Assembly: GCA_965242685.1 (NCBI GenBank)
Contig: OZ251487.1
Location: 417,199 to 481,198 of the forward strand
Length of the DNA stretch: 64,000 nucleotides
Direction: 5' to 3'
DNA from: Gammaproteobacteria bacterium
GTDB lineage: Bacteria > Pseudomonadota > Gammaproteobacteria > UBA4575
Part shown: positions 1 through 64,000 of the stretch, in pieces
How positions within the stretch are numbered: the first letter of the stretch is position 1
How the letters are laid out: each line of letters begins with the position of its first letter
Translations under genes and position numbers: made by a program
The notes under the pieces: model-generated
Told to the model about the DNA's origin: nothing
The model's database searches: none
The model's input: the letters and a program-made list of their open reading frames with translations, nothing else

Positions 1-14
1 GGCTTCGTTGGTGG

Positions 15-497
15 TTGATCTTATTCGTTTTGGGATGCGTATACTTTGCCGGCGAGGAGGCCAGTTGGGGGCAACACTTTTTTGATTGGGAGACGCCGCA
101 GGGCTGGTTGGGTACCAATGATCAGGGTGAAACCAATCTGCACAACACCGGCTTTTTGTTTGATCAGTTGCCGCGCGCGTTACTGTCCGTTGCGGTGCTG
201 GTAGGCGGGGTATTTATGCCCCTTTATCGCGTCATTACGGGGAAACGCTTTACTCGACGGTCCGTTCATTATTGGTTATGGCCGACTCACGTATGCTTAC
301 CCGCCGCCTTATTTTCCATACTGGTCAGTTGGCATGAAAGAATGTACGGCATCTTCAATACAAAGCCCCCCGCCGTCCTGGATATTCGCGCGGGCGAGGT
401 CAAGGAGAGTTTGTTGGCCCTGTTTCTTATGATCTATATTCTGTCGATCTGGCGGCGAAACAGAGCGTTGCCGCCCCCAGACGACGATAAACCTTAA
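15..497 (+). CDS. Hypothetical membrane protein (hydrophobic segments; possibly N-terminally truncated at window edge)
   Basis: ORF track 160 aa; several hydrophobic stretches (ILFVLGCVYFAG, LLSVAVLVGGVFMPLY, LLALFLMIYILSI); no recognisable catalytic motif. Confidence 0.4.
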   Translation: MILFVLGCVYFAGEEASWGQHFFDWETPQGWLGTNDQGETNLHNTGFLFDQLPRALLSVAVLVGGVFMPLYRVITGKRFTRRSVHYWLWPTHVCLPAALFSILVSWHERMYGIFNTKPPAVLDIRAGEVKESLLALFLMIYILSIWRRNRALPPPDDDKP

Positions 498-883
498 TAC
501 TCGGTATAATATTTTTCTTCCATGATTGCCGCACCGAGTTGTTCATTGATTTTTCTTTTTATGGTCGCGCGTTTGTCATTCTGAAGGTACACGGAGCGAG
601 CCAGCTCGACAAACTCCGCATCAAAATTTTTGCACGATTCCTTGATGCGAATTTTATCCTCAATTTCCCACAGGCACCGATTACTGTCTCTAAGCTGCCG
701 TTTGAACGACTGTATTGCATCGCTTTCAGAGATGTTTCGTTTCCAAACCTGCCGTAACAGCTCTAATTCCGTCGCAACGTTTTTTAATTTTTGTTTATCT
801 TGTATTCGCTCGGCCTTGATTTCCAAGATGGTGATTTTATCGAGTAGCTCGCCCGGCGAAACGGGTATTTTTATATGTTCCAT
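494..883 (-). CDS. Conserved hypothetical small protein (about 129 aa) upstream of heptosyltransferase
   Basis: ORF 494..997 trimmed to internal ATG (MEHIKIPVSPGELLDKITILEIK...) at 883 so that it abuts rather than overlaps the stop of the heptosyltransferase gene at 889; charged/helical composition. Confidence 0.45.
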   Translation of the reverse strand: MEHIKIPVSPGELLDKITILEIKAERIQDKQKLKNVATELELLRQVWKRNISESDAIQSFKRQLRDSNRCLWEIEDKIRIKESCKNFDAEFVELARSVYLQNDKRATIKRKINEQLGAAIMEEKYYTEY

Positions 884-888
884 CTTTT

Positions 889-1944
889 TTAGGCATCCGA
901 TTGCCGGGCTTGTCGGGCAAGCTCGGTCAATTTTTGGATTACGTCTTCTACGCCGATCAGTTCCATCACGCCCGGATATTCCAGTTTGGTTCCCCATTTC
1001 AGTTGATCGGCCGGCTTGTTTTTGAAGGTGCGTGCGGCCCGATCATATTTGTCTACGCACCATTGCCGGCTGAAATACGGGCCGCTGCGGTTGGGGTTGC
1101 TGGCAGCATACAGACCTACTACGGGTGTGTCGACCCCCGTGGCCATATGCGCCGACCCCGAGTCGGGGGCAATAAGGGCGTCGGCGCGTTGCAGCAATGC
1201 CAGAAATTTCTTCAAGGTATCTCTGCCTATCAAGTTCAATGGCGTGGTTTTCATGGAACGCTCAATCTCGCGCCCGATTCGCTTTTCCACTGCCGAGTTG
1301 CCGCCGCATAGTATAATCTGGGCATTGAGCGATTGTGCGGCATAGTCGGCAACGGCCGCATAACGTTTCGCGGGCCAATTTCTGAGCGGATGACGGGAAC
1401 AGGGGCTGATGATGACCTTGAAACGATCGCTTGCCAAGTGCCGGGCGGCAAACTCACGGGCTTCTTCGGGAATATGATATCCCCATCTCATTTCCCGGTG
1501 GTGCAGTCCGAGGTGTTCAATGAAGCTGAAAAAGCCGTCCAATACGTGCTGTTGTGCGGTGGCTTTGATACGTCGGTTGATAAACAGCGAATGAAAGTCT
1601 TTGCTTCTTGCCTTATCGTAACCCAGTTTTAGGGGCGCGGAAATCAGGGTGCTTAGGAGGTTTGCCCGCAATGAGACCTGAGCGCACAGTAGCACGTCAA
1701 ATTTTCGGCGTTTCATTTTGTCAACGAGTCTTTTACAGCTGCCCGTCACGTTGGACTTGTCGAATTGGATAAACTCAATATCGGGCACGTCGCGGATGAG
1801 AGCCGCTTCATTTTTGCCGATAATCCAGGTAAGTTGGGTAGTAGGCCAATATTTCCGCATGGTGTGTGCTACCGGCACCATGTGCGTTACGTCTCCGATG
1901 GAAGATAATCGCAAGATGCAAACGGACTTTGGCGCATTATCCAT
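889..1944 (-). CDS. ADP-heptose:LPS heptosyltransferase, glycosyltransferase family 9 (WaaC/OpsX-like heptosyltransferase I)
   Basis: 351 aa; N-terminal GT9 signature ILRLSSIGDVTHMVPVAHTMRKYWP; adjacent to kdkA and waaA as in Haemophilus-type inner-core loci. Confidence 0.8.
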   Translation of the reverse strand: MDNAPKSVCILRLSSIGDVTHMVPVAHTMRKYWPTTQLTWIIGKNEAALIRDVPDIEFIQFDKSNVTGSCKRLVDKMKRRKFDVLLCAQVSLRANLLSTLISAPLKLGYDKARSKDFHSLFINRRIKATAQQHVLDGFFSFIEHLGLHHREMRWGYHIPEEAREFAARHLASDRFKVIISPCSRHPLRNWPAKRYAAVADYAAQSLNAQIILCGGNSAVEKRIGREIERSMKTTPLNLIGRDTLKKFLALLQRADALIAPDSGSAHMATGVDTPVVGLYAASNPNRSGPYFSRQWCVDKYDRAARTFKNKPADQLKWGTKLEYPGVMELIGVEDVIQKLTELARQARQSDA

Positions 1945-1988
1945 AGTGAATCAATTTTGCATCGTACCGAGAGGTGAGGGTATCGCCC

Positions 1989-2711
1989 ATGAAATCCTTT
2001 GAGTTCAACTATTATGGTAACGATATCGTTACGTATGATGGCGCCTTGTTCGCTGAATTTCCGCTTGGATTGTTTGACCTTGATGACCCCTTGCTACGGG
2101 ATAAGGAGCCTGGGGTATTGCCTTCGCAAGGCAGGGGCAAGGCCCGCATCGTTACGCATGGCGGGCAGGCCCTGGTATTGCGTCATTACTATCGTGGCGG
2201 GATGGTAGCCAAATTTTTGCATGACGTTTATCTGTGGCGAGGCCTGTATAAGACGCGCGCGATTGCCGAACTTCAAATACTGTTCGCAATGCGGGAAATG
2301 AATTTGCCGGTACCGACACCGGTCGCCGCGCGCATCCGCCGGGCCGGTCTTGTATATAAGGCGGATATCGTCACGCGGTTGATTCCTCGGGCAAAGTCTC
2401 TCGGTGCCGTGCTGCAACGTAACGCCTTGTCAAAACGGGACTGGAAACGGATAGGCGGCATAATCAAAACGTTCCATGACAATCATTGTAATCATGCCGA
2501 CCTCAATGCACATAATATTTTGCTGGATGAGAAGGGTAGAGTATTTTTAATTGACTTTGATAAATCAAGGATTGATCCGGCCGGCGGTGGCTGGAGGCGG
2601 GTCAACCTCGCCAGGTTGAAACGGTCGTTGGTAAAGCTGAGCAACGCCGAAGCCACGTTCCATTATTCGGAAGAAGAATTCAAAGCATTGATGGAAGGAT
2701 ACGGTCATTGA
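1989..2711 (+). CDS. kdkA: 3-deoxy-D-manno-octulosonic acid (Kdo) kinase
   Basis: Motifs LRHYYRGG, HADLNAHNILL, NLARLKRS match KdkA family; ORF begins with GTG at 1974 but ATG at 1989 preceded by GAGGTGA Shine-Dalgarno is the likelier start. Confidence 0.85.
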   Translation: MKSFEFNYYGNDIVTYDGALFAEFPLGLFDLDDPLLRDKEPGVLPSQGRGKARIVTHGGQALVLRHYYRGGMVAKFLHDVYLWRGLYKTRAIAELQILFAMREMNLPVPTPVAARIRRAGLVYKADIVTRLIPRAKSLGAVLQRNALSKRDWKRIGGIIKTFHDNHCNHADLNAHNILLDEKGRVFLIDFDKSRIDPAGGGWRRVNLARLKRSLVKLSNAEATFHYSEEEFKALMEGYGH

Positions 2712-3976
2712 TGCAACGCCCGATTGAGCAACGGGCGTAAATATTTCAGATACTTTTCCGTCATCCCCCTTTTTTTCTCCATAAATCGTTGCGCGTTCAT
2801 GCCGTAGCGTGATCTTTCCCGTTCATTATCGAGCAAGCGTGCCAACGTCATTCCCAACTCGTGATTATCGGCGACTTGGATGATGCCATTTGCCTGCAAA
2901 AGCTCTTTTACTTCAAGTGCAAAATTTTCCGTATGGGGCCCCGTTACAATACACTTTCCGAGGCCGGCGGGTTCAAGAATATTATGTCCGCCACGCGGAA
3001 TGAGAGAGCCCCCCACAAAAACCAGCAGCGCTTCGCCGAGGTATCTTTCCAATTCCCCCAGTGTATCGACAATATAGACGTCGGTATCGTTCGTGACGGC
3101 GTTCTTTTCGCTGTGTATCGCCACGTCAAGGTTTTTATCTCGAAGTTGTCGCGCTATTTTCTTGCCCCGATGCGGGTAACGCGGTGCGATCACCAGTAGG
3201 CAGTTTTTTCTCTTGAGGATCGCTACATGTCGCGCAAGCTGGATCTCTTCATCTTCGTGGGTAGATACCGCCAGCAGGAACGGGCACGCTATCTTTATTC
3301 GGGGAGTGCGTGCGCGGGTCGGCGGTCTGATCGTGTATTTCAGGTTGCCTACCGTGTGCGTGGAGCGCTTATCCGCTCCTATCCTGATAAATCTCAAGCG
3401 ATCCTCGTCTGAGCGTGTCAGGAGCAAGGCCAGGTTCTGTAACGAACATCGATAGTCATTTCTTATCATGCTTGCGGCGCGCATGGATTTCTTGGTCAGT
3501 CTCCCGTTGATGATGGCGACGGGAATATTTTTACTGGTGCTAAGCAGGAACAAGGTCGGCCAAATTTCGGTCTCCAAAATCAGCATACATACCGGATTGA
3601 CGCGATTTAGAAAGGCATTGACGCAAACGGCGTAATCAAGGGGCAGATACAGGTGTACGACGTTTTGCGCCCGCATCCCTACAACGAGACGCGCGGCGGT
3701 AGGGGTATTGGTAGAGATACAGATACATGTATTCGGACATTGATTGCGCAGTTCGGACAGCAGCGGCTTTATTGCGTTGACTTCTCCCACCGATGCGCAG
3801 TGGATCAGTATCGGACGTGATGAAGGGCGTCCGTAATTGAAACCGAGCCGTTGTGAGAGATAGCCCCATCCCCCGTCTTTGATGGCGCGATAGATGACGT
3901 ATCCCAGGGCCAGTGGGCTCAGTAGCAATAATATTGACTTATAGCGCAGCGACGTGTGGCGCGATAACTTCGACAT
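2705..3976 (-). CDS. waaA: 3-deoxy-D-manno-octulosonic acid transferase (Kdo transferase)
   Basis: 423 aa; N-terminal TM helix then ILIHCASVGEVNAIKPLLSEL typical of WaaA/KdtA; correct size. Confidence 0.9.
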   Translation of the reverse strand: MSKLSRHTSLRYKSILLLLSPLALGYVIYRAIKDGGWGYLSQRLGFNYGRPSSRPILIHCASVGEVNAIKPLLSELRNQCPNTCICISTNTPTAARLVVGMRAQNVVHLYLPLDYAVCVNAFLNRVNPVCMLILETEIWPTLFLLSTSKNIPVAIINGRLTKKSMRAASMIRNDYRCSLQNLALLLTRSDEDRLRFIRIGADKRSTHTVGNLKYTIRPPTRARTPRIKIACPFLLAVSTHEDEEIQLARHVAILKRKNCLLVIAPRYPHRGKKIARQLRDKNLDVAIHSEKNAVTNDTDVYIVDTLGELERYLGEALLVFVGGSLIPRGGHNILEPAGLGKCIVTGPHTENFALEVKELLQANGIIQVADNHELGMTLARLLDNERERSRYGMNAQRFMEKKRGMTEKYLKYLRPLLNRALHQ

Positions 3977-3982
3977 ACAATG

Positions 3983-5308
3983 CTAATTTAGCCAATCGTT
4001 GATTTTCAGTAGGTCATCAACGGACAGCCCTCCCGCGGCTTGTTTGAGCTTTAACGTATCCAGGACGTAGTCATAACGTGCGCGTGAATAGTCGCGTTTG
4101 GCCTGGAAGGTATCCTGTAGCGCCAGTAGCACGTCAACGGAAGTACGCGTGCCGACTCGAAAGCCCGCTTCGGCGGCACGTGCCGCGGCTTGTGTAGACT
4201 CCAGGGTACGCGCGCGCGCCTTGACGAGACTGATGCCCGCAATGACGCTTAAAAACGCATCGCGCGTGTTCTGAATGGTTTTTCTTTGTACCTTTTCATG
4301 CCGGTTCCGGGCAAGTTGCGCCTCATGATGAGCTTCTTTGACCCTGTAATACGTTCTGCCTCCCTCAACGAGCGGGATACTCAGCTCTAGGCCGATACGA
4401 GTTTCTTCCATCTCGCGCGATCCGGTAAGCCCCCCCGTATCCGTATCGGAATGAGATATTAGGATGTCCAGGTCCGGAAAGTGATCTGCTTGTCGCCGTG
4501 CAATTTCCTGGCGAGCAATTTTAGTACTGTATTCGCTTGACAGTAGCGACAGATTTTGGTCGAGCGCTTTGTTTACCCATGCTTCTACGTCATTGGGCTG
4601 TGGCGGTACAAGTTCCATGCGGTCGGATAACGGGCGTAAATCGTCCGGGCGCCTCGCAATGATCGCCTCCAGCGCATCCTTGGCAATCTCCAGCGCATTT
4701 TGTGCTTCAATCTCCCTCGCCACGACAAGATCATACGAGGCTTGCGCCTCTTTTACGTCGGTGATCGGTAGCAGGCCGACATCAAAACGTTTTTGTGCGC
4801 GTTCCAGTTGGCGCGCAATGGCCTCTTTTTCAGATCTTTGAAAGCTCAGGGTATCTTGTGCGGACAGTACGTCAAAATAGGCCCGCGTAACTCGGACGAT
4901 CAATTCCTGGTGTGCGGCGTCCAAATCGATTCTCGCCTTGGCAACCGAATTTTTGGCCTGGCGTAGTTGCACGTAAAAATCATGGTGGTAAAGGGCCTGT
5001 CTGATGTTCAACCTGTAGTTGTGATCATTGAAGTCTACGTCCCTACCCGTTACGCCGAAGGTTTCCCCCCTGGTCGTTTGACGGATATCGGTAGTATTGG
5101 CGGTAACGTCTACGTGCGGAAGGAGATTTGCACGTGCAATGGGCTTTACCTGAATTTCTACGTTATATCTTGACCTTGCGATCAATATGTCGGCGTCGTG
5201 TTGTTTTGCCATGGCGTAAATCTCTGCAAGTCCGCTTGCATTTGCGGCGGCAGAGACGGCGAATAAAAGATAGGCCGCCGAGAAACTTGTACATATGCGC
5301 ATGGCCAT
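3983..5308 (-). CDS. tolC: TolC-family outer membrane efflux channel
   Basis: Signal peptide MAMRICTSFSAAYLLFAVSAAANA then two repeated coiled-coil/beta halves typical of TolC; ORF start trimmed from 5365 to Met at 5308. Confidence 0.85.
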   Translation of the reverse strand: MAMRICTSFSAAYLLFAVSAAANASGLAEIYAMAKQHDADILIARSRYNVEIQVKPIARANLLPHVDVTANTTDIRQTTRGETFGVTGRDVDFNDHNYRLNIRQALYHHDFYVQLRQAKNSVAKARIDLDAAHQELIVRVTRAYFDVLSAQDTLSFQRSEKEAIARQLERAQKRFDVGLLPITDVKEAQASYDLVVAREIEAQNALEIAKDALEAIIARRPDDLRPLSDRMELVPPQPNDVEAWVNKALDQNLSLLSSEYSTKIARQEIARRQADHFPDLDILISHSDTDTGGLTGSREMEETRIGLELSIPLVEGGRTYYRVKEAHHEAQLARNRHEKVQRKTIQNTRDAFLSVIAGISLVKARARTLESTQAAARAAEAGFRVGTRTSVDVLLALQDTFQAKRDYSRARYDYVLDTLKLKQAAGGLSVDDLLKINDWLN

Positions 5309-5318
5309 CTTGTGCGGG

Positions 5319-5645
5319 TCAATACGTCGGCATGGATGGATCAACTTGTTTTGCCCACCCGTCAATCCCCGACGACAGGTTAATCACGTTGGTGAAGTTG
5401 TGCCGTACCAGATAGCCGGCAACGATGCGGCTGCGAATCCCGTGATGACAGATGACGACAATGTTCTGATCCGGATCGAAGTCGTGCATAGCGTGAGGGA
5501 TCTGGTTCATCGGCACGAGTATGGAGTCGGGGATATGGCAGCGTGTGTACTCCCATGGTTCCCTGACATCCAATAACACCGGGCCGGCGTCATTTTTCTC
5601 CAGGTATTGTTGAAGCTCGCGGGGGCTGTATTCCTTGAACGTCAC
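5319..5645 (-). CDS. Rhodanese-domain sulfurtransferase (single domain)
   Basis: 108 aa; active-site loop ICHHGIRS (C-x2-G-x-R) and LLDVREPWEY. Confidence 0.8.
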   Translation of the reverse strand: MTFKEYSPRELQQYLEKNDAGPVLLDVREPWEYTRCHIPDSILVPMNQIPHAMHDFDPDQNIVVICHHGIRSRIVAGYLVRHNFTNVINLSSGIDGWAKQVDPSMPTY

Positions 5646-6295
5646 AGTTGAAACGTCTGCGGTGCTTGAATGCCGACGAGGGGTCTGAGACAGGTTTCAA
5701 ATAATCGGGTATGACTGACACCCTCCTCGTTTTTTTTGGATACGAGTTGTGCCTGCATGACCGGGGCGTGCCCGGTCACTATAAACATGCGCCCGTTTTT
5801 GGCAAGCCGCTCTTCAAACTCGTCCAGATATACCGGCATGGATGCGGAAACCACGACCGCATCGTATTGCCCGGCGTCATTGCTGTCGCTTAGGGCGTCA
5901 CCTCGTATATAATTGACGTTATTGATGGCCAGCCGTTTCAGGACGGATTGCGCCCGGCCGGAAAAATCGGCGTGATGTTCTATCGTGTCGACGTGCTTTC
6001 CCAGTTTGGCCAGACAAGCGGTTATAAACCCCGAACCTGTGCCAATCTCCAAAATTTTATCGTCGGGATTTATTTGCAGGGCTTGCAGCATTCGCGCTTC
6101 AACCTTTGGCGTCATCATAAATTGCTCATGTCCCAAGGGTACTTCCATGTCGGCAAAGGCCAGTTTTTGGTGCCGGTCGGGAACAAACAGCTCGCGTGGC
6201 GTTTCTGCAATGACTTTCAACACGTCGACGTCCGATACGTTCCACGGGCGTATTTGTTGTTCAATCATATTGAGTCTTGCCTGTTCGATGTCCAT
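5642..6295 (-). CDS. pcm: Protein-L-isoaspartate O-methyltransferase family protein
   Basis: 217 aa; SAM-binding motif ILEIGTGSGFITACLAKLG; commonly linked to tolC in gammaproteobacteria. Confidence 0.8.
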   Translation of the reverse strand: MDIEQARLNMIEQQIRPWNVSDVDVLKVIAETPRELFVPDRHQKLAFADMEVPLGHEQFMMTPKVEARMLQALQINPDDKILEIGTGSGFITACLAKLGKHVDTIEHHADFSGRAQSVLKRLAINNVNYIRGDALSDSNDAGQYDAVVVSASMPVYLDEFEERLAKNGRMFIVTGHAPVMQAQLVSKKNEEGVSHTRLFETCLRPLVGIQAPQTFQL

Positions 6296-6454
6296 GCTGA
6301 ACCTTGCTTTAGTGTTTGTATGTATTTTTTCGTGAAGTTCGCTATATTTATCTCATTTTTGCGTCTTTATACTGGTTGCCGCCATGTTACGCGACTTTTC
6401 GCAACGTAGTTAAAATAGCGATGCCCTTTTGATTTATTATTTCCATTACTAATT

Positions 6455-7492
6455 TTGAGTGCAAGGAAAATACTCGTTATAGGGCCTGCCTGGATCGGTG
6501 ACATGGTCATGTCACAGAGCTTGTTCATGGCGCTGAAACACCGGTACCCGAACTGTGCCGTCGACGTCGTTGCACCGGCATGGTCTTCCCCCGTGCTTGC
6601 GCGTATGCCCGAGGTGCGGCGTATTATCGAAGTTGATATCGCACATGGTGAATTACGACTTGCTACACGCATACGGCTTGGTAGAAGTCTTCGCGGGCAA
6701 TACGACCAAGCCATCATTTTACCAAGATCATACAAATCTGCGTTGGTTCCATATTTTGCGAGGATTCCGAAACGTACCGCATATCGCGGTGAAATGCGTT
6801 ATGGCATTGTCAACGACGTGCGACGATCCGGCGGGAAAGCGACCGGTACTAAAGCCGTACAGCAATACGTAAATTTAAGCGAGCCATCCTCCGCGCACCG
6901 GGTAAAATTTTCGGATATTCATTTGCCGAGGCTGCGAGTGGATGAGAACAAGCGGCGTCAGGCGGCGTCAAGATTGGCCGTCAACGAGAAGACGCCTTCA
7001 ATTGCATTGATGCCGGGTGCCGAATTCGGCCCGTCAAAGCGTTGGCCTGCGGGATACTTCGGCGAATTAGCCTCCATGTTCATACGAGACGGCTTTGCCG
7101 TGTACATTTTCGGCTCATCCAGAGACCATGCAATCGGCGAAGAAGTCATCGCGTCCTCTTGCGGCGGTGGTGCGGTCAACTTGTGCGGAAAAACGAGTCT
7201 GGAAGAAGCGATTGATTTAATTTCACTGACGAAAGTCGCCGTCACCAACGATTCCGGATTGATGCACGTTGCGGCGGCGGTGGGGTGCCCCGTGGTTGCC
7301 GTCTATGGCTCAATTACGCCTGATTACACCCCGCCTTTGACTAAATTCGCACGGATTCGGTACTTGAACCTGGAGTGCAGTCCTTGTTGGCGGAAGCAGT
7401 GCCCCTATGGGCACTATAACTGCCTGCGTAACTTGACGGTCGGCAGCGTCTATCAAAGTGCGGGCGAGCTACTCGGCCGTGTCTCACCTTAG
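6455..7492 (+). CDS. waaF: ADP-heptose:LPS heptosyltransferase II
   Basis: N-terminus KILVIGPAWIGDMVMSQSLFMALKHRYP is the classic RfaF/WaaF signature; 345 aa. Confidence 0.85.
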   Translation: MSARKILVIGPAWIGDMVMSQSLFMALKHRYPNCAVDVVAPAWSSPVLARMPEVRRIIEVDIAHGELRLATRIRLGRSLRGQYDQAIILPRSYKSALVPYFARIPKRTAYRGEMRYGIVNDVRRSGGKATGTKAVQQYVNLSEPSSAHRVKFSDIHLPRLRVDENKRRQAASRLAVNEKTPSIALMPGAEFGPSKRWPAGYFGELASMFIRDGFAVYIFGSSRDHAIGEEVIASSCGGGAVNLCGKTSLEEAIDLISLTKVAVTNDSGLMHVAAAVGCPVVAVYGSITPDYTPPLTKFARIRYLNLECSPCWRKQCPYGHYNCLRNLTVGSVYQSAGELLGRVSP

Positions 7493-8880
7493 AGGAAGTA
7501 GTCGTTGCGGTCAAAACTGGAATCGAGTGACGCCAGTTTTTCGGGATGATTGATCAGCTCCTCGATAAACCAGTTTGCATGGTTATATAGACACGTGACA
7601 TCTTTACATTCCCGTTTGGCATCAAATGCCTCGATCAATCGCAACGTATTCTTTTGTGTCGCCTTTAGAGCCTTGTCCGTTGCATAGGCGTGTTTTCCCC
7701 CCAATAATGCCTGCGGCACGTGGCGGTATACCGGGCAATTGAACACGCCCAGCGGGCTTAATACCTGCCTGAAGTATTGCATGTGGCAGTTATGCGGCTG
7801 CTCGGTGTAATTCATGTAAGTGCCGTTTTCAAGTACCCGAAGATTGGTACTTTCGACCACCGCAAAGTTTTCGTCCTCGCACTCTTTGGCCTGATTTATC
7901 GCACTACGAATTTTCGCCATTACCGACTCGACGTGTCGCTGTTCCTTGTCTATTCCGACTACTTCGGCATTATTGATTTTCGCCCTTGTCAAAAAAGGCT
8001 TGTAAGAAATGTAATCGAACCGGTGTTGCTTGGCCAGATTCGCCGCCGTAACGATCTCATCTATGTTTTCAATAATTTTTGTGTCGTTGGTTTCGCAGTC
8101 TTTCCATACGATGATAAAGCTGAAACCTATCATAAAATCGGAGTTCAACTCCTTGATCTCGGGGATGTGTTTACAGATCCATTCCAGCGTACATTTTTTA
8201 CTGCCCGGCTTGTGCATGGCACGGAAAGTCTGGTTCGTTCCCGAGTCCAGCGACAGGCGCACCCAGTCTTTCTCTTGTAACACGTCCGCTACGTTGCCGA
8301 TCTTTTTCATCATGCTGCCGTTGGTGACGACTCCCACTTGTACATCCATCCGTTTCAGGTGGCGTACAACGTCTTCAAAACCCTGATACGCGGTCGGTTC
8401 GCCGCCGCCGATGATGATTACCGAACGCAATCCGTTTTTGACCAGGTGGCTGAGTGAATCCTTTAATAGTTCGTGGTCATAGTTGATCTTCTTGTTGAGA
8501 ATATCCATGTCTACGCAATGATCGCAGCGATAGTTGCAGGCGGTGGTGACGTCCAGGTTGATAGAGACGGGCGCGCTCGTCGGCGCGGTTTCCAGGGCCT
8601 CTTCGAACGATAGGGACTCCGCCGCAAATCCTTCGCGCCATTGTGCTTGCCAACGGACGTATTCCTTTAGCTTTTCAAGCACTTCGGGCTGAAGCAGCTT
8701 ACCCATGAAGTCATGCAACGGCGAAAGCTCGGTCTGCTTTTCTACCTGACGAACGGATGAGTTCACGTGCAGGGGAGGTGCCGATGAGCGGGCCGTTGCA
8801 TCGAGACCGCCTTTGGTAAAATCAATGAGCGGTGACAGTCTCATCAACACCTCACCGCTTTCGGAATGAATTTTTTCCAT
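7489..8880 (-). CDS. Radical SAM enzyme with Cys-containing C-terminal auxiliary domain (function unknown; possible sugar-modifying enzyme)
   Basis: 463 aa; canonical CX3CX2C cluster motif TTACNYRCDHC; glycine-rich SAM motif IIGGGEPT; extra Cys residues near C-terminus (HNCH..., FNCP...); embedded in LPS core locus. Confidence 0.75.
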   Translation of the reverse strand: MEKIHSESGEVLMRLSPLIDFTKGGLDATARSSAPPLHVNSSVRQVEKQTELSPLHDFMGKLLQPEVLEKLKEYVRWQAQWREGFAAESLSFEEALETAPTSAPVSINLDVTTACNYRCDHCVDMDILNKKINYDHELLKDSLSHLVKNGLRSVIIIGGGEPTAYQGFEDVVRHLKRMDVQVGVVTNGSMMKKIGNVADVLQEKDWVRLSLDSGTNQTFRAMHKPGSKKCTLEWICKHIPEIKELNSDFMIGFSFIIVWKDCETNDTKIIENIDEIVTAANLAKQHRFDYISYKPFLTRAKINNAEVVGIDKEQRHVESVMAKIRSAINQAKECEDENFAVVESTNLRVLENGTYMNYTEQPHNCHMQYFRQVLSPLGVFNCPVYRHVPQALLGGKHAYATDKALKATQKNTLRLIEAFDAKRECKDVTCLYNHANWFIEELINHPEKLASLDSSFDRNDYFL

Positions 8881-8884
8881 GATG

Positions 8885-9835
8885 CTAGTCCAGATTTACG
8901 GCCTGATACAGTTGTGCCAGATGTGTCATCCCGTCAATCAGTGCAACTTCATCGGATGAAGCACCAGAATAAATCGAACCTATAAAGTTTTTTACCGAGC
9001 ACACTAGCGGGTCAACGACAGGTAATTGTTTATCTGGTGAATGTAATGCTATCAGATAATCGGAACGCTTGATATGCCGGTTTACCCGTTTACCATTGAT
9101 TGCGTATGCGGCGGGTTTGGGATACGTATTTGTCGGTTTTAACGACAGGCCAACCTCGGCATTTCCCCGTGCGTGCAGATAGTTAAACTTGACGTCAAGC
9201 TCGTTATCTCCCCCGTTTGCACGGTAGTCAAACGCAACGTCCTGAATGCGCCCTGCACCGATGAGTGCATACAACATGCTCAGCAAATGCGGCGCGGCGT
9301 CAACGATCATCATTTTATCCCTGCTTTGGGGGGACAACCACATGGAAAACGTTTCCACGGTCTGCACGACGGGATACATTTCATAGTAAGTGGGCAGGGT
9401 GAAAGGCCATTGTGTATTGAGCTGTAAAACCCGGTTCCTGGCTTTGCAGAGTTTGACCAGTTTGACCGTTTTTTCGGTAACTCGTTTCAACTCGCCGGCC
9501 GTTTCTATAGGGGGCCACCAAAGCGGTTTTTCACAAAATACGTGGCGGCCTGCCTGAATTGCAGCTTCCAGGTACTTCAAGTGCGAGGCAACCGGACTGC
9601 TGATGACGACGATATCGACGGGCCGTTTTTTTAATGACTCCTCCAGACTTTCAAAGGCGTGACAGTCAATTCCATAATCGGCGTTTAATCGCATTGCGGC
9701 ATCGGCGGCAGATTTCTGCGTACTGCTTACCACTGCGGTAATAGTCGCCCCAGACTGATGAAAGGCCTTGGCGATGAAAGGGCCGGTACCTTGGCGGCTG
9801 CGCCCCGGCCCGATGATGGCAACGTGTAAAGACAT
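8885..9835 (-). CDS. Gfo/Idh/MocA-family NAD(P)-dependent oxidoreductase
   Basis: 316 aa; N-terminal Rossmann VAIIGPGRSRQG..., EKPLWWP motif characteristic of Gfo/Idh/MocA family; 5-nt gap to radical SAM gene suggests operon. Confidence 0.8.
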   Translation of the reverse strand: MSLHVAIIGPGRSRQGTGPFIAKAFHQSGATITAVVSSTQKSAADAAMRLNADYGIDCHAFESLEESLKKRPVDIVVISSPVASHLKYLEAAIQAGRHVFCEKPLWWPPIETAGELKRVTEKTVKLVKLCKARNRVLQLNTQWPFTLPTYYEMYPVVQTVETFSMWLSPQSRDKMMIVDAAPHLLSMLYALIGAGRIQDVAFDYRANGGDNELDVKFNYLHARGNAEVGLSLKPTNTYPKPAAYAINGKRVNRHIKRSDYLIALHSPDKQLPVVDPLVCSVKNFIGSIYSGASSDEVALIDGMTHLAQLYQAVNLD

Positions 9836-10031
9836 GAGGGGATTTTATCCGTGCCGATAGAGTACGAGTTGTTGGGGATATAGGCAACTATAACCCCATA
9901 TTTTCGGGCAACGCTTGGTGAAATACGGTACTATCAATCCTTGTGAAACATGGACAAAAGAAGGCCTTAAAAGGCGGCGTCAAGCCTCTGTGTTGAATTT
10001 ATTTCATAAACGGTAAGAAGAAACAAATAAG

Positions 10032-10973
10032 GTGCCCGGCTCAGACATGAAGGTTGCGGGTAAATTCAGCCTGGATGAGCAGGTGGTGCTTTTTCATGGA
10101 AGCTGCCTTGACCTGTTGCAGGACATGCCGGATAAGTCCATGCAATTAATTATCACGTCTCCCCCTTATAACATAGGAAAAGAATATGAAAAAAGGCTGG
10201 ATATCGAGACTTACGTCAAGCAGCAGGAGGAAGTGATAAAAGGTTGTGTCCGTGTCCTTGCCGACACAGGGAGTATCTGTTGGCAGGTCGGAAATTATGT
10301 AAAAAATGCAGCGATAATTCCTCTTGATACGATCTTATATCCGATATTTCGTGATCTGAACCTTGTGATGAGGAACAGAATTGTTTGGGGCTTCGAACAT
10401 GGATTGCATTGTAGTAGAAGATTTTCCGGTCGTTACGAAACCATTATCTGGTTTACAAAGCAGACGGGAGAATATGTATTCAATCTTGACTCGGTACGAG
10501 TGCCACAGAAATATCCCGCTAAAAAATACTTCAAAGGGCCTAAGGCGGGGCAGTATTCCTGTAACCCTCTTGGTAAAAACCCGGGCGACGTTTGGGACAT
10601 TCCCAATGTCAAAAGTAATCATGTAGAGAAAACGGAGCATCCGTGTCAATTTCCTGTAGAGTTGATTGAGCGACTTGTCCTATCAATGACGAATGAAGGG
10701 GATTGGGTGTTTGACCCATTTCTTGGAGTGGGCACCTCTATCATCGCGGCGGTGAGGCACGATAGAAAGGCCGTGGGGTCGGAGGCAGTAAAAAAGTATG
10801 TTGATATAGCTCGAGATAGGATACAAAAAGCAATCGATGGAACACTGCCGACAAGACCGATGAATAAGCCGAAATATGACCCGAAATATGATCCTAATCT
10901 GCATAAAAATAGCCTGACCGTATCCCCATGGAAAAAAAAGAAAGGAGATATTGAACAGTTAAAGCTGGTTTAA
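10032..10973 (+). CDS. Beta-class N4/N6 DNA methyltransferase (DNA methylase N-4/N-6 domain), apparently orphan
   Basis: 313 aa; motif IV IITSPPYNIGKEY precedes motif I FDPFLGVGTS (beta-class order); AT-rich relative to neighbours; no adjacent endonuclease ORF. Confidence 0.8.
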   Translation: MPGSDMKVAGKFSLDEQVVLFHGSCLDLLQDMPDKSMQLIITSPPYNIGKEYEKRLDIETYVKQQEEVIKGCVRVLADTGSICWQVGNYVKNAAIIPLDTILYPIFRDLNLVMRNRIVWGFEHGLHCSRRFSGRYETIIWFTKQTGEYVFNLDSVRVPQKYPAKKYFKGPKAGQYSCNPLGKNPGDVWDIPNVKSNHVEKTEHPCQFPVELIERLVLSMTNEGDWVFDPFLGVGTSIIAAVRHDRKAVGSEAVKKYVDIARDRIQKAIDGTLPTRPMNKPKYDPKYDPNLHKNSLTVSPWKKKKGDIEQLKLV

Positions 10974-11095
10974 TAAAAGACAGGGTTGCTATTGAAGTAC
11001 AGTTTGGGAAATATGCCTTTATCGCCTACGATCTGTTCGCCAAACACCTCGCCTTTTACATGGGAGATAAAATTGACGTAGGCATTGATGAATAA

Positions 11096-12997
<1,902 letters not shown>

Positions 12998-13111
12998 ACC
13001 CGTTTTCGCTACCGGACCGCGAGGCGCGTGAGGCTGACTCACAAACACTCGACATGATAATGGGAAAGACTACTTACAACCTGGCTCCCTCTTGTCCAAC
13101 CGGAGTTCGTA

Positions 13112-13756
13112 ATGTTTTTATCCGGTAAGAAAATACAGATGCCGACCAGAGAACAGTCGTTACCGGGCAGGGAAGAGCCGATTCCAGTTCCTCTACATCA
13201 TTACGTCAACGGGAACACCTTGTCGCCCCCGTTCCCCGAAGACACTGCGTTGGCCATGTTTGGTCTGGGCTGTTTCTGGGGAGCGGAGAAAAAGTTCTGG
13301 CAACGTGCGGGCGTCTACTCGACTTCGGTGGGCTATGCGGCGGGCTTTACGCCCAATCCAACCTATCGGGAGGTATGCACCGGCTTGACCGGGCACAATG
13401 AAGTCGTGCGCGTTGTCTTCGTCCCGAACCTTGTTTGTTATCGGGACTTATTAAAATTATTCTGGGAGTCACATGACCCGACACAGGGGATGCGGCAGGG
13501 CAATGACGTCGGTACCCAATATCGTTCCGGCATTTACATCTACGACCGGGAGCAACATCAACTTGCCGAACAGACAAAACGACAGTTTCAGGAAGCACTG
13601 CATGAAAACGGCTACGGCGACATTACCACAGAGATTATCGAAGCGCCGCAGTTCTATTATGCCGAAGACTACCATCAACAATACTTGGCCAAAACCCCGG
13701 GCGGATATTGCGGGGCAGGCGGCACCGGCGTGCACTTGGCAACAGACATGTCGTAA
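13112..13756 (+). CDS. msrA: Peptide methionine sulfoxide reductase A
   Basis: [11 protein letters not shown] active-site motif; 214 aa. Confidence 0.9.
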
Positions 13757-13784
13757 CCTGCGGGCGCCGGGGCGGGAATGACCG

Positions 13785-14438
13785 ATGACGAACAAGCGCG
13801 TTCCCGTCCATCAACTGAGGAAAAGCTATCAAACTACCGTGCTGACCAGACAAAATGCCGAGAAAGACCCTTTTGCTCAATTTAGGGTATGGTTTGATGA
13901 GGCGCTTGCGGCGGAATTCGTCGAGCCTAATGCGATGTGCCTGGCGACCGTCGGCAAACACGGCGAAATTTCATCGCGCATGGTGCTGTTGAAATCCTTT
14001 GACGAGCGGGGATTCGTATTTTTCACCAACTACCGCAGCCGCAAGGCGCAAGAACTGGACGACACACACCGGGCGGCACTCAACTTCTGGTGGGACAAAC
14101 TGTACCGGCAGGTGCGCATTGTCGGTCAAGTCGAAAAAATCTCGAGTGAAGAGTCTGCGGCATACTTTCAGACTCGTCCCCGAGGCAGTCAAATCGGTGC
14201 GTTGGCCTCGGAGCAGAGCAAGGTCATTGAAAATTTTGCCGTGCTGGAGGAAAAATTTCGGTGCTTACGGCACCAGTATCGGGATCGGCAAGTACCCTGT
14301 CCCGAATATTGGGGAGGTTATCGTGTAGTCCCCGATAGTTTTGAGTTTTGGCAAGGGCGCCCCGACCGTCTGCACGACCGCTTGTACTATACCCCGACCT
14401 CGGGCGGTAAATGGAAGATTGCGAGACTGTCGCCGTGA
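13785..14438 (+). CDS. pdxH: Pyridoxamine 5'-phosphate oxidase
   Basis: 217 aa; conserved PdxH blocks (RMVLLK, FFTNYRSRK, RIVGQVEK, WGGYRVVP). Confidence 0.9.
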   Translation: MTNKRVPVHQLRKSYQTTVLTRQNAEKDPFAQFRVWFDEALAAEFVEPNAMCLATVGKHGEISSRMVLLKSFDERGFVFFTNYRSRKAQELDDTHRAALNFWWDKLYRQVRIVGQVEKISSEESAAYFQTRPRGSQIGALASEQSKVIENFAVLEEKFRCLRHQYRDRQVPCPEYWGGYRVVPDSFEFWQGRPDRLHDRLYYTPTSGGKWKIARLSP

Positions 14439-14463
14439 TCAGGGCCGACCCGCCGATAGCAAA

Positions 14464-14682
14464 CTACTCGTACACAAGGTGCCATTCCGGGTCCGCTTTG
14501 ACCTTTTCTGGCCAATAGGTCTTATCCGGGTTTTTCGAGTTCAATTCGTCACATTTTTTGCATGCTTCACCATACGTCATGGTTTCATCCTTGAATTTTC
14601 CGGTTTCAAATTCATACTTGTATTTCCACGCGATAATGTAGCCCGGGTCTTCGATACGTCGGACCAGATTTTCTACCACCAT
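14464..14682 (-). CDS. Small hypothetical protein (72 aa, CxxC-containing)
   Basis: ORF track only; CKKCDE motif; slight overlap with ptrB 3' end; no family recognised. Confidence 0.3.
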   Translation of the reverse strand: MVVENLVRRIEDPGYIIAWKYKYEFETGKFKDETMTYGEACKKCDELNSKNPDKTYWPEKVKADPEWHLVYE

Positions 14683-16937
14683 TCTTTATTTTCTCCGCTT
14701 GTTGTTTGAAAAGCCGCCTCGCAGCCCGAGGGATCAAGCCGGGCCGGCGTGCGATTATGGCCTGATTGCGTGCAGGATGGCAACTGGTCGGCCATGCCGA
14801 AGACTTTTAACAAAAAGGCATACTTCAACGCAACCTCCTCGAGGAAATCAAATCGCCCCGATGCCCCGCTGTGGCCGGCCCCCATGTTCATCTTCAGCAC
14901 CAGCAGATTATTGTCTGTTTTTTGCTCACGCAACTTTGCAACCCACTTCGCCGGTTCCCAATACGTGACCCTGGGGTCGGTCAGTCCGGCGGTAACCAGA
15001 ATATTCGGATATGCCCGCCGTGCAACGTTGTCGTAAGGGGAATACTCGCGGATAGTGAGATAATCCTCACTGTTGCGGAGCGGATTGCCCCATTCCGGCC
15101 ATTCCGGAGGCGTCAACGGCAACGTCTCATCACTCATGGTATTGAGCACGTCGACAAAAGGCACCTCTGCGACCGCGGCATTGAATAGATCGGGGCGCAT
15201 GTTGACGACGGCGCCCACCAGCATTCCCCCGGCCGAGCCGCCGTGCACCGCGATCCTTCCCGCTTGCGTATAGCCTTGCCCGATCAGATATTCGGCACAG
15301 GCAATATAGTCCTTGAAGGTGTTGACCTTGTTGTTCAGTTTTCCATTGCGATACCAGCCATAACCCTTCTCCATCCCGCCCCGCACGTGGGCGATGGCGT
15401 ATATGAAGCCGCGGTTTACCAGTGACAGACGATGGGTTGAGAAACTCGCGGGCATTGAATTGCCGTAAGCACCATAGGCATACAGCAACAACGGTGCGCC
15501 GCCGTCTACCGGCGTGTCTTTTCTGTACAGCAGTGAGATGGGGATAGTCTCGCCGTCTTCGGCGGCGGCGAATAGCCTGCGCGTGATGAAGTCATCCTTA
15601 TTGTGCCCGCTGGGGACGTGTTGTTCTTTTCTGAGTGTGCGTCGGCGGTCGCGGACGTGATAGTCAAATATCTGTGTCGGTGTCGTCATGGAGGTATAGG
15701 CCAGGCGCAGCGTATCGGTGGCAAACTCATAGCCGGGCACCACCTCCAGCTCAAAGGCCTCCTCAGTGAACTCGATACAGTGTTCGCTGCCGAGCGTATT
15801 CTCCTGCAACATAGTGATGACGATCCGAGGCAGGCCGTTCACGCGTTCCTCGCGCACCAGATAATCCGCAAATAGATGGATCTCTTCCAGCAGCGTACCG
15901 GCGGGAGGCACGTAGCAATCCCGCCAGTTTTCCCTGGAAGTTTCGTGTATGGGAGTCCGCATGATCTTATAGTTTTCGGCGTCGTTCGCGTTGGTGACGA
16001 TATAAAAAAAACTGCCGTGATCGGATATATCATATTCAATCCCCGTCTGCCGTTGTGCAAACAACCTTGCGGGCCGGCCGGGATGACGGGCGTCAACGGT
16101 GTATACCTCGCTGGTTACGTGGTCATGCGTCGAGATCAGGATAAAGTTTCCCGATTCGGTCATGTCCAGGTTGACAAAAAAGCCGGGGTCGGATTCCCGA
16201 TACACGATGGCATCCCGTTCTTCGCCGAGTGTATGGCGAAGTACCTTGTCGGGCCGATGGTTGTCATCCAGCGTAGCGTAGAAAAGCGTGCGGCTGTCCT
16301 GTGCCCACACAAAATCGCTTTGTACGTTCTCGATACGCTCCGGCAACAGTTCTCCGCTTTGCAGGTCACGAACGTATAACGTGTAGAACTCCGAACCTTT
16401 GACGTCGATACTGTAGGCGAAGTAGCGATGGTCGGGGCTGTGGTCCGCCTCGCCGATATCTAAGTAACTATATTCCTTCGCCGCCTCGTTGGCGTCGAAC
16501 AGGACTTCTTCCCGCTCGGGGCATGTGCGGTGATAACGACAGTAGGCGGGGTATTGCCGATCTTTTTCGTAGCGCACAAAATAATAATACTCACCATCGC
16601 GCTCGGGCACCGTGCGGTCGTCTTCCTTGATACGCGCACGCAATTCCGCAAACAGCTCTTTCTGCAACCGTGCGGTATCGGCGAGTACCGCCTCCAGATA
16701 ATGATTTTCGGCGTCCAGGTATGCACGAATCTCGGCAGACAACCGTCCCGGATCTTTTATCACTTTCTTCCAGTTCGGGTCTTTTAGCCAGGCATAGTCG
16801 TCACGGCGGGAATGGCCGTGTAGGGTGAGCGTCTTCGGTCTTTTTGTGGCGACCGGCGTTGCTATGGGTGTGAAAGTTGTCACGTTGACGACGATGATTC
16901 GGTTTTCTTTGCGCGGGCGTCCAGGCCGACCTGCCAC
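14673..16937 (-). CDS. ptrB: S9-family serine peptidase, oligopeptidase B / prolyl oligopeptidase type
   Basis: 754 aa; beta-propeller N-domain plus catalytic GGSAGGMLVGAVVNMRPDLF serine motif; N-terminus HGHSRRDDYAWLKD matches oligopeptidase B start; ORF uses non-ATG start, true start uncertain. Confidence 0.85.
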   Translation of the reverse strand: MAGRPGRPRKENRIIVVNVTTFTPIATPVATKRPKTLTLHGHSRRDDYAWLKDPNWKKVIKDPGRLSAEIRAYLDAENHYLEAVLADTARLQKELFAELRARIKEDDRTVPERDGEYYYFVRYEKDRQYPAYCRYHRTCPEREEVLFDANEAAKEYSYLDIGEADHSPDHRYFAYSIDVKGSEFYTLYVRDLQSGELLPERIENVQSDFVWAQDSRTLFYATLDDNHRPDKVLRHTLGEERDAIVYRESDPGFFVNLDMTESGNFILISTHDHVTSEVYTVDARHPGRPARLFAQRQTGIEYDISDHGSFFYIVTNANDAENYKIMRTPIHETSRENWRDCYVPPAGTLLEEIHLFADYLVREERVNGLPRIVITMLQENTLGSEHCIEFTEEAFELEVVPGYEFATDTLRLAYTSMTTPTQIFDYHVRDRRRTLRKEQHVPSGHNKDDFITRRLFAAAEDGETIPISLLYRKDTPVDGGAPLLLYAYGAYGNSMPASFSTHRLSLVNRGFIYAIAHVRGGMEKGYGWYRNGKLNNKVNTFKDYIACAEYLIGQGYTQAGRIAVHGGSAGGMLVGAVVNMRPDLFNAAVAEVPFVDVLNTMSDETLPLTPPEWPEWGNPLRNSEDYLTIREYSPYDNVARRAYPNILVTAGLTDPRVTYWEPAKWVAKLREQKTDNNLLVLKMNMGAGHSGASGRFDFLEEVALKYAFLLKVFGMADQLPSCTQSGHNRTPARLDPSGCEAAFQTTSGENKEWW

Positions 16938-17263
16938 TGTACCCGATACACGTTTTTATTGAGAATGGGGCCTTTGGGGCCGCTATGACTAATGGTGTCT
17001 GACTGGGGCCCCATTACCTGCTGATAATAACGCACCGCCGTCTTGGAAAAATCATCGCAGTGAAAAGGCAGGTCATGGCGCACCTCAAAGGTTGGCACGC
17101 CGTCTTCTTCTTCGATTGGCAAAATATCCGCCAACAGATGGGAATAAAAACTCCCTGCAAAGTCAACGTCGAACAGCACCTTGCAGCATTGCGTCTCTTT
17201 ACCTTTACCGGGCTGCACGTAGTCCGGGAACAATCCGTGGAAAAAAAAGTTTGCCTTAGCCAT
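16880..17263 (-). CDS. Conserved hypothetical protein (about 127 aa)
   Basis: ORF 16880..17461 trimmed to Met of MAKANFFFHGLFPDY... at 17263; no family recognised. Confidence 0.4.
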   Translation of the reverse strand: MAKANFFFHGLFPDYVQPGKGKETQCCKVLFDVDFAGSFYSHLLADILPIEEEDGVPTFEVRHDLPFHCDDFSKTAVRYYQQVMGPQSDTISHSGPKGPILNKNVYRVQWQVGLDARAKKTESSSST

Positions 17264-17293
17264 GCTTAAACCAGAATCGGTTATAATGTACCC

Positions 17294-17518
17294 GTGAAGT
17301 ATAAACTGGAAACGGAGGTATCGGTATTCGTCATCCAACGGGAGCCGCTGGGCATGTGGGACCTGTGGGTGGACGGGATGCCGACACGTACCTTCCACAC
17401 ACCGGAAGACGCCGCAAAAGCGGTGCATGAACAGGATTCCGGCTACGCCATATGGGACCAACTAGAGCGGCATTCCGCCCCCGCCGACCTGCGCGGCTGG
17501 CGGCAGATTGAAGACTGA
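17294..17518 (+). CDS. Small hypothetical protein (74 aa) upstream of TonB-dependent receptor
   Basis: ORF track only; fills intergenic gap; no motif recognised. Confidence 0.3.
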   Translation: MKYKLETEVSVFVIQREPLGMWDLWVDGMPTRTFHTPEDAAKAVHEQDSGYAIWDQLERHSAPADLRGWRQIED

Positions 17519-20027
17519 CATCATGCGGTGGCATTGCTCCCGTGCAATGCTTTTGCTGATTGCTTTGACAGCATCGGTGGCACCGTTGCCGGGCAAAGTC
17601 TCCGGCCAGTCCCACGATACCCCTGCGGAACTCGACACGGCGAGGGCCACGGCCGTAATTGATCGGCTGGACATTGAGCTGTCCGGTATGAAGAACGTCC
17701 ACGATCTGCTGTTGGGGCGCTTGGACTACAACGGCTTCGGTATCCATCGGCCGTTCGTTCTCGGCACCAACTATGCGGCGGTGCTCGTCAACGGGCGGCG
17801 CATCTCCGATTCAACCTTTGACCTTGAAACGCTGCCGTTGTCGGCGGTCGAACGTATCGAAATTTTCGCTGACGGCGCCGTCGGCCGGCACGGCGGTCAC
17901 GCTATCGGAGGTGCGGTCAACATCATTCTCAAGCGTGACCGAAAAGGTTTTGAAATTCAGGCAAGCGCAGGCCGTCCGGATCGGGCGGGTAGCGATATCG
18001 AGCACGGCGGCGTCTCGTGGGGAGGTGCGCTTGGCGAAGGTTACATGACGATCGGCGTAGACTTTTTTCACAAACAGGAAGTCCGTGATGCAAAACGAAA
18101 GTACAGCCGCTCCTCATGGATGCCGGGAGGGTCGTTTGCCGGTGCTTCCGGCGTTTCGGTAGGCGGTAACACCGTTTTCATTTCCGATAACGGCGACTCG
18201 ATTGCGCGCGCACTTGGCGACTGTCGGGGAAGTGCCTATACCGGTGTGCTTCAGAACCCTCTTGGTATTTCCGGTACGGGTTGCGGGTTTGCCTGGGGCG
18301 AAATCTCCTGGAGTCAGGAACGGCTTGAGCGGGAGAACCTGTTTATCGACTTGGATCATCCACTCGGCAGGGATGCAACCCTCTATGCCGAGGCCCGCAT
18401 CACGCAGGCCGATGCCGCAATCCGTTGGGCCCCTTCGGTAGGTACTTTTTCCTTCACGCCCACCTCGGAACTCAGACAGAAACTGCTGCAAGACCCCGAA
18501 ATTGACACATTGCCCGACATGCTTCGCGTCTCGCATCGGTTTGTTGGCCATGGTAATCGCACCTGGCGTACCGATCTGGAAGAATACGACATTACGGCCG
18601 GCGTGCGGGGCAAACTCATCGGTAACCTCAACTATGACGGCTATCTCAGATACTATCGTCACGATGCCGTGGTAGACGGCGACACCTTTGTCAGCGAACG
18701 TCTGGTTAGAGAAGCCATTGATGAAGGTCGCTATGACCTTGAAAATCCATCCTCGACGGCGGCGCAGCATCGGATGGCCGTACACGATACCCGTCTCACG
18801 CTGACTCGCGACGTAGTGACCGACCACAAAGCGGCGCGGCTGGCCCTGGATGGCACGGCGTTTTCACTCGGAGATAATGACACGAGATGGATGGCGGGCG
18901 TAGAAATTACCGAAGAAGATTGGCGTAACGTCAACGACTATCGGGACGTTCGCGGCCGCCACCACGATGCGAGTGATGTACTTGGTTCCGGTGGGGGTGC
19001 GACCTCCGGCGAGCGCCGGCGGCGTTCGGCGTTTGCGGAAATATCTCTCCCATTGTTGAATGGTGATTGGAATATCGCTCTCTCCGCACGGCATGACGAT
19101 TACGACGATGTCGGCGCGGCGTTCTCCCACAAAGCCGCAAGCCACTACCGGTTAAACGAGGCCCTGACGTTTCGCGGCGCCTGGAGCGAAGGCGCCAGGG
19201 CGCCTGACCTGGCCTTGCTGCATACATCCCCAACGATCAGCTATCCATCCGTGTGCGATACCCGATTATTTGCCGGTCATCTAAACGATTGCGACACGTA
19301 TCAAGTCGAGGGTGCCAGCGGCGGCAACCCGCACCTAAGGCCGGCTAAGTCCGAGAGTGCCAACCTTGGCATCGTGACCGATTTGGGGCCCCTATTCGTG
19401 AGTGTGGACTGGTTCGAGATCAAACTTTCCGAAGTGCCGGCCAGATTGTCCGCGCAATCCATCGTTGATCTTGAAGCGGCGGGGAGACTGCCGTCCGGGG
19501 CGGCGGTCATACGCGCGGGAAACCTCATCACGCGGATTGACAATCCCTGGGTCAATAATGCGAGAACCGATGTATCCGGGCTTGACGTGCACGCCCGAGT
19601 AGACTGGCGGATTGACGGGTTGCTGGACATGGTTTTTGACCTGCGCTGGTCTCGTGTCAACCGCTATGAGCATCGCGTGCTTGGAGAGATACAGCCGGGG
19701 GATCTCCCGCGCGACCGCTTTCATGCCTCGCTGCGTGCGGGGCGGGGTGGTTTTACCGCAAACTGGAGCATCCATTCGGTCTCGGGCTATCGCAACCGGC
19801 TCGGTACCGCGCGCTACCGGCCGTGGCTGGGGCACGACGTCACGTTGCACTGGCGCAATGCGTTTGGTTTTGACGGAATGGAGATTGCTGGTGGCGTGCT
19901 CAATATCGATGATCGAGAACCGTCCACCGATCCGGCAAATCCCGGCAAACTGGGTGCGGCGGCTACGCTTGATTCAATCCGCGGTCGCACGCTATTCCTG
20001 ACCGCCAAAATCCCGTTTGGTTCCTAA
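17508..20027 (+). CDS. TonB-dependent outer membrane receptor
   Basis: 839 aa; signal peptide; plug domain block NGRRISDSTFDLETLPLSAVERIEIF...GGAVNIILK; long beta-barrel region. Confidence 0.8.
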   Translation: MKTDIMRWHCSRAMLLLIALTASVAPLPGKVSGQSHDTPAELDTARATAVIDRLDIELSGMKNVHDLLLGRLDYNGFGIHRPFVLGTNYAAVLVNGRRISDSTFDLETLPLSAVERIEIFADGAVGRHGGHAIGGAVNIILKRDRKGFEIQASAGRPDRAGSDIEHGGVSWGGALGEGYMTIGVDFFHKQEVRDAKRKYSRSSWMPGGSFAGASGVSVGGNTVFISDNGDSIARALGDCRGSAYTGVLQNPLGISGTGCGFAWGEISWSQERLERENLFIDLDHPLGRDATLYAEARITQADAAIRWAPSVGTFSFTPTSELRQKLLQDPEIDTLPDMLRVSHRFVGHGNRTWRTDLEEYDITAGVRGKLIGNLNYDGYLRYYRHDAVVDGDTFVSERLVREAIDEGRYDLENPSSTAAQHRMAVHDTRLTLTRDVVTDHKAARLALDGTAFSLGDNDTRWMAGVEITEEDWRNVNDYRDVRGRHHDASDVLGSGGGATSGERRRRSAFAEISLPLLNGDWNIALSARHDDYDDVGAAFSHKAASHYRLNEALTFRGAWSEGARAPDLALLHTSPTISYPSVCDTRLFAGHLNDCDTYQVEGASGGNPHLRPAKSESANLGIVTDLGPLFVSVDWFEIKLSEVPARLSAQSIVDLEAAGRLPSGAAVIRAGNLITRIDNPWVNNARTDVSGLDVHARVDWRIDGLLDMVFDLRWSRVNRYEHRVLGEIQPGDLPRDRFHASLRAGRGGFTANWSIHSVSGYRNRLGTARYRPWLGHDVTLHWRNAFGFDGMEIAGGVLNIDDREPSTDPANPGKLGAAATLDSIRGRTLFLTAKIPFGS

Positions 20028-20145
20028 AATCGGCAATTCTGTCGCCGGGAGTGTAAATCCACGATTCCGTACGAAGCCAAGAATTTAGGTGGCGGCACGG
20101 CCAGGCCACCCGCGGCGGGTTTACGTCACCGGTTTTCCGACAACC

Positions 20146-21519
20146 TCAATCAAAAAGGCCGAAGTAGTGGGATATGTTGATTTCGAATCGTTTGTTCCAG
20201 CGGTCATTGCCGTTCGCGCCGAAGTCCCCGACACCGTCATAGATGTTGCCGTAACTGTCGTTTTTATCGCCGACGAAGTAGTTGCCGTCGGAGACGCCTA
20301 ATTCAGCGTAAATGTACAATTCTCTCCAGTGGAACAGCGCACCGGCCACCCACATGCTACTGTCGTTGAAATCATCTTCCTCTTTGAGGATGGAACTCCA
20401 TTCAAGGTACGGCGTAATGCTGTGAATCCCGTATTTGCCGCCCGTGTTTATGCCGTTGTATCGCAGCGACAGAGCGGGTATCCACGCCTCGGTCGCCACC
20501 AGCCATGGAAAGTTGAACGCGCCCATGGGGATCAGGTCGCCGGTGCCCCACGGCGTATCGTCGGTGATGTCGTATTTGTAATAGGTAAGCTGTGAAACCA
20601 ACTCCCAATCGTTGAACTTGTTGATGGCGTGCGCGGATAGGGCATAGTGGTCGGCGCCACTGTCGTCCACGTTTTTGCCGTTCAGCTGTCCGTATTGCAG
20701 CGAAGTGCCGTACTGATCGCCGCTTTCTGCCTTATAGATCAGGCGCAGGTTGAGCTGATGCTCTTCCTCGAAGCCGTGTTCTTCGGCGCCATCAAAGGTT
20801 ACGTTACCGTCCGCATCGACTGCTTCCCTCCACGTCACCACGTCATAGCTGTAGCGCGAGCTGTTGGCGCTGGTACCGTCCCATTCCCCTTCGTCTTCAA
20901 GGTAATAGGCGAGATCGATAGTCAGGTTGTCAAAAGTCTTTGTCCATCTGACGCCGAGGTCCATGTCATCCGCAAGCCCGACGTAGTAGTGCTGATCAAA
21001 AAGCCAACTGGCGGAAGCCCCGTAAGCGGTCGGGCCGAAAGGCACGCGCACGATACCCACCTTGGTGGTGCCATATTCCTCTGAATCGTATCCCAGCCAT
21101 GCCGTGTGCATCATGCTGTAGGTATCGTACCAACGGTATTCAACCCTGCCGATGTAGCCGTTGTGGTCAAGGTCGGCGTTCAGACGAAAGATATCCAGGT
21201 CGACGTCTCCCACGTCTTCACCGCGGCGTTCGTTGGTGTCGTAGTCGCCATAGGTGTAACCTACCCTCAGCGCACCGCCGAGCCTGATCGGCAGCGGGGC
21301 TTTCTCGGGTTCTGTCGCTTTCTCTTCCACCGCCGCCTGCTGCATGGCAGCTTGCGCTTCCATCTCTTCAAGCTTTTTCCGGCTCTCCTCCAGCGCACGC
21401 TCCAGTTCCATAATCCGTTGCTTGAGCATCTCGTTATCGTCGGCCGCCCCTACGGACAAGGGCAGGGTAAACACTAGAGAAACGGCGATGATACTCAGCT
21501 TACGTATTAGGTATTTCAT
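20146..21519 (-). CDS. Outer membrane porin-like beta-barrel protein with N-terminal coiled-coil segment
   Basis: 457 aa; signal peptide MKYLIRKLSIIAVSLVFTLPLSVGA; coiled-coil LKQRIMELERALEESRKKLEEMEAQ then alternating aromatic/hydrophilic beta-strand pattern rich in Y/W/G/D. Confidence 0.55.
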   Translation of the reverse strand: MKYLIRKLSIIAVSLVFTLPLSVGAADDNEMLKQRIMELERALEESRKKLEEMEAQAAMQQAAVEEKATEPEKAPLPIRLGGALRVGYTYGDYDTNERRGEDVGDVDLDIFRLNADLDHNGYIGRVEYRWYDTYSMMHTAWLGYDSEEYGTTKVGIVRVPFGPTAYGASASWLFDQHYYVGLADDMDLGVRWTKTFDNLTIDLAYYLEDEGEWDGTSANSSRYSYDVVTWREAVDADGNVTFDGAEEHGFEEEHQLNLRLIYKAESGDQYGTSLQYGQLNGKNVDDSGADHYALSAHAINKFNDWELVSQLTYYKYDITDDTPWGTGDLIPMGAFNFPWLVATEAWIPALSLRYNGINTGGKYGIHSITPYLEWSSILKEEDDFNDSSMWVAGALFHWRELYIYAELGVSDGNYFVGDKNDSYGNIYDGVGDFGANGNDRWNKRFEINISHYFGLFD

Positions 21520-21723
21520 AACTAGGCACTCTTGAAGATAGGGGTTAAGTGATTTTTATAACGATAAGTAGGGCGGTGATTGTTAATTAATACCATAGTA
21601 TACCTTTAATTTAGAATAAAGATAGCAAAAATCTGCCGCCGCTTAAATTTTTTTGCGGGGAAGCATCCATTGTTTTGCTATACTTCCCATTCAAAAGAAA
21701 ATAAAAATTAGAAAACAAAAAAA

Positions 21724-22203
21724 TTGGGGAACGCGATCAGCATGAAACGACGAGCGCGGGGTAAGGGAACGATCATTGCGGAAGGGTTTTCCGTTACGGG
21801 TGACGTGAAGGGAGACGGCCCCGTTCTGGTAGCCGGCAATGTCAAAGGAAACGCCGATATACAAGGTTTGATTGAACTGAGCCAGACCGCAACTTGGGAG
21901 GGCGACGTTCATGCCGATGACGTCATCGTCGGCGGCAGTCTGAAGGGGCACGTCTTTGCCAGAGATGAACTCGCCGTAACGGCAAGTGCCCGTATCTCCG
22001 GAAACGTGAGCAGCCGCAGTATCTCTATCGAACAGGGCGCCACCCTCAACGGTGCCATGCACGTCACCCGCGACGGCACTGTGGACGAGCAGGCGGCACG
22101 CCGAAACGACGATGCGTCCGCCGATACCGCTGAAACGTCCGAAGAGACTTCAGACCTTGGGGACGACGTGACCGACGGCCAGTATTCTCAGAGCGGCCTG
22201 TAA
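21724..22203 (+). CDS. Bactofilin (polymer-forming cytoskeletal protein, DUF583)
   Basis: 159 aa; beta-helical repeats GDVKGDGPVLVAGNVKGN...GDVHADDVIVGGSLKG...ISGNVSS; acidic C-terminal tail. Confidence 0.85.
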   Translation: MGNAISMKRRARGKGTIIAEGFSVTGDVKGDGPVLVAGNVKGNADIQGLIELSQTATWEGDVHADDVIVGGSLKGHVFARDELAVTASARISGNVSSRSISIEQGATLNGAMHVTRDGTVDEQAARRNDDASADTAETSEETSDLGDDVTDGQYSQSGL

Positions 22204-22667
22204 TCCCCCTTGCCGGTCTCGAATTCCACGTTGGAGGTTGTCTTTTTGATGACTACCGTACCGGCCAGCTTGTCATGCCAGCCTTGTTTTCTGTTGTCGA
22301 ATGCCACCCAGAGGAAGCCAAGTCCAAGCACCAGACCTGAAAGAAAATAGGCAAAATACCTGCCGATACATTGTCCCGTAGACGGCTTTTCGCCGGTACG
22401 TGCATCGACGATTCTTGCCGCAATGGCCATCTTCCCGGGCGTGGCCTGTTTGTATACCCAAAACAGGATGACGGCAACGGCCGGCAAGACCCAGGAAACA
22501 AAGAAATCCGCAATCCCCGCAAACACAAACGAACTTGCGGTGTAATAGCCAACGCCGTAAATCGAAATCAGAACGGGCGCAGTGACGACTAGGATCAAAA
22601 GACCGTCAATGATGGCGGCTGCAACCCTCACCCAGAAGCCGGCGTATTCAAGTCCATCGTTGCCCAT
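22188..22667 (-). CDS. RDD-family membrane protein
   Basis: 159 aa; R..D..D pattern (WVRVAAAIIDGLLIL ... WHDKLAGTVVIKK) and three hydrophobic helices. Confidence 0.8.
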   Translation of the reverse strand: MGNDGLEYAGFWVRVAAAIIDGLLILVVTAPVLISIYGVGYYTASSFVFAGIADFFVSWVLPAVAVILFWVYKQATPGKMAIAARIVDARTGEKPSTGQCIGRYFAYFLSGLVLGLGFLWVAFDNRKQGWHDKLAGTVVIKKTTSNVEFETGKGDYRPL

Positions 22668-22985
22668 TGCCCATACCGCTTTCTATCGTCTGTAAATACA
22701 AACACAAAATTATAGCATAGCCCGCACCGCAGTATTTTTTTGTTCTTGCGGATAAGTCGAAAAAATTGAAGTCGGTAAGCAAAATTGACACCGAAAAATT
22801 TTGACGTTTTCGCGTCACGCTTTGCCTGTTTTCTTGATACGCCCGCCTACCTCCCCATCAAACGGCTACACGTAACCTCATCCGTTGCCCGTGCAACATC
22901 CTTTTAAGGTTTGTGCCGGTCCCAAACTCGCGTAACCACTGCCGTGCCAGATCCGGGCAGTAGATCACCCCTCTCATAAGGAATA

Positions 22986-23079
22986 GCCCCTTCATTGGGG
23001 GTGATCTCCAAACACATCAAATATCGCATTGCGCACAACGTCGGGTGTAGTCCCCCTTCATTGGGGGTGATCTCCAAAC
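22986..23079 (+). CRISPR. Minimal CRISPR array: two 28-nt direct repeats (27/28 identical) flanking one 38-nt spacer
   Basis: Repeat 1 at 22986-23013 is gccccttcattgggggtgatctccaaac. Repeat 2 at 23052-23079 is cccccttcattgggggtgatctccaaac. Spacer at 23014-23051 is acatcaaatatcgcattgcgcacaacgtcgggtgtagt. The repeat has a CCCC-loop-GGGG hairpin and an AAAC 3' end like Cas13a direct repeats. The array lies 35 nt beyond the stop of the Cas13-like gene. Confidence 0.6.
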
Positions 23080-23114
23080 CATTGTAAAGCAAATATCCAT
23101 TTTTACACAACAAT

Positions 23115-26100
23115 CTATCTTTTCCTTTGTGAAGGATTGTGCTTGTGTATATGACTCTTCCTCCGGTTTTGGTATTTTCTTTTTTGTGTTCCCTCAGCTT
23201 TTCCTCTGTTCTGATTTTTTCTGCCTGGAGTTTTATCGGGCAATTGAGCCTCGCCACCGAACAGATCGGCTACCATCTCGATGTACTTTTCACCGTGCAG
23301 GTCTTCTTTGACTTTATTGCCCAAGTGAGTGGCTTGCCTGGTCTTAACTGTTGCTCCTGTAAGTCGGTGTCCTTTCATCTCCCATTCCAGGACAAGTCCT
23401 TCGCGTGCCAGCATTTCCTTGATTGACCGGGTCACCGCGTTTTTCAGTTTGCGGTCGTAGGCCATCAGCTTGCGGGTGTCGTTGACGGCCTCGGTCAGGT
23501 TCAGGTCGGGTTTGTTGCTTTGCAACATGTTGAAGTGCATCAGCTTGTTGCGAATGGAGCGGGGATAGTCTTCACATCTATCATCCAGAAAATGTTTACC
23601 AAATACCTGTTTTAATTGTTCGAAAATCTTTTTTGCATCTCCTTTTTGCGATTTTCTAAGTGTATTGATCGCCTCAACAATTTGGCCATCCTTGAGATTC
23701 TTACGTCCATTTGAATTGAACACGTCATCCGGCCTTTTCCCTGAAAGGCTTATCAGCGCGAGCATTACAAAATACAGGTCGCGTTCCCACAGGCCGGCAT
23801 AGTCGGTCAGCCGTCCCAATACCCGCATTAGCAGGCGATGCAGACGCACGTGGTTGTTGAGACGGACGTGTGCCGCAAAATGCCGATGCTTTTCTATAGT
23901 TTTAAGTGTTTGGCGATAGTCTTTTTCTTTTTCTTTGGAAAATCTCTTTTTAACCCATTCATCATGCAATTTTTCCCGTTTTTTCTGTTGTTCGGCAATT
24001 TTATTTTCCGATTCGTCCGATTCGTCCAGCTTAAGCTTATTCACGTTTTCGGCTGTAATCGGGTGTTTCCGGAAAATTGGCATCAATGGTTTGAGGTCGC
24101 CGAACCGCCAGAGCTCCCGCAGGCCGCGCCAGGGTACCAGCTGTTTTTTTGTATTTGTATCCGATTCGGGGCAGGCACGGCGAAAAAGCTCCTCGGACTT
24201 GAACAGGTCTTTGAGTTCGCTGTCATAAATATTGATTGTCTCGTTCCCCTCAAACTTGGCGTCGTGCATATCGAGATAAAGACTGAATAGTTGTGCGAGG
24301 GGCTTGACCACCTCATCTTTCTCATCTTTGATAGATGATTTCCGTACAAGGATCGACCATTTGGAAAGCTGGTGCCGTAATTGGGCAATCGCATCGACGG
24401 GCACCAGATGAATGAGGAAGTAAAGAACGGCCTGCCAGTCTATTGCTTTGGTTTCATCTGGTGGTACTTTCTTCAGTGCTTTATCCAGAGAGCCGCACTC
24501 GTTTTTAAGCTCGTCCGTTACCCAGTTTAATTGGTTCTCTTTCAGGTAAGCCTTGAAGGCCTGTGCCACCACGTCGCACCGCAGGTCATCGAGGTATTTG
24601 GCCTGCTGGCGGGCCTTGTCAGCGTCGCTATCGTAGCCACGCTGCACGCGCAGTTCGGACGCTGTGCGAGCGGCAAGTTGATCGATGAAATCGGCAATCC
24701 CTTGGCCTTCTTCCAGGTGGACCTGGTCGGTAGCCTTGGCGACGGCAAGTTCGTCCTTATTTAATTTCTTTGCATCCTCAGTAGCGCGCTTCACGGCACG
24801 TTTAATCCATTGATTCAGGGCTTGTTTCGTTTGTTTTTCCAGCCATGCGGGGAAAGCGCGTTCGTATATTGCCTTTGCAGTGACGTACCGACACAGTTTG
24901 TCGGGCTGATCTTCAAGTTTGTCCCGCTTACCGGGCGGCGGCAGATGCAGGAGGTAAGGTTTCTTGCTCCAAGCGTTTTCCGCACGGGCGAGGACGCGAT
25001 TGAAGCGGGGCAACGGTGACAGCGATGTTTCTGCATTGACGATGGCCTTGATCAGCGCGTCGATCTTGCTTTGGTCGTAATACTTCTCAACCTGTGCCGC
25101 TTTAAGGTCTTTAATCAATTGTTCGTTGCGCTTGGTAAAATCGTGTTTCAGGAGTTTGTGTGTGGCGTCAATGGTGGCAGGGAAGTTGTTAAGGTTGTTG
25201 GTTAATGCCTCGATAAAGCGGTCACGTCCCTTGAAGTGAAACGCCGCGTGACGCAGTTCAGCCCACCCGTTCAGTGCCAGTTTCAGCACTTGATTTTTAA
25301 AGTCTTCATCACCCTTGAAGTAGTCATTCCGTTTGCCGAACAGGAGCGGCAGCTTCGGCAGCTTTTTTAGATAGGCCGATTCACAAAAATTCCCATCTGT
25401 TACTCCATCATTTTTGATATTGAGCAATATGTCCTCTTTAATGCGATTGTTCGGGTCTGCCCAGTCCTTCAACGTCCGTGCACCGAGCGCAATCGTATAA
25501 CGCCACACGCGCACGAAGGCCTCGTTGCGTTTGATTTCGGCTTGCCCTTCACTGGTTCGATAGTGGCTGTTTGTGATTGCCTCGGATTCGGGCCAGTGGT
25601 CGATGGCATGGCCGTTTTTGCCGGCTTCGTAATGGATGATTCTTCCCAGACGCACCAGGCCGTTGAGATCACGATTGCGCACCTTGTTTTTGACCAGTTG
25701 GAACAGTTTGTTCATGTCTTGCGGTAGAATGCGCGCCACGTTTTTCTTGTTATGTTTCTTAAGGATGCGGGTATAGGTATCCTTAATAGCGGCATGAAGC
25801 GCAAATAGTCTAGGATAGAGATCACGGGCTTCGGTAACGGCGAGCACTTCTCCGTCATCGCCTTTGAACAGCTCCCCATATTGCCCGTACAGAATCGGGG
25901 CAACATCGCGTACCGAGAACTTGCCTTTCTTACCTTCAGCCGCTCGATAAATCTGGCCTGCTACGTCACCGGCCTCTTTATATGCTTTTTCATCCTGGTC
26001 TGACCAGTCATATTCACCACCCGAAAATCCCGTCGGCAACGCCATTACGTTTTTGGTAATGCTTTCCGCCCTGGCCGCTATCAGCCCCTTACTCTTATTG

Positions 26101-26606
26101 GGTTGGCTAGGCTCTTTCCGATATTCTTTTTCATACAGGTGTTCGTATATCTTTCCCGCGATTTCTTCGGCCTCTTTGTCACCGATTTCGGCAGGTTTCT
26201 TGTCACCGACGAAGCGTCCATACCAACGGCCTTTTGGAGCTGGAGAATTCTTACAGTTTTCTTTCGGGTAAGGATGAATCTTTGACCACCACAACTTCCT
26301 GAGTTTTTCAAGCTCGTCGAAATTGTCCGCATTCTTTACCTTTAACAGACCGTTCTTTATCAAATAGCACCAGACGGCGTTACCGAGTGTCTCGCGCAGC
26401 TTGCGCTGTTCGGCGGAAGGTTTGCCGTTCCCACGGGGCTTGGCTGCGATCTTGTCAATGATGGATATCCATTGCTTAATGACGAGTTCAGGGTGTTCTT
26501 TTGCAAATTCTGCAACGTCCTTTGCATCCTTGTGGCCGGGATTTGGGCGGATTTTCCGTTTTCCTGTTGGGGTCTCGCTTCGACCGTATGGCTTGATAAT
26601 CAACAT
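23115..26606 (-). CDS. cas13a: Cas13a-like type VI CRISPR RNA-guided RNase (two HEPN R-x4-H motifs)
   Basis: 1163 aa. HEPN1 is ELRHAAFHF (R452/H457), encoded about 25236-25253. HEPN2 is SIRNKLMHF (R1019/H1024), encoded about 23535-23552. Size and motif spacing are close to LbuCas13a (1159 aa; R472/H477, R1048/H1053). The protein is Lys-rich and the gene AT-rich. A CRISPR-like mini-array is adjacent. Confidence 0.72.
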   Translation of the reverse strand: MLIIKPYGRSETPTGKRKIRPNPGHKDAKDVAEFAKEHPELVIKQWISIIDKIAAKPRGNGKPSAEQRKLRETLGNAVWCYLIKNGLLKVKNADNFDELEKLRKLWWSKIHPYPKENCKNSPAPKGRWYGRFVGDKKPAEIGDKEAEEIAGKIYEHLYEKEYRKEPSQPNKSKGLIAARAESITKNVMALPTGFSGGEYDWSDQDEKAYKEAGDVAGQIYRAAEGKKGKFSVRDVAPILYGQYGELFKGDDGEVLAVTEARDLYPRLFALHAAIKDTYTRILKKHNKKNVARILPQDMNKLFQLVKNKVRNRDLNGLVRLGRIIHYEAGKNGHAIDHWPESEAITNSHYRTSEGQAEIKRNEAFVRVWRYTIALGARTLKDWADPNNRIKEDILLNIKNDGVTDGNFCESAYLKKLPKLPLLFGKRNDYFKGDEDFKNQVLKLALNGWAELRHAAFHFKGRDRFIEALTNNLNNFPATIDATHKLLKHDFTKRNEQLIKDLKAAQVEKYYDQSKIDALIKAIVNAETSLSPLPRFNRVLARAENAWSKKPYLLHLPPPGKRDKLEDQPDKLCRYVTAKAIYERAFPAWLEKQTKQALNQWIKRAVKRATEDAKKLNKDELAVAKATDQVHLEEGQGIADFIDQLAARTASELRVQRGYDSDADKARQQAKYLDDLRCDVVAQAFKAYLKENQLNWVTDELKNECGSLDKALKKVPPDETKAIDWQAVLYFLIHLVPVDAIAQLRHQLSKWSILVRKSSIKDEKDEVVKPLAQLFSLYLDMHDAKFEGNETINIYDSELKDLFKSEELFRRACPESDTNTKKQLVPWRGLRELWRFGDLKPLMPIFRKHPITAENVNKLKLDESDESENKIAEQQKKREKLHDEWVKKRFSKEKEKDYRQTLKTIEKHRHFAAHVRLNNHVRLHRLLMRVLGRLTDYAGLWERDLYFVMLALISLSGKRPDDVFNSNGRKNLKDGQIVEAINTLRKSQKGDAKKIFEQLKQVFGKHFLDDRCEDYPRSIRNKLMHFNMLQSNKPDLNLTEAVNDTRKLMAYDRKLKNAVTRSIKEMLAREGLVLEWEMKGHRLTGATVKTRQATHLGNKVKEDLHGEKYIEMVADLFGGEAQLPDKTPGRKNQNRGKAEGTQKRKYQNRRKSHIHKHNPSQRKR

Positions 26607-26740
26607 ATGGTAATTATATACTAACTACGCTACAATATAAAAGCGTAATTTGCCGAGTAGACGGGTAGTGGAGAGATACCTGGACGGCAGTCATTTGAAA
26701 CTGACAGGTAAAAAATAATTATACGGGGGCACGTAACCCA

Positions 26741-27304
26741 ATGCGACAAGGTTTGTATCGAAGCATCGTGGTTGATCCGCCTTGGGATCAAGGCAAAACG
26801 GGGATTCGTTCCGCTCGTCCCAATCAGGGCGTTGATCTGGATTACCCTACGCTGACGCAAAACGAGATTTTAGAGATTGTTCGGCTGGATGAATGGGCTG
26901 CCGAGAATGCGTTTCTTTGGCTGTGGGCGACAAACAGCAGATCGCGCTCAAGCAAGAAGCCTATCCTTCAGCAGGCGTTTGAATTGATGGATGCTTGGGG
27001 GTTTCGATACTACACCATGCTTACATGGGATAAAAAAACCGGGCCTTGCCCATTCGGCCCTTATCAGATAACGACCGAACATTGTTTATTTGGCTATCGG
27101 GGGCAATGCAGGTTTGACAAACAATCTCTTGGCAAGATGAAAACCTGCTTTCATGCCCCCGTCACTCGGCACAGTGAAAAACCCGCGCTGTTTTACGATA
27201 ACGTCCGTAAATACTTTCCCTCCCCCAAGATTGACGTTTTTTCAAGAAGAACACATAGCGGCTTTGAAGGTTGGGGTTGGGAAGCCGAACAGGACGTTGC
27301 ATAG
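26741..27304 (+). CDS. MT-A70-family adenine N6-methyltransferase (DPPW motif)
   Basis: 187 aa; catalytic motif VVDPPWDQG near N-terminus; family size typical of small bacterial MT-A70 proteins; divergent from cas13a-like gene with 134-nt shared intergenic region. Confidence 0.8.
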   Translation: MRQGLYRSIVVDPPWDQGKTGIRSARPNQGVDLDYPTLTQNEILEIVRLDEWAAENAFLWLWATNSRSRSSKKPILQQAFELMDAWGFRYYTMLTWDKKTGPCPFGPYQITTEHCLFGYRGQCRFDKQSLGKMKTCFHAPVTRHSEKPALFYDNVRKYFPSPKIDVFSRRTHSGFEGWGWEAEQDVA

Positions 27305-27522
27305 TGCCGACAAAAGCCAATCAGTTATCTGGAGCAGACTGGCTGAAAAACTCGTTCAGTATATGGAGAGGTATACCTAAAGACCCAATCGGTAGAAAGC
27401 GTCATCCCGTCAAGTGCCTGAACCGCCGTTAGCCCCAAGCCACGAGGCATTGAATTGGCATATTGAAAATATCATGGGACGTTAGCGCTCGTTCAGCCCG
27501 AAACCAGCAGAAAAACCGGCGT

Positions 27523-28752
27523 TCAACCGAAAAACCAATACCCGATCAGGATGGCCGCGATGACGCCGACCAGATCGGCGAACAGTCCGCAGCCGATGGC
27601 GTGACGCACGCGGCGTATCCCCACGCTGCCAAAGTAGATGGCCAACACGTAAAACGTAGTTTCGGTGCTGCCTTGTACGATGGCCGCGACGTTGGCGGCG
27701 AACGAGTCTACGCCGTGGGTGCTCATGGTCTCCAGCATCATCGCGCGTGCCCCGCTACCGGAAAACGGGCGCATCAAGGCGGTGGGCAAGGCGGCGACAA
27801 ACTCGGTATCGAGACCGAACGCCGCGACTACCTTTGCAATGACCGTAAGCACCTGATCGAGTACCAGACTGGCGCGCAATACGCCTATCGCCACCAACAT
27901 GGCGACCAGATAGGGGATGATCTTCACGGCGACTTCAAAGCCCTGTTTGGCGCCTTCGATAAAGGCCTCGTAGACGTTGACCTTGCGCGCGAAGCCCAGC
28001 GTCAGGAAGGCCACGATCACCAGCAGCAATAGCAGACTGCCCAGCAGACTGGAGCGCTCGGTCAGGGCGTCCGCCTCGCCGGTCAGCAGGAAAACCAGCA
28101 ACAGCCCCATCAACGACATGAGCCCCAGCAGATAGACGAGCATTGTCTTGTTGAACAGCTTCAGCCCCTGAAGGTAGGCCGTCAGCAGCAGACCGGCAAG
28201 CGTCGAGGCGGAGGTGGCCAACAGGATCGGTATAAACACCGCCGCCGGGTCACTAGAGCCTTGCTGCGCGCGAAACAGAAAGATGGTGACCGGCAACAGG
28301 GTTACCGACGATGTATTCAGCACCAGAAACAGGATTTGTGCGTTGCTGGCGGTATCCTTTTGCGGATTGAGGTCTTGCAGATCCTGCATCGCCTTCAGCC
28401 CCAACGGAGTGGCGGCGTTGTCCAGGCCAAGCATGTTGGCCGCCATGTTCATGGTGACCGAACCGATGGCCGGATGATTGGCGGGTACTTCCGGCATCAG
28501 TTGTTTGAACAACGGGCGGAATATCTTGGTAAGTAACTCGATAAAACCGGCGCGTTCGGCGATGGCAAAAAATCCCAGCCACAGACACAGCACGCCGATC
28601 AGTCCAAGTGCGATTTCAACGCTCAGCGCCGCCATGTCGAACGTCGCCTGAACGACCTGTGCAAACAGCGCGTTGTTGTCGTGCACCAGGGCGTGATACA
28701 CGCAGCTGAGGAATGCGGCAATAAAAAAGCCGAACCACAAGTAATTAAGCAT
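27523..28752 (-). CDS. Nucleoside-recognition (Gate) domain inner-membrane protein, SpmA/SpmB-like fusion
   Basis: 409 aa polytopic membrane protein; two Gate-like halves (LSVEIALGLIGVLCLWLGFFAIAERAG..., ...AIYFGSVGIRRVRHAIGCGLFADLVGVIAAILIGYWFF). Confidence 0.65.
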   Translation of the reverse strand: MLNYLWFGFFIAAFLSCVYHALVHDNNALFAQVVQATFDMAALSVEIALGLIGVLCLWLGFFAIAERAGFIELLTKIFRPLFKQLMPEVPANHPAIGSVTMNMAANMLGLDNAATPLGLKAMQDLQDLNPQKDTASNAQILFLVLNTSSVTLLPVTIFLFRAQQGSSDPAAVFIPILLATSASTLAGLLLTAYLQGLKLFNKTMLVYLLGLMSLMGLLLVFLLTGEADALTERSSLLGSLLLLLVIVAFLTLGFARKVNVYEAFIEGAKQGFEVAVKIIPYLVAMLVAIGVLRASLVLDQVLTVIAKVVAAFGLDTEFVAALPTALMRPFSGSGARAMMLETMSTHGVDSFAANVAAIVQGSTETTFYVLAIYFGSVGIRRVRHAIGCGLFADLVGVIAAILIGYWFFG

Positions 28753-28877
28753 GACGGTTACGCTTCAATCTGACTGATGAAATATCGGCAATTTCAAGGG
28801 GTAAGATGGTATAGTATACGTATAGTGCATTAAAAAGGTGAGGCTTCCTTAACAATCGTGAAATAGAGGGTTTAGCA

Positions 28878-29894
28878 ATGAAAGTAGAGGGTTTGGCAAT
28901 GAGATTCCGCACTGCCGTGACGGTTGCGGCTTTAGTATTGTTTGGTGCAGCGAATGACTTGCACGCCGACGATGTCCAAATTGGCCTTCAGTCCATATAC
29001 GTACCGTGGATCGTACAATTGGAAAATATCAAGGAACACGGTTTTGCCGGCAAGAATGTCGACTTCGTGAAAATCACCTCACCCGAAGAAGTGCTGGACG
29101 GTCTCGACTCGGGTGCCGTGGATATCGTGCTTGGGGGTAACGCGCTGGTCGCAGAGGGCTATAGCCGGGATATTGATCTGCAAGTTGTCTACATCTACGA
29201 CAATATCAACGATGCGGAAGCGCTGGTAGTGGATGATTCGATTACCGCACCCCAGGATCTAGTCGGCAAAACCATCGCAGTGCCCTTCAGTTCCACCACG
29301 CACTACCATCTGTTGTTTGCCTTGGAGCAGTTTAGAATCCCTACGGACGCTCTCACGATACTTAACCTGACACCACCGGAGATCGTCTCGGCTTGGGAAC
29401 GTGGCGATATCAACGGCGCGTTCATCTGGGACCCGACACTTGGGCGCATGAAGGAAACCGGGCACGTATTGTTGACTTCCAGAGATCTGACCAACTGGGG
29501 CAGGCCTACTTTCGACTCGATGATCGCATCGCGCACGTTTGCTGCGGAAAATTCCGATTTCGTTTGCCGGTGGGTCAAGATGTCGGCGGCGGCCGATGCC
29601 GACTATCGCATGAATCCGGCTACCTACGATCCGGGGACTGACAAGGCGATGGCAATTGCAAAGGGCAGCTCCGGTGATCCGGATCGCGTAGGCGAAGTGC
29701 TTGCACTGTACGAATATCCGACGTTGGAAGAGCAGGTATCCGCCACTTGGCTTGACGGTGGCGTACAGAGCGCATTACAGGCAACCGCCGAGTTCCTGAT
29801 GGCACAAGGCATACTTGACCGCCTGCCCGCCAGCTTTGCTGATGCCGCAACGCCGAAGTTTGCCCGAATGGTGCTTGACGGCGACTGCCGCTAA
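28878..29894 (+). CDS. ABC-transporter periplasmic substrate-binding protein, NMT1/TauA/SsuA (sulfonate/taurine) family, orphan
   Basis: 338 aa; signal peptide; TauA-like blocks (GGNALVAEGY, VGKTIAVPFSSTTHYHL); no permease/ATPase genes adjacent. Confidence 0.7.
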   Translation: MKVEGLAMRFRTAVTVAALVLFGAANDLHADDVQIGLQSIYVPWIVQLENIKEHGFAGKNVDFVKITSPEEVLDGLDSGAVDIVLGGNALVAEGYSRDIDLQVVYIYDNINDAEALVVDDSITAPQDLVGKTIAVPFSSTTHYHLLFALEQFRIPTDALTILNLTPPEIVSAWERGDINGAFIWDPTLGRMKETGHVLLTSRDLTNWGRPTFDSMIASRTFAAENSDFVCRWVKMSAAADADYRMNPATYDPGTDKAMAIAKGSSGDPDRVGEVLALYEYPTLEEQVSATWLDGGVQSALQATAEFLMAQGILDRLPASFADAATPKFARMVLDGDCR

Positions 29895-30052
29895 CGCCAC
29901 TTCAGCTAGACCCGCATCAAGCCACAAAGATTCACTCAATAAAAAACGCTGGCATTAGTGGCCAGCGTCGGGCCGGGGCACGAAAGCCACCGGTGGGGTG
30001 AGTAATATATTATATTAAACTGGCTGTAAGTCAAAGGAAACTTCACCTGGCA

Positions 30053-32290
30053 ATGGATCTAACCGACCGCGACAAGCAAGAGATTATCCGTCATCTTGAG
30101 GCGGACCAACCGTTGCCCGACCGGTATCGGTTTTTACTGTTTGACGACAAGCGGCAGGCGGAATTGGTATGGAACGGCAAGACCAACGAAGTATGTAACG
30201 TAGTATTGCCGTTTCAAACCATAGAACACGTCGACGAGCCGCGTGTCGAGAGTCCCGATGATCTCCCTTTAATGGACGACCTATTCGCCGTAGACGCACG
30301 CGGCCGACAGCTAAAGGGCTGGGAAAACAAGCTGATATGGGGCGACAACAGGCTGGTACTGTCCAGTCTCAAGGGCGGCGCCTTACGCGAGGAAATTGAA
30401 AAGCAGGGCGGCATCAAGCTCATCTACATCGACCCGCCGTTTGATGTCGGGGCGGACTTTTCCATGGACATTGAAATCGGCGGCGGAAACTTCACCAAGG
30501 CGCCGAGCGTATTGGAGGAGATCGTCTATCGGGATACCTGGGGGCAAGGTGCGGACTCGTTCATCGCCATGTTGTACGAGCGGTTGATCTTGATGCGCGA
30601 CCTACTGGCCGAAGACGGGAGTATTTACGTCCACTGCGATTATAGGATGAACGGCTATATCCGCCTGGTGTTGGATGAAGTGTTTGGGAAGGGTGCGGGT
30701 GCTGGCTATGTAAATGAGATTGTTTGGCAGGGTGCGATTGGGGAGACATCATCTAAAAACAAAAAATTTATCAAGTCCCACGAAACCATTTATTTATACC
30801 GCAAAAGCGGAGTGCTGTGGAATGAGATATTTCAAACATATAGCGAGGCCAGCCAAAGTTTATATCGTTACTCCGATGACAAAGGGCGTTACCGAATCGG
30901 ACCGACAAATAAACCCGGTACGGGGGGCTATTTCTACGATTTAGGTTACGGGGAAATATGCCCGCAAAGGGGATATAGGATGCCGATTGAGACCGCTCTC
31001 GCTTGGATTGAAAGTGGTGAGTTGATTATTGAAAAAGGGAAAGTACCCGGACGTAAGTTGTATATGGGTGAGGGGGTCAGATGTCGTGACGTTTGGGTGG
31101 ATATAAGAGCGACGCAAGGCAATGAATATTTGCGTTACCCCACCCAAAAACCCGAAGCCCTGTTGGAACGGATCATCAAGGCATCCAGCAACGAGGGTGA
31201 TGTGGTGGCGGACTTCTTTTGCGGTTCGGGCACGTTGGCGGCGGTGGCGGAGAAGCTGGGGCGCAAATGGATCTGCGGAGACTTGGGCAAGTTTGCCGTA
31301 CACACGACCCGCAAGCGGATGATCGGCGTCCAGCGCCGGTTGAAGGCCGAGGGCAAGGACTATCGCGCCTTTGAAGTCCTGAATCTCGGCAAATATGAAC
31401 GACAGCACTACATCGGCGTCAATGCCGGCTTGCATGAAGCGGGGCGCGCGACCCAACAGACGGCGAAAGAACGTGCCTTTGTCGATCTAATTTTGCGCGC
31501 GTACAAGGCCGAGCGGGTAGACAATTTCTCATGCTTTCACGGTAAGAAACAGGGCAGGCTGGTGACCGTGGGGCCGGTTAACCTCCCAATATCCCGTCAG
31601 TTTGTCGAGGAGATCGTTCAAGAATGTAAGAAAAAACACATCACAAAGGTAGACCTGTTGGGTTTCGAGTTTGAGATGGGCCTGTTTCCGCAGCGATTGA
31701 ACGAGGCAAAAGAACAGGGCATCGACCTTGTACCCAAATACATCCCCCGCGATGTATTCGACAAACGCGCCGTGGAGAGAGACCAGGTAAGGTTCCACGA
31801 CGTGGCGTTTATCGAGATCAAAACCCACGTGAAGGACGGAACGGTAGCGGTGGAACTCACCGATTTCTCCGTCTACTACCATCAGGGTTCGGTAGAAAAT
31901 GCCGAACAAACCCTGAGAAACAGAGGCAGTAAAGTGGTGGTGAAAGCGGGGCGGGTGGTGAAGGTATCCAAGGATCAACACGGCGCGATCACCCGTGAGG
32001 TGCTGACGAAAAAGTGGACGGATTGGGTAGACTACTGGTCGGTGGACTTCGACTACGAAAGCAAACGGGAAATCATCCGCGAACGGAACCAGGCGGGCGA
32101 ATGGGTAGAACGATGGACGGGCGACTACGTGTTTGAAAACGAGTGGCAAAGCTTCCGCACCCGCCAAGATCGGTCGCTGGAATGGACCACGCCCCCGCAC
32201 AAATGCCCGCCGGGAAACTACAAGATCGCCGTCAAGGTGGTTGACGTATTCGGTAACGACACCATGACGGTGGCGGAGGTAAAGGTGTGA
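30053..32290 (+). CDS. mod: Type III restriction-modification system methyltransferase subunit (Mod), adenine-specific
   Basis: 745 aa; catalytic motif IV YIDPPFDVGADF followed by motif I FFCGSGTLAAVAEKLG (beta-class order typical of Type III Mod); variable target-recognition middle region. Confidence 0.85.
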   Translation: MDLTDRDKQEIIRHLEADQPLPDRYRFLLFDDKRQAELVWNGKTNEVCNVVLPFQTIEHVDEPRVESPDDLPLMDDLFAVDARGRQLKGWENKLIWGDNRLVLSSLKGGALREEIEKQGGIKLIYIDPPFDVGADFSMDIEIGGGNFTKAPSVLEEIVYRDTWGQGADSFIAMLYERLILMRDLLAEDGSIYVHCDYRMNGYIRLVLDEVFGKGAGAGYVNEIVWQGAIGETSSKNKKFIKSHETIYLYRKSGVLWNEIFQTYSEASQSLYRYSDDKGRYRIGPTNKPGTGGYFYDLGYGEICPQRGYRMPIETALAWIESGELIIEKGKVPGRKLYMGEGVRCRDVWVDIRATQGNEYLRYPTQKPEALLERIIKASSNEGDVVADFFCGSGTLAAVAEKLGRKWICGDLGKFAVHTTRKRMIGVQRRLKAEGKDYRAFEVLNLGKYERQHYIGVNAGLHEAGRATQQTAKERAFVDLILRAYKAERVDNFSCFHGKKQGRLVTVGPVNLPISRQFVEEIVQECKKKHITKVDLLGFEFEMGLFPQRLNEAKEQGIDLVPKYIPRDVFDKRAVERDQVRFHDVAFIEIKTHVKDGTVAVELTDFSVYYHQGSVENAEQTLRNRGSKVVVKAGRVVKVSKDQHGAITREVLTKKWTDWVDYWSVDFDYESKREIIRERNQAGEWVERWTGDYVFENEWQSFRTRQDRSLEWTTPPHKCPPGNYKIAVKVVDVFGNDTMTVAEVKV

Positions 32291-33576
32291 AAACAAACAC
32301 GATACAACAGATTGAAGAACAGGTAAATCAAGTGACAGAAGCCTTGAAGGGCTTTGTTCTTCGTCGGCATGAAGAGGATCGCTATGGCAAGGAAGATGAG
32401 TACACGGCTCAATCCTTGAAGGCTGATATAAAGGCAATCCTCACGGACATACGTGGCTTGGTAAAAGCGCATAACAAGTTCGTGAGGCTGTCGACTTTTG
32501 TAGAAAGAGATCTGATACGTGATTCTCTGCAAAATATGTCTAGTTCACTAAATTCAGAAAATTATTCTAATGCTGCCCATTATCTGGAAAAAATAAAGGA
32601 TATTATTCGCAGTTATAACGTAAGAGGTTCATCGGAATCTGAGGAAGTTCTTAAGGAGAGACTTGCTCAGATCAATAGTAAATATACGGACGCCGAAGAA
32701 AATATCGATGAGATCAAAAGGGTCAAAGAAACAGCCGAGCAACAGGCGCAGCAGCTTCAATCCATAAAAGAACAGCTTGAGTTCATTGACGGCAGAATTT
32801 ACGAGTCACGAGAAAAAGCCGATCAAATCGAAAAGTTGCAGACTCAATCTCAGAGTAATAGCGATGATATACATAGTGTCTTTACATCCGCAAAAAGTCG
32901 CGAAGAAATTATCAACAGCTTTGTTCAACGGGTTGAAGAGAGACAAAAACAGTTAGATACGCAGGAACAATCCACCGCTGCGTATCAAGAGAAGCTGGAG
33001 TCGTTTCAGGAAGCGCATGAAGAAAAACTTGAAGCAGCAGAGAAGCTGATAGAAGAGGCGCGGGCGGCTCTTGAACTTACGACTGCGGCAGGGGTCAGTG
33101 CGGCATTCACTGCACGCTACAATGAGGAAAAGGAAAGGGACCAGGAGATGTTGGATCGTTGGTTGAGAGGAGCACTTTTATTTATGAGCATCGCTATAGG
33201 AATGGGGATCTGGGTGGTATTGGGCAATAAGGATATCGGGCTTGGCCTGGCGATATCTCGCATAACCATTATACCGGTCGTACTTTCCGGTGCCTGGTTT
33301 TGTGCCGCACAATATGTGAGGTATCGGAACATACGAGAGGACTATGGCTATAAAGCCGTTTTGTCCAAGTCCATGATAGCTTTCATGGATCACTTGCCTG
33401 AAGATGTAAAAAGGGATTATCTGAATACGGTTCTGAAGGAAATCCACAAGAATCCTCTGCGTAAAAGATACGATGATTCAGATAGGAAAAATATTAGGAC
33501 ACCAGACGATGCGCGGGTAGGCACTTCCGGGTCATCAGATGATTCAGATAGAAAAAATACTGGGGCATCAGATTAA
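32287..33576 (+). CDS. Coiled-coil protein with two C-terminal transmembrane helices, inserted between mod and res (possible accessory defense/abortive-infection effector)
   Basis: 429 aa; about 280 aa heptad-rich charged N-region (EEQ.., KEQLEFIDGRIYESREKADQIEKLQ), then LLFMSIAIGMGIWVVLG and ITIIPVVLSGAWFCAAQYV hydrophobic helices; start overlaps mod stop (GTGTGA); C-terminal DDSDRKN motif duplicated. Confidence 0.6.
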   Translation: MKTNTIQQIEEQVNQVTEALKGFVLRRHEEDRYGKEDEYTAQSLKADIKAILTDIRGLVKAHNKFVRLSTFVERDLIRDSLQNMSSSLNSENYSNAAHYLEKIKDIIRSYNVRGSSESEEVLKERLAQINSKYTDAEENIDEIKRVKETAEQQAQQLQSIKEQLEFIDGRIYESREKADQIEKLQTQSQSNSDDIHSVFTSAKSREEIINSFVQRVEERQKQLDTQEQSTAAYQEKLESFQEAHEEKLEAAEKLIEEARAALELTTAAGVSAAFTARYNEEKERDQEMLDRWLRGALLFMSIAIGMGIWVVLGNKDIGLGLAISRITIIPVVLSGAWFCAAQYVRYRNIREDYGYKAVLSKSMIAFMDHLPEDVKRDYLNTVLKEIHKNPLRKRYDDSDRKNIRTPDDARVGTSGSSDDSDRKNTGASD

Positions 33577-33706
33577 TCCCTTTCTACCCATCAGTACCAG
33601 GACGTTGACTTATCGGCAGATAGAGGAAGTGGTAAAGAAACAAACCGATGATCCGATCATTTATGCAGGTATCCCGCCGGTCACCTTGCTAAAATAGTGT
33701 TTTCCG

Positions 33707-36376
33707 ATGGCGCTCCACCCCAAATTTCCTGATTCTCCCCACGCCGTTCTCGATCCTGAAGTTCGCTGGTTTCCCGCCGATGAGACGGTGCGCGAGCAGA
33801 CGATGGACAAGTTGATGCCGCCACTGGTGGCGGAACTGCGGCGCAAGGTAAAGGAATTTCGAGACGCCGGCTATGCGGGCGCAAGCAATACCGGCAGGAG
33901 CTTGTTGAATTGGTGGTTCAAGGAATCGCACCCACAGCCACAATCGGACGGCGGCACGACGGAGTTTCGGTATTACTTCGCCCAGCGCGAGGCTATGGAG
34001 ACCATCATTTATCTGTATGAGGTGGCCGGGGCGAAGGATAAGTTTGACTTGATGCGCTTCGATTCCATCGGGCTGGTATCCACCGGCATGTTTGACGAGA
34101 CCTGGCGGCGTTACGTGATCAAGATGGCGACCGGCACCGGCAAGACTAAGATCATGAGTTTGGTGTTGGCGTGGAGCTTCTTCCACAAACTGTACGAAGA
34201 AGGCTCAAGCCTGTCGCGCAATTTTCTGATGATTGCTCCGAACATCATCGTGTTGGACCGCCTCTACAAAGATTTTCAGGGTTTGCGGATCTTCTATGAT
34301 GATCCGGTGATGCCCGACAACGGCTATGGAGGACAAAACTGGCGGGATGACTTTCAGCTAACGTTGCATTTGCAGGACGAGGTACAGGTGACGCACCCCG
34401 TGGGAAACATCTTTTTGACTAATGTCCATCGGGTTTATTGCGGCGAGGATATCCCGCCTTCGCCGGGAGACGAGAACACGATGGATTATTTTCTCGGCAC
34501 TCGTCCCGTCGGTGCGACCACCGATTCTAAAATAGACTTGGGAATGATCGTGCGCGACATTGACGAGTTGATGATCCTAAACGATGAGGCGCACCATATC
34601 CACGACGCGAAGCTCGCCTGGTTCAAGTCGGTTGAAGACATCCATAACCGGCTGCTGCAAAAGGGCGGCGAGTTGAGCTTGCAGGTGGACGTGACCGCAA
34701 CGCCGAAACACAATAACGGCGCGATCTTTGTGCAAACGATAGCGGATTACCCGTTGGTGGAGGCGATCTCTCAGAACGTGGTCAAACATCCGGTGTTGCC
34801 GGATGCGCCAAGTCAGGCAAGGTTGGAGGAAAGACAGAGCACAAAATTCACCGAGAAATACGCCGATTATCTTGATTTGGGCGTGACTGAGTGGCGCAAG
34901 GCTTACGGTGAACATGAGAAGCTCGGCAAGAAAGCGATCCTGTTCGTGATGACGGATGACACGAAAAATTGTGATGAAGTTGCCGGGTATTTGGAGAGTC
35001 ACTATCCCGATTTGCAAGACGCGGTATTGACCATTCATACCAAGAACAACGGCGAGATTTCCGAAGTGTCTCACGGCAAGAAGAAAGAAGAGCTTGAGGA
35101 ACTTCGCAAACAGGCCAACGAGATTGATTCACTGAAGAATCCTTACAAGGCCATCGTGTCGGTGCTGATGCTCAAGGAGGGCTGGGACGTGCGCAACGTC
35201 ACTACTATCGTCGGCCTGCGGGCGTATTCGGCCAAGAGCAATATCCTACCGGAGCAGACGCTTGGCAGGGGGCTGCGCAAGATGTATCGGAATGACACTG
35301 AGGAGAAAGTGAGTGTGGTCGGTACCGATGCCTTCATGGAGTTTGTGGAAGGCATACAGGCGGAAGGGGTGGAACTGGAGCGCGAGGCTATGGGAGAAGG
35401 CACTAAGCCCAAGGCGCCGCTGGTGATAGAGGTTGATAGTGAAAAGGATCTGGATGCGCTGGATATTGAAATTCCGGTACTGACGCCTCGTTTATATCGG
35501 GAGTACAAAAACCTGGCCGATCTGAACCTTGAAACAATGGAGTTTAAAATGCTGGAATATCGGCAGTTTAACGAAGAACAGCAGCGCGAGATCGTCTTCA
35601 GGGACGTGACTACGGGCGAGGTGACGCATATCACCGTGCTGGACAGCGCGGGGGTGGGCGATTACCGCAGCGTCATCGGCTATTTTGCGCAGACCATGAT
35701 GAGGGAGCTACGACTGGTAAGTGGCTATGATGCTTTATACGGCAAGGTCAAGGCGTTTATTCGGGATCACCTGTTCGGCAAAACGGTTGCGCTGGAATCT
35801 GCCAATACGTTGAGAAATTTGTCGGAGATGGTAGCCACCAAGACGGTGCTTGAGACTTTCAAAAAGGCGATCAATCACCTGATGGTACGGGAAAGGGAGG
35901 GTGCGGAGATTCATGATTCCATCAAGCTACGCCAGATGCGCCCGTTCGTGATAAAAGAGCGACAGTATTTATCTCCCCGCAAGAGTGTATTTAACCGGAT
36001 TGTCGGCGACAGTCGGCTTGAACTGGAGTTTGCCAAGTTTTTGGAGCGATGCAATGACGTATCCGCGTATGCCAAAAATTATCTGGCGGTTCACTTCAAG
36101 CTGGATTACGTAAATGCGAGTGGCGAACTTACCAATTATTACCCTGATTTTGTCGTCAAGCTGACCGATGGCCGCATGGTCGTCGTCGAGACCAAAGGGC
36201 GCGAAGGACTGGACGTACCGCGAAAAGTGGCACGCTTGAGGCGGTGGTGTGAAGACGTCAACGCGGTGCAGGACGTGACATGGAGTTTCGTCTACGTGGA
36301 TGAGGAAGGGTTTCACAAGTATTCACCCAAGTCTTTCGCGGGACTTTTGGCCGGTTTTCGGGAGTATAAAGGGTGA
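33707..36376 (+). CDS. res: Type III restriction endonuclease subunit (Res), SF2 helicase plus PD-(D/E)xK nuclease
   Basis: 889 aa; helicase motif I MATGTGKTKIM, motif II LNDEAHHI (DEAH), motif VI region; C-terminal nuclease motif YPDFVVKLTDGRMVVVETKGRE. Confidence 0.85.
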   Translation: MALHPKFPDSPHAVLDPEVRWFPADETVREQTMDKLMPPLVAELRRKVKEFRDAGYAGASNTGRSLLNWWFKESHPQPQSDGGTTEFRYYFAQREAMETIIYLYEVAGAKDKFDLMRFDSIGLVSTGMFDETWRRYVIKMATGTGKTKIMSLVLAWSFFHKLYEEGSSLSRNFLMIAPNIIVLDRLYKDFQGLRIFYDDPVMPDNGYGGQNWRDDFQLTLHLQDEVQVTHPVGNIFLTNVHRVYCGEDIPPSPGDENTMDYFLGTRPVGATTDSKIDLGMIVRDIDELMILNDEAHHIHDAKLAWFKSVEDIHNRLLQKGGELSLQVDVTATPKHNNGAIFVQTIADYPLVEAISQNVVKHPVLPDAPSQARLEERQSTKFTEKYADYLDLGVTEWRKAYGEHEKLGKKAILFVMTDDTKNCDEVAGYLESHYPDLQDAVLTIHTKNNGEISEVSHGKKKEELEELRKQANEIDSLKNPYKAIVSVLMLKEGWDVRNVTTIVGLRAYSAKSNILPEQTLGRGLRKMYRNDTEEKVSVVGTDAFMEFVEGIQAEGVELEREAMGEGTKPKAPLVIEVDSEKDLDALDIEIPVLTPRLYREYKNLADLNLETMEFKMLEYRQFNEEQQREIVFRDVTTGEVTHITVLDSAGVGDYRSVIGYFAQTMMRELRLVSGYDALYGKVKAFIRDHLFGKTVALESANTLRNLSEMVATKTVLETFKKAINHLMVREREGAEIHDSIKLRQMRPFVIKERQYLSPRKSVFNRIVGDSRLELEFAKFLERCNDVSAYAKNYLAVHFKLDYVNASGELTNYYPDFVVKLTDGRMVVVETKGREGLDVPRKVARLRRWCEDVNAVQDVTWSFVYVDEEGFHKYSPKSFAGLLAGFREYKG

Positions 36377-36464
36377 GGATGCCATACGATACGAGATGCC
36401 CCGCAAGCCAACATGAGCCGGCCATATTTAGAGGTGATATGATGGCGGCTACGGAAATAAAAAA

Positions 36465-37802
36465 ATGAATATCAAAAAACTGATCGTTGAGGATGTCCGC
36501 TGCTTTGCGGGCAGACAGGAACTTGAGATACGCCCCATCACTTTTCTAGTGGGTGAAAACAGTACCGGAAAGTCTACCGCCCTCGCTTGTTTGCAGACGC
36601 TGCTGGACATTATTAGTTTCCCGACTAATTTCCCGAGTAGGTTCCCGATTAGGTTCCCGTATGCCGACCTGGATTTCAATAATGAGCCTTATAATTTGGG
36701 GGCATTTGCCGATATTGTCAGGGTCTCAAGACCAAGGAAAGAGAGTTTTCGGTTGGGCGCTGAACTATTTCACGAGAAAGAAACTTTGGAATATTCTTTA
36801 ACTGTAACGGAAAGAGACGAAGGTTCTGAACCCATTATCCAGGAAATGAGGATGCTTTTTACCGATGGCAACGAAATTGTTCTCAAAAAAGATGATCGGC
36901 AAGTAAAAAATCAATCCAATAAAAGAAATTTTCAAATCCAGCATGTAGAAGGAGGTAAGAAAAAGTTTGTTATTATTCCACTAGGCTCACCTACTGTGAT
37001 GAGAGGTCTATTTATGGACTTATTTTATAGGGGATATAATGAGCAGGCTCTGACGTCAGAAGAAGAGGAACTACGTAATTTTTTGCAAAAGTACCGAACA
37101 GTACTTTCCTCTCGAAATTCTCCTAAGGCGCATAGTTTTGCACCGATTCGTTCCAAGCCGCAGCGTACGTATGACCCCATTAAAGAGGGTATCAGCCCTG
37201 AAGGCAGTGAAATGCCTATGGTGCTGATGAATATATCCGGAACGGGAGAGAAGCAATGGGGCACACTGAAAAAAAGACTGATCAGGTTTGGTAAATCTTC
37301 AGGCCTGTTTACGGATATCTATGTCAGAAAACTTGGAAAATCAAGCGACCCGTTCCAGCTACAGATCAAGGTCAGGGGGCCAAAGGTCAATCTTATAGAT
37401 GTGGGGTACGGCGTCAATCAAATCCTGCCTATTTTGGTACGTATATTTAACACTGAGAGAGAAGGTACAACTTTTTTAATGCAGCAACCGGAAGTGCATC
37501 TGCATCCCAAGGGTCAGGCGGAATTGTCTTCCCTATTGATCGAGATTGCTAAACAGCAGAAACAAAATTTTGTTATCGAGACGCACAGCGATTACATGGT
37601 TGACCGTGCGCGTATTGACATCAGGGACGGGAAAATACCGCCGGATGATGTCTCATTGATTTACTTTGAACCTTGCGGGGGATATGTCAAAGTGCACAAT
37701 ATCAAGTTTGATGAGCAGGGGAATTTAGAGGGTGCCCCGAACACCTTCCGACAGTTTTTTCTTGATGAGTCGGACAGATTTCTCGGGCTTGATGAAAGTT
37801 AG
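36465..37802 (+). CDS. AAA15/ABC-type ATPase (OLD/AbiEii-like ATP-binding protein)
   Basis: 445 aa; Walker A LVGENSTGKST; ABC-like Walker B/D-loop QQPEVHLHP and H-loop IIETHSDY; AT-rich. Confidence 0.8.
   Translation: MNIKKLIVEDVRCFAGRQELEIRPITFLVGENSTGKSTALACLQTLLDIISFPTNFPSRFPIRFPYADLDFNNEPYNLGAFADIVRVSRPRKESFRLGAELFHEKETLEYSLTVTERDEGSEPIIQEMRMLFTDGNEIVLKKDDRQVKNQSNKRNFQIQHVEGGKKKFVIIPLGSPTVMRGLFMDLFYRGYNEQALTSEEEELRNFLQKYRTVLSSRNSPKAHSFAPIRSKPQRTYDPIKEGISPEGSEMPMVLMNISGTGEKQWGTLKKRLIRFGKSSGLFTDIYVRKLGKSSDPFQLQIKVRGPKVNLIDVGYGVNQILPILVRIFNTEREGTTFLMQQPEVHLHPKGQAELSSLLIEIAKQQKQNFVIETHSDYMVDRARIDIRDGKIPPDDVSLIYFEPCGGYVKVHNIKFDEQGNLEGAPNTFRQFFLDESDRFLGLDES
36618..36665 (+). repeat. Tandem 12-nt repeat x4 inside ATPase gene (ttcccgactaat / ttcccgagtagg / ttcccgattagg / ttcccgtatgcc) encoding FPTN-FPSR-FPIR-FPYA
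   Basis: Directly visible in sequence; in-frame, preserves reading frame. Confidence 0.8.
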
Positions 37803-37805
37803 GCC

Positions 37806-38225
37806 ATGTGCATCATCCTGGATACCAACCTGTATGGAGCTTTTATTAATTCGAATAATGAAGACATGCAACCAGTGAGAGATTGGATGAATCGCAAAAA
37901 TGGAAAAATCGCTTATTCTCCGGTGGGGAAAATTGCGGAAGAACTAAAGGGGAAGATGAAGGGCAAGTTTGAGGTATATGAAAAGGCTGGAAAACTCAAA
38001 AGGTTTTCTAAGGAGGATGTAGAGCGAAAAAAAGAAGGATTGGAAGGTTTGATATCCGATGATCCGGATATCATAGCACTGGCTCAAGTCTCCAACGTTA
38101 AAGTATTGGTTTCAAGGGACAAAAAGTTACATAAAGATTTCACAAACACAAACATCATCGAGCAAGGAAAGATTTATCAAACGAAGAGGCATGAGCATCT
38201 TCTCAGAAAGGATACATGCCCGTAA
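37806..38225 (+). CDS. Small PIN-domain-like putative nuclease, translationally coupled to the upstream ATPase
   Basis: 139 aa; N-terminal ILDTN (first PIN acidic residue), SDDPDIIALAQ (PIN D-x-I-A motif), VLVSRDKKL (fourth acidic position); starts 4 nt after ATPase stop. Confidence 0.55.
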   Translation: MCIILDTNLYGAFINSNNEDMQPVRDWMNRKNGKIAYSPVGKIAEELKGKMKGKFEVYEKAGKLKRFSKEDVERKKEGLEGLISDDPDIIALAQVSNVKVLVSRDKKLHKDFTNTNIIEQGKIYQTKRHEHLLRKDTCP

Positions 38226-38290
38226 ATCCAACCGTTTGAGACTTTAAAGCAAAAACAGCAAGGCAGGCCGCAAGCCCCACTACTAAAACA

Positions 38291-39565
38291 TCATTCCGCC
38301 TGTTTCAAGGCCTGTTCAATGTCTTCCAGGATGTCGTCGATGTGTTCTATGCCGATGGACAGTCTGACCAGATCCTCGCTGACGCCGGCCGCGGCTTGTT
38401 CTTCCTTTGACAGTTGCCGGTGGGTCGTGGTGGCGGGGTGACAGGCCAGCGACTTGGCGTCGCCGATGTTTACGAGTCTGACTACCAGTTTGAGTGCGTC
38501 GATGAATTTCGTGCCGGCTTCCAGGCCGCCTTTGATGCCGAAACTGAGGATGCCCGAGGCGCGGCCATCAAAGTATTTTTGCACCAGGTGATGGTCTTCG
38601 TGCGTGGGCAGTCCGGCATAGCTTACCCAGGTTACGTTGGGATGCTTTTCCAGATATTGCGCGACGGCCAGCGCGTTTTCGCAGTGGCGGTCCATGCGTA
38701 CCGGCAGGCTTTCTATGCCTTGCAGGCTCAGGAAGCTGTTGAAGGGGGAAATCGCCGATCCCATGTTGCGCAGCGGCACGACGCGCACGCGCCCGATGTA
38801 GGCGGCCTTGCCCAGGGCCTCGGTGTAGACCACGCCGTGGTAAGAGGGATCGGGTTCGTTGAGCATCGGAAAGCGTTCCTTGTGCTCGCCCCAGGGGAAG
38901 TTGCCGGAATCGACTACGATCCCGCCGATGGAAGTGCCGTGTCCGCCCATGTATTTGGTGAGTGAATGTACGGCGATGTCCGCACCGAATTTGAATGGCC
39001 GGCACAGGTAGGGGGTGGGCACCGTGTTGTCGACGATGACGGGTACGCCGTGGTGATGGGCGACTTCAACGGTTTTTTCGAGGTCGATCACGTTGCCCGC
39101 CGGATTGCCCAGTGATTCGCAGAATACGGCCTTGGTGCGGTCATTGATGGCCGCCTCCATAGCGTCCGCGTCGCGGTAGTCTACAAAGCGTACTTCAATT
39201 CCCAGCTTGGGAAGGGTGTGGGCAAAGAAGTTGTAGGTGCCGCCGTACAGGGTGGCGACCGAAACGATGTTATCCCCCTGTTCGGCGATGGCGAAAATCG
39301 AATATGCGATGGCGGCCATGCCGGAGGACAGGCCCAATGCCCCCACGCCGCCTTCCATCGCCGCCACGCGCTGTTCCAGCACCGCGGTGGTGGGATTCAT
39401 GATGCGCGTGTAGATGTTGCCTTCCACTTTTAGGTCGAACAGGTCGGCGCCGTGTTGAGTATTGTCGAATGCGTAGGAAGACGTTTGGTAAATGGGGACG
39501 GCGACGGCCTTGGTCGTGGGTTCCGGCGTATAGCCGCCGTGTATGGCAAGCGTTTCTGTTTTCAT
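38291..39565 (-). CDS. metY: O-acetylhomoserine aminocarboxypropyltransferase / sulfhydrylase (PLP-dependent)
   Basis: 424 aa; N-terminus TLAIHGGYTPEPTTKAVAVPIYQTSSY and PLP-lysine region typical of MetY/Cys-Met metabolism enzymes. Confidence 0.9.
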   Translation of the reverse strand: MKTETLAIHGGYTPEPTTKAVAVPIYQTSSYAFDNTQHGADLFDLKVEGNIYTRIMNPTTAVLEQRVAAMEGGVGALGLSSGMAAIAYSIFAIAEQGDNIVSVATLYGGTYNFFAHTLPKLGIEVRFVDYRDADAMEAAINDRTKAVFCESLGNPAGNVIDLEKTVEVAHHHGVPVIVDNTVPTPYLCRPFKFGADIAVHSLTKYMGGHGTSIGGIVVDSGNFPWGEHKERFPMLNEPDPSYHGVVYTEALGKAAYIGRVRVVPLRNMGSAISPFNSFLSLQGIESLPVRMDRHCENALAVAQYLEKHPNVTWVSYAGLPTHEDHHLVQKYFDGRASGILSFGIKGGLEAGTKFIDALKLVVRLVNIGDAKSLACHPATTTHRQLSKEEQAAAGVSEDLVRLSIGIEHIDDILEDIEQALKQAE

Positions 39566-39591
39566 CGTTTCACCTCGTTGTCTTGTCGTCT

Positions 39592-39906
39592 TTACGCGCC
39601 GCCGTCAAGGCCGTGGGTGTGCGTGGCGTTAATGCGTATAAGTAATGGTTTGAACGGCAGTAAGGTCGGGTCGTTCTGTTCCACTATGGGCATGAATTTC
39701 AATGGTTCGTCGGAGAATTCGTAGTCGCCGTTCATGATCCGTTGATAGAGCTTTTTGATTTCGTTTTCCAACGGATCGAGGAAGATCAGTGCGTCACCCA
39801 TGAACTCTTCGTCAAACTCGATGGAGGCGCGCAGTTCTTCCACCTCGTAAACGGCTTGTTTTACCCAGTCAGTATATTCATCCAGTGTCTTGGCGCGGAT
39901 CATCAT
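39592..39906 (-). CDS. Hypothetical acidic small protein (104 aa)
   Basis: ORF track only; no family confidently recognised. Confidence 0.35.
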   Translation of the reverse strand: MMIRAKTLDEYTDWVKQAVYEVEELRASIEFDEEFMGDALIFLDPLENEIKKLYQRIMNGDYEFSDEPLKFMPIVEQNDPTLLPFKPLLIRINATHTHGLDGGA

Positions 39907-39915
39907 GATCAGCGT

Positions 39916-40158
39916 CTATTTACTGTGTTCGTCCCATTCTTCGGGAGTCAATGCCTTGATGCTCAAGGCATGTATCTCGCCACTGGCAATTTCCGTCTTC
40001 ACCGTTGCATATACTTGCTGGTGTTTTTTGACCGTGCTCATGTCCGCAAAGCCGGCACTGACCACAATGGCTTCATACTTGCCTTCGCTTCCCGTAACAA
40101 AGGCCTTGCAATCGGGCATTCCGGCTTCGATTCGTTTTTTTATTTCATCCGTGTTCAT
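39916..40158 (-). CDS. BolA-family protein (IbaG/YrbA-like)
   Basis: 80 aa; BolA signature region GEIHALSIKALTPEEW. Confidence 0.7.
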   Translation of the reverse strand: MNTDEIKKRIEAGMPDCKAFVTGSEGKYEAIVVSAGFADMSTVKKHQQVYATVKTEIASGEIHALSIKALTPEEWDEHSK

Positions 40159-40222
40159 GGCTGCATTTTACAATGTTTAGTCCGCAAAGATTTGCTCTTT
40201 CGCGCCCCCGTTGTGTATCGGT

Positions 40223-41356
40223 TCAGGGTGCGGCGTTTTCTTCCAGTAGTTGATCCAGTGTGTCGCCGATCAGTTCCCGTCTCCAGCTTTGTAAGACATC
40301 CGAAGGGCGTTGTCCACGAATTATTTTCTCTATCATGCCGCGGGTGGCCAGAAAGCTTGGCGCGAGGTTGAGTTCCCGGGCGCGTTCACGCACCCGTTGT
40401 AGGGCACATTTCATCAATCTGCGCTGTTCACGACTCAACGGGGCGGTGCGGAGGGTCGTCGGCCATTGTCGTTCGGGTATGCGGCGTGCCTTGTCTATAT
40501 TGCTGAGAAGGGCGTCCGAGTACAACGTGCGTTGTCGTCGAGTCAGTGCCTCGATGGTGGATAATGCCGCCGTGTTTGTCGGTTGTTCAATTGCCAGCGC
40601 ACGTAGTGACCTGTCACGCACGATCCATTGTCGTGGTTTGTTTTCCTTGACCGCCCGCCGCTCGCGCCATGTGGACAGCCGTTGTAACACCACCAGTTGT
40701 CGGGGGCTCAGTTTGCCGCTGCCCTTGATTGATTTCCAGGCGTCGTGCGGATCGAGTTTGTATCGTTCCGCGACACTCAGACGCCGGCATTCATCTTCGA
40801 CCCAGTGGGCGCGTTGGTATGATGTAAGCTCCCGCCTGAGATGATGATATATTGTGGCAAGGTATTTTACGTCGTCTGCGGCATATTGCAGTGCCTTGTC
40901 GGACAGGGGTCGGCGGTGCCAGGCCGTGCGGGATAAAGACTTGTCGAGAGTGATCCCGCATATTTTATCTACCAGGTACGCGTAGCTTACTTGTTCGCCG
41001 TAGCCTAGTGCGCTCGCGGCAATTTGTGTATCGAAGACGGGCGCCGGTATTTTGCCGTAGAGGTTGAAGAATACTTCCAGGTCCTGGCTCGCCGAATGGA
41101 ATACCTTGGTTATGGAGGGCAAACAGGTCAGCCCTTCAAGTATAGAGAGGTCTTTTATTGACAGAGTATCGATACAGGCTACCCTGTTATCCGTTGCCAC
41201 TTGAATCAGGCATAGACGCGGGTAATAGGTATTTTCGCGCATGAATTCGGTATCTAGTGCCAGCCAGTCCCGACCGGAAACGTCCGTGCAGAACGCCTGT
41301 AGCTCGCCGGTTGTCTGGATGACTTCAATCTTCATCGTCGGTATTTTCGTGCGCAT
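40223..41356 (-). CDS. rnd: Ribonuclease D (3'-5' exonuclease with HRDC domain)
   Basis: 377 aa; DEDD exonuclease motif LALDTEFMRENTYYPRLCLIQVA; HRDC region. Confidence 0.9.
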   Translation of the reverse strand: MRTKIPTMKIEVIQTTGELQAFCTDVSGRDWLALDTEFMRENTYYPRLCLIQVATDNRVACIDTLSIKDLSILEGLTCLPSITKVFHSASQDLEVFFNLYGKIPAPVFDTQIAASALGYGEQVSYAYLVDKICGITLDKSLSRTAWHRRPLSDKALQYAADDVKYLATIYHHLRRELTSYQRAHWVEDECRRLSVAERYKLDPHDAWKSIKGSGKLSPRQLVVLQRLSTWRERRAVKENKPRQWIVRDRSLRALAIEQPTNTAALSTIEALTRRQRTLYSDALLSNIDKARRIPERQWPTTLRTAPLSREQRRLMKCALQRVRERARELNLAPSFLATRGMIEKIIRGQRPSDVLQSWRRELIGDTLDQLLEENAAP

Positions 41357-42278
41357 GCTTTCAGCAAGGCCTTTGCAAGTATCCTTGTGGTTGATTGTAT
41401 TATGTTTGCCGCTTAGCGGTTGTACCGTACCCGCACAGAACTGGAAGTCGCCTTTTTTTCGTGACCACCCGCTCGTTGGAAAGATATGGGATACGCGGCA
41501 AGGCGCCTGGATTACGGAGCAACAACTGCATGGGGCGTTACTAGGGTATGACTACCTGTTATTGGGCGAGTCGCATGATAATATCGATCATCATATCGTT
41601 CAGGCGCGCCTGTTACGTTCCCTTGCTGTTGTCGGTGCTGAGCCGGTGGTGGTCATGGAAATGTTGCCCCAAGAGGCTTGGTCACGCCAGCCGCGTATCT
41701 GGGAGGATTTTCATGTCTTGCAGGCGCGGGCAAAAACATATGGTCCGGGTTGGCCGTGGGAGTTGTATGCGCCCATTCTGAAGGCGGTGGTACGACATCG
41801 GCTTGAATTGGTTGCCGGGAACGTCGGCGGTGAAATTCTGCATAAAAATGTCCCTCTCAACGTGAATGAGCGACTCGCTGAATACCCGATTGCGGCGGAT
41901 GATTTACAGCAGTTGCGGCAGGATATTGAAACTTCGCATTGTGGCTTTGCGAGCACCGCGCAGGTTCAATCCATGTTGTCGGTGCAATTGCGACGGGATC
42001 GGGCCATGGCGTCCGCGCTGATGGCAAGCCGGTCTCCCGCCGTGTTGATTGCGGGGAACGGTCACGTGCGCAGTGACTATGCGGTGCCGAAGCATTTGCG
42101 AGACGGGAACTATCTTTCTGTGGCATTGATTTCGGTCCTGCCGGGATGGTTCAGTCCGGAAGAGTATATGGACAAGCCGGGGTTGTTTGACGTATTGTAT
42201 TTTACGCCGAGCCATACCGATCAGGATGCATGCACGCACTTCAGAAAGCAGTTGGAGAGCTTGCGCCGTGATGAATGA
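41355..42278 (+). CDS. ChaN-family (haem-binding uptake, Tiki superfamily) lipoprotein
   Basis: ORF 41241 trimmed to MLSARPLQVSLWLIVLCLPLSGC (lipobox LSGC); conserved GESHDN and GNGH motifs of ChaN family. Confidence 0.7.
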   Translation: MLSARPLQVSLWLIVLCLPLSGCTVPAQNWKSPFFRDHPLVGKIWDTRQGAWITEQQLHGALLGYDYLLLGESHDNIDHHIVQARLLRSLAVVGAEPVVVMEMLPQEAWSRQPRIWEDFHVLQARAKTYGPGWPWELYAPILKAVVRHRLELVAGNVGGEILHKNVPLNVNERLAEYPIAADDLQQLRQDIETSHCGFASTAQVQSMLSVQLRRDRAMASALMASRSPAVLIAGNGHVRSDYAVPKHLRDGNYLSVALISVLPGWFSPEEYMDKPGLFDVLYFTPSHTDQDACTHFRKQLESLRRDE

Positions 42279-42373
42279 CAGGGTTTCTATCCCGTTTTAT
42301 CCCGCTTTATCCCATAAAAAAAGCCTTTTTCACTCTTTTCCCAGACTCAAAAATAAACGCAACTCTACACTTG

Positions 42374-42856
42374 TCAGTGGATGGATGCCGCCCTGTGCAC
42401 GGCACGTAATATGAAATAAACCCCCGGCCATACCAGCACGCTGGTTATCACGGGCGCCCAATACAGCCATCCTTCCGGATTTTCGCCAAGCATACCCGGC
42501 ACCCACAGGGATATGCCCATGTAAGGCAATAATATAACGCCTACAATCGGGGCTTGTTGGTGTAGCGGCTGATTGCGAATTTGCAGGTGAAATCGCACTG
42601 TAATGTAAGCGGTAATGGCGAACCCAAGGGCGTATTGACCCAGCAGCACGCCTTGCGTTGCATCCACGCATAACCCCACCATCCAGGCGATGCCTATCCC
42701 TATGTTTTTCGGCAGCGACAGGTTCCAGTAAATCAGTACCAATACCAGCCATTCGGGACGATAGGGGCGTGCCCAGTCGGGCAAGGGGATCAGCATCAGT
42801 ACCATTGCCGTTACCAGGGAAACGCCAATTACGAAGATATTCAAGTACCTGTTCAC
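42374..42856 (-). CDS. mreD: Rod shape-determining protein MreD
   Basis: 160 aa polytopic membrane protein directly downstream of mreC. Confidence 0.85.
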   Translation of the reverse strand: MNRYLNIFVIGVSLVTAMVLMLIPLPDWARPYRPEWLVLVLIYWNLSLPKNIGIGIAWMVGLCVDATQGVLLGQYALGFAITAYITVRFHLQIRNQPLHQQAPIVGVILLPYMGISLWVPGMLGENPEGWLYWAPVITSVLVWPGVYFILRAVHRAASIH

Positions 42857-42858
42857 GT

Positions 42859-43656
42859 TCAGTGATCGTCGTTCATCGTATGGTCGGTGTTTTGATTATT
42901 TGGCCATATCAGTAACACTTCTCGGATCACATTGAGATCGACAAGGGGTTTCGCGGCTACTTTCATAAAGGTTTCGCCCGAGGTTTTCTGGATGCTGGTG
43001 ATCTTGGCGATGGGATAGTTGGGTGGATAGCGATTGTCTAGCCCCGAGGTGGTCACCAGATCGCCTACCTTGACGTCCGCGCTATTGGTCAGGTGCCGCA
43101 ATTCGAGTCTTTCAGGGCTGCCGGTTCCAAATATTAGGCTACGTTCCCCACTTCGCGTTATGGTGCCCAGCAAAGTGTGATTCGGATCCGAAATCAAGAT
43201 GGCGATAGAATTGAATACGCTTGTTTTGTCAATCTGACCGATGATGCCTTTTGCACCCAGTAAGGGTTGTCCTTCATAAACTCCGTCTCGCGAGCCCTTG
43301 TTCAATACGATGCGCTGATGGTAGGGATACATGTCTATGGACATCAGTTCGGCGATCAGCAAGCGTTCTTTTCTGAAGGGTTTGGAAGACATGAGTAATT
43401 CGCGTAAACGGGCATTTTCCCGTTCCAGGGCGGCGAGCTTTTGTAGTTGTATTTCGAGGTGCGCCTGTTTTTTTTTCAGTTTGACATTATCGTTTAAAAG
43501 TTTGTTGCGTGTAGAGAATGATTCGTTTCCCCAACGGTATATTTCCACGGGTAGTGCCGCCAGGGATTTGATGGGGTACACTACTGTACCGAGTACTGTG
43601 CGCATTTCACGCAAGTAATGAAGGCGATGATCAACAAACATCATGCCGATAGACAC
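42859..43656 (-). CDS. mreC: Rod shape-determining protein MreC
   Basis: 265 aa; N-terminal TM, coiled coil (LERENARLRELLMS), beta-rich C-domain; between mreB and mreD. Confidence 0.9.
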   Translation of the reverse strand: MSIGMMFVDHRLHYLREMRTVLGTVVYPIKSLAALPVEIYRWGNESFSTRNKLLNDNVKLKKKQAHLEIQLQKLAALERENARLRELLMSSKPFRKERLLIAELMSIDMYPYHQRIVLNKGSRDGVYEGQPLLGAKGIIGQIDKTSVFNSIAILISDPNHTLLGTITRSGERSLIFGTGSPERLELRHLTNSADVKVGDLVTTSGLDNRYPPNYPIAKITSIQKTSGETFMKVAAKPLVDLNVIREVLLIWPNNQNTDHTMNDDH

Positions 43657-43805
43657 AACGACCAGGATAAAAATTTTGGTGGAATTGCGCGAAGTTGGGG
43701 GAAATAGTTGTTTTATGGTAAACCCCCGTCTAGTTGGCGGCCTTCTGTACTACATGGGAAAGCTAATGATAGCCGCGTCATCTCTTGCGTATCAGTGCAA
43801 AGTCG

Positions 43806-44849
43806 TTATTCTGTGGCTAATAGCTCCGTCCCCCCTTCGTCCATGTTTTCCAGAATGTGCCCACCGCCGCAGGCGACCGACGTCAGGGGGTTTTCGGCAA
43901 TGATCGCAGTAATGCTGGTCTCTTTCATGATGAGGCGGTCTATGTCTTTTAGCAGGGCGCCTCCACCAGTCACCACGATGCCTCTTTCTGCCACGTCCGC
44001 ACCGAGTTCCGGAGGGGTTTGTTCAAGCGCGGTTTTTACCGCATGGATAATTCCGTTCAAGGGTTCCTGCAAGGCTTTGCGAATTTCATTACTGTTTAAC
44101 GTGAAGGTTTTTGGAATGCCTTGCGACAGGCTTCTGCCGCTGATCTCTATTTCCAGTGTTTCTTTTCCGGGGTATGCGGTACCTATTTTGTGTTTGATTT
44201 TCTCGGCCGTGCTATCTCCTATCAGGGTGCCGTGTACTCTGCGAATGTGATTGATGATCGATTCATTGAATTTATCTCCACCGATACGTATGGATAAGGA
44301 GAAGACGATACCGTTGAGTGAAAGTATTGCTACTTCGGAAGTGCCACCGCCTATATCCAACACCATAGATCCGCACGCCTCCGCAATGGGCAAGCCGGTG
44401 CCTATGGCGGCGGCAACAGGTTCTTCAATCAGGTACGCCTTGCGTGCCCCTGCTCCTAGGGCCGACTCACGAATGGCACGACGTTCTACTTGAGTCGCCC
44501 CACAGGGGACACAGATTAGTACCCTCGGGCTAGGTCTCAGTAAATGATTTTTATGCACTTTTTGGATGAAATGCTGTAGCATTTTTTCCGTGGTGGTGAA
44601 ATCGGCGATGACACCGTCTTTGAGGGGGCGAATGGTCTCAATATTTTGAGGGGTGCGTCCAAGCATGTCTTTTGCCATCAAGCCGATGGCGGCAACGGTG
44701 CGCGAGCCGCGAGATGAGTTTTTATGGACGGCTACTACGGAAGGTTCGTTCAACACGATGCCTTTACCTGCCATGTAAATCAGCGTGTTGGCAGTGCCCA
44801 AGTCAATAGACAAGTCGCTGGAGAAGATCCCCGTAAAGCGTTTGAGCAT
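43806..44849 (-). CDS. mreB: Rod shape-determining actin homologue MreB
   Basis: 347 aa; [30 protein letters not shown] actin-fold motifs. Confidence 0.95.
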
Positions 44850-45065
44850 GGATTGAATCGCAGTTAATGTCTGGTTGTTGAGAGGCTTACTTTAACAGCA
44901 CCTAAAATTTAGGGCAAGAATAAACAGTGTTGTACGTGTCGGTGAATAGAGTAATTAGTAGTAATAGTGTGTGAGCATATTCTGTAGACATAAAACAGGT
45001 CGTGTGTATTTTTTTATTTTACAGGTTTTTAGTGTACTCATTCACTGGTTGTGGGTAATGGATTT

Positions 45066-45353
45066 ATGACTATCTCTGCCGAAGAAGTGTTGAAGATCGC
45101 CGCTTTGGCGCGCCTACAGGTTCGAGAGGAGGATGCCGAGCGCTATGCGATTGATCTCTCGAAGATAGTGTCACTGGCCGAGCAGATGAATGCGGTCGAT
45201 ACACAGGCAGTGACGCCTATGGCGCATCCGCTTGAGGTGGCCCAACGTCTGCGTGAGGATGAGGTAACTGAAACCGACCGGCGCGAGGAATTTCAAGCGC
45301 TTGCACCGCAAGTGCAACGAGGTTTTTACAAGGTGCCCAAAGTTATTGAGTGA
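45066..45353 (+). CDS. gatC: Asp-tRNA(Asn)/Glu-tRNA(Gln) amidotransferase subunit C
   Basis: about 95 aa; MTISAEEVLKIAALARLQV..; immediately upstream of gatA-gatB. Confidence 0.85.
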   Translation: MTISAEEVLKIAALARLQVREEDAERYAIDLSKIVSLAEQMNAVDTQAVTPMAHPLEVAQRLREDEVTETDRREEFQALAPQVQRGFYKVPKVIE

Positions 45354-45422
45354 TTCCGCTTTTTTCTTTGGAAGATTGCAAGCCGCTGTCGGAAACCGGA
45401 CGAATACTTTAATTACGAATTT

Positions 45423-46874
45423 ATGCGCGAACTTTCCGTTTCACAGCTTGCTGAAGGATTACGCAAGAGCGATTTTTCCAGCGTTGAGCTGACGCGATAT
45501 TTTCTCGACCGTATGCGGCGGTATCGGGATATCAATGCGTTCATTACTGTAACGGAAGAACACGCGATGTTACAGGCGGTTCGTGCGGATCAACTGATCA
45601 AGGAGGGAAAGCACGGTGCGCTGACGGGGGTTCCGCTGGTGCACAAGGACATTTTCTGTATGCGTGGCATAAAGACCTCCTGCGGTTCGAAAATGCTGGA
45701 TAATTTTATTGCTCCCTACGATGCGACGGTAGTTGAAAAATTGGAGCGAGCGGGTTGTGTGACGCTCGGTCGCACCAATATGGACGAGTTTGCCATGGGG
45801 TCTTCCAATGAAACCAGTTACTACGGTGTGGTTAAAAATCCATGGAATTCTGCATGTGTAACAGGCGGCTCATCGGGAGGTTCCGCGGCGGCGGTCGCCG
45901 CTCGTTTGGCGCCCTTGGCAACAGGCACCGATACGGGCGGATCAATCCGACAACCGGCGGCATTGTGTGGGATTACCGGTATAAAACCGACCTATGGACG
46001 GGTTTCACGGTACGGCATGGTCGCGTTTGCCTCCAGCCTTGACCAAGGCGGGGCATTCGGAAAATCTGCCCGGGATTGTGCATACCTGCTACGGGCGATG
46101 GCGGGATTTGATAAGAAGGATTCCACCAGTGTGGAACAGTCGGTTCCGAACTATGCGGAGTCCTTGCAGCCGTCGTTAAAAGGCAAGGTGATCGGGGTGC
46201 CGCGCGAGTATTTTAAGACAGCTTTGCAGCCGGGTATAAAAGAGGCCGTTACCCGTGCGATGTCCTGGTTCGAGCAACAAGGTTGTGAGATTAGGGATAT
46301 TACCCTTGCACACACCGAGTTGGCTATTCCCGCGTATTACATCATTGCCTGTGCCGAGTGTTCTTCTAACTTGGCACGTTTTGACGGTGTGCGTTACGGC
46401 TATCGCTGTGAACACCCGCAAGATTTACGCGATTTATATGATCGCAGCCGCAGCGAAGGATTTGGCGAGGAAGTGAAACGGCGCATTATGATGGGCACTT
46501 ATGCGTTGTCCTCGGGATATTACGATGCCTATTACCTAAAGGCTCAAAAAATCAGGAGACTGATCAGTGAAGACTTTCAAAAGGCATTTACGGAGGTTGA
46601 CGTCATCCTCGGCCCTACCACGCCCGAACCGGCCTTCAAGATCGGTGAAAAGACGAACGACCCCGTGACGATGTACCTATCGGATATTTATACCATTGCC
46701 GTAAATCTTGCCGGATTACCCGCAATGTCGGTGCCTTGCGGCAGGCAGGGGGAATTACCGGTCGGTATGCAACTGACGGGTAACTATTTTGAAGAAGGCA
46801 AGCTACTGGGCTTTGCTCATCAATATCAGTTGGCCACCGAGTGGCACCGACAATGCCCGGAGAATTTTCAATAG
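45423..46874 (+). CDS. gatA: Glutamyl-tRNA(Gln) amidotransferase subunit A
   Basis: 483 aa; amidase signature [13 protein letters not shown]; conserved GatA blocks. Confidence 0.95.
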
Positions 46875-46882
46875 GTGCGTGT

Positions 46883-48355
46883 ATGGAGTGGGAAGCGGTC
46901 ATCGGTTTAGAAATTCACGCACAGCTTGCGACTCACAGCAAGATTTTTTCGGGGGCGTCCACGGCCTTTGGCGCCGTTCCCAACACACAGGCTTGTGCCG
47001 TAGACCTTGGTTTGCCGGGCGTTTTACCGGTGTTGAATCGAGAAGCCGTGCGCATGGCAATAATGTTTGGTTTAGCGGTGGACGCCACGATCGCACGGCG
47101 ATCAATCTTTGCGCGCAAGAATTACTTTTATCCCGATCTGCCCAAGGGCTATCAGATCAGCCAGTATGAACTCCCCATCGTTGAGCATGGCACGTTGGAA
47201 ATCGTCTCAAAAGAAGGGCGGCGAAAGGTTGTCGGGATCAAACGTGCGCACCTGGAAGAAGATGCGGGAAAATCCTTGCACGAAGAATTTCAAGAGCATA
47301 CCGGTATTGACCTGAATCGCGCAGGTACGCCGTTACTTGAGATCGTCTCCGAACCTGACATGCGCTCGGCGGCGGAAGCAGTCGCCTACATGAGAAAGGT
47401 ACACTCCATCGTACGCTACCTGGAAATTTCCGATGGCAACATGCAGGAAGGGTCGTTTCGTTGTGACGCCAACATCTCGGTGCGGCCCGCAGGGCAACGA
47501 CAACTCGGCACCCGCACCGAAATAAAAAATCTCAACTCATTCCGTTTTGTGGAACACGCTATCAATTTTGAAATTGAACGGCAGATTGACGTGCTAGAAG
47601 CCGGTGGGCAAGTCGTACAGGAGACTCGTTTGTATGACCCCGGCCGAAATGAAACGCGCGTCATGCGGTCGAAGGAAGAAGCCAATGATTACCGTTATTT
47701 CCCTGACCCCGATTTATTACCGATAGTCATTGAAGCCGGGATGCTACAGGAAATCAAGCGGCAATTACCGGAATTACCGGAAGAAAAAATTGCGCGCTTC
47801 AAAAGGGAATATGACGGTCTGGATGAATATGACATCAGTCGCCTTATAATGAACAAGGCGACGGCGGAATACTTTGAAGAAACCGTGCGCCATGCACAAG
47901 GCAAGGCGAAGCTTGCCGCCAACTGGATTTTGGGCGAGTTGAGCGCCGCGTTGACCGGAGTCGAAGACCTGATCGAGCGAAGTGATCATCTGAACGATGG
48001 AGAAACTGGACAATGCCCTGTCAACCCCTCCATGCTGGCCGCTTTGTTGTGCCGCATTGATGACGGCACTTTGTCAAGCAAGACTGCCAAGCAGGTATTT
48101 CAGGCCATGTGGGAAGGAAAGGGGGACATAGATGAAATTATCAAGGCAAGAGGGCTTGAACAAATTACCGACCAAGGAGAAATCGCAACACTTGTTGAAC
48201 GAGTAATTGCTGAACACCCCGGCCAGGTTCGGCAATATCAGTCCGGCAAGGAAAAGATGTTCGGGTTTTTTGTCGGTCAGGTGATGAAACTTTCCAAGGG
48301 CAAGGCAAACCCGCAGCAAGTGAATCAGTTATTGAGGAGTAAGTTGAAACCGTAG
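46883..48355 (+). CDS. gatB: Asp/Glu-tRNA amidotransferase subunit B
   Basis: Start trimmed to [15 protein letters not shown] (canonical GatB N-terminus); conserved GatB blocks. Confidence 0.95.
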
Positions 48356-48429
48356 CGTTGGCATTGCATCCATTCAGGGAATGGTTTGATATGTGTATAT
48401 ACGCACAACGGGTCGGCTATCTCGTTTCA

Positions 48430-49269
48430 TCAAGCCGGGTTACTTTGGCCGCTGACCGCACGTTTCAACCTTGTCAAGTCATAATGCGTTTTTATTGGCG
48501 TGAAATGATTCTGTTTGAATAGCTGCCGTACCGCTTTTGCCTGCTGATAGCCGTGTTCGACGACCAGGTGTCCGTGGGAGTATAAATGTTCAGGCGCGCC
48601 GGCAATGACTTGCTCTAGGTCGTACAAGCCATTGTTGTTGCTGATAACGGCTTTTTGCGGCTCAAAAGCGGCAACCTGCCAGACCAAGCTCTGATCATCC
48701 CGCGCGACGTAAGGGGGGTTGCACACGATGACGTCAAACTTTGCATGCCCCAAGTTTTCGTACCAGTTCCCGTGAACCAGGGTGACGTCGGCATTGTGCC
48801 GCGCGGCATTCAGTGCGGCAACTTGTAGGGCCGAAGCGGAAACGTCTGTGGCAACTACGGTGCAATCACGGCACTCGCTTGCGATGGCCACGGCGATACA
48901 GCCCGTACCCGTACCCAAATCCAACACGCGCGGCCTTTCCTTTTCTGCAACGATGTTAAGTACGATTTCGACGAGCAGCTCCGTTTCAGGCCGTGGAATC
49001 AGCACGTGTTCATTGACCGCGAAGACCAGTGACCAGAATTCTTTTTCGCCGGTGATGTAGGCAAGCGGTTCCCCGCGAACCTGGCGCATCAGTGATGAGT
49101 TAAATAGCATTTTTTCTTGCTCGGACAGGCTTGTTTCGGGATACGCCATCAACATGGCTTGGGGCACGCCACATGCGTGGCAAACCAGGTATTGTGCATC
49201 GCGCCGGGCATGGCTGCTGCACGACAACAGTTGTGCCGTTGCGTAATCAACGGCTTCTCTCCGATTCAT
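48430..49269 (-). CDS. prmC: Release factor glutamine N5-methyltransferase
   Basis: 279 aa; [15 protein letters not shown] motif and NPPY catalytic motif (IVCNPPYV); downstream of prfA with 4-nt overlap. Confidence 0.9.
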
Positions 49270-50369
49270 GGTGCAGATGATCGATCTTGCAGATCGGCCA
49301 ACAGATCGGCCTGGTGCTCATTGCAAAGGGATTGGATAATCGGGTCTACGTTGCCTTGCATCATTTCATTCAGTTTGTACAGCGTCAGGTTGATGCGGTG
49401 GTCGGTGACCCTGTTTTGGGGAAAGTTGTAGGTGCGTATGCGTTCGGAACGGTCGCCGCTGCCGATCAGGTCGCGGCGCGTCTCGGCTTGCTTGTCAAGT
49501 TGTTTTTGACGCTCCCTGTCCAGCAGCCGGGCACTTAACAGGGCCATGGCGCGCGCGCGGTTTTTGTGTTGCGAGCGCTCGTCCTGACATTCCACCACGA
49601 TACCGGTCGGCAGGTGCGTGATGCGTATGGCGGAATCGGTTTTGTTGACGTGTTGTCCGCCCGCGCCGGAGGCGCGAAACGTGTCGATACGCAGGTCCGC
49701 CGGATTGATTTCCACGTCATCAATGGTGTCGACCTCCGGCATCACGGCGACGGTTGCCGCGGAGGTGTGCACGCGTCCTTGGGATTCTGTTTCCGGTACG
49801 CGCTGGATGCGGTGGACACCGGATTCAAATTTTAGATTGGAGTACACGCTATCGCCGCTGATTTTGGCGATGATCTCCTTGTAGCCGCCATGATCACCTT
49901 CGTTTTGGTTTATGATTTCTACTTGCCATCGTTTGATTTCCGCATAGCGACAGTACATGCGGAATAGGTCGCCGGCAAAGATCGCCGCTTCGTCGCCCCC
50001 TGTGCCGGCCCGAATTTCTAGAAATACGTTGCTTTCATCGTGGGGGTCTTTGGGTAGCAGCAAGGCTTGTAGTTCGTCGGTAAGACGTTGGATTTTTTGT
50101 TCACAGTTTTTAATTTCTTCTACGGCCATGGACTGTAATTCTTTATCTTCATTTTTGTCGGCAGCTATTTCTCTGATGGAGGCAAGATTGTCGATAGCGT
50201 TCTGATATCTCCTAAATTTTAGTACTACCGGCTCGAGCTGTGCGTATTCTTTTGAAAGGTTGGCGAAAGTGTTCTGGTTGCTGATGATCTTCGGGTTGGT
50301 TAATTTGACGGATATCTTTTCGTATCGCGCCTTGATGATTTCGAGTTTGTTTATCGTTGAATCTTTCAT
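49266..50369 (-). CDS. prfA: Peptide chain release factor 1
   Basis: 367 aa; GGQ motif ([23 protein letters not shown]) and PxT-type recognition region. Confidence 0.95.
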
Positions 50370-50442
50370 GGCTGTATAGGGTCTTTAGCGTGCAAGATAC
50401 ATGGTTTTCATTCGTGAACGGATGCCGAGTCTATTTATCAAG

Positions 50443-51708
50443 TTATTTATCGGTGGGGATGTTCAAGAGTGTACGCGCCGCCTTGATCAATTCGTTTCGG
50501 TTTTCTTTGTCGGCGAGATGGAGCGCCTTGGTGGGGGCATGTGTGAACTTGTTGGTTAATGTGTACGCCAAATAGTGCAGGACTTCTTCCAGGGGCTTGC
50601 CTTGCTCCGACATTTTTCGTGCTTTTTCCAGTACGTCATCACGTTGCAACTCCGCCTTGCAACGGAGTGCGCGTACTGTATCAACGACGTTTTGGCCCCG
50701 CAGCCACGAAGAAAATGTGTTGACTTCGCCGTCGATAATTTTTTCAGCCTGGTCGGCGGCCCGTTTGCGGGATTGCAGGCCCTGCTCAACAACGTCTCGC
50801 AAGTCGTCAATGGTGTACAGATACACGTCGGCCAGCTTGGCTACTTCCGGCTCAATGTCTCTGGGAATGGCAAGGTCAACCATGAATATGGGCTTGTGTT
50901 TGCGTTGCTTGAGTGTACGTTCTATCAGTCCTTTGCCGAGAATCGGTAAGGTGCTTGCCGTGGCGGTGATGACAATTTCGGATTGTGGCAACACTTCACT
51001 GATAAAGTTCAATGTCATTCCCTGTCCGCCCACTCGCTTGGCGATGTGTTGCGCACGTTCCATGCTGCGGTTGGCAACCATTATTTTTCCTATACCTGCG
51101 CCTTTCAGGTGTTCACAGGTAAGCTCAATCGTTTCGCCCGCACCGATAAGTAATGCCGTGTGTGGTTTCAAGTCACCAAAGATACGTTTTGACAAAGTTA
51201 CTGCCGAAGAGGCGACGGAAACCGGATTTGTACCGATGGCAGTGTCGGTGCGGATCTTTTTTGCGACGTTGAAGGCACGTTGAAAAAGCTGATTGAGGTT
51301 TCTACCCAAGGTACCCGCTTGTAGGGCGCCGTGATATGCGGTTTTAAGTTGTCCTAATATTTGCGGTTCTCCAAGCACCATGGAATCCAGCCCGCAAGCC
51401 ACGCGAAACAGGTGCCGAACTACCGATTCATCCAAGTGGTCGTATAGATAGGGGCCGATACTGCCTGGTTGCAAGTTATGAAAAGCATTGAGCCAGTCAA
51501 GGATTTTTTCTTTGCTTTCATTGATCGGATTGGTTTCACAGTATAGTTCAGTGCGGTTACAGGTTGAAATAATGACTGCCTCGTCTACTTGTGGAAGCGT
51601 GACCAACTCCTTTAGGGCAGGGGTAAGGTGCTGTTTGTCGATGGCGACCCGCTCACGCACCTGTACGGGTGCCGTGGTGTGATTAACGCCCAAATTGAAC
51701 AGAGACAT
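50443..51708 (-). CDS. hemA: Glutamyl-tRNA reductase
   Basis: 421 aa; MSLFNLGVNHTTAPVQVRERV N-terminus, NAD-binding LLIGAGETIE; hemA-prfA-prmC synteny. Confidence 0.95.
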   Translation of the reverse strand: MSLFNLGVNHTTAPVQVRERVAIDKQHLTPALKELVTLPQVDEAVIISTCNRTELYCETNPINESKEKILDWLNAFHNLQPGSIGPYLYDHLDESVVRHLFRVACGLDSMVLGEPQILGQLKTAYHGALQAGTLGRNLNQLFQRAFNVAKKIRTDTAIGTNPVSVASSAVTLSKRIFGDLKPHTALLIGAGETIELTCEHLKGAGIGKIMVANRSMERAQHIAKRVGGQGMTLNFISEVLPQSEIVITATASTLPILGKGLIERTLKQRKHKPIFMVDLAIPRDIEPEVAKLADVYLYTIDDLRDVVEQGLQSRKRAADQAEKIIDGEVNTFSSWLRGQNVVDTVRALRCKAELQRDDVLEKARKMSEQGKPLEEVLHYLAYTLTNKFTHAPTKALHLADKENRNELIKAARTLLNIPTDK

Positions 51709-51865
51709 GGAAACGAGTGTGTTGGGTGGTAATGTGCCTGTGAGGTTTGATGTCAGGCATAGTATGTGTGGTTGCTTCGGTTAACGGCTATTTTGTCAAA
51801 ATATGTATGTATTGCCAGAATAACTGAAGTAATATTTGGATGCAGTCTAATCAAGCCGCCAACGT

Positions 51866-53626
51866 ATGTTTAGAGTCAGTGATACAATTTTGCGAATCCC
51901 TTGCAATATAATTCCGTACTATATAGGGCCGTTGGTAGTTGTTTCCAGCTTGGCAGGGTGTGTTTTACCGGACCCCGACGAGGGTTTAGTGCTCGGGGCG
52001 CCTTTCATTATCCATAATGCGCAAGCATCAAAGTACAGTACACAAGCGGATATTTTGTACGAAGTGTTGGCGGGAGAGCTATCCGGCCATCTCGGTGATA
52101 TCCAGCAAGCCCTACAGCATTACCTCCGTGCTGCTGATTTGACCGATGATCCGGCCGTGGCCGCCCGCGCGACCCGCATTGCCATGTTTGCCAGAGATTG
52201 GACGATGGGATTGCGTGCCGCAAACCGTTGGTCGGAACTGGCGAGCGATAATTTGGAAGCAAGCCAGGTACTTGGCGTGTTGGAATTGCGTAACGGCAAC
52301 GTGGATCGCGCGTTGCCACACTTTGAGAAGATTATGTCGATCGCGGAAGATTCGCCGGCCAAGGGATTCAGTATCGTAGGCGCCATACTGGCAAGTGAGT
52401 CTGATGTTTACGCTGCGTTGCGGCTACTTGAAAAATTGATGCAGAAGCATTTTGAAAATCCATACGGACACTTGGCGTTAGCGGGGCTTGCTTTTAAGGC
52501 CGGAGATTTTCAACGTGCGATCAATGAAAGCGAGACTGCTTTGGGTTTCAAGCCCGACCTGGTTGAGGCTCGCACGATGCGCGCTCAAGCCTTGATCAAT
52601 ATTGGGAAAACTGATCAGGCACTCCGGGAAATGGTACGCGCTATTGAAGAAGCCCCGGATAATCGCGAGATGAGGAAAGCATACGCACACATGTTACTAA
52701 CGGCGGAGAGATATGATGAAGCCGCGCGCGAGTTTGAAGCATTGCTTGCAGAGACCCCCAACGATGACGATTTGATTTACACACTTGGTCTATTGAGGTT
52801 TCAGCAGGAGAAATACGACGTCTCTCAGGCAAAATTTAATCGTCTGATTCAACGTGGCCAGCGTAAAGATGAAAGTCGCTATTATTTGGGTCGAATAGAA
52901 GAAGAACAAGGAAATCTACAGGCCGCCGTTAATGAATTCCAGCAGGTTGGGCATGGCCAATACTATATGAGTGCCAAGGCAAGAATTGCGGGACTGTACG
53001 TTGAGATTGACGGCTTGAAAAAGGCGCAACAATATTTGAGAGGTCTTCGTAACGACATCGATGTGCCGGAGAACATAGTCGAATTGTATTTGATTGAAGG
53101 ACAGTTATTGCATGATGAGAAACTTTATACAGCGACAATGGACCTCTATAGTAAAGGGCTACAGGAATTCCCGGGCCATAGCGACTTACTGTATGCGCGT
53201 GCCTTGATAGCTGAAAAAATTGATCGTATCGACTTGTTAGAGATTGATCTCAAGGCTATCCTTTCAGAAGACCCTGATAACGCGTCGGCCTTGAATGCCT
53301 TGGGATACACACTGGCCGACCGTAACTTCAGAATTAACGAGGCGTTTGGTTATATCAAGCGGGCGCTAGAAATTCGTCCAAATGATCCTGCGGTGATAGA
53401 CAGCATGGGCTGGGTACAGTTTCGTCTCGGCAACTATGTGGAGGCGGAGTCCTATTTACGCAAGGCTTACGGATTACTGGAAGATGCAGAAATCAGTGGC
53501 CATTGGTTTGAATTGCTATGGGCGAAAGGTGACTATGCAGAAGCACGCAAGATAATGGAAAAAGCGTTGCAAAGTTTTCCGGATGATGAATACCTGTTGG
53601 AGCTACAGAAAAAAATCCGTCAGTGA
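51866..53626 (+). CDS. Tetratricopeptide-repeat (TPR) protein, probably periplasmic/lipoprotein
   Basis: 586 aa; N-terminal hydrophobic segment then many TPR-like repeats (ALNALGYTLAD..., AYHMLLTAERYDEA...). Confidence 0.7.
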   Translation: MFRVSDTILRIPCNIIPYYIGPLVVVSSLAGCVLPDPDEGLVLGAPFIIHNAQASKYSTQADILYEVLAGELSGHLGDIQQALQHYLRAADLTDDPAVAARATRIAMFARDWTMGLRAANRWSELASDNLEASQVLGVLELRNGNVDRALPHFEKIMSIAEDSPAKGFSIVGAILASESDVYAALRLLEKLMQKHFENPYGHLALAGLAFKAGDFQRAINESETALGFKPDLVEARTMRAQALINIGKTDQALREMVRAIEEAPDNREMRKAYAHMLLTAERYDEAAREFEALLAETPNDDDLIYTLGLLRFQQEKYDVSQAKFNRLIQRGQRKDESRYYLGRIEEEQGNLQAAVNEFQQVGHGQYYMSAKARIAGLYVEIDGLKKAQQYLRGLRNDIDVPENIVELYLIEGQLLHDEKLYTATMDLYSKGLQEFPGHSDLLYARALIAEKIDRIDLLEIDLKAILSEDPDNASALNALGYTLADRNFRINEAFGYIKRALEIRPNDPAVIDSMGWVQFRLGNYVEAESYLRKAYGLLEDAEISGHWFELLWAKGDYAEARKIMEKALQSFPDDEYLLELQKKIRQ

Positions 53627-54264
53627 AATGCTTACCGATGAGGCTACCAAGTATACGTGTGTTCTGCTGTTTGTGGTTCGTCTGTCTGACGGCTGGGTGC
53701 GCCTTTGTTCAGGAGCGTCCGTCTCTACCCCCTGATTCAAGACTGGGTAAACAGGCTGCCTGGGAAGCACATCGGCAGCGTTTACAGCGTCTACAACACT
53801 GGGATTTCAAGGCTCGCATAGCCGGTAAATACAATGATGAAGGTTTTCGTGTCGGGGTGCGTTGGCGGCAACGGCGACAGCAGTTTGATATTGGTTTGCA
53901 CGGGCTATTAGGCAGGAGAATCGCCGTTATCAGCAGCAGAGAGGATGGCGTACAGATTGACACTGCCAAGGGCGGACGTCATTTTGCGCTCTCCTCCGAA
54001 GATTGGATACGGAATCTGCTTGGCTACTCTTTGCCGGTGAATAGTTTGCGTTACTGGGTGCGCGGCATTCCCGATCCGGGACAAGTGTATGTATCTTTGC
54101 AACTGGACGATCGCGGACGTTTGCAGCACCTTGAGCAGACGGGATGGCGGGTTGATTATAAACGTTACCATGACGATGAGCCTGCACTGCCTGCATTTAT
54201 CAATCTTACAAATGTAGACTTTACTGTAAAAATTGTTATTGATCGCTGGATGCAGGCGCGATGA
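53623..54264 (+). CDS. lolB: Outer-membrane lipoprotein LolB
   Basis: 213 aa; lipobox LTAGC; position upstream of ispE-prs as in many gammaproteobacteria. Confidence 0.8.
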   Translation: MKCLPMRLPSIRVFCCLWFVCLTAGCAFVQERPSLPPDSRLGKQAAWEAHRQRLQRLQHWDFKARIAGKYNDEGFRVGVRWRQRRQQFDIGLHGLLGRRIAVISSREDGVQIDTAKGGRHFALSSEDWIRNLLGYSLPVNSLRYWVRGIPDPGQVYVSLQLDDRGRLQHLEQTGWRVDYKRYHDDEPALPAFINLTNVDFTVKIVIDRWMQAR

Positions 54265-54294
54265 ATCCTTGATACGTTCTCCACCATACCATCC

Positions 54295-55185
54295 TTGCCG
54301 ATGTGTCGTGCATTGAACAAGAGTAATTCCATTAGTTTTTCCGAATGTACGTGGCCGGCGCCGGCAAAGCTGAATCTTTTTTTGCATATCGTTCGCCGGC
54401 GTAAAGATGGCTATCATGTGCTACAAAGCCTTATCCAGTTTATTGACCTTTGTGATCAACTGTTTTTCAGTGTTCGGTCAGACGGTGAGATAAAGTGTAG
54501 AAATTCAGATGGTACTATCCCGCAGAACAAGGAACTGTCGGTGCGCGCCGCTACGCTTTTGCAGCGATTTTGTACGGTTAGGCAAGGTGTCAGCATTCGG
54601 ATAAACAAGGCGATTCCCGCCTGCACGGGTTTAGGGGGCGGTAGCTCCGATGCGGCCACCACTTTGCTGGTGCTTAACCGGCTGTGGGACTGTGGGTTGA
54701 GGTCGGATGAACTTGAGGGTTTGGCGAGACAGATTGGTGCGGATGTGCCGGTATTCATTCGCGGGGTGGCTAGCTGGATAGAAGGGACGGGGGAGTGCTT
54801 GCAACCGGTATCCTTGCCTGAACCCTGGTATGTGGTGGTATTTACGGGCGTGCCGTTGAGCACTCGGCGGATGTTTGAATATCCTGACCTGGCACGTAAT
54901 TGTATGCCTATCACAATAAAAGACTTTACATGGCAGCATACTTGCAACGTATTCGAGCCGATTGCCCGTCAACAAAATCCCAAGGTGGAGCGCGCCTTTC
55001 GGTGGCTGAATCAATATGCTAATGCAAGGCTTACCGGATCGGGTGGTGCACTGTTTGCAAGGTTTGACACGTGGCGACAGGCGCGAAAGGTTGTAGCAGT
55101 TTGTCCTCAAGAGTTTACTGCCCGTGTTGTTAAGGGGCTAAATTGTTCGCCTATGTATTCGCTATGTGGGTATAATTCAGTATAG
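54295..55185 (+). CDS. ispE: 4-diphosphocytidyl-2-C-methyl-D-erythritol kinase
   Basis: 296 aa; GHMP kinase motif IPACTGLGGGSSDAATTLL; PAPAKLNLFLHI N-terminal motif. Confidence 0.9.
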   Translation: MPMCRALNKSNSISFSECTWPAPAKLNLFLHIVRRRKDGYHVLQSLIQFIDLCDQLFFSVRSDGEIKCRNSDGTIPQNKELSVRAATLLQRFCTVRQGVSIRINKAIPACTGLGGGSSDAATTLLVLNRLWDCGLRSDELEGLARQIGADVPVFIRGVASWIEGTGECLQPVSLPEPWYVVVFTGVPLSTRRMFEYPDLARNCMPITIKDFTWQHTCNVFEPIARQQNPKVERAFRWLNQYANARLTGSGGALFARFDTWRQARKVVAVCPQEFTARVVKGLNCSPMYSLCGYNSV

Positions 55186-55201
55186 TTCAGCACAGAGAAG
55201 T

Positions 55202-55276
55202 TGGGCCGTCGCCAAGTGGTAAGGCACCGGGTTTTGATCCCGGCATTCGCAGGTTCGAATCCTGCCGGCCCAGCCA
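55202..55276 (+). tRNA. tRNA-Gln (anticodon UUG)
   Basis: 75 nt cloverleaf: acceptor tgggccg/cggccca, anticodon stem ccggg/cccgg with loop ttTTGat, T-arm ggttcgaatcc; near-identical architecture to E. coli tRNA-Gln. Confidence 0.9.
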
Positions 55277-55351
55277 GTTTATACATTAATCAGGCAAACA
55301 GCTTCATATACTATGATCGGCCAGAAAGTCCCGCCATCTAATAGTAATTTG

Positions 55352-56287
55352 ATGGTGTTTTCAGGTAACGCACACCCGCAGCTTGCGCGAGACGTTGCCG
55401 ATTATCTGAACGTGCCGTTAGGCAAAATGTTGGTCAGCCGTTTCAGTGACGGGGAAATACAGGTGGAGATCCAAGAGAACGTGCGTGGCAGGGACGTATT
55501 TGTCGTGCAACCCACCAGTATGCCGACGAACGATAATATCATGGAATTGCTTATCATCGTGGATGCAATGAGGCGCTCTTCCGCGGAGCGCATTACCACG
55601 GTAATTCCGTACTTCGGCTACTCTCGCCAGGACCGGCGAGTACGTTCCATCCGTGTACCCATCTCGGCAAAAGTAATTGCCAACCTACTTTCCAGCGTCG
55701 GCACGGACAGGGTATTGACCGTTGACCTGCATGCTGACCAAATACAGGGTTTTTTCGATATTCCCGTCGATAATATTTATGCGTCTCCAGTGTTGTTGGG
55801 TGACGTATATAAACGCAAGCATCAGAACTTGATCGTGGTGTCGCCTGACGTGGGTGGCGTGGTACGAGCGCGGGCGTTGGCAAAGCGGCTGGATGATGCT
55901 GATCTGGCTATCATTGACAAACGGCGCCCGAAAACTAATCAAGCTGAAGTCATGCACGTTATCGGTGAGATAGAGGGTAAGTCTTGTGTCATCATTGACG
56001 ATTTGGTGGATACTGCCGGAACACTGTGTCAAGCGGCAAGTGCCCTTAAGGAACATGGTGCATTGAGCGTACAGGCATATGCTACGCATCCGGTGCTTTC
56101 AGGCAAGGCAGTTGAGAATATTGAAAAATCCGAGCTAGATGAATTAGTTGTAACTGATACAATCGCGCTGCGCGATGATGCAAAGGCATGTCCACGAGTG
56201 CGGCAACTGGAAGTTTCGGGATTGATTGCCGAATCTATACGGCGAATCAATCAGGAAGAGTCCGTTAGTACCCTGTATATGGACTAG
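55352..56287 (+). CDS. prs: Ribose-phosphate pyrophosphokinase
   Basis: ORF start trimmed to [12 protein letters not shown]; PRPP-binding motif [11 protein letters not shown]. Confidence 0.93.
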
Positions 56288-56343
56288 CTAATACTGTACT
56301 TTTAATTGTAAAGGGTTTGGTTGAAAGCGACTGGAGAAGAGGA

Positions 56344-56997
56344 ATGGATATTGATTTTACTTTGACTGCGGAACGCCGCGATGAATTCGGCAAGAATGCG
56401 AGTAGAAGGCTGCGTAATGCAGGCAAGGTACCTGCGATAATCTATGGTGGGGGTGAATCGCCTGTTGCCGTTACTTTTGAACGTGATTCTCTGCTTCATC
56501 ATTTGGAACATGAAGCGTTTTGTTCGCACGTTCTGACCGTGCACGTCGACGGCAGCTCTCAAAAGGTGATTTTGCGAGAATTACAGCGTCACCCGTATAA
56601 ACCAAGCATATTACATATGGATTTGCTGCGAATTCGCGAGGACACGGCAATCAACGTGCACGTCCCTTTGCATTTTATCAATGAAGATGCTTGTCATGGC
56701 GTCAAACTTGAGGGCGGTGTAATCAGTCACAATCTATCCGAGATAGAGATATCATGTCTGCCAAAGGATTTGCCTGAGTTTATTGAGATTGACGTTCAGG
56801 GGCTTGGGTTGAATCAGGCTATTTATTTAAGCGACATTGATGTTCCACAAGGCGTAACGATTACCGAGCTTATTCACGGCGAAGAGCATGATCATCCGGT
56901 CGTGTCCGTACACGCCAAGCGCGTGGCTACCGAGGAAACACAGGAAGTTCACACGGAAACAGATGACGAATTCTCGGAGGATGAGTCTGTGCAATAG
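56344..56997 (+). CDS. rplY: 50S ribosomal protein L25 / general stress protein Ctc (long form)
   Basis: Start trimmed to MDIDFTLTAERR; RLRNAGKVPAIIYGG motif; acidic C-terminal extension. Confidence 0.9.
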   Translation: MDIDFTLTAERRDEFGKNASRRLRNAGKVPAIIYGGGESPVAVTFERDSLLHHLEHEAFCSHVLTVHVDGSSQKVILRELQRHPYKPSILHMDLLRIREDTAINVHVPLHFINEDACHGVKLEGGVISHNLSEIEISCLPKDLPEFIEIDVQGLGLNQAIYLSDIDVPQGVTITELIHGEEHDHPVVSVHAKRVATEETQEVHTETDDEFSEDESVQ

Positions 56998-57008
56998 ATT
57001 GGCTGGAC

Positions 57009-57599
57009 GTGTCTGAATCCGAAGGTATATGCCTCATTGTTGGGCTCGGTAATCCCGGTGAAGAGTATCAGGCGACCCGGCATAATGCCGGGTTTTGGTT
57101 CGTAGATGCCGTAGCGAAACGAGAAGGTGCAACGTTTGCACGGCAGGCTAAGGTCAATGGGGATGTCGCCCGTTTTACTTTTCAAGATAAAGAGATGTGG
57201 TTGTTCAAGCCACTTGCATACATGAATGAAAGCGGTGCAACACTTCGCACTTTTACTGATTTTTACAATATTCCGATGCGGCAAGTTCTGGTGGTGTACG
57301 ATGAGATAGATATTCCGAACGGCATGGTGAAACTGAAGTGGGCAGGCGGACATGGTGGTCACAATGGTTTACGTAGTATTTTTTCACACTTAGGTAAGGA
57401 TTTTTGGCGTTTGCGCATCGGTGTTGGGCATCCGGGCAGAAAAGATGACGTGACTGACTATGTGTTGAGTGTTCCAAATCGCGAGGAATTCACTGGCATT
57501 GTTACTGCTATTGAATATGTTTTAGTCATACTGGGCGATCTGCTTCAGGGCAAGACTGACGCCGTTATGAAAACCCTGCATACCCACACCAAGGACTAG
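57009..57599 (+). CDS. pth: Peptidyl-tRNA hydrolase
   Basis: LIVGLGNPGEEYQATRHNAGF and GGHNGLRSI motifs. Confidence 0.9.
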   Translation: MSESEGICLIVGLGNPGEEYQATRHNAGFWFVDAVAKREGATFARQAKVNGDVARFTFQDKEMWLFKPLAYMNESGATLRTFTDFYNIPMRQVLVVYDEIDIPNGMVKLKWAGGHGGHNGLRSIFSHLGKDFWRLRIGVGHPGRKDDVTDYVLSVPNREEFTGIVTAIEYVLVILGDLLQGKTDAVMKTLHTHTKD

Positions 57600-57602
57600 G
57601 GT

Positions 57603-58688
57603 ATGGGCTTTACGTGTGGTATCGTCGGTTTGCCGAATGTGGGTAAATCAACGTTGTTCAATGCGCTCACCGCCGCGAAAATTGCTGCAAAAAATTATCC
57701 TTTTTGCACGATTGATCCGAATGTAGGTAGGGTTCCTGTCCCGGATGTCCGTTTGCATAGGTTAGCTGAAATTGCAGGCTCGGCAAAAATTATTCCAACC
57801 ACAATAGAGTTTGTAGACATCGCAGGCTTGGTAGCAGGAGCTTCCAAGGGGGAAGGCTTGGGCAACCGATTTCTGGGACATATTCGGGAAACCGACGCCA
57901 TTGCGCACGTTGTCAGATGCTTTGATGATGAAGATGTGATTCACGTAGGTGGCAAAGTGGTCCCCCTGGAAGATTTACAGACGGTGAATACGGAGTTGAT
58001 CTTGGCTGATATGGAATCGGTTGAAAGAGCCGCGCATAAGGTTGAGCGTGCTGCTGGCTCCGGTGACAAAGAGGCACTGGCACGGGTTGACGTCTATAGT
58101 GCACTGCAACGGCATTTGGAAAGTGGACGCTTGGCAAACAGCTTCAGTGCCGGCGATAGTAAAGTATCTCTGGTCAATGAACTGTGTCTGATTACTCGAA
58201 AACCGGTATTTTACGTTGCTAATGTTGCGGAAGACGGGTTCACTGGCAACGCGTATCTGGATCAACTGAAACAAATCGCAAGGACGACTCAGGTCATTCC
58301 ATTTTGTGCAAAAACTGAGGCCGAGCTTGCACAATTGAGTGCGGAAGAAAGACGGGAATACCTGACGGAAATCGGATTAGATGAACCAGGTTTACATAAG
58401 CTAATTCGTACCGGGTATGAGACGTTGGAGTTACAAACTTTTTTTACTGCAGGGGTCAAAGAAGCCAAGGCCTGGACGATATCGCAAGGTGCCACGGCCG
58501 TACAGGCGGCAGGCAAGATTCATAGCGATTTTGCAAGAGGCTTTATCCGAGCGGAAGTGGTGAGCTACCCGGATTATGTGAATGCAAACGGTGAGCAAGG
58601 AGCCAAGGAGCAGGGGAAATGGCATCTGGAAGGTAAAGATTACGTTATGAATGAAGGCGACATCGTTCATTTTCGATTCAACGTTTGA
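57603..58688 (+). CDS. ychF: Ribosome-binding ATPase YchF
   Basis: 361 aa; GIVGLPNVGKSTLFNALT P-loop, TGS domain at C-terminus. Confidence 0.95.
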   Translation: MGFTCGIVGLPNVGKSTLFNALTAAKIAAKNYPFCTIDPNVGRVPVPDVRLHRLAEIAGSAKIIPTTIEFVDIAGLVAGASKGEGLGNRFLGHIRETDAIAHVVRCFDDEDVIHVGGKVVPLEDLQTVNTELILADMESVERAAHKVERAAGSGDKEALARVDVYSALQRHLESGRLANSFSAGDSKVSLVNELCLITRKPVFYVANVAEDGFTGNAYLDQLKQIARTTQVIPFCAKTEAELAQLSAEERREYLTEIGLDEPGLHKLIRTGYETLELQTFFTAGVKEAKAWTISQGATAVQAAGKIHSDFARGFIRAEVVSYPDYVNANGEQGAKEQGKWHLEGKDYVMNEGDIVHFRFNV

Positions 58689-58744
58689 GTGGATTGACGC
58701 TGTAGGAAACGTTTTAGTATGGTTTACAGTTAGGCTGATATGCG

Positions 58745-58817
58745 GCTATGTAGCTCAGTTGGTTAGAGCACAGCATTCATAATGCTGGGGTCGTTGGTTC
58801 AAGTCCAACCATAGCCA
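58745..58817 (+). tRNA. tRNA with CAU anticodon (elongator tRNA-Met, or tRNA-Ile2 if lysidinylated)
   Basis: Acceptor ggctatg/catagcc, D-arm tagctcagttggttagagc, anticodon stem cagca/tgctg with loop ttCATaa, T-arm ggttcaagtcc; anticodon stem lacks initiator GGG/CCC signature. Confidence 0.85.
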
Positions 58818-59103
58818 TCATCTTTCATATTTTCAGTCTGTCGCCATTTGTGGTTATGTGGTTCGTAAATCGAAAAATACTTTTCAGCCGCGGTTTTCAT
58901 GTGTATGCGATGTTTGGCGGATTTGAAATTGTGCGGCTTTAAGTTTACGATTTTTCCAGCTGAACAGAGAGTATGTGGAGTATAAAGGCAAGCAAACGAG
59001 TGTTATCTACTCGGTATTCTTTGAGTCGCTATACTGTCAACAAACATTTCATTCTGGCGCATTGATGTGATGTTTGTATGATGAACTGCTGGAGGAAAAT
59101 AAA

Positions 59104-59793
59104 ATGAGCACTATTCGGGATGCGTTGGTTATGCTGGCCGATCTTGGCGGGCCGGTTATTTTGATACTTTTAATTTTTTCCATAGTAGGTAGTGCCGTCG
59201 CTTTGCTAAAAGCCTGGCAGTTTTTATCGTTGCGTTTAGGGACGGTCAAGTTTGCCGAGACTGCTCTGCGATTTTGGCAAGAAAATGATGCGGAGAAAGC
59301 AGTCAGTTTGGTAAAGGACAGACGTCATCCCGTTGCGAAGGTGTTGCATACCGCCTTTACCTGTAGTCAACCCGAGTCTGCAATGTCAAGTGGACAAGCG
59401 CGTGAAGAGACCCTGCGCGTTGCATACGCACAACTTGAATCATTGCGGAGTTATTTGCGTATATTGGAAGTGGTTGCCTCGCTTAGCCCATTGTTGGGGT
59501 TGTTGGGTACCGTCCTCGGTATGATTGAAGTCTTTCGTGAATTGGAAATGGCAGGTAGCAGAATTGATCCCTCTCTCCTGTCGGGCGGCATCTGGGAGGC
59601 CTTGTTGACTACTTCGGTGGGACTGGCCGTTGCAATCCCTGCCATACTTGTAGTGAGCTATTTTGATCGTGTTATTGAGCGAGTCAGTCACCGTATAGAG
59701 GATGCCTCGACTCGAGTGTTCACCACCCATGATGACGTGCTGTGGGTGCGCGAACTCGGTTCATCCCGTAGCCCGAGCGTTTATCAAGCATGA
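59104..59793 (+). CDS. exbB: MotA/TolQ/ExbB proton-channel protein (ExbB)
   Basis: Start trimmed to MSTIRDALV after GGAGGAAAA SD; three TM helices; followed by two exbD and tonB. Confidence 0.85.
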   Translation: MSTIRDALVMLADLGGPVILILLIFSIVGSAVALLKAWQFLSLRLGTVKFAETALRFWQENDAEKAVSLVKDRRHPVAKVLHTAFTCSQPESAMSSGQAREETLRVAYAQLESLRSYLRILEVVASLSPLLGLLGTVLGMIEVFRELEMAGSRIDPSLLSGGIWEALLTTSVGLAVAIPAILVVSYFDRVIERVSHRIEDASTRVFTTHDDVLWVRELGSSRSPSVYQA

Positions 59794-59913
59794 CGACGTG
59801 TAGTAGTATGGGATTGCTTTCCCTTGCCGCCCATACGCTTGTTTGTAGTGAGCTGCAATTACGGAAACAGATGATGGCACAGGTTATGGCCAGTCACCTT
59901 TCGCCCTTTAAAG

Positions 59914-60324
59914 ATGCGAATTACTGCCGTTACCAATAAGCGTAATCTGGTCAACCTTACGCCGCTCATTGACGTGGTGTTTATCTTGTTGATTTTCTTT
60001 ATGCTGGTCACCAATTTCACACGACACGCCGGCATTACGCTGAACGTCGCGCAGGAAGAAGATGTTGTCGATCTTCAGCAAACAAGCTCGTTGATAAAGA
60101 TATCGGCCGCAGGCACGCTGTATTTCAACCAGCAGGAAACTGACTTGGAGCAGCTTGTTGGTTTAGTGAAAGAAAATTTGAGCAAAAATGCAAAACATAT
60201 CTTTTTTATTCAGCCTGCGGATGATCTGCCGTTGCAGAATACGATTCTGGTGCTTGATGAATTGATACCCGTCGCTTCAAAAAATATTTCATTTTTGCGT
60301 GATGAGGGGATGGATTCACCATGA
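59914..60324 (+). CDS. exbD: Biopolymer transport protein ExbD/TolR (copy 1)
   Basis: 136 aa; N-terminal motif NLTPLIDVVFILLIFFM. Confidence 0.85.
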   Translation: MRITAVTNKRNLVNLTPLIDVVFILLIFFMLVTNFTRHAGITLNVAQEEDVVDLQQTSSLIKISAAGTLYFNQQETDLEQLVGLVKENLSKNAKHIFFIQPADDLPLQNTILVLDELIPVASKNISFLRDEGMDSP

Positions 60325-60719
60325 TATTGGATACACCTCGTCAATCACGCGGCATGGAGAACATCCTGCCGCTTATCAACGTTATTTTCCTATTGCTGGT
60401 CTTTTTTATTCTAAGCGGTATCTTTGTAACCCCCGAGTTGTTTGAAGTGCATTTGCCCGAGTCCGTCAGTAAAGCCGAAACAGAAGATGGACCAATACAA
60501 ATTTTGTTGAGCAGAGACGGTATGCTTGCACACGGCGAGACGTTTATTACTCCACAGCAATTTCAACAGCTGCTTGCACAACAGAAGTTAAATAATTCTG
60601 AAGCACGGCTTCATGTCAAGGCTGATCGCAAGGTAGCAATGCGCGATGTGTTTGAAGTGATGGAAGCTATCAAGGAAGCTGGTTACGATAATTTTCAACT
60701 TCTGACGTTACAAAAATAA
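60321..60719 (+). CDS. exbD: Biopolymer transport protein ExbD/TolR (copy 2)
   Basis: 132 aa; ILPLINVIFLLLVFFIL motif; 4-nt overlap with preceding exbD. Confidence 0.85.
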   Translation: MILDTPRQSRGMENILPLINVIFLLLVFFILSGIFVTPELFEVHLPESVSKAETEDGPIQILLSRDGMLAHGETFITPQQFQQLLAQQKLNNSEARLHVKADRKVAMRDVFEVMEAIKEAGYDNFQLLTLQK

Positions 60720-60728
60720 TCAATCCTC

Positions 60729-61496
60729 ATGGAAATCAACGCAAGGCATTGGTTGATCATGATAGGTTTTTCCGTGATGGCTCATGGGTACGTGGTATGG
60801 CAATTGAATTTTTCTGAGCCTCCGAAAACTTCGGATGTTCTGACCCGGTACGTTATTGATCTCACCACTTTTCAATCCCCGCCAAAACCTGTCAAGTTGG
60901 AACCCTTCCAACCCCCGGTACTCAAGAAGACACCACCAGTCGCCACCAAATCTGAAATTGCTCCTAAACCTAAACCCAAGCCCAAACCCAAACCCAAACC
61001 TAAGCCCAAACCTGTTCTCCCGAAACCTGTTCCTAAAGTGGTTGAGCCTAAGTTTGAGCAGCCGGTAAAGCAATCGATAGCCGATCCTGTCCCACCGCCT
61101 TCCCCACCAGTGCGGCATTCAACGGATCAACCGCGTGCCTCTTCATCATCGGCACCTGCTTCACTCGGTAGTTCTTCGTCAAGTAACGCCGCTTCTACGC
61201 ATAATATCGAGAAAGCAAATTATCACCGACTTATCTTCCACAAGCTTAAGAAACTGAAGAGATATCCGGCGTCCGCTCGTCGTCGAGGCAACGAAGGAAC
61301 GGTGAAACTGATTTTTACATTGCGCAGGGATGGTAGTCTGGAAAGCTATAAAATTGCCGAAAGCTCCGGCTCAACCGTTCTTGACCGTGCAGTAGAGCGT
61401 CTCATTGAGCGGGCTACTCCATTTCCTCCCGTTCCGATCAGCGTAAGCAAGGGTTTGTATGAATTGTCCGTCGATATCTCATTCAAGCTAAGGTAG
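60729..61496 (+). CDS. tonB: Energy transducer TonB
   Basis: 255 aa; N-terminal TM anchor, Pro-rich (PKPKPK)n spacer, C-terminal TonB domain (YPASARRRGNEGTVKL). Confidence 0.85.
   Translation: MEINARHWLIMIGFSVMAHGYVVWQLNFSEPPKTSDVLTRYVIDLTTFQSPPKPVKLEPFQPPVLKKTPPVATKSEIAPKPKPKPKPKPKPKPKPVLPKPVPKVVEPKFEQPVKQSIADPVPPPSPPVRHSTDQPRASSSSAPASLGSSSSSNAASTHNIEKANYHRLIFHKLKKLKRYPASARRRGNEGTVKLIFTLRRDGSLESYKIAESSGSTVLDRAVERLIERATPFPPVPISVSKGLYELSVDISFKLR
60964..61013 (+). repeat. Low-complexity (cct/ccc-aaa-ccn) repeat encoding (PK)n spacer of TonB
   Basis: cctaaacctaaacccaagcccaaacccaaacccaaacctaagcccaaacct visible in sequence. Confidence 0.8.
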
Positions 61497-61780
61497 CTAC
61501 CAGTCCGATGTTTACTATATTTAATTGCCTTGAAATGGCTTGAGGAAACGATTTGTAGGGGTGGTAAAAATATGGATATGTAAGCAAAAAAAGAGATTGT
61601 AAAGCACCGATTTTATCTTTGTAGAGATATAGCATAACGGAATTTTATCAAATAAAGTTCCTACAAAGATTTATATATTCTATTTTAACGAGTATAATCA
61701 ACTATATTTTTTGGCCAACCCAATGGCTCATTTGCCGAGTTAAGCGGCACAATTTTTATTTTAATAACAAGGAATTTGAA

Positions 61781-63541
61781 ATGACAACGAACGATGCTCT
61801 GTCGAAATGGGTAGAGGAAGTAACGGTACTTACAAAACCAGACAAGATTGTTTGGTGTGACGGTAGTGATGCTGAATATGATTCAATGGTTGAACAAATG
61901 CTTGCGACGGGTACGCTGCTCAAGTTGAACGAAGAAACCAATCCGAATTGCTATCTGCACCGCTCTGACCCTTCAGATGTCGCCCGTGTGGAGCATCTTA
62001 CCTTTGTATGTACAAAGAATAAGGAGGATGCAGGCCCGAATAACAACTGGATGGATCCCGATGAGGCAAACGCGAAATTGGATGTTCTGTTTGACGGTTG
62101 CATGAAAGGCCGCACCATGTACGTGATCCCCTACTGCATGGGACCGATTGATTCTCCGTTATCTCGCAATGGTGTGGAGATTACTGACAGTCCCTATGTG
62201 GTGGCTAACATGAAAATCATGGCACGCATCGGTACTCCCGCACTAAAACGCATTGAGAGGGAGGGGTCATTTGTAAAAGGGCTACACTCCATTGGGGATT
62301 TGGACCCGGAGAAGCGATTTATCATGCATTTTCCCGATGAGCTTTACATTAAAAGTGTCGGTTCAGGGTATGGCGGTAACGCGCTACTCGGTAAAAAGTG
62401 TCATGCCCTGCGAATTGCAAGCTGGCAGGCACGAACGGAAGGCTGGCTGGCAGAACATATGTTAATTGTAGGGCTGGAGAATCCGCAAGGTGAGACCCAT
62501 TACGTCGCGTGCGCGTTTCCGTCTGCCTGCGGCAAAACCAATCTGGCTATGCTTATTCCACCAGAACAATATAAGGGTTGGAAGGTAACTACTGTAGGCG
62601 ACGATATTTGCTGGATGCATTTGCGTGATGATGGGCGGCTTTGGGCTATCAACCCTGAATCGGGTTATTTCGGGGTGGTTCCGGGCACGAATGAATGGTC
62701 CAACAAAAATGCTTATGACACTTTGAAAAGCGACGCTATTTTTACCAATGTAGGTGTAACTGCGAACAACGAACCGTGGTGGGAAGACAAGGAGGACGGT
62801 AAACAACCCACTGTCAACTGGAAAGGTGAACCATATGATTCGGAAACAGGTCCGGCGGCACATCCGAATTCACGCTTTACAGTATCTGCAAAAAATAATC
62901 CGGTGTATTCGCCCATGGCGGACCATCCGGATGGCGTACCGATTACGGCACTGGTTTTTGGCGGTCGTCGCAAAGAGCTTGCGCCGCTTGTCTATCAGGC
63001 TAAAAACTGGTCGCATGGCGTCCTTGTTGGTGCTTCCTGTGCATCGGAAATGACTGCTGCGGCCATAGGCGGTGCGGGTCAGATACGCCGCGACCCGATG
63101 GCGATGAAACCTTTCTGTGGTTATAATTTTGCGGATTATTTTTCACACTGGCTCAGCTTTGGCGGCAAGTCGGACAAGTTGCCCGAGATCTTCCATGTAA
63201 ACTGGTTTCGTCGTGATCAGGATGGTCAGTTTATGTGGCCCGGGTTTGGCGAAAACATGCGGGTACTGGCCTGGATCGTTGAGCGCTGTGAAGGTAAGGT
63301 CGGTGCAAAAGAGACACCTATTGGTTTTCTGCCCAACGTTGACGATATCGATATCAACGGGATAGACGTTTCTGCGGAAACCATGCGGTCACTGCTCGCC
63401 GTTAACCCGGTACAGTGGCAACGGGAAGTGGCCGATATAGAGAAGTATTTTGCTGAATATGGAGACCGTATGCCAGGAACTCTGCTTGGTGAGTTAAGTG
63501 AGATTTCTGAGGCCTTGTCCCTGCAAAATAAGGCGGCTTGA
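61781..63541 (+). CDS. pckG: Phosphoenolpyruvate carboxykinase (GTP)
   Basis: 586 aa; GTP-PEPCK blocks (CACAFPSACGKTNLAML P-loop/kinase-1a, NPESGYFGV, WMHL...). Confidence 0.93.
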   Translation: MTTNDALSKWVEEVTVLTKPDKIVWCDGSDAEYDSMVEQMLATGTLLKLNEETNPNCYLHRSDPSDVARVEHLTFVCTKNKEDAGPNNNWMDPDEANAKLDVLFDGCMKGRTMYVIPYCMGPIDSPLSRNGVEITDSPYVVANMKIMARIGTPALKRIEREGSFVKGLHSIGDLDPEKRFIMHFPDELYIKSVGSGYGGNALLGKKCHALRIASWQARTEGWLAEHMLIVGLENPQGETHYVACAFPSACGKTNLAMLIPPEQYKGWKVTTVGDDICWMHLRDDGRLWAINPESGYFGVVPGTNEWSNKNAYDTLKSDAIFTNVGVTANNEPWWEDKEDGKQPTVNWKGEPYDSETGPAAHPNSRFTVSAKNNPVYSPMADHPDGVPITALVFGGRRKELAPLVYQAKNWSHGVLVGASCASEMTAAAIGGAGQIRRDPMAMKPFCGYNFADYFSHWLSFGGKSDKLPEIFHVNWFRRDQDGQFMWPGFGENMRVLAWIVERCEGKVGAKETPIGFLPNVDDIDINGIDVSAETMRSLLAVNPVQWQREVADIEKYFAEYGDRMPGTLLGELSEISEALSLQNKAA

Positions 63542-64000
63542 TCCAAACACATAAGTAAACTAAGGGAACTTTTGTTGCCTATACTTTCCCGCTATTTTCA
63601 TTGGTCAAACTAGTGAAGTAGCGTGTGATTTTTCTGGCAAAGCCAATAAAGCGGGTAAAATAGTAAAACCTTCTACCTCATTTTAACAGGTGCAGCTATC
63701 CGATTTCAGGCAGGAGGTTGGGCTCTATTGGCTTCATTTTCTCAGTCATAATTGCGCCACTTTTTCCTAGGATTTAATACCGTTGGCATACACTATCCCC
63801 CTTGTTCTCTTTCTCGGTAGAAGGGGGAGTCAAGAAGGTTTTGAAAGAATTATCTAACATTGTATATAATCCCTTATAAATAGCATACATTGTGTATCAG
63901 CCACCGCAAAAATTTATAAATTTTTCTGTTCGTTTTAGCTGTGTTGTTCGCTATATCGTTCATTGTTAAGTGCGGATGGAATGGTTTTTTTATTGTATTC

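Follow-up and report, generated by a model that had tools for sequence, protein, structure and literature searches.

The described Cas13a system closest to the locus analysed here is that of Rhodobacter capsulatus, in which cas13a is followed immediately by a small, two-spacer array that is functional and transcribed from a promoter of its own, with spacer 6 causing growth arrest (PMC11089165). A larger second array and cas1 are present in this species as well (PMC11089165); neither was found in the window, i.e. the whole 64-kb stretch of DNA that we analysed. The effector RcCas13a cuts pre-crRNA 4-5 nt 5' of the stem and recognises on the crRNA an A-U closing pair, a bulge of two nucleotides (AC) and the base directly ahead of the spacer (PMC8776769), and its residues R1085, N1089 and H1113 process pre-crRNA (Kick et al., PMC8776769). 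The pre-crRNA used for RcCas13a consisted of GCCUCACAUCACCGCCAAGACGACGGCGGACUGAACC followed by the spacer (PMC8776769 supplement). The crRNAs of Lbu/Lsh/Lse-type enzymes follow a plan in which a 5' handle with a short stem-loop has a bulge of 2 nt and an A-U closing pair, and in which an 8-nt tag adjoins the spacer (PMC8776769), and this general plan of the Leptotrichia/Listeria Cas13a is common to the window. Small arrays of another kind, the regulatory mini-arrays, are known in type I and V-A systems; the part of the survey drawn on here describes them as extra to a main array, conserved among close relatives and having spacers with partial complementarity to promoters of cas or cargo genes (Shmakov et al. 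2023, PMC10120712).

Our results indicated that the locus (Table 1) is very likely a small CRISPR array of a type VI-A (Cas13a) system, located on the minus strand, co-directional with and downstream of cas13a. We are similarly confident that the array has been reduced to its minimum, consisting of a leader, one intact 36-nt repeat, a 30-nt spacer and a 3'-degenerate terminal repeat. It represents the minimal case, with two repeats and one spacer in a 66-nt period, beginning 35 nt past the cas13a stop codon.

Table 1 Features of the cas13a array locus, in positions of the 64-kb window
Feature	Positions	Strand	Basis
RDD-family gene	22188-22667		domain scan
Weak intrinsic-terminator-like hairpin with T-rich tail	22792..22817	-	consensus scan
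Inverted partial copy, AGATCACCCCTCT	22962..22974	+	exact 10-nt inverted match
Terminal repeat, GTTTGGAGATCACCCCCAATGAAGGGGCTATTCCTT	22978..23013	-	first 27 nt as in repeat 1, last 9 nt degenerate
Single spacer, 30 nt, CGACGTTGTGCGCAATGCGATATTTGATGT (crRNA sense)	23014..23043	-	66-nt period (36 + 30) as in relatives
Repeat 1, 36 nt, GTTTGGAGATCACCCCCAATGAAGGGGGACTACACC	23044..23079	-	covariance model, fold, family alignment
Leader, 35 nt, from cas13a stop (TAG, 23117-23115) to first repeat	23080..23114	-	alignment of 12 loci
cas13a, 1163 aa, apparently intact	23115..26606	-	NCBIfam NF038188

The cas13a gene, its surroundings and its relatives

The product of the cas13a gene matched the NF038188 equivalog (cas13A_C2c2) end to end, over profile positions 1-1192, with a score of 813 bits (cut-off 150) and an E of 4e-244. 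The PDB matches were all Cas13a by sequence, 8ewg/8h4u carrying the depositors' label Cas9, and the best solved structure was 7os0, the Cas13a of R. capsulatus (E 2e-103), in a partial match with query residues 13-947 and 1017-1128 aligned. RcCas13a has 1304 aa and an extra C-terminal domain, compared with 1163 aa in the window, and similarity to Lbu/Lba-type structures covered the C-terminal half or third only (query 650-1112 or 823-1110, E 1e-15 to 1e-22). With the roles of the HEPN residues in RcCas13a taken as given in PMC8776769, the HEPN motif RHAAFH aligns with R464/H469 of that enzyme and the motif RNKLMH (R1019/H1024 here) with its R1052/H1057. Moreover, R1052, N1056 and H1080 of the window protein align gap-free to R1085, N1089 and H1113 of RcCas13a, and a separate pre-crRNA processing site is predicted to be present in this Cas13a. 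The window thus resembles R. capsulatus SB1003 in its conserved HEPN and processing residues, as well as in having homologous repeats of the same polarity.

Apart from the RDD-family gene, the ORFs by the locus encode a TonB-dependent receptor, an MT-A70 methyltransferase, a Gate-domain (nucleoside recognition) protein and a taurine-binding protein, and two are without match. No synteny of the flanking genes with the related cas13a loci was found, these genes being unrelated to those of the clade, so the MT-A70 methyltransferase is not a conserved partner. The GC content of the block at 22.5-27.5 kb is ~0.48, compared with 0.55-0.60 around it, and this low GC together with neighbours common to no related locus suggests that the cas13a block is an acquired cassette. 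No cas1-like gene was detected with Pfam among 10 Cas1-sized ORFs of the window, which are housekeeping or methylase genes, nor among the other ORFs scanned near the locus or elsewhere in the window, two further ORFs of similar size (367-377 aa) and the Cas2-sized ORFs lying outside this cas1/cas2 scan. In a PADLOC scan of all 56 window ORFs (pseudo-alignment), methyltransferase models filled the match list. The cas1/cas2 adaptation module is optional in type VI-A systems and does not define them, and neither gene was found among the ORFs tested at six related loci with arrays of 8-30 repeats. Given the lack of a cas1-like gene among the window ORFs scanned, the array is probably static or losing units.

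When one genome per species was scanned, 31 related loci (L001-L031) were recovered, with Cas13a identities to the window protein of 36-58% over the best tblastn segment, in uncultured Binatia, Nitrospirales, Alpha-/Gammaproteobacteria, Dehalococcoidia, Entotheonella and Poriferihabitaceae MAGs. At ~22 of the 31 loci, cas13a is followed immediately by an array in the same orientation that has 36-nt repeats with a period of 66 nt; at four Rhodovulum/Rhodomicrobium-type loci the array lies upstream and inverted, with the same repeat. The window locus shares with this clade nearly identical 36-nt repeats, the period, the position, the strand, the leader motif and a 3'-degenerate terminal repeat. 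It differs in size, most relatives having 4-30 repeats and the window 2; in its repeat, moreover, the 5' flank contains one additional T and the loop is shorter by one nt. At the lower end of the sizes seen in the clade is a lone repeat in L007; L003 and L013 have one spacer each, the second repeat of L003 being degenerate as in the window, L004, L018 and L021 have three, and L001 is at the upper end with 30 repeats. A one-spacer array is therefore not very unusual, as it recurs in relatives and as the two-spacer array of R. capsulatus works at this position. Sizes from 0 to ~30 repeats also make the clade a natural series for array decay without adjoining adaptation genes, and the compact cassette of cas13a, leader and array, with near-identical 36-nt repeats, is found in MAGs of very different phyla.

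Repeat unit, strand and spacer

The 27-nt sequence CCCCTTCATTGGGGGTGATCTCCAAAC is present in exact copies at 22987-23013 and 23053-23079 (plus-strand coordinates), 66 nt apart from start to start, and no further copy with up to three mismatches was found on either strand of the 64-kb window. In a shuffle control, none of 100 shuffles gave any match, and none is expected by chance. A REP-like or chance duplicated hairpin element other than CRISPR might also be present in just two copies, hairpin-forming short repeats being common in intergenic DNA. We regard this explanation as exceedingly improbable, because no other copies occur in the 64 kb or in the metagenome and viral collections, and because the arrays of 20+ cas13a relatives agree with the window locus in sequence, period, position and leader. 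REP-like dispersal, which the earlier note had named as one observation that would speak against an array, did not appear, the window holding only the two copies. The two-repeat CRISPR array of a Cas13a effector proposed in that note is upheld by the exact 27-nt repeat and the 813-bit match of cas13a. The 27-mer core gave 0 exact matches in metagenome_contigs and viral_contigs, indicating no longer array of a conspecific in these collections, and an Rfam scan of 22000-24000 at E<=10 returned chance-level matches only and no CRISPR-DR family.

Extension of the 27-mer by one base (22986 g / 23052 c) gives 28-nt units that are 27/28 identical and separated by 38 nt, and the array had at first been described in these terms. 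The letters and the identity are correct, but the repeat proper measures 36 nt and the spacer 30 nt; what had been taken for a 38-nt spacer is composed of 8 nt of the 3' flank of the repeat plus the true 30-nt spacer. Indeed, the repeat of the related cas13a loci is 36 nt long (consensus GTTGGAGATCACCCCCAAATGAAGGGGGACTGCACC) and their 66-nt period leaves spacers of 30 nt. The minus strand of the window agrees with this consensus across all 36 nt in copy 1, and the 28-mer is accordingly the part common to a complete and a 3'-degenerate repeat on that strand.

The unit had been read as a plus-strand repeat of 28 nt ending in AAAC, with a 38-nt spacer, convergent with cas13a, and 23080-23114 had been considered as another potential spacer. 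Both strands can form the CCCC/GGGG hairpin and show the 27/28-nt identity, and Leptotrichia-type Cas13a repeats do end in AAAC, as this unit does. However, the plus-strand AAAC is merely the complement of the GUUUGG at the 5' end of the repeat, and five independent results, namely the covariance model, the stem pairing, the invariant features, the published polarity and the decay pattern, fix the orientation as minus. First, a home-made covariance model (R1), built from the repeats of 19 relatives only with the window copy left out, matched 23078-23044 on the minus strand with 44.7 bits and an E of 5e-9, its E-values being rough, and gave no plus-strand match at the locus. The comparison with a Cas13a-repeat covariance model suggested earlier thus came out positive, on the minus strand, and repeat 1 scored comparably to the functional repeats of the relatives. 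Second, in an alignment of 21 repeats including repeat 1, all cells of the stem (100%) are paired, 3 of the pairs having compensatory changes, and 0/500 shuffles did as well; three G-U wobbles in the stems of relatives pair on the cas13a strand only, turning into C-A mismatches on the plus strand.

Third, the invariant positions of the repeat alignment (A12, A29, C30, T31 and C36) correspond to the closing pair, the AC bulge and the final base of the repeat, which are the features that RcCas13a recognises on its crRNA (PMC8776769). In addition, copy 1 has 9 extra nucleotides, GACTACACC, that match the 3' end of the family repeat on the minus strand only, and the family lengths are 36 nt for the repeat and 30 nt for the spacers. 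Fourth, the published repeat of R. capsulatus is homologous and has the same polarity, opposite to that of a plus-strand array, which supports the minus-strand reading. R. capsulatus and the window have in common the architecture ...AUCACC-stem-loop-stem-GACUnnACC, and the 3' tag adjoining the spacer, GACUACACC, matches GACUGAACC of the R. capsulatus pre-crRNA (PMC8776769 supplement). Fifth, the cas13a-distal repeats of relatives typically keep their 5' two-thirds and are decayed at the 3' end, as is window copy 2; this 3' decay of the distal repeat is also seen in L001, L002, L010, L012, L020, L026, L030 and L003. Moreover, 23080-23114 aligns with the leader of the relatives. We therefore consider the plus-strand array highly improbable, and the claim of an AAAC 3' end on a plus-strand crRNA opposite to the effector gene has to be abandoned in view of the 44.7 bits of model R1, the G-U wobbles and the R. 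capsulatus polarity. Leptotrichia/Listeria Cas13a repeats end in ...ACUAAAAC, unlike those of the window clade, which end in ...GACUACACC. The wrong strand, as read from sequence only, would have given wrong guide and target predictions; our findings correct and annotate the locus and hold nothing surprising for a CRISPR specialist.

On the minus strand, repeat 1 has a 5' flank of 12 nt, then a stem of 5 bp around a 6-nt loop, and finally a 3' flank, or tag, of 8 nt, ACUACACC; A12 and U31 form the closing pair, and A29-C30 the bulge. The CCCC/GGGG stem described earlier folds as claimed, and on this strand it is a 5-bp CCCCC/GGGGG stem, which with the 6-nt loop and the single spacer differs from R. 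capsulatus. The terminal repeat has GGGGCTATTCCTT at its 3' end where repeat 1 has GGGGGACTACACC and retains neither the fifth pair of the stem nor the AC bulge nor the tag. Correspondingly, it reached only 13.9 bits (E 0.2) with the relatives-only covariance model and does not show the handle architecture. With two repeats, the second of them degenerate, the array is small enough to escape array finders, as had been anticipated, and standard tools of this kind would probably miss it.

On the minus-strand reading, the corrected guide is 30 nt long, CGACGUUGUGCGCAAUGCGAUAUUUGAUGU, behind a ~29-nt handle, and its target RNA would have the plus-strand sequence, so that the protospacer RNA is expected to contain ACAUCAAAUAUCGCAUUGCGCACAACGUCG. 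No second copy of the spacer with up to three mismatches is present in the window, the best other ungapped match being 19/30, and no match of at least 20/30 was found at the 31 related loci. The exact 30-mer was found neither in viral_contigs nor in metagenome_contigs, three patterns with N at every third base, which allow for synonymous drift, had no match in viral_contigs, and blastn against phages and plasmids gave chance-level matches only (E>=0.6). The search of phage, plasmid and metagenome sequences proposed in the earlier note therefore yielded nothing above chance.

A further reading is that of a regulatory mini-array, whose crRNA-like guide would be partly complementary to a transcript of the host or the cassette and so direct Cas13a to it. 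Two repeat-like units, one of them degenerate, enclosing one spacer by cas genes make up the typical anatomy of such arrays in the part of the survey drawn on here (PMC10120712), and the locus has one fixed spacer and no adaptation genes found. Against this reading, the array occupies the position of a main array, with a leader as in the long arrays of relatives, and no relationship exists among the single spacers of L003, L013 and the window. In addition, the longest word common to the spacer and positions 20000-30000 is 9 nt, which is the chance level; together with the best window match of 19/30, this gives no sign of a self-regulatory target. None of the three features listed above for mini-arrays (extra to a main array, conserved among close relatives, complementary to cas or cargo promoters) was found at the window locus, and the same part of the survey does not name 'type VI' (PMC10120712). 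A regulatory role of this kind is accordingly very unlikely, and we retain the reading of a reduced main array.

Leader and predicted crRNA

The 35 nt between cas13a and repeat 1 (23080-23114), considered earlier as a possible trailing spacer, turned out to be a leader conserved in 12 loci. Aligned in register with the first repeat, the 12 leaders open with the cas13a stop codon context GGAAAAGATAr, followed by a cTTGCgt box (TTG invariant), 17-18 nt and a TAnAnn box (A invariant) that ends 1-3 nt ahead of the repeat, the invariant TTG and A both lying at a fixed distance from it. The corresponding boxes of the window are TTGTGT (23110-23105) and TACAAT (23086-23081), separated by 18 nt. A generic sigma-70 scan called no promoter in 22600-23500, since the -35 hexamer of the leader matches at only 3/6 positions. 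The leader is thus conserved and promoter-like, and a promoter function, which we infer from its sequence, agrees with the promoter of the small R. capsulatus array (PMC11089165).

If the system works as its homologue in R. capsulatus does, a short minus-strand pre-crRNA would be made, either from a start in the promoter-like leader or by read-through from cas13a. Cas13a would then bind the repeat-1 hairpin through the 5-bp stem, the AC bulge, the A-U closing pair and the tag ACUACACC, and its conserved R/N/H site would cut 4-5 nt 5' of the stem, at about repeat position 7/8 (23073/23072). The expected product is a crRNA of ~59 nt, with a 29-nt 5' handle and the 30-nt spacer, which is close to the ~58-nt crRNA of R. 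capsulatus. This one guide would arm Cas13a against one RNA target, whose binding would switch on the collateral RNase of the HEPN domains and lead to growth arrest. The terminal repeat would only mark the 3' end of the spacer; having lost the bulge and the tag, it cannot head a further crRNA, and it may be too degenerate for 3' trimming by Cas13a.

It is also conceivable that the array is a dead relic, no longer transcribed or loaded, with cas13a being lost or acting independently of crRNA. The single spacer had no match in the collections searched, no cas1-like gene was found in the window, and the degenerate terminal repeat is predicted to be trapped in an alternative hairpin. Moreover, the relatives span every stage of decay, including the solo repeat of L007, a long decayed array in L029 and relic trailer repeats in L002, L004 and L006. 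However, the Cas13a is full length with its catalytic and processing residues all present, repeat 1 is on a par in score with functional repeats of the relatives, the motif of the leader persists, and the two-spacer array of R. capsulatus at the same position is functional (PMC11089165). We thus consider a relic a real but doubtful possibility and favor an array that is reduced and still able to provide one guide.

As for its origin, the likeliest course is the collapse of a longer array by repeat-repeat recombination. A more specific scenario, to which we assign little likelihood, is that the cassette moves between phyla without adaptation genes and serves here as a fixed single-guide RNA sensor triggering dormancy, with the locus-specific segment at 22962-22974 folding the terminal repeat into a hairpin that defines or protects the 3' end of the crRNA. 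The RNA sensed in such a case could be, for example, that of a resident prophage, a plasmid or a stress-induced host transcript.

Inverted segment and downstream region

Past the terminal repeat, AGATCACCCC (22962-22971) matches GGGGTGATCT of the repeat exactly in reverse complement over 10 nt, with ~12/13 agreement over 22962-22974. An inverted match of this length arose in 30/5000 shuffled flanks and in 58/5000 random 300-nt pieces of the window (p ~0.006-0.012), so it is unlikely to be due to chance, though not overwhelmingly so. In the minus-strand RNA, pairing is possible between AGAGGGGUGAUCU (22974-22962) and GAGAUCACCCC in the terminal repeat. In the predicted fold, a long stem replaces the hairpin of the terminal repeat and the hairpin of repeat 1 is kept, at an unremarkable folding energy (z -1.2 to -1.75); such a long hairpin could disturb processing or serve another purpose. 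The inverted 10-mer is confined to the window locus, with no counterpart among 22 related arrays, in which the longest inverted match is 9 nt. Of the earlier description of this segment, the match itself is real (exact over 10 nt), but the regulatory role considered for it is without evidence and the segment is absent from the 22 related arrays. We regard it as a locus-specific accident or a rearrangement scar; a 3'-end hairpin is possible but unsupported.

A third, decayed repeat in the trailer was also considered, and the best local alignment (ATGAGAGGGGTGATCTAC against ATGAAGGGGGACTAC) was not significant, 110/500 shuffles doing as well. In an alignment of the trailer with three indels, which has no statistical support, the inverted 10-mer can alternatively be viewed as the scrambled 3' half of the terminal repeat. 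The terminator scan gave 2 sites, compared with 1.2 expected by chance. The hairpin with the T-rich tail lies ~160 nt past the array, ahead of the RDD-family gene, where it is a possible, if weak, candidate for the end of the cas13a/array transcription unit.

The low-GC block and the proposed spread of the cassette among lineages

The array, cas13a and the divergent MT-A70-family methyltransferase gene all lie within a block of the window with a GC content of ~0.48, compared with 0.55-0.60 in the flanking DNA. Moreover, the genes flanking cas13a in the 31 related loci include no counterpart of any of the window's flanking genes. Because of both this compositional difference and the absence of shared neighbours, the block looks like an acquired cassette. 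The methyltransferase was considered as a conserved partner of cas13a but was rejected, as none of the 31 loci has a counterpart of it beside cas13a.

The Cas13a proteins of these loci (L001-L031) share 36-58% identity with that of the window (best tblastn segment), and their 36-nt repeats are nearly identical. The loci come from MAGs labelled Binatia, Nitrospirales, Alpha- and Gammaproteobacteria, Dehalococcoidia, Entotheonella and Poriferihabitaceae, and several of these lineages are sponge-associated. The occurrence of similar Cas13a proteins and repeats in such diverse lineages, several of them sponge-associated, suggests that the cassette has often been transferred horizontally within a single habitat. 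No cas1 or cas2 was found among the tested ORFs beside six related arrays.

Leaders, array decay and the Cas13a tail

In the related loci, a conserved leader directly follows the cas13a stop codon, consisting of cTTGCgt, 17-18 nt and TAnAnn, after which the first repeat begins. Loci in MAGs of Binatia, Nitrospirales and Alphaproteobacteria have this leader in common. Should it serve as a promoter, transcription would start inside the first repeat, near the Cas13a processing site. A decay series is also visible among the arrays of the relatives, which include a long degenerate array, one-spacer arrays and a solo repeat.

Just upstream of the array leader in the window, AT-rich DNA encodes the C-terminal ~47 aa of Cas13a, a strongly basic, low-complexity tail that ends …GRKNQNRGKAEGTQKRKYQNRRKSHIHKHNPSQRKR. 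The family profile matches residues 1-1116, and the tail lies beyond them. The genes of loci L002 and L005 appear to share the ...RKR-stop ending, to judge by the DNA that precedes their leaders.

Coordinates of features in the window and in related loci (L numbers)
Feature	Position	Remarks
Low-GC block	22500-27500
MT-A70-family methyltransferase gene	26741-27304	plus strand
Cas13a tail-coding DNA	23118-23260
One-spacer arrays	L003:9882-9993; L013:9885-9993
Solo repeat	L007:9957-9992	intact leader
Long array	L029:4333-5854	~20 progressively degenerate repeats; opposite strand, upstream of cas13a
Leader examples	L002:9564-9623; L007:9897-9956
N6_N4 DNA methylase	30053-32290	745 aa
ResIII-domain protein	33707-36376	889 aa
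Additional N6_N4 methylase	10032-10973
(AAACCC)x7.8 tandem repeat	60966-61012
TonB gene	60729-61496	TonB_C domain
21-nt tandem repeat	28859-28902	2.2 copies
Taurine-binding protein gene	28878-29894

Restriction-modification-like genes and tandem repeats

Type III restriction-modification-like genes, namely those for the 745-aa N6_N4 DNA methylase and the 889-aa ResIII-domain protein, are located 3.5 kb away from cas13a, and together with the additional N6_N4 methylase gene they may constitute a small defence neighbourhood. Elsewhere in the window, the (AAACCC)x7.8 tandem repeat codes for the Lys-Pro repeat region of TonB and is neither telomere-like nor regulatory. The 21-nt tandem repeat, TGAAATAGAGGGTTTAGCAA, extends across the beginning of the gene for the taurine-binding protein and may represent an operator or regulatory site.

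Follow-up and report, generated by a model that had tools for sequence, protein, structure and literature searches.

Evidence for a compact type VI-A CRISPR-Cas locus with a divergent Cas13a and a one-spacer array

Among the solved Cas13a proteins, RcCas13a from Rhodobacter capsulatus (PDB 7OS0) is the nearest, by both sequence and structure, to the protein analysed here. Its crRNA-guided, target-activated RNase activity has been demonstrated (PMC8776769, PMC11089165), and its residues R1085, N1089 and H1113 are essential for, or modulate, pre-crRNA processing (PMC8776769). The R. capsulatus locus has a small two-spacer array immediately after cas13a, in the orientation of the gene, as well as a further array and a cas1 nearby, and expression of the protospacer results in growth arrest (PMC11089165). 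The gene is induced by stress and in the stationary phase, and no phenotype under stress was found for it in the same work (PMC11089165). Type VI loci in general usually come without cas1 and cas2, which are not a defining feature of the type (PMC6753606). They also co-occur and synergise with restriction-modification (RM) systems; the co-occurrence of Cas13 and RM was published for Listeria, where removal of invader DNA by RM allows recovery (bioRxiv 10.1101/2022.07.05.498905).

We analysed a 64-kb stretch of gammaproteobacterial DNA, hereafter the window, in which an initial annotation had proposed a 1163-aa minus-strand ORF to encode an orphan Cas13a-like effector. The ORF was confirmed (Table 1), and its product matches the NCBIfam equivalog model NF038188 (cas13A_C2c2) at 813.4 bits against a cutoff of 150, from residue 1 to residue 1116 and over the full length of the model (positions 1-1192 of 1192). 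The PADLOC Cas13a model PDLC02152 gives an E-value of 7.9e-216, all four PADLOC matches being Cas13a models, and each of the eight structures retrieved by phmmer from the PDB is of the Cas13a type, with RcCas13a (7os0_A) at the top (E 2.4e-103). In the profile search, no Cas13b, Cas13c, Cas13d, Abi/RloC or other HEPN family competes, and NCBIfam returned Cas13a only. Our confidence is high that this is a type VI-A locus, with a Cas13a and an array belonging to it. The claimed richness in lysine also holds, at 12.0% of the protein against a median of 5.1% in the 32 other ORFs of the window, whereas the AT-richness claimed for the gene is no more than modest (GC 49.1%; median 52.9%).

Table 1. 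Features of the cas13a locus and its surroundings, numbered from the first nucleotide of the window.
Feature	Position	Strand	Remark
Terminator-like hairpin with T-run	22802-22817	-	Putative; consensus match only
DR2, terminal repeat	22978-23013	-	First 27 nt (22987-23013) as in DR1, then degenerate
Single 30-nt spacer, CGACGTTGTGCGCAATGCGATATTTGATGT	23014-23043	-	Between DR1 and DR2
DR1, complete 36-nt direct repeat, GTTTGGAGATCACCCCCAATGAAGGGGGACTACACC	23044-23079	-	Starts 35 nt past the cas13a stop codon
cas13a coding sequence	23115-26606	-	1163 aa; coordinates include the stop codon
Candidate pre-crRNA-processing residues R1052, N1056, H1080 (YDRKLKN...KGH)	23367-23453	-	Translation checked
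HEPN2 catalytic motif R1019-NKLM-H1024 (RNKLMH)	23535-23552	-	Translation; alignment to RcCas13a
HEPN1 catalytic motif R452-HAAF-H457 (RHAAFH)	25236-25253	-	Translation; alignment to 7OS0
Promoter-like site (TTTATA, 17 nt, TATAAT)	26613-26641	-	Putative; ends 6 nt ahead of the ATG; consensus match only
MT-A70 family (DPPW) methyltransferase	26741-27304	+	Divergent from cas13a; Pfam MT-A70, E 3e-19
Type III restriction-modification system	30053-36376	+	3.4 kb from cas13a; DNA-cutting defence
mod	30053-32290	+	Pfam N6_N4_Mtase; PADLOC MTase_III, E 7e-111
Coiled-coil ORF	32287-33576	+	Within the type III RM system
res	33707-36376	+	Pfam ResIII; PADLOC REase_III, E 7e-21

An AF2 model of the protein (pLDDT 77, pTM 0.74) was compared with solved structures by Foldseek. 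It superposes on 7OS0 with TM-scores of 0.77-0.79 over about 1100 residues at about 27% identity, and Lse, Lbu, Lba and Lsh Cas13a rank next. All 14 PDB matches with E < 0.001 are Cas13a, and the top Cas13d structure is found at E 1.8 with a TM-score of 0.15. The protein as a whole is thus predicted to have the Cas13a fold, beyond isolated HEPN domains. The model also has a disordered Lys/Arg-rich tail past residue 1125 at the C-terminal end, and the protein is shorter than the deposited 7OS0 chain (1163 against 1304 aa).

As in RcCas13a, a HEPN tetrad and an R/N/H processing triad are found at aligned positions (PMC8776769). The two HEPN motifs of the initial annotation, RHAAFH at residues 452-457 and RNKLMH at 1019-1024, were verified by translation, and R452, H457, R1019 and H1024 are invariant across 30 homologues. 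In the PDB phmmer alignment, R452 and H457 line up with the R and H of 'crnqtfh' in 7OS0, which, with residue numbers left uncounted, we take to be R464 and H469 of the catalytic tetrad (PMC8776769); R1019 and H1024 correspond to R1052 and H1057 of RcCas13a by residue count, and to the 'RNYIAH' of LbuCas13a. The assertion that the protein carries exactly two R-x4-H motifs was wrong, as there are seven (at residues 20, 266, 280, 452, 908, 1019 and 1149), where about 2.4 are expected from composition. Only at 452 and 1019, however, are both R and H invariant in the 30 homologues. In RHFAAH at 908, R908 is invariant in the clade and H913 is kept in at least 90%; the counterpart of H913 is Arg in RcCas13a, and those of R908 and H913 are Thr and Lys in LbuCas13a. 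R1052, N1056 and H1080, each kept in at least 90% of the 30 homologues, align with R1085, N1089 and H1113 of RcCas13a, and a separate pre-crRNA-processing site seems to be present. Profile search, structure prediction and processing residues, three of the checks suggested with the initial annotation, all place the protein with Cas13a.

LbuCas13a of Leptotrichia buccalis (5XWP/5XWY) had been named as the parallel, and it does resemble the window protein in length and in the placement of the two HEPN R-x4-H motifs. The HEPN2 region including YDRKLKN aligns in PDB phmmer (E 6e-20), and the overall fold is alike (Foldseek E 1e-17 to 2e-18). However, the sequence alignment covers only the C-terminal 290 residues or so (823-1110), and the structures superpose with TM-scores of 0.51-0.58 at 15-16% identity. 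LbuCas13a is a distant member of the subfamily and not the nearest one; RcCas13a is the better reference.

The CRISPR-like mini-array noted beside cas13a proved to be a real array with a clade-typical repeat. Exact 27-nt direct repeats stand 66 nt apart (22987-23013 and 23053-23079), and none occurs in shuffled sequence. DR1, which on the strand of the gene lies 5' of the spacer, agrees with the clade consensus GTTGnAGATCACCCCCAAATGAAGGGGGACTACACC. Its fold is a 5-bp stem closed by a 6-nt loop; the loop and the 12-nt 5' flank measure 7 and 11 nt in the consensus. In 30 loci, pairing of the stem is complete (100%), four of its five base pairs show compensatory changes, and the covariation score was reached by none of 500 shuffles. 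DR2 ends in GGGGCTATTCC where DR1 has GGGGGACTACACC, so that the conserved 3' flank is missing together with one pair of the stem, and therefore processing at the 3' end of the spacer may not be performed by Cas13a. No Shine-Dalgarno sequence is visible ahead of the cas13a ATG. The promoter-like and terminator-like sites are no commoner than in shuffled sequence and are weak hints only, the hairpin being a possible end of the cas13a-array transcript.

The clade to which the protein belongs numbers 277 homologues and 79 species-level genomes, labelled mostly as Alphaproteobacteria and also as Gammaproteobacteria, Binatia and Nitrospirales. Three of the 79 bear Gammaproteobacteria or Thiothrix labels, which does not fit the supposed rarity of type VI systems in this lineage. 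Identities to the window protein range from 42 to 54% over the full length (loci L001-L062); since the nearest relative is only 54% identical, the window Cas13a is a distinct lineage inside the clade. An array in the same orientation lies directly downstream of cas13a in about 55 of the 79 related loci, with a common 36-nt repeat, and the MAGs of Binatia, Nitrospirales, Alpha- and Gammaproteobacteria (L001-L062) share with the window both the repeat consensus and the position of the array immediately 3' of the gene. Most related loci carry 4-30 repeats, whereas the window has one spacer. One relative, L008, shows the identical arrangement of a full repeat, a single spacer and a degenerate repeat, and in both L008 and L002 the terminal repeat likewise degenerates towards its 3' end.

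When 1309 ORFs flanking cas13a in the 79 loci were clustered, no conserved accessory genes emerged; no family occurred in more than 8 loci, a tally that excludes Cas13a itself and spurious ORFs reading through arrays. RM genes do recur beside cas13a: hsdS/hsdM of type I systems in 6-8 loci, and Eco57I-like genes in 5. Four Cas13a relatives were found on viral contigs, at least two of which duplicate bacterial contigs (L083 = L046 and L084 = L059, with the same lengths and match coordinates), and these four provide no support for a phage-borne cassette. Many MAGs of the clade bear sponge-symbiont-type labels. Since these labels come from several phyla, frequent horizontal transfer of a self-contained cassette of cas13a plus array is suggested.

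Within 20 kb on either side of cas13a, searches with Pfam, NCBIfam and PADLOC found neither Cas1 nor Cas2 among the ORFs scanned from about 2.7 to 46.9 kb. These came from a greedy selection with a minimum length of 70 aa, two short ORFs (72 and 75 aa) being left out. The scanned ORFs thus contain neither a linked cas1 plus cas2 nor an RT-cas1, as a complete adaptive locus would. This agrees with the initial annotation, but the word orphan describes the usual state of type VI loci (PMC6753606). R. capsulatus, by comparison, has a second array and a cas1 nearby, neither of which lies within 20 kb here, and two spacers in its downstream array against one in the window (PMC11089165). Since the locus holds one spacer and no cas1 or cas2 within 20 kb, it has a single fixed specificity, unless it can draw on an adaptation module encoded in another part of the genome.

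The term defence island is a loose one: the MT-A70 gene adjoins cas13a, but two transporter-type genes separate the cas13a side from the type III RM system and an ATPase pair. A functional link between RM and cas13a is only circumstantial because of these intervening genes. The MT-A70 gene (PADLOC type II MTase, E 5e-32) has a GC content of 49.5%, close to that of cas13a, and no homologue in the flanks of the 79 related loci; we regard it as context rather than a conserved partner, possibly inserted together with cas13a. Elsewhere in the window, an MreB 67% identical to that of E. coli is encoded, which accords with a gammaproteobacterial origin without being diagnostic of it, and no rRNA was found in the 64 kb.

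The analysis shows the family membership, the fold, the conservation of catalytic and processing residues and the identity and structure of the repeat. The scheme that follows goes further, to expression, crRNA processing and RNase activity, to the kind of target and to a partnership with RM, and is inferred. The locus would be a compact type VI-A CRISPR-Cas system of cas13a followed by a minimal same-strand array, either co-transcribed with the gene or expressed from a weak promoter, rich in AT, in the 35 nt that follow the stop codon. Cas13a would recognise the sole complete repeat by its stem-loop and its ACUACACC 3' flank, use R1052, N1056 and H1080 to cut the precursor RNA a few nucleotides to the 5' side of the stem, and retain a crRNA composed of the repeat handle and the 30-nt spacer. 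Pairing of a complementary transcript with the spacer would bring the HEPN domains together (R452/H457 and R1019/H1024), and the activated enzyme would cleave target and bystander RNAs, arresting the infected cell. The neighbouring type III RM system could then clear the invader DNA and let the cell recover, as was shown for Listeria. We consider that the system is probably active at present, although a one-spacer array without adaptation genes may be in decay.

Such decay is the substance of an alternative reading, in which the effector is intact but the array has shrunk to a lone spacer with a damaged terminal repeat, there is no adaptation module, useful immunity is gone and the locus is being lost. 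DR1 is indeed the sole complete repeat copy in the window, the spacer has no detectable target in IMG/VR, GenBank phages or JGI metagenomes, and an inverted part-copy of the repeat directly beyond DR2 may be a rearrangement scar; the lack of cas1 and cas2 within 20 kb and the 4-30 repeats usual in related loci point the same way. Nevertheless, the 3.5-kb ORF is uninterrupted with all catalytic and processing residues retained, and 3'-degenerate terminal repeats are normal in the relatives, one of which has the same minimal layout. Moreover, a two-spacer array suffices in R. capsulatus (PMC11089165), and missing cas1 and cas2 are typical of type VI (PMC6753606). We judge this reading to be unlikely in comparison with a functional type VI-A system.

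The spacer itself gave no match in an exact search of IMG/VR, its 24-mer core has no exact match in the JGI metagenomes, and blastn against GenBank phages reached chance level only (top 20/21 nt, E 0.6), as did comparison with all fetched related loci. Most CRISPR spacers in general lack database matches. The missing external target might instead indicate that the fixed spacer aims at RNA transcribed from the host's own genome or from a resident element, with Cas13a acting as a regulator or dormancy switch rather than in antiviral immunity. The search for self-matches extended over 64 kb, on a contig at least 1.83 Mb long; with up to 3 mismatches allowed, the spacer matched nothing else in the window. 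Induction of cas13a by stress and in the stationary phase in R. capsulatus would accord with a regulatory role, but the absence of a stress phenotype in that study would not (PMC11089165), and we consider self-targeting improbable. Equally speculative, and in our view very improbable, is the wider proposal that Cas13a with such a spacer, aimed at the host or at a resident mobile element, would be a programmable switch, or else that the MT-A70 enzyme modifies RNA and tunes Cas13a; a homologue of this MT-A70 gene is absent from the flanks of all 79 related loci.

Finally, the protein might be a HEPN toxin or abortive-infection RNase unrelated to CRISPR (Abi or RloC-like), its likeness to Cas13a in length and motif spacing being a coincidence. 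This reading could appeal to the commonness of R-x4-H motifs (7 against 2.4 expected) and to the local Pfam copy, which returned two sub-threshold matches and no Cas13a, but it is refuted, with a negligible chance of being right, by the full-length equivalog match far over the cutoff, by phmmer and Foldseek matches to solved Cas13a structures only, and by the consensus and covariation of the clade-typical repeat directly downstream. The Pfam miss is not evidence against Cas13a because the local copy lacks the newer families PF28192 and PF28350, both of which are present in the precomputed database annotation of all listed family members.

The Cas13a described here is a further member of an already known RNA-targeting CRISPR type, and nothing in it challenges current understanding. 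It was recognisable without tools, from its motif spacing and the two-repeat array. With at most 54% identity to anything else, it is another divergent protein in a large Cas13a clade that is for the most part uncharacterised, of which RcCas13a is the only studied representative and which could supply new RNA-targeting enzymes with a well-defined 36-nt repeat. The presence of RM genes nearby, here and in relatives, fits the published pairing of Cas13-induced dormancy with DNA-cutting defences.

The minus-strand ORF at 23115-26606 encodes a 1163-aa protein that belongs to the Cas13a family, as the initial annotation had proposed. It is matched end-to-end by NF038188, the Cas13a equivalog model of NCBIfam, at 813 bits (curated cutoff, 150), and by the PADLOC Cas13a model with E 7.9e-216, so that the profile searches place it in Cas13a and not in a non-Cas HEPN family. 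All eight matches in a PDB sequence search are Cas13a-type structures, the top one by far being the Rhodobacter capsulatus Cas13a-crRNA complex (RcCas13a, 7OS0; E 2.4e-103). A local Pfam scan of the protein, run with a Pfam release that has no Cas13a model, gave nothing useful; in the annotation of the sequence database, every listed member of the family carries two newer Pfam families. The annotated start codon is probably right, since the clade of Cas13a relatives shares the N-terminal sequence MLIIKPYGRS. The protein is also Lys-rich, as had been remarked (12.0% vs a median of 5.1%), whereas the AT-richness ascribed to its gene is only slight (GC 49.1% vs the neighbours' median of 52.9%).

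The structure predicted by AlphaFold2 from a 30-sequence alignment (mean pLDDT 77, pTM 0.74) adopts a Cas13a fold, which is nearly all helical, with a short beta-region at residues 1071-1102 and a disordered basic tail beyond residue 1125. When the model was compared with the PDB by Foldseek, all 14 significant matches were Cas13a, with 7OS0 at the top (TM 0.77-0.79) followed by the Listeria, Leptotrichia and Lachnospiraceae proteins; the best match to Cas13d had an E of 1.8. The predicted fold thus corresponds to Cas13a structures, and the two R-x4-H motifs named in the initial annotation do not fall outside HEPN folds. Leptotrichia buccalis Cas13a (LbuCas13a), to which the protein had been likened, aligns with it by sequence over residues 823-1110 only (E 6e-20).

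The motifs RHAAFH and RNKLMH are found at residues 452-457 and 1019-1024, where they had been reported, but they are not the only two: R-x4-H occurs seven times, at 20, 266, 280, 452, 908, 1019 and 1149. Because about 2.4 occurrences are expected from the composition, the motif count by itself proves nothing, and it is conservation that singles out the motifs at 452 and 1019, with R452, H457, R1019 and H1024 invariant in the alignment of 30 homologues. RHFAAH at 908 is likewise conserved within the clade. It was rejected as a catalytic HEPN motif, since H913 is aligned to Arg in RcCas13a, and R908/H913 to Thr/Lys in LbuCas13a.

The catalytic tetrad of RcCas13a consists of R464/H469 and R1052/H1057, and its pre-crRNA-processing residues are R1085, N1089 and H1113 (PMC8776769). 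Counting residues along the alignment, R1052/H1057 of RcCas13a correspond to R1019/H1024 of the window protein, and R1085, N1089 and H1113 of RcCas13a to the window protein's putative processing residues R1052, N1056 and H1080. The counterpart of R452/H457 in the alignment with 7OS0 is the R...H of HEPN1, which we take to be R464/H469. Each of the tetrad and processing residues is either invariant or conserved in 90% or more of the clade (30 homologues), and the YDRKLKN motif, which holds R1052 and N1056, is common to the window protein and LbuCas13a.

The mini-array that the initial annotation placed next to the gene is borne out by its repeats, by stem covariation and by the arrays of relatives. 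Two exact 27-nt copies lie 66 nt apart, one within a complete repeat (DR1) and the other within a degenerate terminal repeat (DR2). Among 79 related loci from species-representative genomes, approximately 55 have, directly 3' of cas13a and oriented like the gene, an array of 2 to 30 repeats; the consensus of these repeats is GTTGnAGATCACCCCCAAATGAAGGGGGACTACACC. The 5-bp stem of the repeat is paired without exception (150 cells, 100%), and four of its five pairs display compensatory changes (C-G to U-A or G-C); its covariation score was reached by none of 500 shuffles, and every slid register was worse. Among the relatives it is normal for the terminal repeat to decay at its 3' end, and one related locus (L008) has the same layout as the window, with a single spacer between a full repeat and a degenerate one. 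No further repeat copy was found in the 64-kb window. Judging from the clade consensus repeat, the covarying stem, the L008 layout and the lack of another copy in the window, the mini-array is real, canonical for the clade, and minimal. The main rival explanation, that the locus is a decaying relic, we consider improbable.

Features of the cas13a array and of the flank upstream of cas13a (window positions)
Feature	Position	Strand	Placement and remarks
DR1, complete 36-nt repeat GTTTGGAGATCACCCCCAATGAAGGGGGACTACACC	23079 to 23044	-	starts 35 nt after the cas13a stop codon
Spacer, 30 nt	23043 to 23014	-	between DR1 and DR2
DR2		-	3' of the spacer; diverges past nt 27, with one stem pair and the ACTACACC flank lost
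MT-A70/DPPW methyltransferase, 187 aa		divergent	upstream of cas13a
Nucleoside-transporter-like gene, then solute-binding protein gene			beyond the MT-A70 gene, before the RM system
Type III RM system	30053-36376	+	after the transporter-like and solute-binding genes
Coiled-coil ORF, 429 aa	32287-33576	+	between mod and res; GC 43.6%
AAA_15/AAA_21 ATPase, 445 aa, and 139-aa ORF	36465-38225	+	low-GC pair, last after the RM system

Just beyond DR2, the stretch AGATCACCCC of the repeat's 5' part recurs in inverted form as GGGGTGATCT, at 22962-22971 (-). This inverted copy could form a hairpin of 10-11 bp with DR2 (loop of ~27 nt), although the MFE fold computed for the 123-nt array transcript pairs it with AGATCACCCC of DR1 instead (z = -2.0). 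It may have been left behind by a rearrangement of the array, or may be a structure at the transcript end. Upstream of cas13a (26606-26641, -), 6 nt separate the sole promoter-like site (TTTATA, 17 nt, TATAAT) from the ATG, and the start codon has no visible Shine-Dalgarno sequence before it, which together hint at a leaderless cas13a mRNA.

Neither Cas1 nor Cas2 was found among the ORFs scanned at ~2.7-46.9 kb (short ORFs of 72 and 75 aa excepted), in agreement with the initial annotation; type VI loci are usually devoid of cas1/cas2 (PMC6753606). The label of defense island is only partly apt: upstream of cas13a, transporter-type genes separate the MT-A70 gene from the RM system and the ATPase pair, and the opposite flank consists of housekeeping-type genes. 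The ATPase matches the candidate defense families PDC-M55A (E 5e-44), NsnB (E 2e-42) and AriA (E 1e-24) of PADLOC, and with the adjacent ORF, which is Lys-rich, of 39.5% GC and without a family match, it looks like a candidate two-gene defense system adjoining the RM genes. The coiled-coil ORF within the RM system has weak matches to the SMC-like families LmuB and PbeC. Elsewhere, an apparently solitary N6/N4 DNA methyltransferase gene (10032-10973, +; GC 44.4%) lies amid housekeeping genes, and homologues 56-66% identical to it flank Cas13a in two related loci (L037 and L055).

When 1309 ORFs from the flanks of the 79 relatives were clustered, no conserved accessory gene emerged, and the flanks have no homologue of the MT-A70 gene; among the neighbours that recur, in 4-8 loci apiece, are RM components and genes of toxin-antitoxin systems. 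An Eco57I-like type IIG RM gene (~1200 aa) is located 3' of the array on the opposite strand in five loci, directly past the array in L002, L020 and L051 and ~2-3 kb further in L005 and L007, and type I hsdS/hsdM recur in another 6-8. In Listeria genomes, type VI systems co-occur with RM systems, and experiments in the same study showed that cells can recover from Cas13-induced dormancy once RM systems cleave the phage DNA (bioRxiv 10.1101/2022.07.05.498905).

The supposed rarity in the lineage does not extend to the Cas13a clade, as 277 homologues (E < 1e-5; the closest at 54% identity) and relatives in 79 loci attest. An identical protein is already present in NCBI/ENA on a 1.83-Mb contig. 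The 79 loci are mostly from Alphaproteobacteria, including Thalassospira, Rhodovulum, Parvibaculum and Bradyrhizobium; others are from Thiothrix fructosivorans, two MAGs labelled Gammaproteobacteria, and MAGs labelled Binatia, Nitrospirales, Dehalococcoidia, Spirochaetaceae, Entotheonella and Poriferihabitaceae. The closest relatives (L001-L062; 42-54% identity) come from MAGs labelled Binatia, Nitrospirales, Alphaproteobacteria, Dehalococcoidia, Entotheonella and Poriferihabitaceae, labels that we read as typical of sponge microbiomes, and all have nearly the same 36-nt repeat. That close relatives under several phylum labels share this repeat suggests that the cas13a-plus-array cassette has spread horizontally across phyla; a full-text literature search returned no paper on such spread among sponge symbionts.

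As for the host, the window MreB is 67% identical to that of E. coli, and the divergent mreBCD/gatCAB arrangement is typical of Beta- and Gammaproteobacteria; both are compatible with, but do not prove, a gammaproteobacterial host. A 7.8-kb Logan contig (L080, run SRR17504027) encodes an MreB identical to that of the window, within an identically ordered set of called genes (amidase, gatC, mreB, mreC, mreD), implying that this run sequenced the same organism or one very close to it.

The spacer yielded no protospacer in the window, with up to 3 mismatches allowed, in the fetched loci, or in JGI metagenomes queried with a 24-mer core. IMG/VR gave no exact match, and the best match in GenBank phages (20/21 nt, E 0.6) is at chance level. 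RcCas13a, the best-studied member of the clade, arrests growth upon protospacer expression, and its two-spacer array directly follows cas13a in R. capsulatus (PMC11089165).

The locus is best explained as a type VI-A system of one fixed specificity that works or did so until recently. By analogy with its homologues, the system would be expressed, and its one crRNA would be processed and held by Cas13a. Pairing of the crRNA with a complementary transcript would then assemble the composite HEPN site, and cutting of target and bystander RNAs would lead to cell arrest, while the nearby RM systems may cooperate by removing the DNA of the invader.

Follow-up and report, generated by a model that had tools for sequence, protein, structure and literature searches.

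In the window (the whole stretch of 64,000 nucleotides that was analysed), a gene encoding a small MT-A70 family methyltransferase, here called M1, stands back to back with a gene for the type VI-A CRISPR effector Cas13a, which raises the question of whether the two work together. A preliminary description of the locus proposed as its lead idea that the methylase is a novel accessory of Cas13a, and as its fallback that it is a separate restriction-modification (RM) remnant without a restriction partner. The locus, its flanks and two related loci were compared, and the evidence now points to the second answer: M1 is very probably the surviving first gene of a decayed three-gene RM operon, a defence-island neighbour of cas13a that has no specific function in type VI immunity. 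The features concerned are listed in Table 1.

Table 1. Coordinates of the methylase locus and neighbouring features in the window
Feature	Position	Strand	Remarks
Minimal CRISPR array, 2 repeats and 1 spacer, downstream of cas13a	22987-23079	-	Exact 27-nt direct repeat, 66-nt spacing
cas13a, type VI-A effector, 1163 aa	23115-26606	-	NCBIfam NF038188; apparently neighbour of M1, not partner
Divergent intergenic region, 134 nt	26607-26740		Each gene faced by one sigma-70-like match
MT-A70 family methyltransferase gene (M1), 187 aa	26741-27304	+	PF05063; intact, now solitary
M2 remnant (N6_N4_Mtase), codons 1-35 only	27304-27408	+	Found by tblastn with M2 of the related contig L084
HNH restriction endonuclease remnant, last ~27 codons and stop	27409-27485	+	Frame differs from that of the M2 remnant
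Gate-family (nucleoside recognition) membrane protein gene	27523-28752	-	Pfam PF07670, E 2.4e-21; core gene, right border of the islet
Type III RM, intact	mod 30053-32290, res 33707-36376		2.7 kb further on from the M1 locus

The product of M1, which begins MRQGLYRSIVVDPPWDQGKTG, matches the Pfam MT-A70 profile (PF05063) over profile positions 1-171 of 172 with an E-value of 3e-19 (70 bits, cut-off 23.9) and carries the motif VVDPPWDQG at residues 9-17, with DPPW at residues 12-15, so that the family assignment of the preliminary description is borne out. There are 496 homologues of M1 at E<=1e-3, the best 120 of which are 63-97% identical to it, and M1 is therefore a real gene. In an alignment of 30 MT-A70 family sequences, M1 included, D12-P13-P14-W15 is invariant, and M1 has the family residue in all 60 of the 60 invariant columns. 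The best PADLOC models for M1 are type II RM methylases (MTase_II, E 4.7e-32) and the best PHROG is phrog_359, 'DNA methyltransferase' (E 6.7e-35); NCBIfam has no model that covers it. Among the sequences of solved structures the best match is Tetrahymena MTA1, a DNA 6mA enzyme (E 1e-9), with METTL4 also close. An AlphaFold model of M1 (pLDDT 76, pTM 0.77) retrieved the catalytic domains of METTL3, MTA1 and METTL4 in Foldseek (E 1e-9 to 1e-7, probability 1.00, TM ~0.55-0.6), and the predicted structure thus confirms the Rossmann-like MT-A70 catalytic fold. Since RNA methylases (METTL3, and METTL4 as deposited) are found among these closest folds alongside MTA1, which acts on DNA, the fold by itself is compatible with either substrate.

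MT-A70 is the sole Pfam domain in the 187 residues of M1, which has no evident target-recognition domain. Of the two marks of a METTL3-like RNA m6A writer, RNA-binding modules or an MT-A70 paralogue as obligate partner, M1 shows neither; in its ancestral operon (see below) it was paired with a DNA methylase of the N6_N4 type rather than with another MT-A70 protein. We infer that M1 is a small beta-class (MT-A70 type) DNA N6-adenine methyltransferase, as regards both the DNA substrate and the N6 of adenine as the methylated position. It shares DPPW with Tetrahymena MTA1 (MTA1c) and human METTL3-METTL14, at an identity of only about 20%, but those eukaryotic enzymes act as heterodimers and have additional partners or domains that bind DNA or RNA, none of which is present in M1. 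M1 is a member of the bacterial MT-A70 radiation described by Iyer et al. (PMC4738411), in which the eukaryotic MT-A70 clade falls inside a prokaryotic radiation that includes the BglII RM methylases.

The neighbour, which the preliminary description had called Cas13a-like, is a genuine Cas13a: it matches the NCBIfam equivalog NF038188 with an E-value of 4e-244, has 277 homologues at E<=1e-10, and has both of its HEPN R-x4-H motifs (R452/H457 and R1019/H1024) in invariant columns when 22 Cas13a relatives are aligned. Its C-terminal tail of ~47 aa (residues 1117-1163; window 23115-23255) is rich in lysine and arginine and lies beyond the NCBIfam model match. The downstream array, which Tandem Repeats Finder missed, reads GTTTGGAGATCACCCCCAATGAAGGGG on the minus strand, the 3' end of the second repeat being degenerate. 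The Cas13a proteins most closely related to that of the window (42-54% identity; L004-L023 and others) are found in MAGs labelled Binatia, Nitrospirales, Alphaproteobacteria, Poriferihabitaceae and Entotheonella. Both this Cas13a clade and the MT-A70 family are scattered over phyla, which suggests horizontal exchange in a shared habitat.

The geometry given previously, with M1 divergent from cas13a across 134 nt, proved exact. The intergenic region had also been called AT-rich, which holds relative to the window as a whole (59.7% against 49% A+T) but only to a moderate degree. The promoter-like sites within it, which are consensus matches only, lie at 26641 to 26613 on the minus strand (TTTATA-17-TATAAT) and at 26695-26722 on the plus strand.

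The origin of M1 can be traced in a related 2.6-kb contig (L084), whose MT-A70 gene is 82% identical to M1 in amino acids and 77% in nucleotides. In blastn comparison, positions 90-131 of this contig align with window 26581-26622, the cas13a start region, and positions 2522-2592 with window 27530-27600, the 3' end of the Gate-family gene. The stretch of L084 bounded by the two anchors contains three tightly packed genes, encoding the MT-A70 protein (204-767), an N6_N4_Mtase of 268 aa (M2; 767-1573) and, at 1577-2518, an HNH_2 protein of 313 aa (R); PADLOC identifies the second methylase as MTase_II and the HNH_2 protein as an HNH type II restriction enzyme. M2 of L084 is circularly permuted with respect to type II methylase profiles, its residues 125-267 matching the profile start and residues 8-97 the profile end.

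Both of the downstream genes have left remnants in the window. Residues 1-35 of L084 M2 match it in tblastn at 71% identity (E 3e-12); the GTG start of this remnant overlaps the MT-A70 stop (ATAGTG), and its frame reads VPTKANQLSGADWLKNSFSIWRGIPKDPIGRKRHP, followed directly by VKCLNRR and a stop at 27430-27432. The blastn alignment of the window with L084 likewise extends 96 nt beyond the MT-A70 stop. Residues 285-311 of the L084 HNH_2 protein match immediately afterwards at 70% identity (tblastn, E 1e-6), in a segment that blastn also aligns with L084 2443-2509 (E 5e-12) and whose translation ends in QVPEPPLAPSHEALNWHIENIMGR. Since both ends of the 1.7-kb M2-HNH gene pair are left and the ~1.58 kb between them is gone, the two loci differ by a deletion in the window and not by an insertion in L084; as judged from these alignments, the scar downstream of M1 is a deletion of about 1.58 kb. 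The locus thus no longer holds a complete type II RM system, only the last ~27 HNH codons being left of an endonuclease that is intact in the syntenic contig, and M1, its own reading frame intact and M2 and R reduced to a scar, is a solitary methylase. The fallback of the preliminary description, an RM remnant without a restriction partner, is directly borne out by the scar and by the syntenic operon that is still intact in L084.

On its cas13a side L084 covers only about 116 nt before the contig ends, with the N-terminal reading frame disturbed. A gene called at 3-98 on its minus strand was considered as an in-frame Cas13a N-terminus and rejected; its MLIIK start sits in another frame, so that cas13a is there either divergent or disrupted.

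A sister genome locus (L083), from a 1.76-Mb contig, has the same gene order as the window (TonB receptor, porin, bactofilin, RDD, cas13a, MT, Gate), with aligned segments at 74-95% nucleotide identity and most long blocks at 77-90%. It also shares the scar, resuming at the identical point on the HNH side and retaining 52 nt more of M2, and an insertion of 5 nt puts its MT-A70 gene out of frame after codon 29. Three states of decay are therefore observed: a full operon (L084), an orphan methylase (the window) and a dead methylase (L083). Because the right junction of the scar is shared, the most economical reading is that the deletion is older than the split between the window and L083. The scar (window 27305-27476 against L083 10319-10542) is 91-94% identical, above the third codon positions of the MT (85%) and Gate (80%) genes, and shows only 12 mismatches, fewer than would be expected of a neutral relic. 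The L083 cas13a (6071-9612) was called as two open reading frames (729 and 460 aa) with 59-68% protein identity to the Cas13a of the window, and its repeat array is longer, with about five repeats at 5675-6086.

The history that would best account for these observations begins with a mobile type II RM cassette of M1, M2 (the N6_N4 methylase) and R (the HNH endonuclease), in which M1 was the first gene. In an ancestor this cassette would have formed a small islet of defence genes with cas13a on one side and the Gate-family membrane protein gene on the other. The deletion of ~1.58 kb would then have removed nearly all of M2 and R and turned M1 into an orphan methylase with a putative promoter of its own, presumably active by itself, and its adjacency to cas13a would reflect the clustering of genes in defence islands.

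The cassette is also found at other sites. M1 and M2 are adjacent in three further loci (L121, L122 and L114), and in a fourth (L085) M2 is inverted. In L122 (1895-7797) an IS1595-type transposase is followed by the MT-A70 and N6_N4 methylase genes and by an R gene truncated to 143 aa; IS1595-like transposases are found near the methylase in four metagenomic loci. The L122 insert splits an MmeI-type RM gene, one RM cassette thus disrupting another. M2 of L121, where no gene had been called, was considered as a pseudogene, a notion rejected on finding its translation intact. In L001 and L002 the methylase adjoins a large helicase gene.

Whether the orphan is still functional is the point on which the preferred history meets its main competitor, namely that M1 is an inactive relic that methylates nothing without M2 and awaits loss. 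At only 187 aa, with no evident target-recognition domain, M1 may have needed M2 in order to bind DNA; this small size and the frameshift in the L083 copy make its activity uncertain, and RM genes are decaying all around it, as seen from the M2/R scar itself and from the loss of the type III mod and res genes in L083. Against the relic are the intact reading frame with every family-invariant residue and a dN/dS of 0.048 (dS 0.29) for the window against L083, where M2 and R are missing on both sides; the corresponding value against L084 is 0.027. By this codon-level measure M1 is under strong purifying selection (dN/dS about 0.05), and if the deletion predates the window/L083 split, that selection acted on the orphan. 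Closely related solitary copies of the MT-A70 gene also occur among housekeeping genes in L003, L119 and L120. The intact gene with all its invariant residues and the low dN/dS favour an active orphan over a dead relic, which we consider unlikely, and M1 is probably an active solitary DNA adenine methylase.

The co-occurrence of MT-A70 and Cas13a genes was examined in both directions. In 79 Cas13a loci from species-representative genomes (flanks up to 10 kb each, 1.47 Mb in total), tblastn with the window methylase found no match at E<=1e-3, a family HMM run with no filters found none at E<=1, and a broader HMM of 73 sequences reached only E 0.45 at best. RM methylases of other, unrelated kinds are frequent in these loci (type ISP, Eco57I-like, HsdM and N6_N4), which is the usual defence-island picture. 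Conversely, Cas13a is present in one of 43 other MT-family loci, that of the sister L083, 16 of the 43 having at least 3.5 kb of upstream flank. Cas13a and MT-A70 are thus not recurrently co-located across independent lineages in these two sets, and a literature search for MT-A70 together with Cas13 returned eukaryotic m6A papers only.

This distribution is what the preliminary description had itself said would count against its lead idea, and the idea fares accordingly. The two genes also lie side by side in L083 and, as far as can be seen, in L084, i.e. in all three genomes of the lineage, so that the comparison leaves room for a lineage-specific interaction; it is conceivable, though very unlikely, that in this lineage only the orphan M1 has been co-opted beside cas13a, for example by methylating the shared intergenic or promoter DNA or some other target, and so tunes or complements type VI immunity. 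Less credible still is a dedicated type VI-A accessory that marks self RNA or DNA or regulates Cas13a. The divergent arrangement across a short gap, the adjacency throughout the lineage, the purifying selection on M1 after the loss of its RM partners and a fold common to RNA m6A writers could all be cited for it, but, with no MT-A70 homologue in any of the 79 Cas13a loci and no Cas13a in 42 of the 43 other MT-family loci, the co-occurrence test brings it close to refuted. The ancestral operon partners of M1, a DNA methylase and an HNH endonuclease, also speak against such a role, as does the pattern of conservation between the two genes. Between the window and L083, nucleotide identity is 75% at the cas13a 5' end and 74% in the intergenic region, then 94% in MT, 91-94% in the scar and 91% in Gate; this step from 74-75% to 94% exactly at the MT start indicates that cas13a and MT do not evolve as one unit. 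In L084, alignment of the intergenic region is confined to the ~60 nt nearest cas13a, and the MT-proximal half is not conserved. Most improbable of all is that M1 is an anti-restriction methylase brought in by a phage or prophage, for its best PHROG is indeed a DNA methyltransferase, but 2.9 million viral contigs (IMG/VR) yielded one distant relative at 29% identity, phage genes flank neither M1 in the window nor its counterparts in related loci, and the mobility signal is that of an IS1595-type transposase, not a virus.

As a survivor of RM decay, M1 is a further example of a well-known class, the orphan methylases of type II RM systems, whose genes likewise survive the loss of the endonuclease intact and under selection; in the window that loss has left a scar, and a relative retains the full operon. 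It differs from the better-known orphans in belonging to the MT-A70 family rather than to the Dam or CcrM lineages and in having been one of two methylases in its operon. With the prokaryotic MT-A70/Ime4-like methylases of the M.BglII radiation (PMC4738411), to which it is likened by family placement, it shares the MT-A70 domain, DPPW and an RM operon, but it is a minimal form of 187 aa, whose operon partners are an N6_N4 methylase of circularly permuted type and an HNH_2 nuclease.

RM systems are known to co-occur with type VI systems and to aid recovery from Cas13-induced dormancy; in Listeria seeligeri, where Cas13a and RM systems cooperate, the RM loci were not closely linked to the CRISPR loci (Williams et al., bioRxiv 10.1101/2022.07.05.498905). 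Type VI-A and RM genes are present in one genome there as here, but the synergy requires the restriction endonuclease, whose gene has been deleted here. By analogy, an intact cassette such as that of L084, or the type III RM system of the window (Table 1), could fill such a generic role, and the ancestral intact RM system could have cooperated with Cas13a in the same way.

These results dispose of an appealing idea that proved false, that of a methylase serving Cas13a as an accessory, and leave the understanding of type VI CRISPR systems unchanged. What the locus does offer is a clean natural series of RM decay, from the intact operon of L084 through the orphan of the window to the frameshifted methylase of L083, and a small, very conserved MT-A70 cassette, sometimes linked to IS1595, that may interest those who catalogue RM systems and students of the bacterial roots of METTL3 and MTA1.

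Several other features of these loci were noted. In about ten metagenomic loci (L087 3799-4494, L092 8548-9261 and eight others), a conserved open reading frame of ~230 aa lies ~50 nt downstream of MT-A70 homologues of 55-60% identity; it has no Pfam or PADLOC match and might, at a guess, encode an uncharacterised restriction nuclease partner. Between mod and res of the type III RM system of the window lies an unannotated open reading frame of 429 aa (32287-33576) with a weak LmuB-like match, and the system is followed by an AAA_15/AAA_21 ATPase gene (36465-37802; PDC-M55A and NsnB-like in PADLOC). Of the type III genes, L083 has kept only a 110-nt remnant of res, with the 429-aa gene and the ATPase gene retained and rearranged. 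A second solitary DNA methylase gene (N6_N4_Mtase, E 9e-53) is found in the window at 10032-10973, between two housekeeping genes, one for an oxidoreductase and one for ThiC.

Follow-up and report, generated by a model that had tools for sequence, protein, structure and literature searches.

Type III restriction-modification (R-M) systems hemi-methylate DNA at an asymmetric site, and their ATP-dependent cleavage requires two inversely oriented sites. SLATT-type and other membrane effectors with two transmembrane (TM) segments are said to have been described in conflict systems by Burroughs and colleagues in 2015.

Genes found inside defence operons are usually defence genes themselves, a rule of guilt-by-embedding drawn from a survey that covered Hma, BREX, DISARM and Type I R-M systems, Type III systems lying outside it (Payne, Hughes, Fineran and Jackson, bioRxiv 10.1101/2024.01.29.577857). 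TgvAB is nested in the Type I R-M operon of Vibrio cholerae VPI-2 (PMC11411939), and the anticodon nucleases PrrC and RloC are embedded in Type Ic R-M loci (PMC12707154). The Ronin system, composed of HsdM, HsdS and RonA, provides decoy immunity: ronA encodes a small TM effector caged by HsdMS, and the proposed logic is that the methyltransferase complex restrains the effector until anti-restriction proteins release it (Silas et al., bioRxiv 10.1101/2023.04.06.535777). EcoR22I, a Type III R-M system, itself triggers cell death upon sensing Ocr (bioRxiv 10.1101/2023.04.06.535777). In the literature, we found no description of defence-gene embedding in Type III operons.

Organization of the Operon

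The locus described here belongs to a 64,000-nt stretch of gammaproteobacterial DNA, hereafter the window, most closely related to uncultured Gammaproteobacteria MAGs and to one Logan assembly. Three genes are encoded on its forward strand. The first, mod (30053-32290, 745 aa), codes for a Type III beta-class N6/N4 DNA methyltransferase, as judged from the list of open reading frames, profiles and motifs. The second, referred to as the middle gene (32287-33576, 429 aa, GTG start), is a member of an uncharacterised family. The third, res (33707-36376, 889 aa), codes for a Type III restriction subunit with SF2 helicase motifs and a C-terminal PD-(D/E)xK nuclease. The coordinates given in the initial annotation for these genes and for the 130-nt spacer between the middle gene and res (33577-33706) proved exact when compared with the open reading frames, the translations and the sequence itself. 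In total, 1,416 nt interrupt mod and res, and the canonical direct adjacency of mod to res is lost.

The two enzymes appear complete. Mod carries DPPF at residue 127 and FCGSG at residue 389, i.e., motif IV before motif I as in Type III enzymes, where a target-recognition region separates the two, and ends with an Ig-like extension; it matches the profiles N6_N4_Mtase (1.7e-41) and PADLOC MTase_III (7.4e-111), and has full-length matches in relatives at 54-70% identity. Res carries the Type III set GTGKT (143), DEAH (293), QTLGRGLR (517) and PDF (813) followed by ETK (828), matches ResIII (1e-14) and REase_III (6.6e-21) and, at scores below the cut-offs, RE_endonuc of Pfam (2e-4) and a BPTD_3080-family profile (1e-81), and shares 71-77% identity with 80 metagenomic relatives across residues 1-888. 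The motifs of both proteins match those of seven relatives, the Res motifs being identical in all seven. The departure from the Type III norm is one of operon layout, not of enzymes.

It is therefore scarcely credible that the locus is a degraded remnant in which the insertion inactivated the operon and left mod or res decaying. Both genes are full-length and devoid of frameshifts or stops, are 54-77% identical end to end with their relatives and keep every catalytic motif, while two other loci (L004 and L005) have the identical three-gene layout with all genes intact. The suspicion that res might be frameshifted or inactive is thus largely refuted at the sequence level, and the earlier claim of intact mod and res holds. 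A decaying operon would nevertheless account for the loss of res at L058 and L001, and for a res that, unlike its relatives with GGGAGG ahead of the res ATG, is preceded by no obvious Shine-Dalgarno sequence and no promoter-like site in the 130-nt gap.

A promoter within this spacer had been proposed as a point to check, and none came to light: promoter-like and terminator-like sites were searched for in the 130 nt and none was found, regional counts being at chance level. The spacer has no stable RNA fold (z +1.58) and no Rfam match, and its length is not conserved, since L004 has 15 nt at this place and L005 has 3 nt. It displays a weak gapped similarity to the junction between the mod 3' end and the middle-gene 5' end (local alignment score of 37 vs 19 +/- 3.5 for shuffled sequences, 1 of 500 reaching 37), a similarity that a search of the window for flanking direct repeats did not report. 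This is suggestive of a spacer that could possibly be a decayed copy of that junction.

Coupling at the other end of the middle gene can be read from the sequence. Its GTG (32287-32289) overlaps the TGA stop of mod (32288-32290) in a GTGA, and a Shine-Dalgarno sequence read within mod, GGAGG (32275-32279, forward strand), stands 7 nt 5' of the GTG. The start is validated by 26 homologues whose N-termini align from it (MKTxTIQQIEEQ), and the 4-nt overlap with mod recurs for the homologue in L058. As first proposed, the middle gene is predicted to be translated off the mod transcript through stop/start coupling.

A Family of Predicted Membrane Proteins

The middle protein had been described as about 280 aa of coiled coil followed by two TM helices. 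The two hydrophobic segments stand, whereas the length of the coiled coil does not, its place being taken by a four-helix bundle and a single long helix. The bundle forms a head (residues 1-115, 32287-32631) modelled with a pLDDT of 91, and is a candidate sensor or interaction domain. In the predicted structure, it leads into a coiled-coil stalk (residues 116-265, about 150 in all; 32632-33081), the length of which varies across the family through indels in the alignment. Hydropathy places TM segment 1 at residues ~293-313 (33163-33225; Kyte-Doolittle, 19-residue windows reaching 2.12) and TM segment 2 at residues ~317-344 (33235-33318), where it ends in the invariant WFCAxQY. AlphaFold confidence is low for the membrane part (pLDDT 55-65).

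The block with the highest conservation across the family, WFCAxQY..(K/R)N..EDYxYK..L.KS...F (residues 337-366, 33295-33384), includes W337, F338, C339, A340 and Y343 as invariant residues, as well as N, D, Y, Y, K, S and F. It is predicted to be cytoplasmic after TM segment 2, in a conserved segment of about 50 aa that gives way to a disordered tail (residues 389-429, pLDDT below 50). Within this tail, a 35-nt direct repeat (33472-33572, forward strand; copies at 33472-33506 and 33538-33572, 86% identity) duplicates DDSDRKN; the tail is specific to the window and absent from the homologues.

Searches recovered 64 full-length homologues at 28-61% identity, and a profile of the C-terminal part found 201 clusters at E<=1e-30. 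Members are defined by a length of 410-455 aa, the head motifs YG.E.EY and F..LS...ER, a coiled coil, two TM segments and the signature WFCAxQY..N..EDYxYK..S...F...DPL, and the window protein carries every invariant column of a 27-sequence family alignment. The family occurs in at least five phyla with strong purifying conservation of this architecture. On sequence grounds, we consider the middle gene a real, conserved gene. The initial annotation would have fallen with an unconserved reading frame or with a housekeeping homologue; the frame is conserved, and no housekeeping homologue was found in Pfam, NCBIfam, PHROGs, PADLOC or PDB. The family is rare and has no name in any of these libraries.

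What these searches did return was coiled-coil or hydrophobic noise. Pfam at E<=1 (27 members), NCBIfam, PHROGs and PADLOC gave only LmuB, SpiroCoCo, SMC, tape measure, XhlA and 8xMP, and the sole PADLOC matches of the middle protein, LmuB (2.6e-6) and PbeC, fall on the coiled coil. The HEC/PDC models of PADLOC v2.0.0 did not match it, and no P-loop/ABC match was obtained in Pfam, NCBIfam or PADLOC. SLATT is absent both from the Pfam matches of the window protein (E<=1) and from the 25 families most matched across 27 members. Holin-like matches are far below cut-off (XhlA at 0.025 for the window protein and 0.00092 for the best member, Phage_holin_6_1 at 0.025 for the best member). A sequence-profile search of solved structures returned tropomyosin, a chemoreceptor (MCP-type) and GCN4 only, and Foldseek with the full model against PDB gave nothing usable, the best E being 0.16 (IncA). 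We also considered the two TM segments as a portable effector module fused to varied sensors, and rejected this idea, as the best 150 of 1,361 matches are the same architecture or fragments of it.

Cargo at the mod-res Junction

The insertion in the window is one case among many. While mod and res do overlap (TAATG or TGATG) in 34 of 67 relatives, as expected of a pair initially taken to be normally contiguous, 30 of the 67 (45%) have the junction filled with inserts of 0.5-3.8 kb comprising at least 14 other cargos. Those identified by Pfam are KilA-N, Bro-N, RhuM, AlbA_2/HATPase_c_4 (Schlafen/AlbA_2), DUF488, HATPase_c with PIN, PDDEXK_3, GIY-YIG, Zeta toxin, NTase with HepT, AAA_21, AAA with Peptidase_S8, and DUF4160/DUF2442. 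Rather than a one-off split, the mod-res junction is thus a general cargo slot of variable content in this Type III clade. The initial view, that of an embedded accessory or effector, is for the most part borne out by a gene that is conserved, foreign and coupled to mod, and was too narrow in treating the insertion as singular. Given the many different genes of toxin or defence type that relatives carry there, the middle gene is a good candidate for a novel effector against phage. The middle-gene family is absent from all 30 slots that are filled among the 80 closest Res relatives, which makes its tie to the R-M clade of the window sporadic.

The frequency of empty and differently filled junctions also bears on a non-toxic role within the R-M system, by which the middle protein would be a tether or scaffold placing Mod/Res at the inner membrane near the site of phage DNA entry, or a timer that lets Res assemble after Mod. 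The shape of the protein is scaffold-like, its membrane hairpin being joined by a long cytoplasmic stalk to a head at the far end, its expression is coupled to that of mod, and in three types of R-M system the family sits between the modification gene and the restriction gene. With 34 of 67 relatives lacking an insert and 30 carrying unrelated cargos, though, the R-M system has no need of the middle protein, and together with its foreign composition and the many family members devoid of an R-M neighbour, this renders an accessory role very unlikely.

The middle gene is compositionally foreign to both of its neighbours, with a GC3 of 0.43 vs 0.66 for mod and 0.67 for res. It also travels with a piece of mod in other genomes: the last part of mod (32225-32290, forward strand) accompanies the middle gene there, presumably as an upstream homology arm of the cassette. 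Positions 867-2211 of L057 align with 32225-33507 of the window at 76% nucleotide identity, though mod is absent there in L057. Fragments encoding the Mod C-terminus directly precede the homologue in L030 and L001, and follow it in L058. The firm evidence for mod stubs comes from these four loci. In L001, four cargos are stacked; an intact mod precedes the first and mod 3' fragments precede the other three. In this Type III clade, the junction houses interchangeable cargos, and the mod 3' stubs are traces of cassette swapping and stacking.

Downstream of res, a two-gene unit (36465-38225, forward strand) encodes an ABC-type AAA_15/AAA_21 ATPase (36465-37802), which matches PDC-M55A (5e-44), NsnB (2e-42) and HEC-03B (2e-30), and a 139-aa protein (37806-38225). 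Its GC3 is low like that of the middle gene, and in L057 the same unit lies directly upstream of the middle-gene homologue. Mod, the middle gene, res and this unit form an island with approximate limits 29889-38278, inserted between genes for an SBP and a PLP enzyme that adjoin each other in the near relative L057. A three-gene system uniting the middle gene with the ATPase and the 139-aa gene is not supported, their adjacency being confined to L057 and absent at all other loci. A functional tie to a nearby Cas13a was also discarded because two housekeeping-type genes intervene and no homologous locus shows the pairing.

Foreign composition would suit a selfish or mobile-element passenger as well, i.e., an addiction/toxin-like protein, or a superinfection-exclusion or other membrane protein, tolerated at a permissive junction and devoid of any role in host defence. 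Classic toxin-antitoxin modules (Zeta toxin, NTase/HepT, PIN, DUF4160/DUF2442) are among the alternative cargos, IS elements flank the L058 locus, and integrases or recombinases adjoin some family members, one of which is in a phage-labelled record. We nonetheless hold such a passenger to be quite improbable, given a fixed architecture of 410-455 aa that is under strong purifying conservation in at least five phyla, the failure to find a conserved antitoxin-like partner beside family members, and a distribution that includes none of 72,556 plasmids and a single match among 50,697 phage records. The boundary between selfish toxin-antitoxin and abortive-infection defence is blurred, so that this explanation overlaps the one we favour below.

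Association With Three Types of Restriction Systems

The family is not specific to Type III systems: it is found after HsdS (Type I), after Type IIG enzymes, and alone. Of 57 genomic loci, 26 have methylase or specificity genes of R-M systems (Type I, IIG or III) as neighbours, and an R-M gene is immediately upstream of the homologue in 17. In 13 of these 17, the homologue comes right after the specificity-bearing HsdS, Mod or Type IIG enzyme and upstream of R, through 4-nt overlaps or 5-24 nt spacers; 11 loci have 5-24 nt between the homologue and the preceding HsdS, Type IIG or Mod-like gene. In Type I operons, the genes run HsdM-Fic-HsdS-X-DUF3800-HsdR, X being the homologue, and homologues lie between HsdS and HsdR in L059/L060, L034, L035, L036, L048 and L021. 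In the family tree, R-M linkage arises in several clades, and clades track the R-M type.

These positions invite comparison with PrrC and Ronin. The middle protein would be held inactive on Mod2 (HsdM2S in Type I systems) until a phage anti-restriction protein (Ocr or ArdA, for instance) or some other insult strikes that complex and frees or activates it, whereupon the infected cell dies or stops growing. The place directly behind the specificity-bearing gene and upstream of R is that of prrC in EcoprrI, between hsdS and hsdR (PMC12707154), and recalls ronA, whose product is a TM effector caged by HsdMS (bioRxiv 10.1101/2023.04.06.535777); L058, which kept mod and the middle gene but lost res, has a Ronin-like "masterless" layout. 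Recurrent linkage in several clades adds to this, and the tracking of R-M type is what partner co-evolution would predict, but cassette exchange through homologous flanks explains it equally well. Moreover, about half of the family loci lack an R-M gene nearby, the middle gene of the near relative L057 follows the ATPase pair instead of mod, a single head domain would have to recognize partners as unrelated as Type I HsdMS, Type IIG enzymes and Type III Mod, and no sequence or structural similarity of the middle protein to PrrC or RonA was found. On balance, a guardian of this kind is unlikely. More doubtful still is its wider form, in which the head binds the methyltransferase/specificity module whatever the R-M type (I, IIG or III); disabling of that module by an anti-restriction protein or DNA mimic would be relayed by the stalk, the hairpin would oligomerize and the membrane potential collapse, and the mod-res junction would be a dedicated, recombination-driven slot for backup effectors.

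Stand-alone members are located in defence islands or mobile elements. Some members are flanked by housekeeping genes (PriA, fumarase, YhdP/PmbA), a neighbourhood compatible with a non-defence role. Because about half of the members have no adjacent R-M gene, the middle protein probably acts on its own.

Proposed Model

We favour an acquired cassette in a recurrent mod-res slot that encodes a membrane-acting abortive-infection or backup effector, a reading to which we give about even odds (0.5). The middle gene would have been acquired horizontally as a single-gene cassette. Mod stubs flanking cassettes elsewhere suggest that it moves among loci by recombination, for which the conserved 3' end of mod provides a homology arm. 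It would be co-expressed with Mod, the R-M operon serving mainly as an expression platform and safe harbour. The head or the stalk would sense an infection cue, and the hairpin with the conserved motif might then oligomerize and damage the inner membrane, a step that is purely conjectural. A membrane-acting abortive-infection or backup defence effector is the most likely role, in view of the architecture, the genomic neighbours of the gene and the nature of the alternative cargos.

Defence genes embedded in restriction operons have already proved a productive way to new immune systems. Here, an unnamed family with a distinctive membrane architecture is found repeatedly right behind the specificity gene of three R-M types, which makes it a concrete, clonable candidate anti-phage effector and possibly a guard of restriction enzymes. 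If the guardian reading were true, the family would constitute a large and widely distributed Ronin-like backup layer across R-M types. Should the middle protein be inert, the cargo slot would still aid the annotation of Type III loci.

Comparison With Known Systems

The locus resembles the cases behind guilt-by-embedding in that a foreign gene is nested within a multi-gene restriction system, the cargo differs among relatives, and cargos are mostly of defence, toxin-antitoxin or abortive-infection types. It differs from TgvAB in the nature of the cargo, TgvAB being a soluble GmrSD-like nuclease pair and the middle protein a membrane protein. With SLATT and other two-TM effectors, the family shares a C-terminal TM pair, a conserved flanking helix and a defence-island setting, but its architecture is fixed and its two-TM module is not fused to other sensor domains. 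EcoR22I is likewise a Type III mod-res system and combines restriction with a suicide response; there, however, death is a property of the Mod-Res complex and no membrane gene is embedded.

Ronin is similar in the tight linkage of a membrane-protein gene to R-M methylase and specificity genes, and L058, with mod and the middle gene in the absence of res, comes close to its composition. RonA is nevertheless a 61-aa protein with one predicted TM segment in a system from which hsdR is absent, whereas the middle protein has 429 aa organized in head, stalk and two TM segments, res is present and intact in the window, and half of the family has no R-M link. Finally, PrrC and RloC are soluble proteins that associate an ABC-ATPase with a tRNase, whereas the middle protein is predicted to be membrane-anchored and has neither NTPase motif nor nuclease domain. 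Yet Type I homologues of the middle gene lie after hsdS and before hsdR, as prrC does, the equivalent position in the window is that between mod and res, and both fit the idea of a latent suicide effector tied to an R-M system.

An intact operon with a foreign middle gene

The Type III restriction-modification (R-M) operon of the window consists of mod (30053-32290, 745 aa), the middle gene (32287-33576, 429 aa, GTG start) and res (33707-36376, 889 aa), all on the forward strand. ORF scanning and translation bore out the initial annotation on these coordinates, on the overlap of mod with the middle gene and on the 130-nt spacer before res. The sequence at about 32287, GGAGGTAAAGGTGTGAAAAC, places the GTG start (32287-32289) across the mod stop codon TGA (32288-32290), with GGAGG 7 nt 5' of the GTG, and this start is confirmed by the alignment of 26 homologues that begin at the equivalent residue (M-K-T-x-T-I-Q-Q-I-E-E-Q). 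The middle gene is translationally coupled to mod and foreign in origin, with a GC3 of 0.43 where mod has 0.66 and res 0.67.

The initial annotation was also right that both R-M genes are intact by their motifs. Family models identify Mod by N6_N4_Mtase (1.7e-41) and PADLOC MTase_III (7e-111) and Res by ResIII (1e-14) and REase_III (7e-21). The motifs of Mod (DPPF at 127, FCGSG at 389) and Res (GTGKT at 143, DEAH at 293, QTLGRGLR at 517, PDF at 813...ETK at 828) agree with those of seven relatives; neither gene has a frameshift, and both can be aligned with relatives over their entire length. The notion that the operon is a degraded remnant is refuted at the sequence level, and we consider it very improbable.

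The spacer between the middle gene and res (33577-33706), for which a promoter check had been proposed, contains no sigma-70-like promoter or intrinsic terminator, counts of such sites in the region being those of chance. It has no Rfam match, its fold is less stable than that of shuffled sequences (z +1.58), and it is not conserved, the homologue-res distance being 15 nt in locus L004 and 3 nt in locus L005. It aligns weakly with the mod-3'/middle-gene-5' junction (score 37 versus 19 +/- 3.5 for shuffled sequences, 1/500), a resemblance that is suggestive only.

The mod-res junction as a cargo slot

Eighty metagenomic loci encode a Res with 71-77% identity to that of the window, and in 67 of them Mod lies upstream. 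The two genes are contiguous in 34 of these, with the stop codon of mod running into the ATG of res (TAATG or TGATG) and GGGAGG 6-8 nt before that ATG; three have a gap of 69-128 nt. The window res (33680-33709, …GCTAAAATAGTGTTTTCCGATG) has no recognisable Shine-Dalgarno sequence, which is a caveat for Res expression rather than a sign of decay, and Res may have come to be translated less than Mod once the cassette was inserted. We regard it as improbable that the middle protein is a scaffold or tether for the R-M enzyme, given that this R-M clade functions in its absence.

The remaining 30 junctions hold 0.5-3.8 kb of other genes. Clustering and Pfam identified the cargos as KilA-N (10 loci), Bro-N (four), DUF488, Schlafen/AlbA_2 + HATPase_c_4, HATPase_c + PIN, PDDEXK_3 and GIY-YIG (two each), and RhuM, Zeta toxin, Pol-beta NTase + HepT, an AAA_21/AAA_15 ATPase, AAA + Peptidase_S8, DUF4160 + DUF2442 and an unknown 265-aa protein (one each); the middle-gene family is absent from all 30. 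The mod-res junction of the window's Type III relatives is thus a cargo slot. The initial reading of an embedded accessory or effector gene stands in that the gene is foreign, coupled to mod and located in such a slot, but the operon is not a lone case of a split Type III pair.

Traces of probable cassette exchange

The operon lies in an island (~29889-38278) between convergent genes for an SBP (NMT1-like) and a Cys/Met PLP enzyme. Directly 3' of res, a two-gene unit (36465-38225, forward strand) encodes an ABC-type AAA_15/AAA_21 ATPase (PADLOC PDC-M55A 5e-44, NsnB 2e-42, HEC-03B 2e-30) and a 139-aa protein that matches nothing in any library; their GC3 values (0.46 and 0.44) are low like that of the middle gene and unlike those of mod and res. 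In the near relative L057, the SBP and PLP-enzyme genes (88 and 94% identical to those of the window) are adjacent, only 4 nt apart (L057 7240-7248), and the window island is therefore an insertion. L057 carries a middle-gene homologue directly 3' of the ATPase and 139-aa gene pair. Pieces of the PLP 3' region occur as short duplicates in L057 (~750-866 and 5943-6045), hinting at a recombination site at the 3' end of that gene.

The DNA of L057 (867-2211) matches the window (32225-33507) from 62 nt inside the mod 3' end, and L057 has no mod at that place. Mod C-terminal fragments lie directly upstream of the homologue in locus L030, and one lies after it in the metagenomic locus L058. A Leptonemataceae MAG (CBDHEM010000071.1, L001 1-11260) has four cargo units stacked downstream of one Mod, namely HATPase_c with small ORFs, AAA+Peptidase_S8, GmrSD and a middle-gene homologue. 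The first of them comes straight after the intact mod, and each of the other three is preceded by a Mod C-terminal fragment; a 48-aa piece of the res 5' end is present between GmrSD and the last mod stub, res itself being missing. This arrangement suggests that cassettes became stacked through unequal recombination at the 3' end of mod. We infer that cassettes are probably swapped, and pile up, when the conserved sequences at the 3' end of mod (and the 5' end of res) recombine. That the middle gene is a purely selfish passenger seems to us quite unlikely.

Elsewhere in the window, a full-length Cas13a gene (23115-26606, reverse strand; PADLOC Cas13a, E 8e-216) is accompanied by a minimal CRISPR array (22987-23079) just past its 3' end, with two identical 27-nt repeats 66 nt apart, that is, one spacer. 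Divergently adjacent to Cas13a is a gene for a 187-aa MT-A70-family methyltransferase (26741-27304, forward strand). This single-spacer Type VI-A locus beside an MT-A70 methylase may merit separate study.

A rare family of membrane proteins

AlphaFold2 (27-sequence alignment) predicts the middle protein to be all-helical (mean pLDDT 74). Residues 1-125, folded alone, form a four-helix bundle plus a small hairpin (pLDDT 91, pTM 0.83), and residues 116-265, where length varies across the family, are modelled as a single long helix. Hydropathy indicates two transmembrane (TM) segments (~293-313 and ~317-344); both termini are probably cytoplasmic because charged residues lie N-terminal to TM1 and C-terminal to TM2 and the loop between them is short. 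The best-conserved blocks of the family border this hairpin on both sides, with TAxGISAAF..RY before TM1 and an invariant W337-F-C-A-x-Q-Y...N348...D352-Y-x-Y-K...S362...F366...P390-L. The two TM helices described initially are thus present, and the coiled coil of about 280 aa must be corrected to a head, a stalk, the hairpin and a conserved cytoplasmic motif. The final 40 residues are disordered; there, a 35-nt direct repeat (33472-33506 and 33538-33572, 86% identity, 66-nt spacing) doubles the peptide DDSDRKN, a window-specific feature, as homologues have no tail extension.

Pfam (also at E<=1, with 27 members), NCBIfam, PHROGs and PADLOC assign the protein to no known family, what they match being noise from coiled-coil or hydrophobic stretches, far below the cut-offs. 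Searched by profile, the PDB sequences yielded tropomyosin and chemoreceptors, and Foldseek with the full model found nothing (best E 0.16). A profile of the C-terminal module, searched exhaustively against 1.84 billion representatives, recovered 201 clusters with E<=1e-30, rising to 331 with E<=1e-10. Almost all have a length of 410-455 aa and the module at ~255-410; this is a rare family of fixed architecture. On the top 150 of 1,361 hits, which share this architecture or are fragments, the two-TM module is no portable domain.

Genomic contexts and role of the family

Scanning one genome per species yielded 56 loci, from Gammaproteobacteria, Deltaproteobacteria, Leptonemataceae, Nitrospirales, Melioribacteraceae and, for the majority, Bacteroidota. 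The order mod-middle gene-res recurs among them only in L004 (Mod 70%, Res 69% identical to the window) and L005 (56 and 60%); in locus L002 mod and res lie a few genes downstream of the family member, and in L001 Mod lies upstream. By Pfam, same-strand upstream neighbours include Methylase_S (9), N6_Mtase/HsdM_N (6 and 5), Eco57I (6), N6_N4_Mtase (4) and MmeI (2), and downstream ones ResIII (6), SWI2_SNF2 and HsdR domains, and also Fic, DUF4145, Abi_2 and SocA. With locally propagated HMMs, an R-M gene was called directly upstream of the member in 17 of 57 loci, and R-M linkage in 26. In 11 of these 17 loci the member begins 5-24 nt after the HsdS, Type IIG or Mod-like gene before it; the window, also among them, has its 4-nt overlap, and the other spacers are wider or unresolved by ORF calls. 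An independent metagenomic context (L059/L060) reads HsdS'-HsdM-Fic-HsdS-X-DUF3800-HsdR-YgjP, X being the middle-gene homologue. One group of the remaining loci has the member next to housekeeping genes (PriA, fumarase, YhdP/PmbA). In a neighbour-joining tree, clades are coherent by context (Type III including the window, Flavobacterium Type I, Type IIG, stand-alone), and linkage to Type I systems has arisen at no fewer than four points.

An AAA_14/DUF4143 ATPase gene, which the window lacks, lies directly 5' of Mod in three member-carrying Type III loci (L002 11652-13067; L004 6356-7762; a 997-aa ORF in L005). The Mod match in L002 is in two pieces (query residues 1-596 and 596-745), suggesting a frameshift. 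Genes of the Cas9 type (HNH_4 + RuvC_III) are located no more than a few kb from the member in two unrelated gammaproteobacterial loci (L059/L060 16658-17326; L020 5476-7560), which fits a defence-island setting.

No member was found in PLSDB plasmids. One phage-labelled record, PP438423.1 (Microcystis phage Mwe-JY31, 22.2 kb), carries a full-length member (L141 3080-4330, 416 aa, E 1e-56 versus the family HMM) near a serine-recombinase-like gene. Seven of its 18 features, from the stretch around the member, were inspected, all annotated as hypothetical; judging the sequences by eye, we take two nearby genes to be MazG-like and DUF2075-like.

The family favours the position after the specificity gene across Type I, IIG and III systems, where it is repeatedly placed, and has stand-alone members too. 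We read the middle protein, with a probability of about 0.5, as an autonomous embedded defence, that is, a membrane-acting abortive-infection or backup effector. Detection of a cue would fall to its head and stalk, and its hairpin would oligomerise in the membrane. The main rival, which we hold to be unlikely, is that the protein guards the methyltransferase complex as Ronin or PrrC do: RonA is caged by HsdMS (bioRxiv 10.1101/2023.04.06.535777), PrrC is embedded in EcoprrI (PMC12707154), and L058 (IS-Mod-X) keeps mod and the middle gene with the same 4-nt overlap as the window and without res, but half of the family is R-M-free and the putative partners are diverse.

Relation to known embedded defence genes

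As far as the libraries and literature searched show, three things are new: the specific locus in the window, the unnamed and architecturally distinctive membrane protein family, and the Type III mod-res cargo slot with its traces of cassette exchange. That restriction operons can harbour embedded defence genes is already known. Payne et al. (bioRxiv 10.1101/2024.01.29.577857) surveyed embedded genes in Hma, BREX, DISARM and Type I systems, Type III lying outside their survey, and the repertoire of the Type III junction is alike.
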